Below, piece after piece: positions 1 to 64,000 of a DNA stretch of 64,000 nucleotides. The stretch's first letter is position 1. Every line of letters starts with the position of its first letter. The position numbers and the translations under genes are program-made. Source of the DNA: Eledone cirrhosa. Lineage: Eukaryota. The DNA lies in the NCBI GenBank assembly GCA_964016885.1, contig OZ024761.1, forward strand, positions 21,452,001 to 21,516,000. Direction: 5' to 3'. A model generated the notes under the pieces. That model had not been told where the DNA came from, made no database searches, and worked only from the letters and a program-made list of their open reading frames with translations.

Positions 1-291
1 TTGACCTTGGTGGGATTTGAACTCAGAGAGCCGAAACAAATACTGCAAGGCATTCCATCTGATGTTCTAATCATTTGGTCAGTTTGAAAGACTATTAAAT
101 GAGAATGTATGTGGTGAGAGGAAGAGGTCAGACATCCAGGTTAGCACTAGTATAGCAAGTGTGGTGGGTGTTCGGGTATTTTATAAAGGCTCATTGTTAT
201 ATATGATCCCTTGGAAAATGTGGTGGGTGTTCGGGTATTTTATAAAGGCTCATTGTTATATATGATCCCTTGAATAGAGTGTATTTCATTA

Positions 292-468
292 TGTGGATTG
301 GCAGTATCGGTAGAGGGTCGGACGCCATGCTTTCTAGCATAGTTACGTCCCTTTACAGTCTGAGTTCAAATCCCGCCGAAGTTAACTTTGCCTTTCATCC
401 TTACGGGGTCGATAAAATAAAGTACTGGGTAATTGCTGGCCTTGTGCCTAAAGTAGAAACAATTATTT
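292..468 (+). mobile_element. tRNA-derived SINE family A (reference copy)
   Basis: B-box-like GAGTTCAAATCC, central CCTTTCATCCTTACGGGGTCGATAAAATAAAGTAC, tail GGCCTTGTGCC..AAGTAGAAAC. Copies at ~1-85, 3975-4980, 11475-11600, 14633-14800, 16775-16900, 34690-34862, 38548-38730, 43505-43830, 52920-53040, 55543-55730. Confidence 0.8.
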
Positions 469-523
469 TATTTTAATCATTCGTCACAAGAGAGTTAAAC
501 CATTATTACCATTTTCTTCACAG

Positions 524-3500
524 AAATCCCATCCAACTGCTGATCCTTTGGTTTTAAAGCGAAAATCTTTGGGTGAGTACAAACCCTTTTCAGCTGGTGC
601 TATCTGATAATAGAGCTCTAGACAAAAGGCCTCACATTCTGTTTAAACAGAAATATGATTAACTTTATCTCTCAACCCTTAACTGATGACACCTAACCAC
701 TAGAATGAGGTTTTAAACTGAGCAATGGATTAAGTGAAAGGTCTACACACTAATCTTTTAAGATGTAATTTACTAAGTGAGGAGAAAATTATGAAGCTAA
801 ACTCAATATAAGGGTTTCTATTCTGTCAGATTTCACTAACTTGTCTCTCAGCCGTTGCTTGTACAGGATTGTCCTGTGATGAACTCAGTACTAAGATATG
901 TTTTATATGTTTGATGTACTAAGATATGTCTTATATGTTTGTTGTACAGAATTATCTAATGATGAACCCGATTCTAAGAAGATGAAAGAATCTAAAGACA
1001 TATGTGATGCTAACGAAGGACTGACACCTCAGGAAAGGTAAACTTGCAAATGTTTTTCTCCTCGTCTGTAAAGGTAGCCATGTCACAGTTTTTTTCTGTT
1101 TCTACTTTATGATGGAAACAAAAAAAAAACTTGGTGGATGCTTTCCAAGTATCTTTATCTGAACTCTTAATGTTGTTGTTGCTACAGCTCCCACCTACGC
1201 CGCTTTACCTCGTTGGAGGTGTCTTGGGGGATTCAATGATAGGGAGCCCAGTCCTGTCATGTTGTTGTTACAGCTCACACCTACGCCGCTTTACCTCGTT
1301 GGAGGTGTCTTGGGGGATTTAATGATAGGGAGCCCAGTCCTATCATCTCATTTCTACAGCTGAGTAAACTGGAGCAACGTAAAATAAAGTGTCTTGCTCA
1401 AGGAAACAACACATCAGCCAGTCTGAGAACTGAACTCACAACCTTTCGATTGCAAGCCCAATGCTCTAACCACTAAGCCATGCAAACTATTCATATCCTG
1501 TAATGATTTCATCTTCTTCACCCAACATCCATAACCTTTGTTGGTCTTGCTTGGGTATCCAACTGGATCATTTGAAGACTGTTGATACTGATAGTACCTG
1601 CTTTACTATATAACGACTCACAATTAATTAATTTGACAGTACTATCAAACAGAGAAGGTTTCAAATTACTACTTTCATTGTAATGACTTTATAATGTCAT
1701 AAAAACATAACAGACGCCCCATATATAGTCAATGTCTGTAGAACTTTCTTCCAGTAATACCCCCATATAAACCAATGTATATAGAACCTTATTACAATAA
1801 TACCCCCTATATAGCTAATGTGTATAATACATTATTACAGTAATACCTCCATATATAACCAATGTCTGTAGAACCTTCTTCCAGTAATACCCCCATATAA
1901 ACCAATGTATATAGAACCTTATTACAATAATACCCCCTATATAGCTAATGTGTATAATACATTATTTCTATATTCATTTCAGAGTCAGAAAAGCTGTGAT
2001 GCCTTTATATGATTTATCATATGATGACCAGTTAAAGGTAAGTTCTGTTGTCTCTATAGACTCAAGGACTGAGACTTTATAAAGATTGGAGTCCACAGAA
2101 GCTGTCTGTTCTATGAGTGTAACACTTTCATTTTAGTCAGCCACAAAAATACTAACACATGAGCATCACAACTCAACTATACTCACTGACACACAAACAT
2201 CACAACACAACACTACTAGAATCACTGACACAAACATCACAACAGAACGTTACTAGACTCACTGACACAAGCATCACAACACAACACTACTAGAATCACT
2301 GACACAAACATCACAACACAACACTACTAGAATCACTGACACAAGCATCACAACAGAACGTTACTAGAATCACTGACACAAGCATCAACACAACACTACT
2401 AGACTCACTGACACAAGCATCACAACAGAACGTTACTAGACTCACTGACACAAGCATCACAACACAACACTACTAGAATCACTGACACAAGCATCACAAC
2501 ACAACACTACTAGACTCACTGACACAAGCATTACAACAGAACACTACTAGAACCACTGACACAAGCATCACAAGATGAGTACAATGGCTCAACTAGGAAT
2601 GAAAGTGCTAAGAACATGTTTTACTATGACTTTACATCATATTCTCCATCCTGAAAAATTATAGGAAATATAATCTATTTAGTTATCTTTTTTTTTCTTT
2701 ATTACAGAGAAAATCTGATGATATTAAAAATATTATGTTCCGATTGACCAGGGAACTCCAACATAATTGCCCGGATTTAAGGAAATGGGTTCGGAAACAA
2801 AAGTAATTGATTTCTTCTTTATTCATTTATTTAAACCGGCTATATCCGGCCAGAATTCTCTCACCTCTTTCAGTTCAAACCGGCTGTAACTCTCATACAG
2901 ACGTTAAGGTATTGTTCTCAAAATTTCATAGATTCGATATTATATGAGGTAACCCATGCTAGCGTGGGAGATAGACATTAAACGATGATGATGATGATGA
3001 AAGCTTTTACCACGAAAATACAAAGAATAAATATAGCATAATGTAAATCCTAAAGGGTTAATGTAGATATGAGTGGCCAGTTACAGCCAGTTTAAACAGA
3101 AAGAGGTGAAAGAATTCTGACCAGATACGGCCAGTTTAAATGCTAAAGGGTTAATTAAGATGAATTAACTGTTTTGTGCAGGTAACAATGCTGGGCTGGT
3201 ATTAAAAGATTTATGCAATTAAGCTCGGGTATTTAATCTAAATATTCAACCATTGCTAGCAGGGAAAACAGGTGTTAAATGAGGATTTCCCAGCTGTATT
3301 ATGTTTTGAACAAATTATCTTCTGAACTCTTTCTTATTTCCTTTTGTAGAGAGTTACATTCAGGGAGTGTATGTGAGCTTCTGACAATACAACCTTCTGT
3401 AAGTCAAGTTCTTCTTTATTTTTATATTTATATATCATTCTATTAATAATAAAACTGAAGTGAATCCCAACCAGTGCATGTGCTTTAAGGGCAGCATGAC

Positions 3501-3661
3501 CCTTCCAAACTATAACATATATATATATGTATAACATCCAGCCTAGTCCACCCTGTAAGGTGGTAGTGCCAGGGTCACAATAAAATGCTCTCAGTACACA
3601 ACCACTTTACAGTGTGAGCTGGGTGTTTTTTGTTGTGACACCTATATGACCTACTTATATG

Positions 3662-3700
<39 letters not shown>

Positions 3701-6700
3701 TATACATATAAGTGTGATGGACAGAGAGACAGAAAGCTTTTTTTATAATACAGATTTGTCGTTAATATCTTTTAAAGTTTTTAATTTCTATCTCTTCATC
3801 CATAGCCTTTGCTAACCGGTTATAGAAACAAGTCAGAATTTACAATTGGCACTAACAATGAGAGAACAGGTAAGGTCTGTTTCAGTTTTTGTCGAGAGGA
3901 CATTTTGTGTATTGGGTGTATTTATTGTGTAGAGGCTGTTATGTCATCCCCATTATTGTGTTGTCTGAGACTGTGGACTGTGGCAGTCATTACAGCCTCG
4001 GACAAAATACTTTGTAGTATTTAGTTAAGGTACCTTATGTTCTCTGTTCAAGTCCCACCAACGTCAACTGAGCCTTTCATGCTTCTGGGGTAGATACAAT
4101 ACAGTACCAGTAATGAACTGGGTTGATACAATATAGTACCAGTAATGAACTGAAGGTAGATACAATACAGTACCAGTAATAAACTGGGGTTAATACAGTA
4201 AAGTACCAGTAATGAATTGTGGTTCATACAATACAGTACCAGTAATGAACTGAAGGTAGATACAATACAGTACCAGTAATAAACTGGGGTTAATACAGTA
4301 AAGTACCAGTAATGAATTGTGGTTCATACAATACAGTACCAGTAATGAACTGAAGGTAGATACAATACAGTACCAGTAATAAACTGGGGTTAATACAGTA
4401 AAGTACCAGTAATGAATTGTGGTTCATACAATACAGTACCAGTAATGAACTGAAGGTAGATACAATACAGTACCAGTAATAAACTGGGGTTAATACAGTA
4501 AAGTACCAGTAATGAATTGTGGTTCATACAATACAGTACCAGTAATGAACTGAAGGTAGATACAATACAGTACCAGTAATAAACTGGGGTTAATACAGTA
4601 AAGTACCAGTAATGAATTGTGGTTCATACAATACAGTACCAGTAATGAACTGAAGGTAGATACAATACAGTACCAGTAATAAACTGGGGTTAATACAGTA
4701 AAGTACCAGTAATGAACTGAGGTTCATACAATACAGTACCAGTAATGAACTGAAGGTAGATACAATACAGTACCAGTAATAAACTGGAGTTAATACAGTA
4801 AAGTACCAGTAATGAACTGAGGTTCATACAATACAGTACCAGTAATGAACTGGGTTGATACAGTAAAGTACCAGTAATGAACTGAGGTTCATACAATACA
4901 GTACCAGTAATGAACTGGGTTGATACAATTCATTTTCTTCTCCCTGAAAATTGTTGGCCTTATTCCGAAATTAGAAATCGTTAGCATGGGTTAGAAAAAT
5001 TATCCTGTTGTGAGAAATGCCAGGTCAGGTGACCATGAAATGTCAGGTCATGTGACCATGCCTTGCTCACGCACAACTGGTTTTGGCTTCGTTTCTAATG
5101 TAACACTATATATATTATTGTCTATAATTTCAGAAAGAATTGTTGGATTTCGACTTGGTAGTTACCGCGATGGTTCCAGTGCTGTTGCAGAGCCGTCTCT
5201 TTGTGATATTCTTCCTGAAGCCATGAAAAGAGTTGCTCAAGTCAGTTATATACAAAATACTCCTACATATATGTATACAGCTATGTTAGAGCGAACACCT
5301 TAACCTTTTAGCATTTACATTACCCTATATATATTATTGTATTTTCACAGTAAAGGCTTTACCTCACATAATATCTCACATAACATTTACATTACCCTAT
5401 ATATACTATTGTATTTTCACAGTAAAGGCTTTACCTCACATAATATCTCACATAACATTTACATTACTCTATATATACTATTGTATTTTCATAGTAAAGG
5501 CTTTACCTCACATACCATTTACATTACTCTATATATACTATTGTATTTTCACAGTAAAGGCTTTACCTCACATAACATTTACATTACTCTATATATACTA
5601 TTGTATTTTCACAGTAAAGGCTTTACCTCACATAATATCTCACATAGCATTTACATTACTCTATATATACTATTGTATTTTCATAGTAAAGGCTTTACCT
5701 CACATAACATTTACATTACTCTATATATACTATTGTATTTTCATAGTAAAGGCTTTACCTTACATACCATTTACATTACTCTATATATACTATTGTATTG
5801 TCACAGTAAAGGCTTTACCTCACATAACATTTACATTACTCTATATATACTATTGTATTTTCATAGTAAAGGCTTTACCTTACATACCATTTACATTACT
5901 CTATATATACTATTGTATTTTCACAGTAAAGGCTTTACCTCACATAACATTTACATTACTCTATATATACTATTGTATTTTCATAGTAAAGGCTTTACCT
6001 TACATACCATTTACATTACTCTATATATACTATTGTATTGTCACAGTAAAGGCTTAATCTCACATAATACCTCACATAACATTTACATTACTCTATATAT
6101 ACTATTGTATTTTCATAGTAAAGGCTTTACCTTACATACCATTTACATTACTCTATATATACTATTGTATTGTCACAGTAAAGGCTTTACCTCACATAAT
6201 ATCTCACATAACATTTACATTACTCTATATATACTATTGTATTTTCACAGTAAAGGCTTTACCTCACATAATACCTCACATAACATTTACATTACTCTAT
6301 ATATACTATTGTATTTTCACAGTAAAGGCTTAATCTCACATAATACCTCACATAACATTTACATTACTCTATATATACTATTGTATTTTCACAGTAAAGG
6401 CTTAATCTCACATAATACCTCACATAACATTTACATTACTCTATATATACTATTGTATTTTCACAGTAAAGGCTTAATCTCACATAATACCTCACATAAC
6501 ATTTACATTACTCTATATATACTATTGTATTTTCACAGTAAAGGCTTTACCTCACACAGTATCGAATCTATGAGATTTTGATAGTATTTATTTTGAGAAC
6601 AATACCGTAACGTTGGTATAAACGGTCGGTGATGAATGAGATGGTTTGGTCATGTGTTGAGGAAGGATGAAAGTGACTGGGTGAGAGGAATAGAGCCAGT

Positions 6701-9700
6701 GATGATGAATGTTGTAAAGAGAAATGGAATAAGAACACCACCATTAGTTGCCAGGGCCTAGACTAAACCCCTACTGGTCTTTAATTTAATATTTGTTCAA
6801 ATGTTGTTTTAATCCTAAAACCGAGACAAACCCAATTTGATTTTTATTGCAGGTATTCCAAGAATATGTCCGTCAAAGTAAATACACAGTTTATGATGCC
6901 CAAACTCATGAAGGTTACTGGAGACAGCTTACTGTAAGGACCAGCACTAGAGGAGATGTGATGGCTATCATTGAGTTTCATTCCATTGAGCTACCCACTG
7001 TAAGGGCTTAATTATTTATTTTTAAATACATCTTTTGAAATTAACTGTTCAGTTGTTGTCTTCTCTTTCTTCGCCCATTTATTCCTGTGTGGATAGTGAG
7101 GGCAGAGTCCTCAAACACCCCTTCCAGCAGGTCCTGTCAGAAACAACCATCTCTCACTGATCTGGCTGGATCCCCCAAGCGACACCAACCATCTTGCTCG
7201 AGGGTCTACCCCTGGGGTCTCCTACCAATTGGTTTTGCCAGTAAAATCTGTCCAGCGACATTCTAACCACATACCCATAATATGTGGTCTCTCAATTTGG
7301 AGAAGTAGTGGCTCTACCTGGAGTGACTCTCTCATCTCCGAGCTACACACTCTATCGAGTAATGTTACTCCAAAGATCCTTCGGAGGAACACCATTTCAG
7401 ACACTTGTATTCGCGTTCGTATTCTTTCGGTCATTACCCAAGACTCATGATCATAGGTAAGGGTTTGCCACGGAAACCAAATTGAATACAGCGAGTTTGG
7501 TTTTTACGCCTTCCCCCCATCTTGTTGTTGGCTTTTGTCATTTTTTTTATGAGACTATATTTGTCGTCATGTTAAGATGGCTAATTAGTTTATAAATCTT
7601 TTCAGGAGGACCTTGAAGCAGAAAAGAATGCATTGAAAAAATTCTTTAGTGAGGGTGAAGGAAAGAAATGTGGTGTAACATCTTTATTTTTCAACTGTAT
7701 TGCCAACAGGTAAGTACTTTTGTGTGTCTGTTTACCTGGCTTCCCTCTCACTCTACTTTGTCTATTTCCTATCTTAATTAAGTCTGGCCCATCAATTAAT
7801 TTTTGAGAAAATGTCAATTTTGCATTTATCACATCATCATTTAATGTCCATTTTTCCATGATAGCATGGGTTAGACGAGTTGTCCCATTGTGCGACAAGC
7901 CAGATCAGATGACCCTGTCTTGCCCATACTGAACTGTTTCTGGCTTTTTATATGTAGAAATACAGAAAGAAGGATTCTTCATTAATTAATTAAAATAGAG
8001 TATATTTCATTAGAAATACAGTCATGAAAAGGTTATTGTAAAGCAGTTATGGTGCTGTTTTGTATTGTCAAGAAAATATCTAGTTGTGTGTTTGTTAATT
8101 CAAATATTTGTCATATCTTTACTACTGAACAGATTAATGTGAAAATTTGCAGTATTAGAGTAAAGTCTTCAATTTTTAATGTAAAACAGCCATAATGTTG
8201 TTTTGTATTTTTTAAAGAATATCTTGTAAATGTGGTTTTATGTGGTACAGGACATTAAAAGTTAGATATAGGTTTTTTTTAAAAATAATTGCTGTAATTT
8301 TTTATCTTATTTCAATTTCTCCAAATTCAGTTTTCACCTTAGTTATTATTTATTTGTTTAATTTTACAGACAATCAAGTTGCAGGCAGTCTGCTAATTAT
8401 GAACATTTGATGGGCAATGAGGTTAGAGAAGTATTTTTTTTTAATCCTTTAGTTACCAACCTGGCCAAAATTGGCTCTGGTTCTATGAAATAAAACCATC
8501 CATTTTAAAAGTTTCCAATTTAAATTAAAATCTGCCAATATAATTTTACATAAGAACCCTACATTAAGTTACTATCTTAGTAATGAAATAATTGATAATT
8601 TTAGTAAATCCCTCAAAATTCTTCATTAATTAATTAAAATAATGTGTATTTCATTAGAAATGCTGAATTCTCTCAACTCTTTCTGTTCAAATTGGCCGTA
8701 ACTGGCTGCTCATCCAACATTAAGGTGTTGTTCTCAAAATAAATCATAAAAATCTCCTAGATTCGATATTATGTGAGGTAAAGCCATTTCGGTGAAAATA
8801 CAATAGTATATATAGAGTAATGTAAATGTTATGTGAGGTAAAGCCTTTACTGTGAAAATACAATAGTATATATAGAGTAATGTAAATGTTATGTGAGGTA
8901 AAGCCTTTACTGTGAAAATACAATAGTATATATAGAGTAATGTAAATGTTATGTGAGGTATTATGTGAGGTAAAGCCTTTACTGTGAAAATACAATAGTA
9001 TATATAGAGTAATGTAAATGTTATGCGAGAAATTATGTGAGGTAAAGCCTTTACTGTGAAAATACAATAGTATATATAGAGTAATGTAAATGTTATGTGA
9101 GATATTATGTGAGGTAAAGCCTTTACTGTGAAAATACAATAGTATATATAGAGTAATGTAAATGTTATGTGAGGTAAAGCCTTTACTGTGAAAATACAAT
9201 AGTATATATAGAGTAATGTAAATGTTATGTGAGGTAAAGCCAATAATAGTAAATATAGAGTAATGTAACTGCTAAAGGGTTAATGTCTTTCAGTTCAGTT
9301 TTAGTTGCTCTTTATTATCTGTATTTTATTTTATATTTCTCTTTTTTTTGTATCTTTCAGTGGATCACTGAAGACTTGTTAGGTCTGAGTTTCCAAATCT
9401 CTCCTGATGCTTTTTTTCAAAGTAAGTCATTCATTTGGATAAAAATATATTTCATATATCATCATCATCATATCCCTACTACTACCATCATTATCACTAC
9501 CATTATCACCACCGACATCATCAACCAGAAACATTTGTCTGTCATAAGCAAAATTTTAAAAAAAAGAAATTTTTTAATTTAATATATAAATATTTTTTTC
9601 AAATAAACAAAATCCGATACGTTTTCCTTCTAACTCTGACAATATATTTGTCAGAAATTATTGAAGAAACATATATTTTATGTTTTGGTGGTGAGAGCTG

Positions 9701-12700
9701 ACCTCAGAGGAGATGAAAAAGGACCATGACAAATGGAGAGATGTTGTGCTGAAAAGGACTTGTCCCACCCTCGCTAGCAAGGAAAAGCAAACATAAAATA
9801 ATGATGATAATGGTGGTGGTGATGATGATAAAGACTTCTGTGACATTACTACAATATGTTTTGGTAGAGACTTCTGTGACATTACTACAATATGTTTTGG
9901 TAGAGACTTCTGACATTACTACAATATGTTTTGGTAGAGATTGACATTACTACAATATGTTTTGGTAGAGACTTCTGTGACATTACTACAATATGTTTTG
10001 GTAGAGACTTCTGACATTACTACAATATGTTTTGGTAGAGACTTCTGACATTACTACAATATGTTTTGGTAGAGACTTCTGACATTACTACAATATGTTT
10101 TGGTAGAGACTTCTGACATTACTACAATATGTTTTGGTAGAGACTTCTGACATTACTACAATATGTTTTGGTAGAGACTTCTGACATTACTACAATATGT
10201 TTTGGTAGAGACTTCTGACATTACTACAATATGTTTTGGTAGAGACTTCTGACATTACTACAATATGTTTTGGTAGAGACTTCTGACATTACTACAATAT
10301 GTTTTGGTAGAGACTTCTGACATTACTACAATATGTTTTGGTAGAGACTTCTGACATTACTACAATATGTTTTGGTAGAGACTTCTGACATTACTACAAT
10401 ATGTTTTGGTAGAGACTTCTGACATTACTACAATATGTTTTGGTAGAGACTTCTGACATTACTACAATATGTTTTGGTAGAGACTTCTGACATTACTACA
10501 ATATGTTTTGGTAGAGACTTCTGACATTACTACAATATGTTTTGGTAGAGACTTCTGACATTACTACAATATGTTTTGGTAGAGACTTCTGACATTACTA
10601 CAATATGTTTTGGTAGAGACTTCTGACATTACTACAATATGTTTTGGTAGAGACTTCTGACATTACTACAATATGTTTTGGTAGAGACTTCTGACATTAC
10701 TACAATATGTTTTGGTAGAGACTTCTGACATTACTACAATATGTTTTGGTAGAGACTTCTGACATTACTACAATATGTTTTGGTAGAGACTTCTGACATT
10801 ACTACAATATGTTTTGGTAGAGACTTCTGACATTACTACAATATGTTTTGGTAGAGACTTCTGACATTACTACAATATGTTTTGGTAGAGACTTCTGACA
10901 TTACTACAATATGTTTTGGTAGAGACTTCTGACATTACTACAATATGTTTTGGTAGAGACTTCTGACATTACTACAGTATGTTTTGGTAGAGACTTCTGA
11001 CATTACTACAGTATGTTTTGGTAGAGACTTCTGACATTTCTACAATTTCTTTCTTTACAGTCAATAATCCAGCCACTGCTTTACTTTATTCCCTGGTTGC
11101 TGATTGGTGTCAACTTGATAAAGACAGTGTTGTCCTTGATATCTGTTGTGGTACAGGTACCATTGGTCTTACTCTAGCCAAGGTTTGCAACATATTTTCA
11201 TCTTTCTCATTTGCCTTCTTTGTTTTGTTTTAGTTTTTATTTTCTTTAAAAGAACAATTTAAAAAATCACACAAAGTCCTACCCATATGGTGGAATGGTG
11301 CTGCAACAAAACAAAGCAACCAGTCCACTCTGTATGATGGTATGGTGCAAGGGACTTGACAAAAAAGCACCCAGTCCACTCTGTAAGATGGTTGTGTTGA
11401 TGATATCACTAGACTGGTACTTTTTATATATATATATATATGGAAGTGAGAAAGAGATATAGAGTAGAGAAAGAATCAACCCAAGTACTTGACTGGTACT
11501 TTTTTATTGACCTCGAAAGGATGAAAGGTAAAGTTGACCTCTGCAGGATTTGAAGTCAGAACCAAATACTGCAAAGCGTTCTATCCAATGTTCTAACAAC
11601 ACATTTAATGTCGAGTAATTATCTTACATTTGTCTTTCAGCATGTGAAAAGGGTTTTGGGTGTTGAGATTTGTTCTGCTGCCATTGAAGATGCTAAGAAG
11701 AATGCTTCACTAAATGGTAAGATTTTCTCAGTCTTATTCGAATGTGCGTGAACGACCAAGCATAGATGAGTTGAGAGAGAAACTGTGTATAAGAGGGATA
11801 AGTTGTATAGTGTGCAGGAGAGAAGACTGAGATGGTATGGACATATGATGCGCAAGGGTTGGACAGGTCTACATAGACCAAGTCATTACTGAAGTGGTTT
11901 CATGCAGTACAGGACATGAAATTATGTTTCTCATTTGGTATTTATCCCAAGTTTTTATAACTTTGATAACGTGATATATATATCTTATATTTCAGGTGTA
12001 AAGAACATTGAGTTTTACTGTTCCAAGGCTGAAGATGCATCTGAGAAAATGAGGGGATATTCAAGGGGTCAGAAAGCTGTAGCTGTTGTTGACCCTCCAA
12101 GACCTGGACTCCGTCAGTAATTCTTATTTAGTTATTTCTATATTGAGGTAGAGAGTGAGATGGTGTTGTGAAATCTGTGATAGTATCCATTGTGAAATGT
12201 GTGTGGTAGAGGTTCTATTTTTATATTGGGTGAGAGGGTGGTATAGAATTTTACCCATGCTAGCATGGAAGAACGGACGTAAAACGGTGATGATGATGAT
12301 GATCCACTGTGAAATGTGTGTGGTAGGGTGAGCGGATGCTATAAAATCTGTGATGTATAGTACCCACCTTTAACTATCATCGCAACCATCCACTTCTCTG
12401 TTGATACACAGTACCCACCTTAAACAGCATCAGTTTGTTAACATCGGTGGTTTCAAGGTTGTATCATTTACAGGGTTATTTAGCTTTAACTTAATGTAGA
12501 AATACAAATACTTTGGTCTCTTTTTCAACCATGTGATGTATTTAATTAATTTACAGAATCCAAAGTGATGTATGCCCTTCGTCGCTGCAACTTTATCCAG
12601 CGTGTCATCTACATTTCATGTAACCCTGCTGCTGCCATTCAAAATTTCACTGAGTAAGTAATAGATTCTGAGCTTGTGACCATCTCTCAGCTAAACTTTG

Positions 12701-13550
12701 CTTTCTATAAATATATGTCTGTTTATCCATAGTATTGTTTTGTACTAAATGTTTATAGTATCTTTACTGGTGGACAGATTGTTGTGAAAATTTACAGTAT
12801 TACAGTAAAGACTTTAATATTTAATGTGATGTAGTTGTAGTAAATGTTTATAGTATCTATGAAAAACTAATTTCTTCTTTTCACAGCTTAATGCGGCCAA
12901 AGTCACGGAGAAATACAGGAGAACCGTTTTTTGCTGTGAAAGCTGTTCCCGTTGACCTTTTCCCACACACCAAACACTGTGAACTTGTTGTAATGTTTGA
13001 GAGAAAACAGGAAGCAGAGACAGACACTAAACCAGAGACTGATTCTAAACCAGAGATCGTCTGTAAAGAGGAGACTGACTCTAAACCAGAGATCGTCTGT
13101 AAAGAGGAGACTGACTCTAAACCAGAGATCATCTGTAAAGAGGAGACTGACTCTAAACCAGAGACAGTCAGTAAACCAGAGATCGTCTGTAAAGAGGAGA
13201 CTGACTCTAAACCAGAGATCATCTGTAAAGAGGAGACTGACTCTAAACCAGAGATCGTCTGTAAAGAGGAGACTGACTCTAAACCAGAGATCGTCTGTAA
13301 AGAGGAGACTGACTCTAAACCAGAGATCGTCTGTAAAGAGGAGACTGACTCTAAACCAGAGAACGTCTGTAAAGAGGAGACTGACTCTAAACCAGAGATC
13401 ATCTGTAAAGAGGAGACTGACTCTAAACCAGAGACAGTCAGTAAACCAGAGATCGTCTGTAAAGAGGAGACTGACTCTAAATCAGAGACAGACGGTAAAA
13501 AACTAGAGAAAGTCTGTGAACCAGAGGTGGTTTGTAAACTAGAGGACTGA
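524..13550 (+). CDS. TRMT2A: tRNA (uracil-5-)-methyltransferase homolog A (TrmA/Trm2 family), 5'-partial; 16 exons in window
   Basis: Exons 524-572, 950-1037, 1983-2037, 2708-2802, 3350-3398, 3806-3869, 5134-5240, 6853-6999, 7606-7709, 8370-8421, 9361-9421, 11061-11182, 11641-11716, 11996-12112, 12557-12653, 12887-13550. All introns are GT-AG and phases join into one 648-aa frame ending TGA. Motifs [51 protein letters not shown] are all intact. AATAAA near 13572. N-terminus/RRM presumably upstream of the window. Confidence 0.95.
2150..2575. repeat. ~37-bp minisatellite
   Basis: CACTGACACAAGCATCACAACACAACACTACTAGAAT, ~11 copies. Confidence 0.9.
4090..4930. repeat. SINE-internal satellite with 100-bp higher-order period (3 x ~33 bp)
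   Basis: GGTTCATACAATACAGTACC recurs at 4221, 4321, 4421, 4521, 4621, 4721. Confidence 0.9.
5303..6560. repeat. MITE-derived 60/72-bp minisatellite
   Basis: ACATTTACATTACTCTATATATACTATTGTATTTTCACAGTAAAGGCTTTACCTCACATA. Same unit at 8770-9270 (inverted), 30415-30705, 45640-45893. Confidence 0.92.
7075..7470 (-). mobile_element. RTE-clade (Expander-like) LINE 3' fragment
   Basis: HESWVMTERIRTRIQVSEMVFLRRI.GVTLLDRV.SSEMRESLQVEPLLLQIER; decayed. Confidence 0.75.
9833..11045. repeat. 34-bp homogeneous minisatellite (~35 copies)
   Basis: GTAGAGACTTCTGACATTACTACAATATGTTTTG; abuts the acceptor at 11059-11060. Confidence 0.95.
13020..13490 (+). repeat. Coding minisatellite, 36-bp unit (KPEIVCKEETDS) x11 in TRMT2A last exon
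   Basis: Seen directly in ORF 12891-13550; two 18-bp KPETVS spacers. Confidence 0.95.
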
Positions 13551-14849
13551 ACCTGGAAAAGACTGAGCCAGAATAAATGTCTTAACAATTTCATCAATAT
13601 TCAATAACAATGTATGATTATAAAGAGGATTATTGTCATGTTAATAATTTAAAAACATTTTTCTGTTTTTTTTTTTTTTCTTTTTTTTTATATTGGTGTA
13701 TGTAGACATATCTCTCATCTCAAATATAAAATGGAAATAAAAATTTGATCTATATGATGTCAGCTTCAATCAGTATCACACTGCTGAAATGTCTTACTCT
13801 GCCTTTTCTATAAATATTTTCATGAAAATTGTTCTGATGAGCTTTCCTCGTTGTTGCTTTCTTTTCACACTTAAAACAGAGCATTAGATTGGCAGCTATG
13901 TTTCATCATTTTACTGTTGAAGTTCCTAAATATAATTGTAAATTCTATTCTCATAAAATAGTATTGTGAGATATGTAATGTAAGACCGATAAGCTACAAA
14001 AAGCCAATACATTGCAGTAGAAATATATAAGGAGCAGAGAATGCCCTTTCTATATTTCTAGCTCGTTGTACCAGCTTTTTGTAGTTTATCAGTCTTTTAT
14101 TTTGATAGTCTCTTGCCAAAATGTTTACGAAGAAATTATTACAAATATCGTGTGTAATGGAAACTATAATGATTGTGGTGTTGCCTTGTTTGTGATGTTA
14201 GTAGTTGAAAGGAGTATTTTTTTACAGGTAAGAAATATGACTTGGGGTTAAATTTAGACTTTGGTGAGCTCCTCATACACAAAAATAAAAATAGAATACA
14301 CAGCAACCCCTCCAATTTTACATATCAAAGTTAGCATGGTGCAAGTAATTGAAATGTAATACATATAGGTATTAAATTAAAAAATTTTAACTATTCTAAA
14401 ACTAAAAAGCCCAGCTGAGAGCACAAATAAATTGCTATGGCTGTCGCTGGTGTGGGCCCCCACTACAGGGAGCCCTCAGTAATTGGTCCCCAATAAATCC
14501 AGCCCTGGTGTGAATGAGTGTTATAAAAAGGTCAACTATATTTTTATGTATGTAATGTAGTGTTAAAGTCTGTAGAAGGAAGAAATAGCGACGAGAATGT
14601 AAAGGGACATGAATTCCTTTGAAAATCTAATAACTGTTTCTACTTTTGGCACAAGGCCAGCAATTACCCCAGTGTATTACTGGTACTTTATTTTATCGAC
14701 CCCCGTAAGGATGAAAGGCAAAGTCTTGAACTCAGTCTGTAAAGGGACGTAACTGTGCTGCAAAGCATGGCGTCCGACCCTCTACCGATACTGCCAACGT
14801 CTGGTATTTGGCAAAATTCTGAACTCCAAATCTGGTGCCAAAAATAACG

Positions 14850-15020
14850 GCAGATTGTGATTGGCTGCTAACTAACCAATGGGTGGTGTTGAAAGAAAGC
14901 CAAAGTCTGGGAATTCTGCACCCAAAGTCTTGGTAGGTTGTGATTGGCTAACAGTGATGTCACTGAGTGAGTTCGTCTTGGCAACGAAACTGTCTGCCAA
15001 AACAATGACGTCACCACAAT
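14850..15020. promoter_or_regulatory. Candidate promoter/enhancer upstream of the TRMT2A paralog
   Basis: ATTGG 14860-14864, CCAAT 14876-14880, ATTGG 14943-14947, palindromic CRE TGACGTCA 15006-15013; ETS-like ACTTCCGGAA at 15527-15536; possible non-coding exon donor GAG|GTAAGA at 16037/16038. Motif clustering only. Confidence 0.4.
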
Positions 15021-16227
15021 TTAGAAAACACCTGACTGTCAGCCGCGGTGCAAACAAATTCTATTGTCAACCAGATCTGCCCTTCTTTACTCCTTACCCC
15101 TTTTTTCATTACTTAATTTTGTTATCTGGAAATATAAAAGATATATAGAGAGGAACAATTGACCCCTAGAACTAGACTGCTACTCCATTAATCGACCTTG
15201 AAAGTATTAAAGGCGAACTAGAATTGGGCAGGATTTGAATTCACAGCGCAGTAGTTGGAACAAATACCGCAAAGCATTTCTAACGACTCTGCCGATTATT
15301 TTTATTGGGGTGGGAGGCGTCGATTAAATTGAACCAGTATTTAACTGGTACTTTATTTTATCGATCCCTAAAGAATGAAAGGAAAATTGACCTCAGCTCA
15401 GTTTGAACTGGAGGTAAAGGGGGTTTAAATAAATGCTACAAAAACGTCCTTATATAGAAATACATAACGACAGGAAATTATGATTTAATCTGTTCTTGTT
15501 TGTCAATTAATTGGATAATTTGGTTTACTTCCGGAAACGATAACGAGGTAGGAGAGACGCGGGAATAATATTAAGGTTTAATAGTGTAGTCTTAGTTTCG
15601 TAATAATTTCGTCGGATAGAAATGAAAAATAAATATAGTAAAAACAATAAAATAATCATGAACAGTTAAAATAAATAATTATTACAACTTAAAACAAAAA
15701 AAAATTATCAAAAATATTTAAGATATAATTATTACAACTAAAAACATTAAAAAAATTGTAATAAACGTATGTAGAAATTTGTATGTATATATATATATAT
15801 ATATTTATTAGTAGAGGTATTTACATGTAAACTTAATTTTTTAAATATATGTATTAGTAAATGTTTATATTGTGTGTGTATGTGAGTAACTGTTTATATT
15901 ATATGTGGGTGAATGAGAGTGTGTGTGTCTTATAATATGTATGTGTATGGGTAAGACGTCTCCGCAGAGAATGGCTAGAATGTCTCTGCAGTGAATGGCT
16001 CCGTTTTGTTGTAGTCAATATTAAAGACGACATTGAGGTAAGAAAAAAATAATCACTTATATATGTATATATATATATATATACTGTTAATTTTTTCATG
16101 TTTAATGTTTGATATTAATATTTACTCTGATCATTCCCCATAACAGTTATTTATTCAACTTGTTTTTCAGTTATAATATACACACACACACGCACATATA
16201 TATGTATGTGTGTGTATGTATATATAT

Positions 16228-16253
<26 letters not shown>

Positions 16254-16258
<5 letters not shown>

Positions 16259-16440
16259 AACGGCTTCTACAGGACTAGAGCTGTTTCATTCAAAGAAATC
16301 ATCAAGGCTTTCATGATGATTTCTTTTGAATGAAACAGTTCTAGTCCTGTAGAAGCCGTTTCTATATTAAATTTGATGTTTACACTCTACTAATGTATTG
16401 AGTACCTTACTGTGGCTACCTCCGATTGAACCTGGGACTC
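16254..16440. mobile_element. Palindromic element in TA/CA microsatellite, third family
   Basis: ~50-bp inverted arms (TAGAAACGGCTTCTACAGGACTAG...) with decayed TGATGA..GAAAC core. Inverted partial copy at 47461-47580. Confidence 0.55.
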
Positions 16441-16611
16441 ACACACACACAACTCCCTCGAACTATTAAAATCTGCGATCTGACGCTAACAAATTCTCTT
16501 GCTGTTATTTTTGAAGAAATAAAAGGCATGATCGCCACTAAATCTCATCTCTACACATCTTAATTTTATGGCCTTGTGGTGCTTTAGTTATTATAATTGT
16601 ATATATATATA

Positions 16612-16646
<35 letters not shown>

Positions 16647-17062
16647 GTATATATATAACAATTTTATATTATATTTGCTTTGCAAGCAGCAAAACAATCC
16701 TACTTCCTCTTTATAAACTGTCTCAGGTATTCTTGTCTGTGATTCCAGGAATAGAAAGAAATGTCAAAATAATGGTTTCTGATTTAGGCACAAGGCCAGC
16801 AGGTGAGAGTCGATTAAATGGACACCAGTGCATTACTGGTACTTTATTTTATCGACCCCCGTAAGGATGAAAGGCAAAGCTAACCTCGGCGGGATTTTAA
16901 CATTGTGTTAAATTTAATCAATTTCCCCTCCACCAAAATTGGCCTTGTGCCTAAATGACAACCGATTATTTAAATCTGGAGGAAGGTGTTGTGTGTAGGG
17001 CCGTCACAGTGACTCTCAGACCAGTGGCATTTGGTGCCATGTCTAGAGGGTTGATGGTTTAA

Positions 17063-17435
17063 CCCTTTCATGACTACATCTCTAATGAAATACACTCTAT
17101 TTTGATTAATTAATGAAGAATTTTGAGTGATTTACTAAAATGATTAATTATTTCATTTCATTACTGAGATAGTAACTTAATGTAAGGTTCTTTCGTTTTT
17201 GTGGGTTTATGGCACCATATAAGTGTTTTGTGGCCTCCCCACGGCCCCGGTGGACAGAATGGAGAGGGCGTTTCCCCGGAGGACGGCAAGGGAGACACGC
17301 TGGAAAAGCCATTCCAACTCACGAGGCTCACACCTGCGGCTGGCCAGCTCAGCGCCTGTATAAAATTATGTTGGAATCCTTTAAAAATGGGTGGTTTTAT
17401 TTCATAGAACCAGAGCTGGGTTGGTAACTAAAGGG
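17063..17435. mobile_element. piggyBac-type MITE family B carrying a nested LINE fragment
   Basis: TTAA|CCCTTT...AAAGGG|TTAA. Related copy lacking the insert at ~8441-8660 (opposite orientation). Confidence 0.7.
17192..17356 (-). mobile_element. 5'-truncated CRE-clade-like (restriction-like endonuclease) non-LTR retrotransposon 3' end
   Basis: GC-rich insert; minus strand encodes GAELASRRCEPRELEWLFQRVSLAVLRGNALSILSTG...* followed by an A-rich tail. Confidence 0.65.
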
Positions 17436-17560
17436 TTAAGTAAGTCAGGGCTAGGCCAGCCTGAAGATTGAACACATGGGTGATGATAGATAGAAACTCT
17501 ACCCAGTGTCTACAACAGCTACCAAAGAGGTGTGATAGGTCGTATATGTCTAAGTTTTAA

Positions 17561-17781
17561 CCCTTGAGCATTTAAACCGGCCGTATCCAGCCAGAATTCT
17601 CTCACCTCTCTCTGTTCAAACCAGCTGTAACCGGACACTGATACTGATGTTAAGGTATTGTTCTCAAAATAAATAATATCAAAATCTCATAGACTTGATA
17701 TTATGTGTGATAATTATGTAAGATAAAGCCTTTACCATGAAAATACAATAGTATATATAGAGTAATATAAATGCTAAAGGG
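17561..17781. mobile_element. piggyBac-type MITE family A (reference copy)
   Basis: TTAA|CCCTT(T/G)AGCATTTA...AAATGCTAAAGGG|TTAA. Other full or partial copies at ~2830-3155, 5300-6610, 8670-9283, 19115-19319, 19650-19764, 28955-29349, 30308-30722, 45566-46398, 54759-54939, 58166-58383. Confidence 0.8.
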
Positions 17782-17839
17782 TTAAACTTTAAAATTTCTC
17801 TCTATCTCTTTCTCCCTGATTCTATTTTAGACTTCTGTA

Positions 17840-20800
17840 ATGGAGGCTGGTAACAACAACAGCAACAATAACAATGTAAGTAATTCAGTTTATATATTTG
17901 TTGGGGGGAGCGGGTTGAGGAAAGTATTATGACAGTTGTATGATTTTTTCACTTGCACATTTTCTTTGGTATGTGTTTCAAGATAAAATACACCCAGTAC
18001 ACTCTGTAAAATGGTAGTGTTGGTGTCATGATATAATACACCCAGTACACTGTTGAATGGTAGTGCTGGTGCCACAATACAATACACCCAGTCCACTCTG
18101 TAAAGTGGCAGTGCTGGTGCCACAATAAAATACACCCAGTCCACTCTGTAAAGTGGCAGTGCTGGTGCCACAATAAAATACACCCAGTACACTCTGTAAA
18201 GTGGCAGTGCTGGTGCCACAATAAAATACACCCAGTCCACTCTGTAAAGTGGCAGTGCTGGTGCCACAATAAAATACACCCAGTCCACTCTGTAAAGTGG
18301 TAGTGCTGGTGCCACAATAAAATACACCCAGTCCACTCTGTAAAGTGGCAGTGCTGGTGCCACAATAAAATACACCCAGTCCACTCTGTAAAGTGGCAGT
18401 GCTGGTGCCACAATAAAATACACCCAGTCCACTCTGTAAAGTGGTAGTGCTGGTGCCACAATAAAATACACCCAGTCCACTCTGTAAAGTGGCAGTGCTG
18501 GTGCCACAATAAAATACACCCAGTACACTCTGTAAAGTGGTAGTGCTGGTGCCACAATAAAATACACCCAGTCCACTCTGTAAAGTGGCAGTGCTGGTGC
18601 CACAATAAAATACACCCAGTACACTCTGTAAAGTGGTAGTGCTGGTGCCACAATAAAATACACCCAGTCCACTCTGTAAAGTGGCAGTGCTGGTGCCACA
18701 ATAAAATACACCCAGTCCACTCTGTAAAGTGGTAGTGCTGGTGCCACAATAAAATACACCCAGTCCACTCTGTAAAGTGGCAGTGCTGGTGCCACAATAA
18801 AATACACCCAGTACACTCACTCAAGTGGTAGTGTTGGTGTCACAATATAATACACCAAGTACACTCTGTACACCTTGTAAAGTGCTCCAGCATGGCCACA
18901 ATAAAGCCCATTCAATAGAGTGAAGGAATGTATAGAATGGAGATAAGGCCCCTTCTGTTTATCTGAGTAGTGTATGTCCTGTGTTAGGGGTCAGTAACAT
19001 TGATTATTTACTGACTAATTCTATGACAACCTGTCCTAACCCTTGATAGAGGGGGGAGAAAGGACAAAGTGAGGATGATGTGTATCATTGGTAGAAAAAG
19101 ATGGACAACAGATTAAATGTTTTAAGCGGACCATATCCGGCCAGAACTGTCTCACCTCCTGTTCAAACCAGCTGTAACTGGCCACTCATACCTATGTTAA
19201 GATATTGTTCTCGAAATAAATAACATCAAAATCTCATAGATTCGATATTATGTAAGATAAAGCCTTTACCATGAAAATACAATAGTAAATATAGAATAAT
19301 GTAAATGCTAAAGGGTTAATATACAGGTAAAATTCCATTATACCGTATTTTTTAGTATAATGACATTTTTTTCAACCCCCGGCCACATGCTCGATGTGTT
19401 TCGGTCTATCTCATTATAAAGAAATGTTATCCAACCATCTTGCTCAGGGTTTACCCTTGGGTCTCCTGCCGGTTGGTTTTGCCTGCAACCCCCTTCACGG
19501 GTTTTATTCCTCCTCCACAAATTTGTAACTTTGAATCATATAAGAATATTTTTATTTCTATTTTCTTTTATTAGACATCTGATGAAAGCCTCGAGTCCAT
19601 TGTTGCTAAACGTAAAGATGCCCCAGGTAAAATATTTTCTAATATTTTCTGTATATATAGAGTAAAATTGAATGCTAAAGAGTTAAAGTTGGTATGAGCG
19701 GCCAGTTGTACAGAAAGAGGTGAGTTCTGGCCAGATTTGGCCAGTTTAAATGCCAAAGGGTTAAACCTTGTCAATATTTTCCTGCAGGATCATCTCAAGA
19801 TCTCCCTGAGACCAAAAAATCTAAAATATCAACAGAAAGTTCAGCCACAGATAGTATATCAGCCGGTGAGAAGTAAGTGGTGTCACCTGTTTTTATTTGT
19901 TTGTAGTCCACACTATATAGTGGTCATGTAGGTGTCACGACAAAAGTACCCCTGTCCACACTATATAGTGGTCATGTAGGTGTCACGACAAAAGTACCCC
20001 TGTCCACACTATATAGTGGTCATGTAGGTGTCACGACAAAAGTACCTCTGTCCACACTATATAGTGGTCATGTAGGTGTCACGACAAAAGTACCCCTGTC
20101 CGCACTATATAGTGGTCATGTAGGTGTCACAACAAAAGTATCCCTGCACGCACTGTAAATGTGGTTAACTTTAGGTAGCGCCTTTGTTCTGTGTATAGAT
20201 ATAAATAAATTATATCATCATCATCATCATCATCGTTTAACGTCTATCTTCCATGCTAGCATGGGTGAGACGGGAATTGTCCCATTTGAGGTAAGATTGG
20301 TTGGGTGACCGTATCTCGCTTGTATCATCATCATCATCATGTATATATATATATATATATATGCTCACATGGAGAAATGGTTGTTAAATGTTGATGATTA
20401 TATATATATAGTATAAAGAAAGTTTCATACACTTAGCATTATAGTATAGAATGTACAGTATATATTGTATTGAAGATACATAGTATATCTAGTGTTCTAG
20501 ATAGAATATATAGTATGATATGATAGTCTACATAGAATATATAGTATGATATAGTAGTCTAGATAGTACATATAGTAACATATGGTAGTCTATATATATA
20601 TATAGTATGATATAAGTGCTTTAGAAGATTCTATCCACACCACCATCATCATCTAACAAATAAACATCTAACACAATTTTTATTAAATTGTTTATGTTTT
20701 TGTATATTTTCTCTTAGGGTTAAACGAGCCTTGCTGCCATTTTGTGATGTACCATATGAAGAACAGCTCAAGGTAGATAGAACCTGCTTTATTTGTTTTC

Positions 20801-23800
20801 TTTCTTTTGGCTTAGTGGTTAGGGTGTTGGTCTCACAACTAGAGGTTGTCAGTTGGATCCTTGGGCTGAGCTGAAAAAAAAAATAAGACATGGCTTCGTG
20901 TCACAACAATAAAGGGCACCCAGTCCACTCTGTAAAGTGGTTGTCTTGGTGTCATGATAAAGCACCTAGTCCACTCTGTAAAGTGGTTGTCTTGGTGTCA
21001 TGATAAAGCACCTAGTCCACTCTGTAAAGTGGTTGTCTTGGTGTCATGATAAAGCACCCAGTTCACTCTGTAAAGTGGTTGTGTTGATGCCATGACAATA
21101 AAAAGCACCCAGTCCACTCTGTAAAGTGGTCATGTTGGTGTCATGACAAAAAGCACCCCGTCCACACTGTAAAGTGGTTGTCTTGGTGTCATGACAATAA
21201 AGCACCCAGCCCACTCTGTAAAGTGCTTATCTTGGTGCCGTGATAAAGGGCTCCCAGTCCACTCTGTAAATGCGAAATATGAGGCTATGAAGGAACACAA
21301 CAACTAGGGAGATGCTGTACTGAAGAGGACCTGTGTATTGTTTTTATTTTCAACCTAAATATAGTTGAAATGCTTACTTTGTTTATTTTCAGCGCAAAGC
21401 TTCTGACATCAGAGATGCCATGGTGAAGTTTAGCTGGGAAATCCACCGCACTTGCCCAAAATGGAGGAACTGGCTCAAGGAACAAATGGAAGAACACTCT
21501 GGAGTCCTTTGCAAGATTGAACAGATAAGGCCTTCCCCTGTGTTGAACGGCTACCGCAATAAATCTGAATTCACCATCGCTAGCAGTTCTAACGGTACTC
21601 AAGAAAGAATAGTCGGCTTCCGAGTTGGTAGTTACCGCGATGGCTCCAGTGTGGTTGGCGAGCCCTATGCCTGTGACAACCTGCCAGACTCCATGAAGCT
21701 CATAGCTAAAGTATTTCAACAGTATGTCCGCCAGAGCAAGTATGACGTCTACAATGACCAGACACATGATGGCCATTGGCGGCAGCTGATTGTTCGGACA
21801 TCCAGCCAAAACGACATCATGATCATTCCCGTCTTTTACGCTCAGTTTCTCTCAGACGTAAGTAACTTCATTCCTTTCTTTCTTATTCTTCTCCTTTCTC
21901 TCCTTCTTATTCTCAGACGTAAGTAACTTCATTCCTTTCTTTCTTATTCTTCTCCTTTCTCTCCTTCTTATTCTCAGACGTAAGTAACTTCATTCCTTTC
22001 TTTCTTATTCTTCTCCATTCTCTTCTTATTCTCAGATGTAAGTAGCTTCATTCATTCATTTCTTATTCTTCTCTCCTTCTCCATCGTCTCTTTTGTCTCC
22101 TTCTTCAAATCCTTCTTCTTCCTTTCCTTCTCCTTCATCTCCTTATTCTCTTCCTTCTCCTTCTTCAAACCCTTCTCCTTCATCTCCTTGTTCTCTGCCT
22201 TCTTCATCTCCTTCATCTTATTCTCCTCCTTCTTCTAACCCTTCTCCTTCATCTCCTTATTCTCTCCTTCTTCAAACCCTTCTCCTTCATCTCCTTGTTC
22301 TCTGCCTTCTTCATCTCCTTATTCTTCTTCTCCTCCTTATTTTTCTTCTTAATCTCCTTCTTCGTCCCCTTATTCTTCTTCTTCTCCTCCGTCTATCCCT
22401 CCCTCTATCCACTCTATAACTACCCTCATCTTCATTGTTCTGTCAAGTAGAAGGTGAAATATTTAACAAAGTTTCCTTTCTTGTTAATTCCAGGAAGAAG
22501 TCAACGAAGAGAAAGATGTAATGACTGAGTATTTTTCTGTTGGAGATGGCGTTCAGTGTTCTGTCACGTCACTCTACTTCAGGTGTTTGAGTAACAGGTA
22601 GCTATACTGTCTTTCTTATCTACCTGTAACATATCTTACACACCTGACTGGATAATTACTGTTATTTGTTTGTTTGTTACAGTTGTCCCCATGTCTCTCC
22701 TGTCCCCACCTTCTCTCTTGACCCCAGCTTCTTCCCAACTGCTAAAAGCATCCAAGGTCCCTTTCTCTAAGAATTCCACCAGCCCACCACCCCAGGAGAC
22801 TGTTGCATTATTTCATCACCCTCCCTTTCTCTAAGAAATCTACCAGTCCACTACCCCAGGCGACTGTTGCATTATTTCATCACCCTCCCTTTCTCTAAGA
22901 AATCCACCAGTCCACTACCCCAGGCGACTACTATTTTATCTCCCATTTTACTAACAAACCCAGCCATCTACAGTGTCGTATTAATGTGGTTTCATATGGT
23001 TTGTTAATTCAAATGTTTATAGTATCTTTACTGGTGGATAGATTGTTGTGAGAAACAGTAAAGACTTTAATATTTAATGTGATGTAGTCATAGTGTTGTT
23101 TTGTACTAAATGTTTATAGTATCTTTACTAGTAGACAGATTGTTGTGGACATTTACAGTATTACAGTAAAGACTTTAATATTTAATGTGATGTAGTCATA
23201 GTGTTGTTTTGTACTAAATGTTTATAGTATCTTTACTAGTAGACAGATTGTTGTGGACATTTACAGTATTACAGTAAAGACTTTAATATTTAATGTGATG
23301 TAGTCTTAGTGTTGTTTTATACTTTTCAGTGTCTTGTTAATGTGGTTTCATGTGGTATAGGACGTTAAGAGTTAAAAGAATATAAGACTAGCTTCTAGTT
23401 TTTAAATATTTCACCTTCATTTTCTATTTCTCTCTAAATATATTTTATATTCTTTCTCGTTGTAGACTAGGAAGTTGTAGACAACACGCAGTCAATGAGC
23501 ATTTATGGGGTAAGAAGGTAAAATGATTTTGTTTCTATTTTTTTTCTCAACCTCTGGCTTATTTGTACAATTATTCTTGACACAAGCCATTTTAAACTAA
23601 TCATCGTCCATTTTCCCTGCTAGCAAGGATTGGGTGGGTTGTCACAGAACAAGTTCGTACTTCATCGGAGCTACTGATTTCTCAGAAGGTCTGGGACCTC
23701 ATCTCACACATATATATGTTTCCAAACTCTACAGAATGTGCCGTGCATGATAGCACCAGAACTAGGGAGGTTGTCATGTTCTTAACACAACTGAAGAGCC

Positions 23801-25763
23801 CTTGATCCTTTTTGGGGGCAAGGTTTCTACAGCTGGATGCTCTTCCTATCATCAACCACCTTACATGGTGTACTGGGTGCTTTTTGTTGTGTTACCAACA
23901 TTAGTGAGATTGTGCAATTGACACAACTGTACAATCCTCTCGATCCTTTTTTTAGCAAGATTTCTACAACTGGATGTCTTTCGAATCACCAGCCTTCTTT
24001 ACAGAGTGAACTGGGTGTTCTAGAGAGATTGTTATGTCCTTAACACAACTGAAGGGTCCTTCCATGATAACCCTTTTGATACAAAGCTGCCAGAAACCAC
24101 CTCAGATTATGCGATATAAAACTGTTTGTATTACTTTCAAGGTTGATAAACTTTAATAAATCTTTGTTTTATTTCTGTTTCAGTGGATCACAGAAGTATT
24201 GTTAGAGCTCAGCTTCCATATCTACCCTGAGACTTTCTTCTCATGTAAGTGTCCAGTTTATAATAATAATAATAATGAAATTATTGTGTACAGTGCTCAG
24301 GTGCACTACAACTCATCAACATAGAATATATACAAATGTCAGGGAAGTGAATAGAGAATAGAGTCATGATATACATGTGTATGGAGGGAGGATACCAGGT
24401 GTAGTGTTGGCGAATCTCGGGAAGCATGGAGGTTTTAAAGGATGCAGTGTCTCGACAGCTAACAACTGATGCAGGTAGTTTGTTCCGTGGAGGTTTTAAA
24501 GGATGCAGTGTCTCGACAACTAACAACTGATGCAGGTAGTTTGTTCCATGGAGGTTTTAAAGGATGCAGTATCTCGACAGCTAACAACTGATGCAGGGAG
24601 TTTGTTCCATGGAGATTTTAAAGGATGCAGTGTCTCGACAGCTAACAACTGATGCAGGTAGTTTGTTCCATGGACGTTTTAAAGGATGCAGTGTCTCGAC
24701 AGCTATCAACTGATGCAGGTAGTTTGTTCCGTGGAGGTTTTAAAGGATGCAGTGTCTCGACAGCTAACAACTGATGCAGGTAGTTTGTTCCGTGGAGGTT
24801 TTAAAGGATGCAGTGTCTCGAGAGCTAACAACTGATGCAGGTAGTTTGTTCCATGGAGGTTTTAAAGGATGCAGTATCTCGACAGCTAACAACTGATGCA
24901 GGTAGTTTGTTCCGTGGAGGTTTTAAAGGATGCAGTGTCTCGACAGCTAACAACTGATGCAGGTAGTTTGTTCCATGGACGTTTTAAAGGATGCAGTGTC
25001 TCGACAGCTATCAACTGATGCAGGTAGTTTGTTCCATGGAGGTTTTAAAGGATGCAGTGTCTCGACAGCTAACAACTGATGCAGGTAGTTTGTTCCATGG
25101 AGGTTTTAAAGGATGCAGTGTCTCGACAACTAACAACTGATGCAGGTAGTTTGTTCCATGCTTCAGCAACTCTGAACATGAAAAAATATTTCCGAAGGTC
25201 ATGGGAGCTGTGCTGTTTTCTGACTTTGTTGGCATGCCTGCGTGTGATAGACACATGCAATTCAAAAAGGTGCTCAGGGTTGTTGGCAAGATGGTTAATA
25301 ATTTTGTGGGTGTTTACCAAGTCCTCATTAGGGCCTGATCTTAGAGCTTAGGATGCCTGGGGCACTTCTAATTTGGGGGAAACCCCTCATGCATAAAAAA
25401 TTAGAATACACAGCAAACTCCCCAATTTTACATATCAAAGTTAGCTTGGTGCAAGTAATTGGAATTGAAAAATTATACTTCATACAGGTATTAAATTATT
25501 AAATTAAATGGCCCTGGTCGTCACTGACCATTACTATTCAATATTTTCATACTATCTGTAGCCATGTCTACAGTCTATTGTAATAAATTATCTTATTCTG
25601 AGCTGATATAAACTTTTTCACCTACACCTTCCCTTTTATATTTGAAAAACGAATTTCTTTATGTATATATATATATGTATGTATATATATATATGTATAT
25701 GTATATATATATATATGTGTATATGTATATATATATATGTATATATATATGTATATATATATG

Positions 25764-25794
<31 letters not shown>

Positions 25795-25941
25795 GTATAT
25801 ATATATGTATATATATATGTATATATATATGTATATATATATGTATATATATATGTGTATATATATGTGTATATATATGTGTATATATATGTGTATATAT
25901 ATGTGTATATATATGTATATATATATGTATATATATATGTA

Positions 25942-26006
<65 letters not shown>

Positions 26007-26015
26007 GTATATATG

Positions 26016-26073
<58 letters not shown>

Positions 26074-28903
26074 TGTGTGTTTTCTGAAGCATAACATTCT
26101 TTTTTAACTCCCGATTTTCTACCTGATGTCTAGGACACTAACAACAGTTATGTATCTACCTGAATGTTCTGAAGACTAGGATTTTAATCACCTGTTTAAA
26201 CATTCCCTTTGCTCCAATGATTCCAGACTTCCTTCTGGAAGAAACAATTGTCAGCAAATAAATGTATTAAAAATAAGATTTGATTATTGTTTTAATATTT
26301 TATATATATATATATGTATATATAACGAAGGAAATGTGGCAAGGAACCAGATGGACCATAACGCACCAAAGTACTCAATACTTAGGGTAGTAGAGTGGGT
26401 AATAGGAACAAGTAGGACCCCGACGGCTGAGCGTTCAGCTATTCATTTACCAGGATAAATATTTTCATTTAATCCAGAATTAGCCGTCGAAACGGCTTGA
26501 GCTCAGCCGTCGGGGTCCTACTTGTTCCTATATATATATAAATAAATATATATATCCGCAGCCGACGCGAAGGGCTAGTTTCGGTTATTTGTTGGAAATT
26601 TCTTCATAGAAGCCTTATTCTTATAGCCTGGTCTATTCGATTTTTTATATGGTTAATTATGCTAATTGGGAGAGGAAAGGGTATATATTTTATCTGGTGA
26701 TTCTATAGACATGTTTTATGATTATATATATATATATAGATATATATGTGGATATATATCCATATATATACCCTTTCTAACTAATTGGTGATTAAAGTAT
26801 GACAATTTCTTTGTGTTTCAGTTAACAACCCCGCTGCATCACTCCTCTACACTATGCTGGGTGACCTATGTCTTGAAGAGCCAAATAACATAGTCTTTAA
26901 TATCTGCTGCAGTACTGGAACCGTGGCCCTCAGTCTTGCTAAGGTTAGCTCTTATCTTCTTAGAGTTGTGTCAGCTTCACAGGTTTTTGTCACATTTATG
27001 ACATACATAGCACACACACACATCATCATTTTACGTCCGCTTTTCCCTGCTTGCAAGGGTGGGACGGGTCCTATTCAGCACAGCATCTCTCCACTTGTCA
27101 CGGTCCTTCGTCATCTCCTCCATGAATTTCAGCAATCTGGGGTCTGCTTTCACCACCTCAACCCATGTTTTTCGTGGTCTTCCTCTACACACGTATATAT
27201 ATATATATATGTAAAGGGTAAACAGAAATAACAACACAATCGGTACAGTATATGGAAAGAATATATTAGTTTAATGCTTGAAATAGCAGGAAGAAGGTCT
27301 TAACGTTTCGAATGCTAGTCCTTCATCAGAAGAAAGAATGAGAGAGAAATTAAAGAAGAAATAGCAGGATTGAGATGGGCAAGGTGGGATTGGAAAATAA
27401 ATTTTAAGAGAAAAATAACAGGTCCATTCATGTTGCCATGTATGTATATATAATTGTTTCTACTTTTGGCACAAGGCCAGCAATTACCAAGTACATTACT
27501 GGTACTTTATTTTTCAACCCCATAAGGATGAAAGGAAAAGTTAACCTCGGGCCATTATATATATATATATAATGGTCCGAGGTTAACATGGCTTAGTGGT
27601 TAGAGCATTGGGCTTGCAATCGAAAGGTTGTGAGTTCAATTCTCAGACCGGGTGATGTGTTGTTTCCTTGAGCAAGACACTTCATTTCACATTGCTCCAG
27701 TTTACTCAGCTGTAGAAATGAGATGATAGGGACTGAGGTCCCTATCATTCCACTGCAAAGTGGTCGTGGAGGTGCCACAGCAAAAAAGCAGCCAGCACTC
27801 ACTGTAAATGAGGTTGGTGTTAGGAAGGGCATCCAGCTGTAGAAATCAAGCCAAAATCAGTTCCCGTCCCACCCTTGTAAACAGGGAAAAGCGGACGTAA
27901 AATGATGATATATATATATAGTAGAACAGTGGAGGGTTATATCCGTAGTAGTAGAGCACTCAGGACATGGGACGAGTTTGGTAGAAGTGGTTCCACAACA
28001 GTTCACCATGTTCTCGGTATGGTGAACTGTTGTGGAACTACTTCTATATATATATATCTCATCATCGTTTTCCATGCTCACATAGGTTGGTCTGGTCTTA
28101 TCCAGCACCGCTGTCCTCCATATGTTGCCTATGTTTGTCCTCTTGTCTGTAAGTCTTCCTAGGGTTTGCTCTCCGTTAGTAATTTCCTTCTTCATATATT
28201 TTCTATTACAGCGAGTGAAGAGTGTTGTTGCTGTTGATATGTGGGCTGCCAACATCGAGGAAGCCAAGAAGAATGCTGAACTAAACAGTATGTATCATAA
28301 CCACCATTAACATCACCATCTTCACCACCATCATCATCATCATTATGGCTTGACATTTATTTTCCAAGCTTTCATGAGTTAGACTGCTGTCATATGAGAA
28401 ATCAGTTAGGTGACAAGGTTGTGCTTGTATATATTGTGTTAGCTTGGTTTTTACAGCTTGTGGAGCCTGGTTTCTGTTAGTGGTCGTGCTGGGGTCTAGC
28501 ATTTCACTGCTGGAAGGAGTTGGGGTCATGGTGAGGCCTGGTTTCTATTGGTAGCTTATCTGATATCCTTCCTCTATCTACACAAGTTATTCATAGCTGC
28601 CCCTCCCTACTCTTTTCCTGCTTGTTATCTGTTGACCCCTGTTTTTATCTATTTCCCTCCAGATGTGACTAATGTCACCTTCTACCATGCCAAAGCTGAC
28701 GAGGTCATTGACCATCTTGACCGCTGGCTGAAGGGCCAAAGTGCTGTTGCTGTTTTAGACTCCCCTTGTGCTGTGATGCGTAAGTCTTTGTATTTCTTTG
28801 TTGTTGTTTAACTGTTTGCTATGGGAGCCTGTACACGGTCATCGGATTCGATGTATAAAATACACATACTTATATGTATACAGCTATGTTGGAATGAACA
28901 GCT

Positions 28904-28940
<37 letters not shown>

Positions 28941-30876
28941 TGTGTATCTGTGATAATCCTTTAGCATTTACATTTCCACAGTAAAGGCTTTATCTCACAA
29001 AATATCGAATCTAAGAGATTTTGACATTTATTTATTTTGAGAACAATACGTTAATGTCAGTATGAGTGGCCAGTTACAGCTGGTTTGAACAGAAAGAGGT
29101 GAGAGACTGGCCAGATATGGCTGGTTTAAATGCTACAGGGTTAAACAAGCCAACTCGATATTGTGGGATGTGTGTTAACCCTTTAACATTTAAACCAACC
29201 ATAATTCTCTCAGCTCTGTTTAAACCGGTTGCTCATACTGATGTTAAAGTATTTTTCTCAAAATAAATAATATCAAAATTTCATAGATTCGATATTATGT
29301 TAGGTAAAGCCTTTACCATGTAAATATAATGTAAATGCTAAAAGGTTAATCCTGTCTTCTGTTCTCTCGTGGGATGTGTGCATTAGTCCTATTGTCCAGT
29401 TCTACTTCTGTGTCACAGTAACCACAGATATTCAATAATTTCCTCTTTGTCTTTACAGAAAGTAAAGTGATATATGCTCTCCGGCGTTGCCACTTCATCC
29501 ATAGGGTTATCTACATCTCGTGTAACCCAGTTGCTGCCATTCAGAACTTCACTGAGTAAGTCTAGAACTTTCAATAGTTATTTACTGCCTCACCTTATCC
29601 GACTTAAAATAATTTTTTTTTACTTATAGTTTTCATGACTAAATTTCTCATCCTGTGATTTTCAAATATTTTGAAAAAGGATTTAATAGTATAACTAACT
29701 GATGTTTGGAACATAACTTAAAGATTCTTACATAAAATTATGATAGAAGGTTTTCAGATAAACACTTTAAGACAAAGTTGTGTATCAAAAGGTTAACATA
29801 GAAGGACCCTTCAGTTGTGTCAAAGACATGACAACCTTCCTAGTGTTGGTGACATAAAACACACCCTGTACACTCTGTAAAACGGTCAGTGATAGGAAGG
29901 ACAACCTGCTGTAGAAACCTTGCCTAAAAGGGTTGACAGGACCCTTCAGTTGTGTTAAAGACACAATTAGCACCCTAGTGCTGATGCCATGGTTACAGAT
30001 AGAGAAATGCAGTGCAGAGTGTGGGAACATATATAAATAAAATGGGTGTTGAGAGGTCAGAGGTTAGTGTTTCTAATTAAGTCCTGGGCAGTGAGAAAAT
30101 GGACATTAAATGACGAGGATTTTCAAACTTGATACAGAGACTTTTGTGTTTTCTTCTTATTTCAGTTTGATGAAACAAAAATCACAGACGATGAAAGGAA
30201 AGGCGTTCTACCCTGTAAAAGCTGTTCCTGTTGATCTGTCACCCCATACAAAGCTCTGTGTGATGGTTGTCATGTTTAAGAGAAAACGTAAGTTTAAACA
30301 CCATTTCTTAACCCTTTAGTATTTAATCCAGCCAGAATTTTTCTCACCTCTTTCTGTTCAAACCAGCCACTCATACTGATGTTAAGGTGTTATTCTCAAA
30401 ATAAATAATATTAGTACATATAGAGTAATGTAAATGTTATGTGAGGTAAAGCCTTTACTGTGAAAATACAATAGTATATATAGAGTGAGGTAAAGCCTTT
30501 ACTGGGAAAATACAATAGTATATATAAAGTAATGTAAATGTTATATGAGGTAAAGCCTTTACCATGTAAATACAATAGTATATATAGAGTAATGTAAATG
30601 TTATGTGAGATAAAGCCTTTACTGTGAAAATACAGTAGTATATAGAGAGTAATGTAAATGATATGTGAGGTAAAGCCTTTACCATAGTATATATAGAGCA
30701 ATGTAAATGCTTAAAGAGTTAAACTCAGCTGAAATAAATACCACAAAGTATTCTGACTTTCTACATTCTGCTAATTTGCCACCTTTTATAGAATTATATT
30801 ATATATATAAACAATAAAATTAATTTTTTATATATTTTCCATTATTCTAGGTTTCCGTACAGACATGATGTGCTAA
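17840..30876 (+). CDS. TRMT2A-like tandem paralog with degenerate catalytic motifs (~489 aa, 14 coding exons)
   Basis: Exons 17840(ATG)-17875, 19575-19626, 19788-19872, 20718-20772, 21393-21857, 22494-22597, 23466-23517, 24184-24244, 26822-26943, 28212-28287, 28663-28779, 29459-29555, 30166-30287, 30851-30876. Exon lengths 55/104/52/61/122/76/117/97 match the upstream copy exactly. No stops or frameshifts. First and last exons are less certain (unspliced end would be 30319). Confidence 0.9.
17985..18870. repeat. 48-bp minisatellite (~18 copies) related to SINE family C internal sequence
   Basis: ATAAAATACACCCAGTCCACTCTGTAAAGTGGCAGTGCTGGTGCCACA. Related arrays at 19900-20160, 20915-21270, 51920-52105, 56615-56910. 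Confidence 0.92.
24262..25325 (-). mobile_element. CR1-like LINE 3' end with internal 61-bp tandem array (x12, 24428-25160)
   Basis: TRRHANKV...[21 protein letters not shown]...ASFK; simple-repeat tail at ~24262-24277; 61-bp period read directly. Confidence 0.75.
25660..26078. repeat. (TA)n/(TATG)n microsatellite (others at 32930-34045, 34365-34610, 45150-45375, 63575-63845)
   Basis: Direct inspection. Confidence 0.95.
27298..27333 (-). ncRNA. Minimal (Penelope-type) hammerhead motif
   Basis: Minus strand TCTT-CTGATGA-AGGACTAGCATTC-GAAAC-GTT-AAGA: 4-bp stem I, loopless palindromic ACGT stem III. Decayed copy on + at ~59376-59410. Confidence 0.5.
27585..27725 (+). mobile_element. tRNA-derived SINE family B (reference copy)
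   Basis: A box TGGCTTAGTGGTTAGAGC, B box GAGTTCAATTC, core CCTTGAGCAAGACACTT...TTGCTCCAG. Copies on - at ~1350-1482, 44998-45130, 56070-56190, 56205-56320. Confidence 0.8.
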
Positions 30877-33076
30877 ACAAAGAAAAGTGGCTTCAGTAAA
30901 AGACCAAAACTTGTTTTAAAGCCAGTGGCAGTAAAATAAAATGAAATTGTTTCAAAGGAGGTTTGATTTGAGGAGAAGAGAGACTGAGGGTTTGTGTTTG
31001 TGGTGTGACAATTATTAAACAAAAAAAAAAGGGAGGGGGGAAATTAACTCTTTGAAATATCAATGTATTTCTGAAAATATAAAAAAAAAGGAATGAAATA
31101 AAAAAACCCCCATTAAAATATAGTATCTATGTAGAAATACTTTCTATATAATAACCCCACCACCACCACAAAAAATACCAAGTTTTACTGTGTTCATTAT
31201 TCACTTCATATCACCATTAAAACAAAAAACAAAACAAAAATTTAAGACGTAACAATGTTTTTTTGTGTTCGGCTTATTTCTTTTTAATTCTTTCTTTTTT
31301 TGTGTGTATATGTGTTTTGTATTTTTTTGTTTGGGACAAATATTAATTCTTGTTTTCAGACATGGTCAAGTTGTTTATTAAACCCATGAATTTCCCCCCG
31401 AAAAACATTTTTTAATTAAATTTTTATTATTTATTTTACAGTAAAAGGTGAAATGTCTTTTAAAACAAGGACACTTGATCTTGTAAACTAGAGGTGGAGG
31501 TACATGGGGGAAGGTTCCAAGGTTTCAGTGATTAGATATATTTAAAATAGACAAAAAAAATGAAATTTATGGAATTAACTAACTTGAAAACCAGCAAAAT
31601 ATTTTTTTTTTTATTATCATAGTTATCATCATCATCATCATCATCAATAGAAAAAAAAATATTTAAAATGGTCGTGAGGAGGGTGGGTGGGTTGTATCAA
31701 ATGTTTCTTATGTATTCAAGATGTATTTCAGTGTATATAAGATATTCACATGTACTAATATATATACATATATATATATTGCATGTATGTATATCGTATG
31801 GTTTGTTAAATACAAAGCTAATCATAATAATCTTATATAATGGCAAGCCTCCTATAAGAGAAGGATATAGTCGACTGATTAAAGTCAGTAGTAGTAGTAT
31901 TTATTTTGACACTGGTGAGCTGAAAAGATAAAAGATAGCTCGATCAAGTTTTGAGCTTAAAGGTAAAAATCAACACAACGTTGCTCTACCAATTCTGCAA
32001 TCCACCACCCTCCAAATATACAGGATTAATTAATATCAATTAAACAAGTTAATGGCCATGCTGTTCTTTAAAGGATTTGTCCGAAATATTTAGGACTTTA
32101 AAAGCATGGTCTTTATTATGAAGATGGCTGGGCAAGTGACTGCTACATTGAGCAGATCAATCAATAATGTTGGAACTATCTTGTTGGTAACTTATTGCTA
32201 GGAAGAAGAAGCTAGGATTTTTCAGTAACAAATTGTTTTTGTTTGAGTCGAAGAAAACAAGCTTATTAAATATGAAATGACACTAAATTGTAAGTGTGTG
32301 TTTATGTAATATATATATATATGTGTGTATGTATATATATATATATATATATATAGAATTTTTAAAATGTGAAGTAGTTTCAGATGTTAAAGCCCTTTAT
32401 TGTTAAGGCTGTGATAGATATTTCAATGACAACAGTGGCCACGTGACTCCGCCTAACCAGTGCCATAATCTTATCAGACAGCTTCTACATAAATATTGAA
32501 ATATGTATTGCCGCCTTAACAACAAAGGACTTTAACATCTGAAACTACTTCGCGTTTTCTTATTCTAAATATACTCTGTCATTCCTATGTGGAAAAAGTA
32601 CGTTGAGTGCTTCACTTGAATTGTATCAATATTTACCGTAAGTATATATATATAGAGAGAGAGAGAAAGAGAGACACTCCATTTGATACCTTCTTGACAA
32701 ATTATGTGTGTATATATATATATATACACACACACACTTTGTATTGACAGTCGCTGGAATAAACACGTAATACCGTAGTAGTGATGAATATATACTTTAT
32801 TAAATCCACCCTTCAGTCTTGTTACTCAGGAGAACATCTAGAGTAACGCCTTAAGGGTGGATTTAATAAGGGAGATATATATATATATATTTATTATAAA
32901 TTTCAAGATGTTTACAATTATCAGAAACATATGCATATATATATATACACATACACACATGCATACATACACACACATTGTTATATATATATATAGACAA
33001 ACATATGCTAAAAGGTATATCTATCTTTCATGCATATTTACATAATACATACATACGTCTGTGTGTATATATATAT

Positions 33077-33119
<43 letters not shown>

Positions 33120-33790
33120 CATGTATATGTACACATATATATATATATATATATACATATATATATGTATACACTCGTGTATAAAATCTATATGTATATT
33201 ATATTTATATATAAAAAGAAAGAAAGAAAACAGCAGTTTAAGGAGATAATGGAGGAGGGGGGGGGTGTAAAAGAAATAGATGGAAAGGCAGAGGAGGGGT
33301 GGGGGGAGAATATTTAGGGGTAAATTGTAGGCAAAGATAAGGATCCTTGTTTTCCTTCATTTGTGGTGGGAGGAAAGATGCAAGATTATGTAAATCCTGT
33401 GTTGATTAGCTGGCTAACAACAGAGAGTGTCTGTCTGTATGTCTTTCTTCTTTCAAGTTGTGTAATGCTGGTTGTGTGCAGATAGGAAGACACATATATA
33501 TATATATACATATACATATATATATATGTAAATATATATATATGTTAACTGAGAAGAGGGTGGTTGTTGATTTTTATTATTATTATTATTATTATTTCAA
33601 TGACAAAACAGTTTGGTTTGGAGAGAGGGGGATAAAGAAACAAAAAGATTTATATATATATGTATATATATATATATACATATATACACCCACATATATA
33701 TATATATGTGTGTGTGTGTAGAAATTTATAGAATTATTATTATTTTTTTTAGACCCCTGTTATCGGGTGGGTGGGTGTTGTGTGTATACA

Positions 33791-33829
<39 letters not shown>

Positions 33830-33968
33830 ATGCATATATATATATATATGTGTGTGTATGCATATATATATATATATATGTGTGTGTATGCATATATGTA
33901 TATATATATGTATGCATATATGTGTGTATGTATACATATATATATATGCATACAAACATACATATATC

Positions 33969-34002
<34 letters not shown>

Positions 34003-34005
34003 TAT

Positions 34006-34046
<41 letters not shown>

Positions 34047-34077
34047 CATGGCGTTTTTAGCAGTTAATAAGAACAAT

Positions 34078-34344
34078 CTAGCTGGGCAGGTCGTCAACTT
34101 TGGTGTCATCAGCAACATCGTTATTATCTTCTTCGTTATTGTCATTGTTATTATCTACCTCATCCTCCTCCTTTTCCTTCTCTTCTCCCTTCTCTCCCTT
34201 CTCCTCCCCCTCTTCTTCCTCTTCCTCCTTCTCACACGTCAGAGCTGACAGCCTCGTCTCAAGATTTTCAATACGTTTATCCAACTTCTCTACGGTTGTG
34301 GTCAACATCTTCACCTCATCCATTAACTGTTTCGGATCAAAGTT
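34078..34344 (-). CDS. Coronin distal alternative terminal exon (second coiled coil plus acidic tail)
   Basis: Poly-T tract + CAG acceptor, phase 0. Encodes [14 protein letters not shown]...[10 protein letters not shown]...[12 protein letters not shown]...DDLPS*, aligning with proximal terminal exon [14 protein letters not shown]...[10 protein letters not shown]. Confidence 0.8.
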
Positions 34345-35779
34345 CTGACAAAAAAAAAAAGAATATATATATTATATATTATATTATATATTATATTTAT
34401 AATATATTATATATTATATTATACATATATATTATATATTATATTATACATATATTATATATTATATTATACATATATTATATATAGTTAACATTAAACG
34501 AGAAACAAAGTTTGTTTATCAAATTTAATCTGTACATATAAAATATTTATGAATATAAATATATATACATATAAATATATATTTATATAAATATATATTC
34601 ATATATATATATAAGCAGAAGGGATATTTAATTTGTTGTTAATTCAACAAATATAAATGTTTATAACTGATTAAGAGAACTAGACAGATGGCACAAGGCC
34701 AGCAATCACCCAGTGTATTACTGGTACTTTATTTTATCGACCCCGTAAGGATGAAAGGCAAAGTTAACCTAGGCGGGATTTGAACTCAGATTGGCAAGAG
34801 CCGTAACTCTATGCATCAAAGCATGGCGTCCAACCCTCTACCGATACTGCCAATTCACTGCCCTTAATAATAATAATAATGATTTCATTTATTAGCCACA
34901 AGGGCCGACATGTAGGGGACAATAAGGTCGAGTAAAGTGCACAATGGCAAGACTAATTTAACAATGAAAATATAAAAATATAAAATAAAATAATAATGAA
35001 CTTGTGTAAAGTGCTCAGGTGCACTACAACTCATCAATATAGTTAGTACACAAGTGAATAGTGTGTATATATCAATCTTTCCAATTGCTAATATTATCTA
35101 TCCAGCCAAAAGGAGCAATGTGAAATAAAGTGTCTTGCTCAAGGACATATCCATTACCACCACTAATACTACTATCACTACTACTAGTAGAACCCTGAAA
35201 ATTGTGCTTTAATTTCTATATTTTTTCATCCAATCTTAGGAATAAGTCATGACAGAGTTATCGTTCTTAACTTTTAGGGTAAGAAAATCGTAGGTATCTG
35301 ATGTCGCTTCTATATACAAATAGATAATCGTGGGGCATGCTGGGAGAATCGATGTATCAATTTTTTTTTCTTTATGGAGGCCTTTTTAATATATTTTGAA
35401 TAAATGTGAGGCCCGAAGTTTATTACTATCAAGAAACACATGCGTATATATACACTCACAGACACATAAACATACATGGAAAGAAACACACACGTAAATA
35501 CACGCGCGCAAATATATATATGTGTGTGTATGTGAGAGAGAGTGTGTGTGTTTATGTGAGAGAGAGGGAGAGAGCGTGTGTGTGTGTATGTGAGAGAGAG
35601 AGAGTGTGTGTGTTTATGTGAGAGAGAGGGAGAGAGTGTGTATGTTTCGTCTGCTTTCAACCAATACTTAAATCAATAACTATAGCGCCCAAAGTTTATT
35701 ACTGTCAAACAGACTCACGCGCATATACATACATACGCACCTAAGGGCGGGGAAGCCATTAGAGCTGGTTGAGGACTTC

Positions 35780-36425
35780 GCATATTTGGGCTCAAAGATT
35801 GGGAACACAGAGGATGATGTGGTGGAGAGGAAGAGCAAAGCTTGGAAGGCCTGTCGCAGTCGGACCTTCGTAAAGATCTGGAGTCTGTGCTACTGTACGG
35901 GTCTGAGACTTGGACACTGACCAAGAGACTCACTCAGATGGTGGACGGGTGCTATTTGAGGGTGCTGAGGATGGCTCTGAACATTAATCAGTATACACTG
36001 AGGAAGAAGAACTCGAAGCTGTACGGGAGTCTTCCATAAGTCTGCTCGAAAGTAACACAGAGGTGACTGAGGTTAGCTGGACATGCTCACTGATATTCAG
36101 AGTTGACACTGCACCCAGTGCTCCTGTGGGAGCCCCTGCACGGACACGCTGGGAAGAAGGAGACCGAGGGTGTCATATATTGATGCCCTAAGGACTGACA
36201 AAAGACGCGGCACGTAGCGGCGATGATGAAGGACAGAGACCGCTGGAGAGAGAGAAGACGTCCATGGATCCCAGGATGATAGGCAGGTACTTCCAGTGAC
36301 ACATAGGAAGACCGAGGTTGACATATGTTGATGCCATAAGGACAGACACTGGTCTCTGGAAAACGCGGGACATAGCGGCAATGATGAACGACAAAGACTG
36401 CTGGAGAGAACTCGTCCATAGATCT
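35780..36425 (+). mobile_element. Decayed RTE/RTEX-like LINE fragment
   Basis: ESVLLYGSETWTLTKRL...DGCYLRVLRMALNI; duplicated 3' portion. Confidence 0.7.
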
Positions 36426-36604
36426 CGGAAATTTTACCCGGGAAATTTATCCGCCCTATATATATATATATTTAATGTATAATAAACAATACAGTATAAT
36501 TACCTCATATACTGTATTGTTTATTATACATTAAATATTTAGCTCTGTAACTTACATAGAGCACTCTTCATTCCCCTGACTTTTTCAACGGAAACTTCAA
36601 TACT

Positions 36605-36639
<35 letters not shown>

Positions 36640-37684
36640 TAACAGGAATAACTCGGTTATTCCTGTTTTCTCTGGTACCATACATATTATTATAAATACT
36701 CTATGATATTCTCTTTGGAAAGTGTACCATAAACTCTAACTGGATTTTACCTACACCTTGCAAGGAACACATCGAGAAAAACATATTTGGTAAGCAATCT
36801 TTCATATTTATTTTGTTTACGCATCTGATCTACACAAACGGAATTGAATTTGGCTTATCTTCGTGCATACATACATACATACATACATAGTGGCTGCTAA
36901 CTCGTTTTCGAGTACGGCCACTACTTTATATCCATGTAGGAGAACTCCTACCGATGCGCTGAACGAGTGTGACTTTGTAGTCCAGCCAGCGACTTGAAAA
37001 CTCTGGTACAAACACTACACTTGTGACAATTATTGACACATAGTGCTGGGCCCATGGTACCATGTGACGACAAGTGCAGAGAGATCTCCAGATAGAAAGC
37101 AATGCCTGTGCCGTGAAGCTTTTATAGTGAGCAAAGGCACTGCACAAAGCCAGTCCCACTCTCTTAACCAAGATATTTACCAAAAAGAAGAACAAGTCAA
37201 CATCATTGGATACCATCAGAGTTGCAGGTGTTATATCAGAGTTTTCCTTCTCCTAGAATTCTGCCTTGACAAAGGCTAAGGGGTCATCTCTCCCGGATAC
37301 ATACATCCATACATATACACACAAACATCATACATATATAATCATATACGAGTGTATAAGTGTATAAGAGTCTCTGTGTGTGCGTGAGAGATCGTGTCGT
37401 CTGTTTTCAAGTAATATTCTTAACATAAATAAATAAATGTGGGACCCAAAGTTTATTATCGTCAAATATAAACAAACATATACAATACACACACATATAT
37501 ATGTATGTTTATATATAGACGCCATACACACATTCCCGCCTTTCTCTCTCACACACATTTGTATATGTATGTATGTATCGATCGAGCACAGTTAATTATT
37601 TATTTATATATATATATATACATAATCGTGTGACAACCATACTTGATAACGAGGATGCACCCATCACATATGTATGGGTAGATG

Positions 37685-37737
<53 letters not shown>

Positions 37738-37889
37738 TACACACTCATCTACCCACACCTGTGAGAGAGAAAGGCGGGAATGTATGTATATGTACGTGTG
37801 TGCGTGTATCGTCTGCTTTCAACCTGTTTTCGTAATTTTCGTCTGCCTGTGTTTTACGTCAGTAACTTAACGTTTCCTCAGTAAAATTA

Positions 37890-37943
<54 letters not shown>

Positions 37944-39004
37944 AAATACTGTTTGGCTTCACGCTCACAATAATTTCTATACTTTTCATTTATATATATA
38001 TATATACACACAGACACGTATCTATAATTTTCAGTTATATTGAAAATACATCTTATCATGTTTGTTAATATTTACACATTACAAGAGGATTTGACTGCTA
38101 TTATTTAAAACAATGTTTCAGGGTCTGTGATTTGAAAGAGATTTGACTATTGTTTCTAGCACTTTTCTATACATCAATCGTTAATTGGCTGTTATTTCTA
38201 GCAAAGGAATTGACCATATAAAATTACCACGCAGGGTCAAAAATTTTACATAAACAAGTTCTAAGGGAAGTAAGTCGTACTCGCCAGTAAATTCATGATT
38301 ATTTCCCTTTGTCCACTAAATTTATTTCTACAATCTACAAAATGGAGTTGTATTAGCTTTGAGGTTTCGTAACTGTATTATTAATGGATATTTTTCATTG
38401 AAATTTTGCAGACATACGAAATAGAAAGTCTAGCTTAAACTATAAATATAGGCAAATTATATCAAGGCTAGAAATGATGAATAGATGTAGATTTTTATAT
38501 ATGAAAGACCTTACATTAAGTTAATTGTCTTAGTAATGAAATAATAATTGTTTCTACTTTTTGGCACAAGGCCAGAAATAACCCAGTTCATTACTGGTAC
38601 TTTATTTTATCGACCCCGTAAGGATGAAAGGCAAAGTTAACCTCAGCGGGATTTGAACTCAGACCGTAAAGGGATGTAACTATGCTAGAAAGCATGGCGT
38701 CAGACACTCTACCGATTAATGCCAATCCACCGAATAATTTTAGTAAATGCCTCCACATTCTTCACTCATTAATTAGAGTAATATAGAAATGCGGTCATGA
38801 AATGATTAACAGATAGTAAACAGATAGTAAACGACAATTTCACCTGCATCACAGACTGAGCAATTTGAGAATTTACATTGTCTCTACATAACATAACATA
38901 TATACAGAGGTTTAAGATAAACAAAGTTTTAAGAAATTGAAAGAAAAATCAATACATTTTAAATATAGATGCATTTAAATATATTTAGACATTATTACGA
39001 TGTA

Positions 39005-39534
39005 CGAGAGGGCTTCAAAAGGTTCGTGGAAAAAGTACATAGCTAAATATCATATGCAGGGATTTTGATCTCAATGCACCTGTATGTTCTCGTACTAACA
39101 TGTCATAAGATGTTCTAATTGGACCCTTAAATACATGTTGCAATGTGGTGCCGCCAGTCAGAAGTCAGCACCTGCTCCAGAAAGATGGCCGCCATCAAAA
39201 CATTAAATTCATGGTGAAGCCAGGGTGGAAGAGCAGCCAAATAATTGACACTCTGGAGCAAGTTTATGGCGACAATGATCCAAAGAAATCAGCAACCTAC
39301 AAATGGATAAGTCGTTTTAGTGGAAGAGAAGAGGTTAAAGATGTAAAAAAAGAAAAGCTACTTTGACATGGTTTAAATCCCATGGCCCTCAGTTTTACAC
39401 AGATCGATTTAAAGGCTGGTATCAACTCTTGCAGAAGTGTATTGACCTTGATGGAGCATATGTTGAAAAATAAACACAATTTAAACAGTTTTTTCCAACT
39501 CTCCTTTTTCTACAAACTCTTTGAAGCCTCCTCG
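39005..39534 (+). mobile_element. Internally deleted mariner (irritans subfamily, Hsmar2-like)
   Basis: TA target duplication; imperfect ~30-bp TIRs CGAGAGGGCTTCAAAAGGTTCGTGGAAAAA / TTTTTCTACAAACTCTTTGAAGCCTCCTCG; transposase N-term NIKFMVKPGWK...VYGDNDPKKSATYKWISRF and C-term GWYQLLQKCIDLDGAYVEK*. Confidence 0.88.
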
Positions 39535-39669
39535 TATATGTGATATTCACACATAAAATTACATATGTATATATTTAAATAAATTAAAATATATTTAGAC
39601 CATTATTATTATTATTATTATTATTATCGTGTGTGCATGTATGTGACATTCACACATTAAATTACATAG

Positions 39670-39711
<42 letters not shown>

Positions 39712-39714
<3 letters not shown>

Positions 39715-39942
39715 GAAGGAGTTGTGGTAAGGAACCAGAGGGACCATAACGCACCAGAGTACTCAATACTTAGGGTAGTAGAGTGGGTAATAGGAAAAAG
39801 TATGACCCCGACGGCAGAGCTCAAGCCGTTTCGACGGCTATTTCTGGACTAAAGTAAGAGACTAAAAAACACTCTTACTTTAGTCCAGAAATAGCCGTCG
39901 AAACGGCTTGAGCTCTGCCGCCGGGGTCATACTTTCTCCTAT
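39712..39942. mobile_element. Palindromic element in (TA)n, second family
   Basis: ~70-bp inverted arms (ATAGGAAAAAGTATGACCCC...GGGGTCATACTTTCTCCTAT) plus one-sided extension. Homologous copies at ~26325-26531 and ~47993-48056. Confidence 0.6.
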
Positions 39943-40542
39943 ATATATATATATATATATAGTGCTATATATATACATGTTCTTTGGTTAAATACACAAC
40001 AAACTTTGGATGAAAATAACTACATATATATATATACAAAATATAGAAATATCAAATAAAAGTTAATACATAATAAATACAGAACCAAATAAAACAATAT
40101 TAGTAGTGTAGTAGTAGTAGTAGTAGTAGTAGTGCGGGTGCATACATAAAAACAGTGTTCCAACCAACCAAAAGTATTTTACCAAGCAAGGTTTGGTTGA
40201 AGGGTAAATAAAAACAATATGATGGGATTAGAGTGTTGGTATTAATCAGGAAAAAAACAAGGCAAGGTACCAATAAGATTTTGACACAAAAACCCACATT
40301 TGAGATATATATGTATGTATATGTGTGTGCCTGTATGTGTATGTGTATATGTGTGTGTGTGTGTGTGTGCCTGTATGTGTATATGTGTGTGTGCCTGTAT
40401 GTGTATATGTGAATGTATATGAGTGTGTGTGTATAAATTTATCCCTAATAATAGAATATCCCACATATTCATGTTACATGCATGTCTTTGTAAGGTATGT
40501 GTGTGTATAAATACATTTTGTATACACACACATATATATACA

Positions 40543-40622
40543 CAGGATGTCCCAAAAAGATGTATACACACATTTATTAGAATGCTGTTGAAGTGTGTAT
40601 ACATTTTTGGGAGAACACCCTG
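40543..40622. mobile_element. 80-bp Tc1/mariner-type miniature element
   Basis: CAGGATGTCCCAAAAAGATGTATACACAC ... GTGTGTATACATTTTTGGGAGAACACCCTG in a TA/CA tract. Confidence 0.6.
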
Positions 40623-40653
<31 letters not shown>

Positions 40654-41139
40654 TTATATGTTTGTTTGTTTATGTCCCATAACATAGCTCTTCGACTTAC
40701 AGAGATCAATAAAGTACTAGGGTTGATAATATCAACTATATCCCTCATGAATGATGTGCCCCAGCATGGCCACAGTGAAATGATTGAAACCAGTAAACAG
40801 ATACACTCACTTCCCTTTATAAATAGATGAAAACAGAGTTTACTCTCTCACTCTCTGTTGAACAGACAGAGGAAAAACGTCAAGTTTCACATATCTTTGT
40901 AAGCTCATTAGGAACACTTTTTCTGATCTTCAGAGAGTGAGAGACATGGGGAACGTAACTACTTAGAAGAAATCTGATGAACAATAATAAGGATTGAAGA
41001 GAGAATATATATAAATATATTGTATGAGATGGAAGGGTGTGACTTGAAAGAGATTTGGCTGTTATTTCAGGCATGTTGACTGACCATGTTGAAGTCGGCT
41101 TATTAAATCTCTAGGTAAACTCACAAGATGCTCTTAAAC

Positions 41140-41950
41140 ATATGTATATATACACTGTACACATGTATATACACTGTATATACATATTTGTGCCATTGTC
41201 ACTAGCAAGGGAGCTGTCTTATAAATACACTGTACACCTATATACACTGTCTTATAAATACCCAGTGTACACTGTACACATATATACACTGTCTTATAAA
41301 TACCCAGTGTACACTGTACACCTATATACACTGTCTTATAAATACCCAGTGTACACTGTACACATATATACACTGTCTTATAAACCCAGTGTATACTGTA
41401 CACATATATACACTGTCTTATAAACCCAGTGTACACTGTACACATATATACACTGTCTTATAAACCCAGTGTACACTGTACACATATATACACTGTATTA
41501 TAAACCCAGTGTACACTGTACACATATATACACTGTCTTATAAACCCAGTGTACACTGTACACATATATACACTGTCTTATAAACCCAGTGTACACTGTA
41601 CACATATATACACTGTCTTATATACACCGTCTTATAAACCCAGTGTATACTGTACACATATATACACTGTCTTATATACACCGTCTTATAAACCCAGTGT
41701 ATACTGTACACATATATACACTGTCTTATATACACCGTCTTATAAATACCCAGTGTACACTGTACACATATATACACTGTCTTATATACACCGTCTTATA
41801 AACCCAGTGTATACTGTACACATATATACACTGTCTTATATACACCGTCTTATAAACCCAGTGTATACTGTACACATATATACACTGTCTTATAAACCCA
41901 GTGTATACTGTACACATATATACACTGTCTTATAAACCCAGTGTATACTT
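41140..41950. repeat. ~40-bp minisatellite
   Basis: TACACTGTCTTATAAACCCAGTGTACACTGTACACATATA with insertion variants. Confidence 0.9.
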
Positions 41951-42344
41951 ATATATTTGTCACTGTCGCTGGGAAGGGAGCTGTCTTGAGACAGAACAAA
42001 AAATATTGAAAAAATAAAAGAAATAATAAAAACTTAAGACAATAATACATAAGGAAAATCAAAATAATATACATAAAACCACTACATATGTATATACATA
42101 AACAAAACCACTGTATGTATGTGTGTGTGAGTAGAATATGTTAGTTGTAAAGATGTGCATGTGCAGTATATGTTAGTGTGCCTGATCCATGCATCCAGGT
42201 GCAAAGCGAACTAAGAGAGCATTTCTAAGCCCAGCAGCTCTGTACTAGTATATCAAGTTCTTATTTTACTGAACACTGAAGTTAATAGCTAAATAGTAAT
42301 ACCTAACCATAGCTAAACTTTTACTTAGATTTGAACTGAATTAG

Positions 42345-42555
42345 AGCTGAACTTTTATTAACATTTGTGCTGAACTTTTACGAACACTTGAGCCGTACTT
42401 TTACGAACATTTGAGCCAAACTTTTACAAACATTTGAACTGAACTTTTACGAACATTTGAGCTGAACTGTTACAAACATTTGAGCCGATCTTTTACGAAC
42501 ATTTTAACTGAATTTTTATGAACATTTGAACCGATCTTTTACTAGCATTTGAGTC
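42345..42555. repeat. Degenerate 23-bp tandem repeat
   Basis: CTTTTACGAACATTTGAGCTGAA-like unit, ~9 copies. Confidence 0.8.
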
Positions 42556-44232
42556 ACCATGCCAAAGAAGATCAGAGAAATCTCATTTATTTCAGAAACT
42601 CATTTCCAATGTAATGACATTCTAATATTCTAATAAAAAAAATTATTTTAGTACATTTTCAAAGCAAGAAACAAACAGAACTAAGACTTGAAGAGAGAAG
42701 AAAACTATTGCATATGATGATCAACAGAAGGTGATGGGTGATGCAATGGATAGAATGGTTTGAGGTTGTATGATGTCAGGGCATCACTGGAAGAGAGAAG
42801 AGTAAAGTAGTATTAAGTCAATGTCCTGTACCACATGAAACCACATTTGCAAGACATTCTTGAAAAGTACAAAACAACACTATGACTGCATCACATTAAC
42901 TCTTAACATCCTGTACCACATGAAACCACATTAACATACCGACAAGTAATTCAATTATTTAACCTGTAAATGGGGGCCTAACAGGTACCACTGCTCAGGG
43001 CCAGAGCAGACCTGGGAGTGATAACAACTAAGGGGTACCTCCAAATTCCCCATAGCTCCTGAACAGATTAGACTAAGTCAATATTACAATCAAACTCCTA
43101 TTTATCTACCCCATTCATCATCACTGTTTTACGTCCATTCTTCGACGCTAGCATGGGTTAGACAGGTTGTCCTGTTGTGGGCGATGTTAGGTCAGGTGAC
43201 CATGTCTTGCTCATACGGAAACTGATTCTGGATGCCCTTCCTAACACCAACCTCATTTACAGTGGGTGCTGGGTGCTATTTTTGTCGTGACACCACCACG
43301 ACCACTTTGCTGTGGGAGGGGGTGGGGGCATATTGTCTATATGCTTCGTCATGTTCCCGTGGGCAGTCAGGTCTTCTGTATTACTGTGTGACGCCATTAT
43401 TAGACTATACTAAGTCAATGTTACAGTGAACCTTCCATTTCTATTAGAAATAACAGAACAAAAGATAAATGACTGACGACATAACATTTTATAGAATATA
43501 TAATAACTGTTTCTGTTATAGGCCAGCAACTTTGGGGGAGGGGGAAGTCAATTAAATCGACCCCAGTACGTTACTGGTACTTTATTTTATCAACCTCGTA
43601 AGGATGAAAGGCAAAGCTAGCCTCGGAGGGATTTGATCTCAGAAAGTAAAGGGCCATAACTCTATGCAGCAAAGCATGTTGTCCGATGCTCTACTGATTA
43701 CTGCTGCCAATTCGCTGCCCTTTATTGAATAAATAATTGTTTCTACTTTTGGCACAAGGCCAGCAATAACCCAGTACATTACTGGTACTTTATTTTATCA
43801 ACCCCCGTAAGACTGAAAGGCAAAGTTGACCTTTATTGAATAAATAATAAATGAAATTAAGAGTCGGAAATATTGGGTAGCAAAAGATGTGAAAAACATA
43901 ACAAAACCACACAAAAACACGGAAAATATATGGAAAGAGGAGGAGGAGAAAGACTAAGGCAACATTCTCGGGAGACAAGAGAAGTTATATATCAAAGAGA
44001 GAGGGGAGAGATAGAAGGGAGAGTAGGAGAGGGAATAGAGAGAGAGGGAGGGAGGAATAGAGAGAGAGAGGGAGGGAGGAATAGAGAGAGAGGGAGGAAT
44101 AGAGAGAGAGGAAGGGAGGAATAGAGAGAGAGAGAGGGGGAGAATGCAATGAGAGTCTGTAAACTACAATACTCCTAAAAAGAGGAAACAAAAGCAAAAA
44201 CCTTTTAATTTTGAACAAGATGCATTTAAACT

Positions 44233-44264
<32 letters not shown>

Positions 44265-44496
44265 GTTTATATATGTATGTGTGTGTATATATATATATAT
44301 AAATGATATTAATAAATGGAAACTATATATATAAAACCATATTTATTCTATTATATATATTTCAAGGGTCGCTCTCATCAGATAAAATACAAAGTTTGTT
44401 TTATAAATATTGACATATCCAGGAAGGAGAACTTAACAGTTCAAGTTTTCCCTTTTGCTTATATATATATATAATGTATAATAAACAATACAATAT

Positions 44497-44574
44497 AATT
44501 ACCTCATTACCAGAGGTTTCCCGAATAAGACGAATACAAGAAACGTCCCCATTCGTTCGTCAGACAAGGCAATT
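44497..44574 (-). ncRNA. Type I hammerhead ribozyme candidate (left arm, inverted copy)
   Basis: Reverse complement reads GCCTTGT-CTGACGA-ACGAATGGGGAC...GTCTTATTCGG-GAAACCTCTGGTA-ATGAGG. Confidence 0.65.
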
Positions 44575-44660
44575 TAAAACATAGTGAAATATTTGAAAAA
44601 TCTCCTCAAGAAACTTTTGCCTTTCTTGAGGAGATTTTTCAAATATTTCACTATGTTTTA

Positions 44661-44738
44661 AATTGCCTTGTCTGACGAACGAATGAGGACATTTCTTGTA
44701 TTCGTCTTATTCGGGAAACCTCCGGTAATGAGGTAATT
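44661..44738 (+). ncRNA. Type I hammerhead ribozyme candidate (right arm of palindrome)
   Basis: Stem I AATTGCCTTGT/ATGAGGTAATT (11 bp with G-U pairs), core CTGACGA 44672-44678, ~10-bp stem II, GAAA 44715-44718, stem III ACC-TCC-GGT, GUA cleavage triplet 44725-44727. Base of stem II is a non-canonical A/G. Confidence 0.7.
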
Positions 44739-44837
44739 ATATTGTATTGTTTATTATACATTAAATTTAGCTCTGTAACTTACATAGAGCACTCTTCACT
44801 CCTGTGACTTTTTCAATTCTCAACGAAAACTTCAATA

Positions 44838-44920
<83 letters not shown>

Positions 44921-45145
44921 ATCATCATTTCATTTCATTTCATTCTACGTCCGCTTTTCCCTGCTTGCAAGGGTGGAATGGGAACTGATTCTGGCTTGAT
45001 TTCTACAGCTGAGTAAACTGGAGCAATGTGAAATAAAGTGTCTTGCTCAAGGAAACAACACATCACCCAGTCTGAGAATTGAACCCACAACCTTTCGATT
45101 GCAAGGCCAATGCTCTAACCACTAAGCCATGTGACTCCATGTGTG

Positions 45146-45306
<161 letters not shown>

Positions 45307-45959
45307 TATAATATATATATAATATATATATAATATATATATATATAATATATATATAATATATATATATATATACACAGAACATATAGAGCTATGTTAA
45401 CTTTTGATTTGTAAGAAATTTAAAGATTTAAAGAAGATAAAAACAACATCACATGGATGTCGGAGATAGAAGTACAGTGTAATGATGTTTTCAACTAGGA
45501 ATCAAAACTTAACCAACAACCCACAGTTTGCTGGCAATTACCCTACAAACCTATCAGGAATTTCTTAACCCTTTAGCATTTACATTACATTTACATTTAC
45601 ATTACATTTACAACCCTTTAGCATTTACATTACAATAGTATATATAGATATACTATTGTATTTTCACAGTAAAGGCTTTACCTCACATAATATCTCGCAT
45701 AACATTTACATTACTCTATATATACTATTGTATTTTCACAGTAAAGGCTTTACCTCAAATAATATCTCACATAACATTTACATTACTCTATATATACTAT
45801 TGTATTTTCACAGTAAAGGCTTTACCTCACATAATATCTCACATAACATTTACATTACTCTATATATACTATTGTATTTTCACAGTAAAGGCTTTGTCAT
45901 GACATAAAAAAACACAGTCTACGCTGTAATGTGGCCATGTAGGTAACACGGTAGAAAGT

Positions 45960-46142
45960 TCGCAGTTCACACTGTAAATGTGGTTGGTGTTAGGAAGGGC
46001 ATCCAACCGTAGAAAACCTGCCAGACAGTCCCATATGAGCGAGACACGGTCACCCAACCAACGTTGCCTCAAATTGGGACAACGCCCGTCTAACCCATGC
46101 TAGCATAGAAGATGGACATTAAACGATGATGATGATGATGAT
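45960..46142 (+). mobile_element. SINE family C 3' part with RTE-like tail
   Basis: CACTGTAAA.GTGGTTGG.GTTAGGAAGGGCATCC...ACCCATGCTAGCAT.GAAGA.GGAC.TTAAACGATGATG. Copies at ~20140-20320, 27760-27910, 43115-43300. Confidence 0.65.
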
Positions 46143-47073
46143 CTCACATAACATTTACATGACTCTATATTTACTATTGTATTTTCATGGTAAAAGCTTT
46201 ACTTTACATAATATCTCATATAATATAAAATCTATGAGATTTTAATATTATTTATTTAGATAATACTTTAACATCAGTATAAGCAGCTGGTTAATTTAAC
46301 ATAGAATTATCTCACATAATATTGAATCTAAGAAATTTTGATATTATCTATGTTGAGAACAATATCTTAACATCAGTATGAGTGGCCAGTTACAGCCGGT
46401 ATAAATGCTAAAGGGTTAAGTTATTTTTCTTATTCTTATTAAAAACGAATGTTGTCTTTGTAAATAAAAGGAAAAGATTTCATTTTAACTCCCTAACTTC
46501 TCCACTGTGTATGTATGTGTAAATGTGTGTGTGCACACAGAATATATACTCAAAAGTCTAACAAACCAAAACAAATTAATAAATAAATAAGACTATCTCC
46601 ACAAAATTTGTCAGTTACCATGCAGACTATGTCGAAAATAAACTCCCTTTCATGTAGAACTCTCCAGGAAATAAGTATACAAATTGCTAATAATTTAATT
46701 TAACGATAAAGTTTGTGATTTGCGATTTTTGATTTTTTTTTTTTAGTTATAGTTATGACCGGTCAAAAATGTGGTGGTCAGTGTAAGCTATCTTTCACTG
46801 ACATTGAGGTGACCACTGGGTAGTTCTACAATAAGGCCCCAAAAAAAACAAAAAAAAAAACAAAGTTTTTTTTTGTAACAAAAAGAAAAAAAGTATAAAT
46901 AAATAAATAATTAAAACCCAAAAGCAGTCAAATTATTAAATTAAATAAAATTTAAAAAAACCGTTAAAAAAAATGAAAAAATTATTTTTAAAAAAAAATA
47001 TAACAAAATTATGAAATCAAAACAGGCCAGAAGAAAAACAAACAGAAACCCCAAAAATGTCAAAAAGTACTTC

Positions 47074-47400
47074 TTAAATGTTAGCATCATCTTCAGAGAC
47101 GTTGGCCTCCACTTGAGCTATTCGCTCCTCTAATGATTTGATCCGCCGTTCATGGGCCTTGATGATCAGTTTCAATTTTCGAATATCATCCAAAACAGCC
47201 TGTGGGTCAAAAGCCTGTGTGGACAGAGAAAGAACATGCAGACGACAAAAGGGTTAAAGTTTCTGGGGGTAAATAAATAGATCAGCAGTGATTGTGAAGG
47301 TGAAAGGGAGGGGGGCAAGAAAAGGGGAGGGTTTCATTGCAAGGACAGGGTGGTTATAATAGGGAGGAAAAGAACAGGGAGAAGGGGGCTATAAAATATA

Positions 47401-47457
<57 letters not shown>

Positions 47458-47582
47458 TTATCCTGGGTTCAATCGGGGGTAACCACCACAGTAAGGTACT
47501 CAATACAAAGCAGAGTATAAATATTTAATATTGAAAAGGCTTCTACAGGACTAGAACTGTTCCATTTGGGAGAAATCATCAT

Positions 47583-47627
<45 letters not shown>

Positions 47628-47780
47628 ATAATAATAAATGTGAAGACTAAAATCCGAAGAGGGCTCGATAGGGATAAATATATATAAATATATAAATCCA
47701 TAGAGCAAATTAGAGTTTAAGCAAAGAATCGCTGCTTTCACCTTTATAAATATATATATATACAGAGAGAGAGAGAGAGA

Positions 47781-47811
<31 letters not shown>

Positions 47812-48052
47812 TGGAAAGTGTGTGAAATCATTGGTACAGTTAGGTATATTTGAAAAAAGGAAAAGATTGACTTCACTTGTAGTTCTAAACAATTTGATTT
47901 AATTTTATAATATTATAATATAAAATTAAATCAAATTGTTTAGAACTACAAGTGAAGTCAATCTTTTTTTCAAATATATATATATATATTATAGCGTTCG
48001 GATCTAGTTGTTGAAACGGCTGGAACTCAGCCATCAGGGTCCTGACTCTTTT

Positions 48053-48101
<49 letters not shown>

Positions 48102-51100
48102 TCATTTTACATCCATTCTTCCTCACTAGCATGAATTAGACGGGTTGTCGTGTTGTGGGTGATGTTAGGCCAGGTGACTTTGTCTTTATATATATATATA
48201 TATATATATGTATCTGGTGTTAGGAAGGGCATCCAACCAGTGTATCAATGCCAAAACGCTTATCAGCACAGCAACAAATAGGTATGTAGATATATGAACA
48301 AATTGAAATCGGACAATGTCCGTTCCAGTTTGACAGCTGATAAACAAAGATGATGTAATATTGATTCTGTAACTCTTTGTCTTCATTCTTTAGTGCAGAA
48401 ATTTTGATATATTTACAGTGATGGCCACATAATATATTTACAGTGACGGCCACATAATATATTTACAGTGATGGCCACATAATATATTTACAGTGATGGC
48501 CACATAATATATTTACAGTGATGGCCACATAATATATTTACAGTGACGGCCACATAATATATTTACAGTGATGGCCACATAATATATTTACAGTGATGGC
48601 CACATAATATATTTACAGTGATGGCCACATAATATATTTACAGTGACGGCCACATAATATATTTACAGTGATGGCCACATAATATATTTACAGTGACGGC
48701 CACATAATATATTTACAGTGACGGCCACATAATATATTTACAGTGATGGCCACATAATATATTTACAGTGATGGCCACATAATATATTTACAGTGATGGC
48801 CACATAATATATTTACAGTGATGGCCACATAATATATTTACAGTGATGGCCACATAATATATTTACAGTGACGGCCACATAATATATTTACAGTGATGGC
48901 CACATAATATATTTACAGTGATGGCCACATAATATATTTACAGTGATGGCCACATAATATATTTACAGTGATGGCCACATAATATATTTACAGTGATGGC
49001 CACATAATATATTTATAGTGATGGCCACATAATATATTTACAGTGACGGCCACATTTTGTTACAATCAACATGTTATTTCTGTTGTGTGTTTATTTTCCC
49101 TAAATCAAATATTTAAAGTTTGGGCTTACTAAAGTGAGAAAGAACGACTGTCTGTGTATTTAACCCTCCTCCATGATAACCACGTTACAGTAATATAAAA
49201 AGAATATTGTGATCAAGTAACAAACACAATATTATGAGGGAGTTGCATAATGTTATGAAGGAGTTAATAATATTATGAGGGGGTTACATAGAATATTGTG
49301 AAGGAGCTAGTAATATTATGAGGCAGTTACATAATATTGTAAGGGAGTTGCATAATATTACGAGGGGGTTGCATGGCATATTATGAAGGAGTTACATACT
49401 ATTATGAGGCAGTTACATATTATGCGGGAATTACGTAATATTACGAGGGGGTTGCATAAAGTATTATGAGGGAGTTACATAATATTGTGAGGGGGTTGCA
49501 TAGAGTATTGTGAGGGGGTTGCATAATATTATGAGGGGGTTGCATAGAGTATTATGAGGGGGTTGCATAATATTATGAGGGGGTTGCATAGAGTATTATG
49601 AGGGAGTTACATAATATTATGAGAGAGTTTCATAATATATTATGAAGGAGCTAGTAATATTATGAGGGAGTTACACAATATTATGAAAGAGTTACATAGA
49701 ATATTGTGACGGAGAAAGAAATATATTATTAGGAAGGAGTTCGGAATAGAATAAAATTATAAGAGAATGATAAATGATAGCCAGCGATACCTGTAACCTG
49801 TATTATTTTTAAAAAGTTACGAGTGTTTCGAAAAACACGACTTTTTTCTGTTTTTATGCTGAGAGAAAGAAAGGAGTAAGAACTGATGGCCTTTAAACTT
49901 AAGAAAATGAAACAAAACTCCAACTGACAGTATCAACATTGCTGGACATCAACGGTCTCTTAGTAGAGGTACGTATACTTACAGGTGGTAAACTCTGGAG
50001 AGCTGCAGGCACGTTATTGCTAGAGGGAGTGTTTGCTAAGTTGCCCGACAGTCGTTGATTAAGGGGCTCTTTAGTAGCAGCTACAGGGGCAGAAGGGGCT
50101 TTCACTTCATTTGGCTGTGGAGTAGGCTTGCTGACGACGGGAGCTGGTGAATGTACAACTGGCTCTGGTTTAGGGACATGAACTGGAGCAGGAGCTGGGG
50201 TCGGTGATCCCCGTGAAGGGGTCTGAGCAGGGGGGGAGTCATTGCCGCCACCAGGTTTCATCATTTTATCCAAAATGTTGGATCGTCTGACTGTCTTCAG
50301 CGGTTCCTTCATGGTGGATTTAAAACCATCTTTCAGTGAAACCTGAAAACAAATTCAGTAAACTGTAGCCATTAACATATTCATAGAATACACACAGACA
50401 TACACAGACATACACAGACATACACATACATACACAGACTATAACACATACATACACAGACTATAACACAGACATACACAGACTATAACACAGACATACA
50501 CAGACATACACATACATACACATACATACACAGACATACACATACATACACATACATACACAGACATACACAGACATACACAGACTATAACAGACATACA
50601 GACATACATACAGACATACATACAGACTATAACACATACATACACAGACATACACATACATACACAGACATACACATACATACATACACAGACTATAACA
50701 CATACATACAGACATACACATACATACACAGACTATAACACAGACATACACATACATACACATACATACACATACATACACATACATACACAGACTATAA
50801 CACATACATACACAGACTATAACACAGACATACACAGACTATAACACAGACATACACAGACATACACATACATACACATACATACACAGACATACACATA
50901 CATACACATACATACACATACATACACAGACATACACAGACTATAACAGACATACAGACATACATACACATACAGACTATAACACATACATACACAGACA
51001 TACACATACATACACAGACTATAACACATACATACAGACATACACATACATACAGACTATAACACAGACATACACATACATACACAGACTATAACACAGA

Positions 51101-52373
51101 CATACACATACATACACAGACAATAACACACACACACATACATACACAGACATACACATACATACACAGACTATAACACACACACACATACATACACAGA
51201 CATACACATACATACACAGACATACACATACATACACAGACTATAACACATACATACAGACATACACATACATACACAGACTATAACACAGACATACACA
51301 GACATACACATACATACACAGACAATAACACACACACACAGTACCATCACCATTGTCGTCATATATATATCACATACATATATATATATCACATACACAT
51401 ATATATATCACATACATATATATATATCACATATATATATATCACATACATATATATATATATATCACATATATATATATCACATATATATATATCACAT
51501 ACACATATATATATATCACATACATATATATATATCACATATATATATATCACATACACATATATATATATCACATACATATATATATATCACATACATA
51601 TATATATATATCACATACATATATATATATGCAAGTATACCTTTATACACTCACACATACACTATCATCATCATCATCATCGTCATCATCATCATGCAAG
51701 TATACTTTTATACACACAGACACACATACTGACACACACACACTATCATCATCATATATATATATATATATATGCAAGTGTACCTTCACACACACAATCA
51801 TCATCATCCTCATATATGTCTTTACACACAAAGAAACACACTGACGTACTATCATCATCATCACCATCCTCATATATATACACACATGTAACTTTATACA
51901 CCCACAGGTGTTACGTAGGTGTCATAACAAAAATCACCCAGGCCACTCCATAAAGTGGTCGTATGGGTGTTATGACCAAAAACACCCAGGCCACACTGTA
52001 AAGTGGTCGTATAGTGTCACCACCAAAAACACCCAGCCCACACTGTAAAGTGGTCGTATAGTGTCACCACCAAAAACACCCAGGCCACACTGTAAATGTG
52101 GTTGGTGTTAGGAAAAGTATTGACAACACACCCCCTCCTCTAATACCACAGAACTTAAGTGTCTTACCAATACTGGGTCAGCATCTTTACCATTAAACCA
52201 GTCAGCTGCAGATATAGCTGGGGATTCATCGGCTGTGTCAGGGTATAAATCATCTTGGTAAAGTTCAGACTGAAAAGATGAGGAAAATATATCAGTGTTT
52301 TTTTTAACGTTTGCATATATATGTATATATACATTTATGTATGTATATATATATATATATACATGTATGTATG

Positions 52374-52404
<31 letters not shown>

Positions 52405-55400
52405 ATGTATATATATATATATATATGTATGTATACATGTATGTCAATATGCGGGAATGACCAAGCATGGATGAGTTGAGGGAGAAACTGGGTATAAGAG
52501 GGATAAGTTGTAGTGTGCAGGAGAGAAGACTGAGATGTTATGGACATGTGATGCGCATGGAGGATGACCGCTGGGTAAAGAAGTGCCAAGAAATCCCAGT
52601 AAAAGGAAGACGCAGTAGAGGTAGACCACGAGAAACATGGGCAGAGGTGATGAGAGCAGATGACGAAGATGACGAAGGACCGTGACAAGTGGAGAGATGC
52701 TGTGCTGAATAGGTCCCGTCCCACCCTTGCAAGCAGGGAATGTAAAATGCAAATGTAAAATGATGATGATATATATATGCATGGTTCCGTAACTCCTGGT
52801 AGAATTAAAGGGACGCTGTATTGACATACGGCATTATTTCGGTGGAGCCAATCTCCTCTCCAGGCCTGAATACAACAGATTTCTTCCAGAGAAAGAGATA
52901 GAAAGAAATATAGAGGAAGAATCAACCCCAGTACTTGACTGGTACTTTTCTTTTATCGACCTCGTCGAAAGGATGAAAGGCAAAGTTGACCTCAGTGGGA
53001 TTTGAACTCAGAGAGTCGGAACGAATACCATAAAGCATTCTATCATGAAGGGAAGTGTTGAAGGGAAGTGTTGAATATGTTGATGTTAGATGTGGGACAT
53101 AAACTTGATATACTGGATAAGAAGGGAACTTAATCCTTTACTCTACATTCTAACTACTAAATATATATCATCTCAGCACTGGCTGGCAGTCTGTCTGTCG
53201 TGGTCACTTTATATAGAGGGGGGGGGGGGGTACCATGTGAGAGAGATATACATATAGAGAAGTGGGAGTACCATGTGAGAGAGATATACATATAGAGAAG
53301 TGGGAGTACCATGTGAGAGAGATATACATATAGAGAAGTGGGAGTACCATGTGAGAGAGATATACATATAGAGAAGTGGGAGTACCATGTGAGAGAGATA
53401 TACATACATACATATATATAGAGAGAGAGCGAAGAGAGAGAGTGTGTGTATGTGTGTGACAGAAAGAGGGATAAAATAACATTGGCTTCCTCTGGTGTGT
53501 GTATATATATATATGTGTGTGTGTGTATGTGTATATATATGTATGTGTGTGTATATATATATGTATGTGTGTGTGTATGTGTATATATATATGTGTGTAT
53601 ATATATATGTGTGTATATATCATTCTTGTTTGTTCAAACTGGTCATGGTTGGTTGGTCTGGGTGAAACAGTCTTTCTAGTAAAATATCCAATTCCACCAA
53701 CTGGACATATTGAGTAGTAGTGGAAATGGTGGTGGTAGTGTTGGTGTCAGGAGTAGTAGTAGTAGTAGTAGTGTTGGTGGTGGTGTTGGTGTCAGGAGTA
53801 GTAGTAGTAGTGTTGGTGGTAGTGTTGGTAGTAGTCCCCCCACCCCACCCTTCAATCATGACAGAAGATGGAAGCCTGGATGAGAGAGTTTTAGAGAGCT
53901 GGTAGTAGGTGACTAGAAAGAGAGGTATATAGAGAGCCTAAAGAGTGGGACACCGGCAAAGTGAGACACTATAAGAACTGGACGTACTGGTTAGTAGAGA
54001 GATGGAGAGAGCCTATAGAGTGGGACACATGTAGACTGATTCACCTGTAAGGTGGGACACATGTGAAGTGAGACACCTGTGAAGTGGGACACCTGTGAAG
54101 TGGGACACCTGTAAGGTGAGACACATGTAAGGTGAGACACATGTAAGGTGAGACACCTGTGAAGTGATACACCTACAAAGCGAGACGCCTGTGAAGTGGG
54201 ACGCCTGGGAAGTGGGACGCCTGGGAAGTGGGACGCCTACGAAGTGAGACACCACAGATGAGACAAGGGAGAACTGTGCCTAGTGAAAAGACTCTATAAC
54301 CTAAGGAGGTGACACCTCTACGCTACATTACAATAAATATTGAACACTTACTTTTCTTGGAACTGTAAAAGGAATAACTTCACAGAGGCCATTATTGAGA
54401 AGTTTGTAGAATCTACAAAAACAGGAAGAAGAAAATATTGTTTTATTTCTTTTCAGTTGAAACGGAACAATTTTCAATAAACAGATGAAAGTTAATTATT
54501 AATTTAACAGGTGAAAGACAAAAAAGATAGAAAAGAAAATAAAGAAAAGAATAGAAGCCCCCTCCCCCCTCCTCCTCTACTTCCTTCCACAGTCATTTCC
54601 ATCTCACCAAACATACCAAAATATGTATATAAAGATGATGATGATGTTGTTGTTTAGTGTGAGGTCAGCCATAATTTGACCAAAAAGAGGGTCCAGCTGT
54701 GACCATCTTGCTATTTTAGAAATAGGAAAAATTACACAGTCCAGTGTGTAATTTTTAATTAACCTTTTAACATTTAAACCAGCCATAACCAGTTTCTCAT
54801 ACTTATGTTAAGGTATTGTTCTCAAAATAAATATCAAAAGCTCGTAGATTTGATATCATATGAGATATTATGTGAGGTAAAGCCTTTACTGTGAAAATAC
54901 AATAGTATATATAGAGTAATGTAAATGTTAAAAGGTTAATGCAATAGAATGAGACTTTGAAAGAATTGGGTGTTTGTTTCTAGCACATCAATCGACCACA
55001 CAGAGACCTCGCCGTTGGTTTTAAGTAGAAACAGTTGACACTAATGTTACAATGAGGATGTTGGCCACTTACCTTGCAATTTCACATTGATTCACGTTAA
55101 CACCACGTTTTGGCATCATACCTATACCTCGTTGTGGTTCTGACGACTTGTAATTATTCAGTGCATATATAAATGGTGATTCTTCGATTATTTCATAGTA
55201 AGAAATACCACAGTCACCCTGGCAACAAATAATAATAATAATAATAATAATAAAGTGGGAGGTAAAAAGGATTTGGAACTGCCATGAAGTCAAGGTGGTC
55301 CCGATTGTCATAGCCGCACTAGGTACTATCTCAAAAAGTTTCCAGGGATGGTTAACGAAAATTGGCCCCGCCACGCTTTTTGGAACGCTTCAAAAGGCAT

Positions 55401-58400
55401 GCTTGCTGGGAACAGAAAGAACCCTCCGATACGTCCTGAATATCTGAGGCTGCAGGTAGTGGCTTGATATTCATTTCAACAAACTTTCCAGTTAACTAAC
55501 ATCAATGACTGAGACTCAAAGAATAATAATAATAATAATTATTATTTCTACTTTTGGCACAAGGTCAACAATTACCCCAGTGCATTACTGGTACTTTATT
55601 TTATCGACCCCGTAAGGATGAAAGGAAAAGTTAACCTCGGTGGGATTTGAACTCAGAATGGCAAGGGCCGTAACTCTATGCTACAAAGCATGGTGTCCGA
55701 CGCTCTACCGATATTGCCAATCCACTGCCATAGTAACAATAATAATAATAATTGTTTCTACTTTTGGCACAAGGCCAGCAATTACCCAGTGCATTACTGG
55801 TACTTTATAATAATAATAATAATAATAATAATAGTGATAATTGTTTCTACCTTAGGCGCAAGGCCCCCAATTTTAGGGAAGGGGGAAGTTGATTAAATCT
55901 ACCCCAGTACATTACTGGTACTTTATTTTATATACAATACCAATACCTAATAAATATCTAAGTATATCATGGTGTGAAGCAACTGAGAGTACAAGACTCC
56001 TCCCTGGACAGGACACCAGTCCATTGCAGGGTTAAACCCCCAGCTATTGCTCCTGGTACTCCTTTTCAACTGAGTAGACTGGAACAACTTGAAATGAAGT
56101 GTTTTGCTCAAGAACACAACACAGAACCCAGTTCAGGAATTGAACCCACGACATTATGATCAAAAGTCCAACACCCTTACCACTAGGCCACACACCTCTA
56201 CTAAGTATACTGGAGCAATGGAAAATGAAGTGTTTTGCTCAAGAACACAACACAGCCTAGTCCAGGAATCAAACCCACAACATTATGATCGTAAGTCCAA
56301 CACCCTTACCACTAGGCCACATGCTCCACTAATAAATATAAAAACCTCAATGTTCTTACCTTGCCACAGAGATATACCATGTTAGTATCTGGATCGTAAA
56401 GAGGAAAGAGAACACCATTGCTATTATCAACTTCTTGCATTGTCAATGGAGAAGACAGGTCTTTCTGGGAATCGGAAAAGAGGAAGAAAAAAGAAAAAGG
56501 TGAGAAAAAGATGAAATAAAGAGATTTTAAAAAAAAATACAAATTCTACCATTTCTGAATTTTACTCTATATATGCCATTATATTTTCATGGTAAACACT
56601 ATCTCATATAATTATCTGGGTGCTTTTTGTTGTGTCACCATCCCGACCACTTTACAGTGGGGCTGGGGGCTTTTTATCAGGGTACCAAAATGACCACTTT
56701 ACAGTGGGGGCTGGGGGCTTTTTATCAGGGTACCAAAATGACCACTTTACAGTGGAGGCTGGGGGCTTTTTATCAGGGTACTAAAACGACCACTTTACAG
56801 TGGGGGCTGGGTGCTTTTTATCAGGGTACCAAAACGACCACTTTACAGTGGGGGCTGGGTGCTTTTTATCAGGGTACCAAAACGACCACTTTACAGTGGG
56901 GACTGGGTGTATTTGTTTGAAAGTTACAACAATGTGAATTAGAAGTTAAATATTAAAAATACGCTTTGTTTTCCTCACCTCATCCCATAGGGCAAACTGT
57001 CGTTCACTCATTCTAGAAAAACCAGTTGTAAAGATCTTGCCATTCTTTAAGAAAACACATTGAGAGGGTTTAGAACCTTGATGTCCCTTGGCACTCTGGA
57101 ATAATAAAACACAAACACATCAAACAAAACAATAAATGAAATATAATTATTAACACAATTATTGGTACATCAAGTTTAAAACATTAAATTCACAGTAACC
57201 CCACTTGGATTATACCTGGAAAGCCACTTTCATTCCCCAGCCCCCATACAACAAGATACAATTATTAATACAATTACTGGTACATCGAGATTATAACACT
57301 AAATTCACAGTGATCCTATCTGGATCATACCTGGACAGTAATCCCACTTGAATCACACCTAGATCCCACCTGGAAAGTCACTTTCATTTAATCATTGCTC
57401 TACTTTGTCATCTCATATTCACAGCTAATTAGACATTGGTGTGTTAGAGAAATTTCCTTTCAACTTACCTTCACCTCATTACCAGTTCTAGGATCAAGAA
57501 TACGAATCATTTTGTCTTTTGTTGTGACCGCAATACGACTACCATTGTAATTAAAACTGGCAGACAAGATTAAGTCAGGAAGCTCTATTTCAACCAAAGG
57601 TTCCCCAGTTCCACAGTTCCAGATAAAGATCTTATTATCTGAGCCTAAAAGATAAAAAGAATCTCAATATTGAAAGTGACTAAACAGCTGCTGTGAAGAG
57701 AAGGGAATGAAGATGAACAGTGAGGAAAACAGAGATCAAGTCACTGAGACAGACTAAACAGAGATCAGGTCACTGAGACAGACTAAACAGAGATCAGGTC
57801 ACTGAGACAGACTAAACAGAGATCAGGTCACTGAGACAGACTAAACAGAGATCAGGTCACTGAGACAGACTAAACAGAGATCAAGTTACAGAGATAGACT
57901 AAACAGAGATCAAGTTACAGAGATAGACTAAACAGAGATCAAGTTACAGAGACAGGCTAAATAGCAGCAGTGAACAGAAAGGAATGAAGATCAGCAGTGA
58001 AGAGAAGACCATGTCTTGCTCATAAAGAACTGTTTCTGGCTAGATTTCTATGGCTGGATGCCGTTCCTAGTGCCAACCACATTTACAGTGTGGACTGGGT
58101 GCTTTTTGTCATGTCTCTTATAATTCAAATTCAAAAGATATATTGAAAAAGAGTTGAAAAATTAACCCTTTAGCATTTACATTACACTATATATACTATT
58201 ATATTTTCATGGTAAAGGCTTTATTTCACGGTTAGAATGTCTTAGGAGAGAATCGCTGGACAGTTGATATCTATTTTGAGACAGACAACCTTATTGTAGG
58301 TATGAGTGGCCAGTTACAGCCGGTTTGAACAGAAAGAGGTGAGAGAATTCTGGCCAGATATGGCTGGTTTAAATGCTAAAGGGTTAATAAACCGAGTGTG

Positions 58401-58725
58401 TGTATGTGAGGGTGGACAATTATTTGATAGCCCTTCAAGAGAGGTGGTTTATCAATGAAATGAAGTTGTTACCTGCACTGAGAAGGATATTGTGTGCCGA
58501 AGGATGCCACACAACAATTCCAACTCGCCTCTGATGAGCAAGAAGATCGACAACGGATTCTGTCATACATGTTACAAGGCCAGTATCCGGAATCATCCAG
58601 ATCTTCACCGAGCAATCTTCTGATGCACTTGCAATAATGTTGTCATTGTGTGGGCAGAAGGCAATGTCAAGGACTGCAGCCCGGTGACCTGTCACCAATG
58701 CGCAGTCATGTGCAACACGACCAAC
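47074..58725 (-). CDS. Coronin (type I / coronin-1C/6-like WD40 actin-binding protein), 5'-partial, with proximal terminal exon
   Basis: Minus-strand exons 58725-58473, 57644-57469, 57095-56979, 56464-56360, 55218-55073, 54412-54352, 52269-52168, 50342-49983, 47214-47074, in phase with GT-AG introns. Coronin signatures [90 protein letters not shown], Pro-rich unique region, C-terminal coiled coil. First coding exon not found in window. Confidence 0.95.
48408..49053. repeat. 25-bp minisatellite (~26 copies)
   Basis: ATATTTACAGTGA(T/C)GGCCACATAAT. Confidence 0.95.
49205..49710. repeat. Degenerate ~21-bp tandem repeat
   Basis: AATATTATGAGGGGGTTGCAT-like units. Confidence 0.8.
50388..51640. repeat. 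Compound CA/TA-rich microsatellite
   Basis: CAGACATA / CATACACA / CAGACTATAA and TATATCACA units. Confidence 0.9.
52445..52770 (+). mobile_element. RTE-type LINE 3' end with (ATG)n tail
   Basis: ELREKLGI...[23 protein letters not shown]...GRPRETW. Shorter copies at ~9690-9830, 11740-11850, 27020-27185(-). Confidence 0.75.
55253..55521 (+). mobile_element. R4/Dong-clade non-LTR retrotransposon 3' fragment in (TAA)n
   Basis: Encodes [28 protein letters not shown]...[19 protein letters not shown]; (TAA)n on both sides. Confidence 0.7.
57726..57958. repeat. 29-bp minisatellite (x8)
   Basis: AAACAGAGATCAGGTCACTGAGACAGACT. Confidence 0.9.
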
Positions 58726-58848
58726 CTGTTAAAGAGAAAGAAAAAGAAACAAAAAAAAAAAAACATTATAAATAAAGCTGCTGACTTAGGAAGCATTGGG
58801 AGAATTTGAAAATTTGTTATGTTGCCTAACATAAACAGTATAATATAT

Positions 58849-59122
58849 TTAATTAGAAAGTAAACAACACAATATATAACTACTCCATTACCAAAGGTTT
58901 CTGGATCACAGACAATAATAATATACGTCTGGATCGGTCGTCAGACAGAGATGATATCTCTCGCTGATGAACCATCCAGACATATATTATTATTGTCTGG
59001 CATCCAGAAACCTTTGGTAATGGAGTAGTTATATATTGTGTTGTTCACTTTATAATTAAATAGCTCTGTTCTATACATAGAGCACTCTTTTTTCCTTTGC
59101 TTTTCGTTCGGAATTACCTAAC
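58849..59122. mobile_element. Palindromic Penelope-like terminal element
   Basis: ~100-bp imperfect inverted arms plus tail TAGCTCTGTTCTATACATAGAGCACTC, similar to the 44472 element. Confidence 0.6.
58883..58950 (-). ncRNA. Hammerhead ribozyme candidate in a related palindrome (second core on + strand at 58964-59019)
   Basis: Minus strand: CTCTGT-CTGACGA-[GATCCAGACG...TGTCTGTGATC hairpin]-GAAACCTTTGGTA-ATGGAG with a 6-bp stem I. Plus strand: CTGATGA...GAAACCTTTGGTA. Confidence 0.55.
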
Positions 59123-60992
59123 ATATATATATGTGAAACACTGGTAGGTTATATCCGTAGTAGTAGAGCACTCAGTCCATGGGACGAGTGTGGTAGAAGT
59201 TCCACAACTGTTAGTTTACCATTATCAAGGACATATCTTTCACCAAGCCAAAGATCCGCAAGGTGAAACAAATTGTCCTCAATATATACATATACTTCCC
59301 AAGAATGGCTGACTAAACACATGTAAAATGTTTTGTTTTTTTCATTTATTCTGCTTCTTACTCTTTTCTATCCTATCTTCTGATAAAGGACTAACATCTG
59401 AAACATTAATACTTTTCACCTTCTATATCAAGCATTAAACTAATATATATCTTCATGGTACCTATAACCCAAAAGGGCCAGCCTTGTCAAAGAGAGTCTG
59501 AATCTCCCTGAAAGCTATATTAAGGGTGCACATGTCTGTAAAACAAATGTTCAGAGAGCCACAAGCAAAAGCAAAAACAAAAAAAACAAAAACAAATACT
59601 GAAAAATATTAATGAAACTGAATTTTAATTCTAAATACAAAATTATAATTCTGATATTAATTTGTCAACCCAAGACATAGAAAATGTGTCGAGAATTTCA
59701 TGAAGTACCTCTCTAAAAGATGAAGGGTAAAGTTGACCCCTAGCAAAATATTTGAACTCTGAGCTCAAAGAGCTGGACACGGAATAGGTTTTTTGCTAAA
59801 ACAAGGAAGTAGATTTGGTTTTTAAAAAAAAGGGTCTTAAGTCGGTCTCAAGCTGAGAGGTTCACGAGGCCGGTACTTATCCCGGTTTCCATGGCATGAA
59901 GTGACTGAGAGTACAAGACTTCCCCCTGGACAGGACACCAGTCCATCACAGGGTTAAACTCCCAGCTATTGTTGGTACTTTATCCTGGTTTACTGCGGTG
60001 TGAAGTGACTAAAAGTACATGACTACAGCTGATGGTACTCATTTTAAACTGAGAATACCCCCAACAACATCAACACCAACACCACTACCACCAACATCAA
60101 CACCAACACCACCAACATCACCAACACCATCAACAACACTACCATCACCAACACCAACACCAACGCCTATTTTCGTTTGTCATGACCTCAGATCTATGTG
60201 ACCTTTCTACCAGAAACCTGTCATGCCATCTCTTCTCTTGTCAATTGATACCTCCCCCCTCACTCCTCCTTACGCACACTGACACACAGACGCACTGACA
60301 CACAGACACACACACATACAGGCACACGCTGACACACACACACACCATCTGACAGCCACACAGAGACATTCTCAGACATCATCCCACACACACTGGTACA
60401 CACACATTCTCAGACACACACACACACAGGTACACGTAACTCTTTGCCACTCGTCTACTGTGTGATCCACCCACATGTGCTTGCTCACACACACACACAC
60501 ACACATACACACAGACTGACTCTCACACACACACACACACAGACTGACTCACACACACACATAGACTGACTCACACACACACACAGACTGACTCTCACAC
60601 ACACACATACACACAGACTGACTCTCACACACACACACACACTCACCGACATTCACGCAACGCAAAAAACGGACACCATTTTTGGGCCTGAAAATATTTT
60701 TAACTTGCCGAGGTTTCTATTTATAAATAAGAGGAAATACTACAGCAATTCAATGTATTCTTCTTCTTCTTCTTGTTCTTCTTCTTCTTCTTCTTCTTCT
60801 TGTTCTAGCCGGTTTATTTACAGCCAGACATCGTTTCTTTCAGGCTAGTTCCTCGTCTTTTTTTTTTCTCATCACCATTATTATTATTATTATCACTATT
60901 ATTATGATTCTAAGTTTACCTGAGATGTTTATTGGTTGCTTCCTGAATGTAGTAAATAATTCTTGTATACCTGACTTTTGTGGGGGCGAGGG

Positions 60993-61023
<31 letters not shown>

Positions 61024-62267
61024 TCTATATATATATATATCTGTTTCAGTCACTCTCTCTCTCTCAGTCTCTCTGCTATTTTTTTTTCACTCTTTTTTTT
61101 CTCTCCCAGTCTCTTTCTCACACACTCTCTCTCTCTCTCTCTCTCCTAGTCTTTTTGTCTCCCTCAGTCTCTCTCTCCGTTAGTCTATCAGCCTCTCTCT
61201 GCCACCCAGTCTCTTTCTCATTCTCTCTATATATATATCAGTCTCTCTCTCTCTCCCTTAGTCTCTTTATCAGTCTCTCTCTCTCTCTCTCTCTCTCTCC
61301 CTGAGTCTCTTAAGCAGTCTCTCTCTCCCCCTTAGTCTCTCTCTTTCACACTGTCTCCCAGTCTCTCCCCCTTCACTCTCTCTCTCCTCATATTCTTTAT
61401 AAATGGAATGTTGTAGTTATTACTTTCGTTAATCTTGTCTTTTCTCTCTCTTCTTCTATTTTATTGTTGCTCTACCTCACTATTCCGCCATATTGTTGCT
61501 CTACCTCACTATTCCGCCATATTGTTGCTCTACCTCACTATTCCGCCATCGTCTACCAAGGAGGAATGTTACCAAACTGAACTTTCTTTACTTTCCTCGT
61601 TGTCATTCTTTTACATTTAGCAACAACCGTTCCTCATTCTTAGCAAACATCACCACCACCACCACCACCACCATCACCATCACCATCACCATCAACACCA
61701 CCACCATCACCACCACCATCAACACCACCACCATCACCACCACCATCAACACCACCACCATCACCACCAACACCATCACCATCACTATCACCACCATCAC
61801 CATCAACACCACCACCATCACTATCACCACCACCATCATCAACACTATTACCATCACTATCATCACCACCACCACCACCACCACCACCACCACCATCACT
61901 ATCATCATCATCCTCGTTTAACCCACCTCCTCTCAGCTAAAGTTATACCTGAAAATTAGCAGATTTTTCAAACCCACATTTTCTTTCTTATTTGCTTTTT
62001 TAAAAAAAAATCATTTCTCAATTCCTGCACGAAGTCTGACTCTTAGATAAATGTAAAGGTGTAATATAATCAGTTTCTGTTTGCAATTAAGGTTTGGTCG
62101 ATCTCACCTGTCCAGGGGGCCTCTGAATGGCCACAGGGAGGGCGGTGTCCAAAGACCACGCCGGCACCTCCCAAAGACCACGACCTCTCACATGATTCTC
62201 TCCAATACCATCCACCCCTCTCAACTCTCCAAAATACCATCCACTCCTTTAATGCTCTACAACACCA

Positions 62268-63302
62268 CCCACCCGTCTCACGAGCCCTCCCCCTTCTTAC
62301 CATCGCTATCCACCCGTCTCACGACCCCCCCCTCTCTCTCTCCATCACTATCCACCCGTCTCACGACCCCCCCCTCCTCTCTCTCCATCACTATCCACCC
62401 GTCTCACGACCCCCCCCTCTCTCCATCACTATCCACCCGTCTCACGACCCCCCCTCTCTCTCCATCGCTATCCACCCGTCTCACGACCCCCCCCTCTCTC
62501 CATCACTATCCACCCGTCTCACGACCCCCCTCTCTCTCTCCATCACTATCCACCCGTCTCACGACCCCCCCTCCTCTCTCTCCATCACTATCCACCCGTC
62601 TCACGACCCCCCCTCTCTCTCCATCACTATCCACCCGTCTCACGACCCCCCCTCCTCTCTCTCCATCACTATCCACCCGTCTCACGACCCCCCCCCCCCC
62701 CTCCTCTCTCTCCATCACTATCCACCCGTCTCACGACCCCCCCTCTCTCCATCACTATCCACCCGTCTCACGACCCCCCTCTCTCTCCTTCGCTATCCAC
62801 CCGTCTCACGACCACCCCCCCTCTCTCCATCACTATCCACCCGTCTCACGACCCCCCTCTCTCTCTCCATCACTATCCACCCGTCTCACGACCCCCCCTC
62901 CTCTCTCTCCATCACTATCCACCCGTCTCACGACCCCCCTCTCTCTCCATCACTATCCACCCGTCTCACGACCCCCCCTCCTCTCTCTCCATCACTATCC
63001 ACCCGTCTCACGACCCCCCCCCCCCCCCCCCTCCTCTCTCTCCATCACTATCCACCCGTCTCACGACCCCCCTCTCTCTCCATCACTATCCACCCGTCTC
63101 ACGACCCCCCTCCTCTCTCTCCATCACTATCCACCCGTCTCACGACCCCCCCCTCTCTCTCTCCATCACTATCCACCCGTCTCACGACCCCCCCTCCTCT
63201 CTCTCCATCACTATCCACCCGTCTCACGACCCCCCCTCCTCTCTCTCCATCACTATCCACCCGTCTCACGACCCCCTCCTCTCTCTCCATCACTATCCAC
63301 CC
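62268..63302. repeat. C-rich ~40-bp minisatellite with variable poly-C
   Basis: CTCTCTCCATCACTATCCACCCGTCTCACGAC(C)n, ~24 copies. Confidence 0.92.
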
Positions 63303-64000
63303 TTTAAAGATCTTCCCAAACAAGTTTATTTTCATCGCGAAACTGTTTTTCTTCAACAATTATCTCCCTTACATTTGTATGTCTCACACGACTCACCGCC
63401 ACCCTGCACTCCCACTCCACCCTGCTCCCCTCACCGCCACCCTGCACTACCTCCTCCACCCTGCTCCCCTCACCGCCTCCACTCACCGCCACCACCGATG
63501 GAGTGGGTGGAGGGGGGGGGGGGGGACATTAGCTAGTTAGGAACAAAAGAAGGTAGGAAGAGAGGAAAGACAGCATACATACATATACACACACACACAC
63601 ACACATATATACATACACACATATACATACATACATACATATATACATACATACATACATACACACATATACATACATACATAGATACATATATACATAC
63701 ATGCACACATATATACCTGTGTACATACACTCGTATATGCACATATATATACACGGATACAAATACATACATGCATACATACACACACACATATACATGC
63801 ATACACACACACACACACACGCATACACACACATATATATATACAGGAGATAGCATGTTGGTGGTTGAATCACTGCCAGTTCAGAGATTTTCTTCTGGAT
63901 GTGGTTGAACATGTGTGTGTTTATGTGGCAAAATGTGTGTGTGTTTATGTGGCAAAATGTGTGTGTGTTTATGTGGCAAAATGTGTGTGTGTTTGTGTGG

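Follow-up and report, generated by a model that had tools for sequence, protein, structure and literature searches.

The window, by which we mean the whole stretch of 64,000 nucleotides of Eledone cirrhosa DNA that was analysed, holds two tandem TRMT2A genes, both on the plus strand (Table 1). Their exon sets were built from splice sites, and the spliced frames of both copies are open to the stop. Copy A has 16 exons inside the window, while its RRM exons lie upstream of it. In the alignment of the two proteins, ten introns have the same column and phase in A and B, the two that flank the fifth exon of copy B among them, and the four introns of copy A that lie between those flanks (a to d, all of them GT-AG) are absent in copy B, among 14 alignable positions.

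The 465-nt exon of copy B matches five exons of copy A (95+49+64+107+147), and the former junctions fall after 21487 (a), after 21536 (b), at about 21600-21603 (c) and after 21710 (d). An earlier, sequence-only reading of this DNA had described this correspondence, with one extra codon near the third junction and with shared flanking introns; the alignment of A and B confirmed both points, the flanks agreeing in column and phase, and all the coordinates that it gave, for the four introns of A and the 465-nt exon of B, hold, as do its lengths for the five exons of A. Its description of the case as clean stands for junctions a, b and d, which are fused without indels, but not for c, where the extra codon lies in a length-variable loop, so that the precision of the fusion is shown for three of the four junctions. 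This loop has 13 residues in B versus 12 in A, in the non-duplicated cephalopod protein P0003 and in the named bivalves; among 113 matched sequences (from 186 proteins) a length of 12 residues is found in 61, of 11 in 40 and of 13 in 7. Because its length varies, the extra codon may be the product of later slippage. In the B protein of Argonauta (P0002) the same loop has 19 residues, six more than in Octopus B, which is either a real insertion or an artefact of the gene model.

The splicing of the five exons in copy A is predicted from the open frame and from orthologous proteins (83% identity to O. sinensis A). An O. sinensis isoform (P0004) lacks exactly the residues of the 147-nt exon, which supports an exon boundary of the A type. 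No Pfam family was found that covers the fused exon alone.

Table 1. Coordinates, within the window, of the two TRMT2A copies and of the exons and introns compared between them
Feature	Position	Strand	Remarks
TRMT2A copy A	524..13550 (window start to ~13,550)	+	canonical active site; repeat-coded C-terminal tail
TRMT2A copy B	17831..30876	+	14 coding exons, product of ~490 aa; lacks an RRM; active site degenerate
Fused exon 5 of copy B	21393..21857	+	465 nt; frame 0 open; preceded by AG and followed by GT
B intron upstream of fused exon, kept	20773..21392	+	matches A intron 2038-2707 in position and phase (0); bounds the event on its 5' side; same position in L022, L007
B intron downstream of fused exon, kept	21858..22493	+	matches A intron 7000-7605 in position and phase (0); bounds the event on its 3' side; same position in L045, L022
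Copy A exon, 95 nt (first of five)	2708..2802	+	
Copy A intron a, phase 2, absent in B	2803..3349	+	putatively ancestral, from protein breakpoints only
Copy A exon, 49 nt	3350..3398	+	
Copy A intron b, phase 0, absent in B	3399..3805	+	present in L045 and L022 DNA
Copy A exon, 64 nt	3806..3869	+	homologous 64-nt exon L022:4302-4365
Copy A intron c, phase 1, absent in B	3870..5133	+	seen in L022 DNA and implied by P0323 and further ORFs; L045 lacks it
Copy A exon, 107 nt	5134..5240	+	
Copy A intron d, phase 0, absent in B	5241..6852	+	in L045 and L007 DNA
Copy A exon, 147 nt	6853..6999	+	homologous 147-nt exon L045:687-833; skipped in O. sinensis isoform P0004

Around the fused exon and elsewhere in the window, further features were observed. 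The last 8 nt of the exon, its donor site and about 50 nt of the intron are tandemly repeated (21850-22081; period 61, 3.8 copies), which creates three decoy donors; the first donor is the one used in the spliced contig described below. Copy B has an extra 3' intron (30288-30850), just before the stop, that is absent in A; the B orthologues end in matching residues, and the difference may be a loss in A or a gain in B. The last exon of copy A (13012-13550) encodes a long acidic tail of tandem repeats with a period of 18/36 nt, and the tails of O. sinensis and Argonauta A are made of repeats that differ from these. A further gene, on the minus strand (~34078-58728), has an exon for WD40 (58450-58728) and, at its end, a weak match to Trimer_CC (34081-34371); it resembles a coronin.

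Integrity of the fused exon and age of the duplicate

The fused exon is genuine and no artefact of assembly. Two sequencing runs (X1 and X2), from one sample whose type is unrecorded and which is possibly the assembly's own source, yield one 716-nt contig each that spans 21270-21879, that is, upstream intron and the entire exon, with 0 and 1 mismatches. The depth of these contigs, 5.2 in X1 and 9.2 in X2, compares with 4.2-4.9 and 6.9-8.3 for neighbouring unique pieces and corresponds to a single copy. A third run, X4, taken as RNA solely from its spliced contig and of unrecorded tissue, gives a contig of 2098 nt in which the fused exon is unbroken and the next three GT..AG joints are spliced; copy B is, therefore, expressed. 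In X5, a RAD-seq run, depth over the fused exon is zero. Position 21656, within the exon, shows a T/C difference in the DNA-like run X2 and also in X4, which marks it as an allele and not as RNA editing.

These data bear on the idea that the exon arose by mis-assembly, by transcript-guided gap filling or as an inserted retrocopy. It is possible that the DNA contigs derive from the sample used for the assembly, and they reach only 22 nt beyond the donor site, which would leave such an idea some room; it is nevertheless already contradicted by DNA contigs of single-copy depth that each contain both intron and exon. In addition, the exon is in frame and has introns at ancestral positions on either side, a second copy of it was not found within the window, and an identical read-through occurs in an ORF of another Octopus, so that the probability of an artefact is practically negligible. 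The notion that copy B as a whole is a processed retrocopy or retrogene was rejected, given its 13 introns in the coding region, 10 of them at the positions of A, and its place as the tandem neighbour of A.

The ORF just mentioned (P0046, from Logan) is 96% identical to the B protein of O. bimaculoides and reads through all four junctions, a to d, and then into the downstream intron. This indicates that the fused exon is common to another Octopus, and the event predates the split of this octopod from at least one Octopus species. Orthologues of copy B are found in O. bimaculoides (P0001), to which the copy B of the window is 88% identical, O. sinensis (P0031), O. vulgaris (P0033) and Argonauta hians (P0002). 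The accessions of A and B are adjacent, on equal-sized contigs, in O. sinensis, O. vulgaris and Argonauta, and this adjacency in three octopods means that the tandem pair is old. The fused exon can also be used as a phylogenetic marker for octopods.

In a tree of 23 proteins, the duplication falls after the single cephalopod-like protein P0003 (A+B 94/92, unstarred), the B stem is long (1.07 changes per column) and the branches within B are short. In AU tests on the core alignment, the p-AU values are 0.885, 0.174 and 0.052, which reject none of the alternatives; the topology that joins A with P0003, which would imply an older duplication, corresponds to 0.174 and is not rejected. When the alignment is divided, the stem shared by A and B measures 0.163 outside the fused exon and ~0 inside it, and AU rejects no alternative topology in either part. 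Much of the A+B signal is carried by a 97-nt exon, without which bp-RELL support is 0.51. This exon, which encodes the catalytic Cys (12557-12653 in A, 29459-29555 in B), shows 88% amino-acid identity between A and B, a likeness that may reflect an old gene conversion or strong constraint.

Intron positions in outgroups

The direction of the change was examined in metagenome DNA, where a scan returned 266 relatives; the best 80 of them, in a ranking that favoured intron-poor loci, were all BLAST-screened, and six loci (L007, L013, L022, L025, L027 and L045) were examined in detail. Two other scans, of genome_contigs (11 pattern matches) and viral_contigs (87 pattern matches), contained 0 relatives each. 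Locus L045, which is closest to bivalve proteins, has exons at 287-460 (174 nt, from b to d, with no c), at 687-833 and at 2315-2418 (104 nt), followed by one of 46 nt, and both of its downstream junctions are as in copy A. In L022, whose best matches are animal proteins, an exon at 3551-3688 (138 nt) runs from the 5' flank to b with no a; the 64-nt exon that follows extends from b to c, and an exon at 4438-4691 (254 nt) continues from c to the 3' flank with no d. In L007 the 5' flank and d are present, and a, b and c are absent. The remaining three loci (L013, L025 and L027) have introns at positions other than a to d, and in vertebrate-like ORFs the boundaries also differ from these. Introns b, c and d are, then, found in outgroup DNA at the same positions and phases as in copy A (b in L045 and L022, c in L022, d in L045 and L007), and they are ancestral. 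The patchy presence of all four introns, with L045 lacking c, L022 lacking a and d, and L007 lacking a, b and c, implies that these introns have been lost independently in other lineages too.

Short ORFs add a second kind of evidence, which was counted among the 120 matches listed of 239. Among them, 52 of the 69 ORFs that reach d run on into Val and then unrelated residues, as expected of a GT donor, and a start of the b type is seen in 16 of 113 testable ORFs. One ORF, P0323, starts at c and ends at d; 31 of its 36 residues are identical to P0003, versus 23-28 of 36 to A or B. Four others (P0300, P0303, P0326 and P0318) likewise break at the codon of c. As for intron a, P0069 parts from P0345, a full-length member of its cluster, exactly at the codon of a, and the sea star Patiria (P0244 versus P0234), the pseudoscorpion Cordylochernes (P0049) and P0225, P0226, P0231 and P0359 break at the same codon; the residues at these breakpoints fit a phase-2 acceptor. 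Intron a was not seen in the outgroup DNA examined, nor in any mollusc outside the octopods, and its ancestral status is suggested by the protein breakpoints.

The alternative, in which some or all four introns were gained in copy A, could draw on the absence of a from outgroup DNA, on the lack of c in L045 and on the A+P0003 topology, which was not rejected (p-AU 0.174). For b, c and d it is refuted by distant outgroups, whose DNA has introns at the same positions and in the same phases, and for a it is opposed by the fit to breakpoints in the sea star, the pseudoscorpion and other animals, which makes a gain very improbable. Loss in B rather than gain in A, the direction that the sequence-only reading had favoured, is supported, for b, c and d by DNA and for a by protein breakpoints only. 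The intron-rich tandem neighbour and the great age of the intron positions make this direction unusually clear.

Copy B as a candidate pseudo-enzyme

According to passages of PMC10484741, in human TRMT2A residue Q411 binds uridine, C538 is the nucleophile and E581 the base, and D510 is also among the residues named; the behaviour of E581A is consistent with RNA being trapped irreversibly, and TrmA of E. coli has a chaperone role independent of methylation. The human numbering maps exactly onto the dog protein P0218, by which the octopod proteins can be read. The B orthologues P0001, P0002 and P0033 match PF05958 (tRNA_U5-meth_tr) with scores of 45.9-47.2 bits against a cut-off of 23, and the equivalents of K242, F409, D510 and the nucleophile C538 are kept in all five aligned B rows. 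In these same five rows Q411 is replaced by Ser and E581 by Val, and the SAM-binding motif I and the DPPR motif are altered. Among 186 long proteins searched by pattern, the Glu equivalent to E581 is kept in 162 of 172 and the Gln equivalent to Q411 in 160 of 169. RRM_1 scores above the cut-off in P0039, P0040 and P0003, and gives no match up to E 0.1 in the B orthologues P0001, P0002 and P0033; no RRM exons lie between copies A and B in the window. The active-site exons of copy B are those at 24184-24244, 26822-26943, 28663-28779 and 30166-30287.

Copy B thus resembles the m5U54 methyltransferases of the TRMT2A/TrmA type in its match to PF05958, in C538 and D510 and in ten intron positions of A, and differs from them in having no RRM and in the changes at Q411, E581, motif I and DPPR. 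The absence of the RRM and the changes at the equivalents of Q411 and E581 point to a likely pseudo-enzyme, and copy B is predicted from its residues to be catalytically impaired. Outside the fused exon, B is 86-91% identical to its orthologues and A 83-86% to its own, and a copy as conserved among its orthologues as A is under constraint. A fuller picture can be proposed, in which copy B would be an octopod-specific, RRM-less pseudo-enzyme held by purifying selection since before the split of Argonauta and Octopus, which, with the catalytic base lost and the nucleophilic cysteine retained, would act as a tRNA chaperone or RNA trap in place of a methyltransferase, and whose exon would be a mark inherited from the RNA-templated repair of a break in the germline of an invertebrate; as a whole this picture is speculative and rather doubtful.

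Copy B is nonetheless the larger lead at this locus: it is a conserved, expressed duplicate with natural changes at residues that are mutated to kill or trap human TRMT2A, and it would offer a natural test of the methylation-independent tRNA-chaperone role proposed for the family. No paper in the literature searched, which left most subscription journals outside, treats octopus and TRMT2A together. A divergent TRMT2A-like protein without the equivalent of E581 was also observed in Timema stick insects (P0064, P0356-P0358; also P0122), and it is possibly an independent pseudo-enzyme.

Mechanism of the intron loss and known systems

It is probable that a single RNA-templated replacement erased introns a to d of copy B together. 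A spliced transcript, probably that of B itself or of the young duplicate, would have served as template in one germline event and replaced 220-465 nt of spliced sequence in mid-gene, with the ends of the tract inside the former 95-nt and 147-nt exons. From the adjacency of the introns we infer the single event, and from established knowledge of such blocks the RNA template; the donor is likewise a deduced part of the scheme. The four missing introns are consecutive among the 14 alignable ones, for which the chance is 11/1001 = 0.011 if losses are independent, a value that is post hoc and concerns one gene. The same fused state is seen in this genome and in P0046.

The block shows no 3' bias, given that the part of the gene downstream of it has nine introns, a coding sequence of 777 nt and, by the X4 contig, at least ~1.55 kb of spliced RNA, although such a bias is, in passages of PMC2395259 and PMC3296678, a tendency and not a strict requirement. 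With nine introns and about 1.55 kb of spliced RNA 3' of the tract, a cDNA primed at the poly(A) would have converted only its far end. The route may have been either cDNA conversion or local RNA-templated break repair, which fit equally well and between which the sequence cannot choose. The claim of the sequence-only reading, recombination with a reverse-transcribed mRNA, survives in part: RNA-mediated loss is the best mechanism, from adjacency, whereas conversion by cDNA is inseparable from RNA-templated break repair. For internal blocks, what is to be expected genome-wide under poly(A)-primed conversion differs from what is expected under RNA-templated break repair; a single old case cannot separate the two.

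That reading had also proposed to date the event and to name the donor from dS inside versus outside the fused exon. The comparison was run: fourfold sites of A and B match in 10 of 32 cases inside the exon and in 23 of 62 outside it, which means that synonymous sites are saturated and that both dating and identification of the donor fail. At the protein level, A and B are identical at 86 of 154 positions inside and 150 of 274 outside (p = 0.84), and a late conversion from the mRNA of A is not supported, since the two copies are no closer inside the fused exon than outside it (0.55 both). The GC3 of copy B (88/154 inside, 129/274 outside) does not differ significantly (p = 0.056).

Two other courses of events have been weighed against a single replacement. 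The loss may have been stepwise, through two or more events such as single-intron cDNA conversions or deletions by end-joining or microhomology, with c perhaps removed imprecisely; the extra codon lies exactly at c, which may have been lost imprecisely or separately, the long B stem (1.07) leaves time for several events, and the same introns have been lost piecemeal in other lineages. Microhomology-mediated loss has, moreover, been argued for metazoans, a published counter-view (PMC3698931), and c and d have 3 and 2 nt of junction microhomology in present-day A. The values for the lost introns (0, 0, 3 and 2 for a to d) show no pattern against the 0-4 of the kept ones, a and b having none; a, b and d are exactly fused and the ten other shared introns are all kept, and piecemeal loss is on balance unlikely. 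A different proposal, made for internal losses in passages of PMC2395259, is that a poly(A)-primed cDNA removed a to d together with all the downstream introns, and that an intact allele or copy A then restored the 3' introns. It agrees with the location of the A+B signal outside the fused exon (stem of 0.163 versus ~0), much of it in one 97-nt exon, but there is no direct trace of such a restoration, A-B identity is equal in the two parts, and the AU tests reject no alternative topology in either. Restoration, which would in any case be a variant of RNA-mediated loss and not a separate class, is quite improbable, and the single RNA-templated replacement is the reading retained here.

Losses of adjacent introns beyond chance have been described in rat, Drosophila and Cryptococcus (passages of PMC3652778, PMC3296678 and PMC2395259), and those attributed to mRNA include rat Cyld (7), Apex2 (4) and Chmp4bl1 (4) and mouse Mfap1b (passages of PMC3652778). 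Copy B resembles these rodent cases in that consecutive introns are gone from an expressed gene at its own locus while others are kept; it differs from them in being a cephalopod tandem duplicate with an internal block and nine downstream introns kept, in being too old for dS dating and in having one junction with an extra codon. The sequence-only reading had regarded an internal block as uncommon, which does not hold, since internal loss is well described: in the passages of PMC2395259 and PMC3296678 it predominates in Cryptococcus, and Drosophila has an internal pair, in GK24430 of D. willistoni. As in these systems, in copy B internal adjacent introns are lost and those at the 5' and 3' sides are kept; unlike them, the introns are larger (0.4-1.6 kb in A) and a neighbouring paralog is available as a possible recombination partner. 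Self-priming and recombination between an intact allele and one with 3' loss are the routes to internal loss proposed in passages of PMC2395259. An exon-definition limit (passages of PMC2614967) was considered as a constraint on an internal exon of 465 nt and set aside, as copy B splices it in X4.

Repair of double-strand breaks templated by RNA produces consecutive deletions of whole introns in human cells and tumours, in a manner dependent on Pol zeta and independent of LINE-1 (passages of PMC12065846). It resembles the case of copy B in that it yields precise deletions of consecutive introns and does not depend on poly(A) priming; the process is known from human cells and tumours, and the passages of PMC12065846 leave its evolutionary role open. 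LINEs competent for retrotransposition are described in Octopus (PMC9115989). By its testable features, the block of copy B belongs to concerted mRNA-mediated intron loss, of which it is a further example and not a new class.
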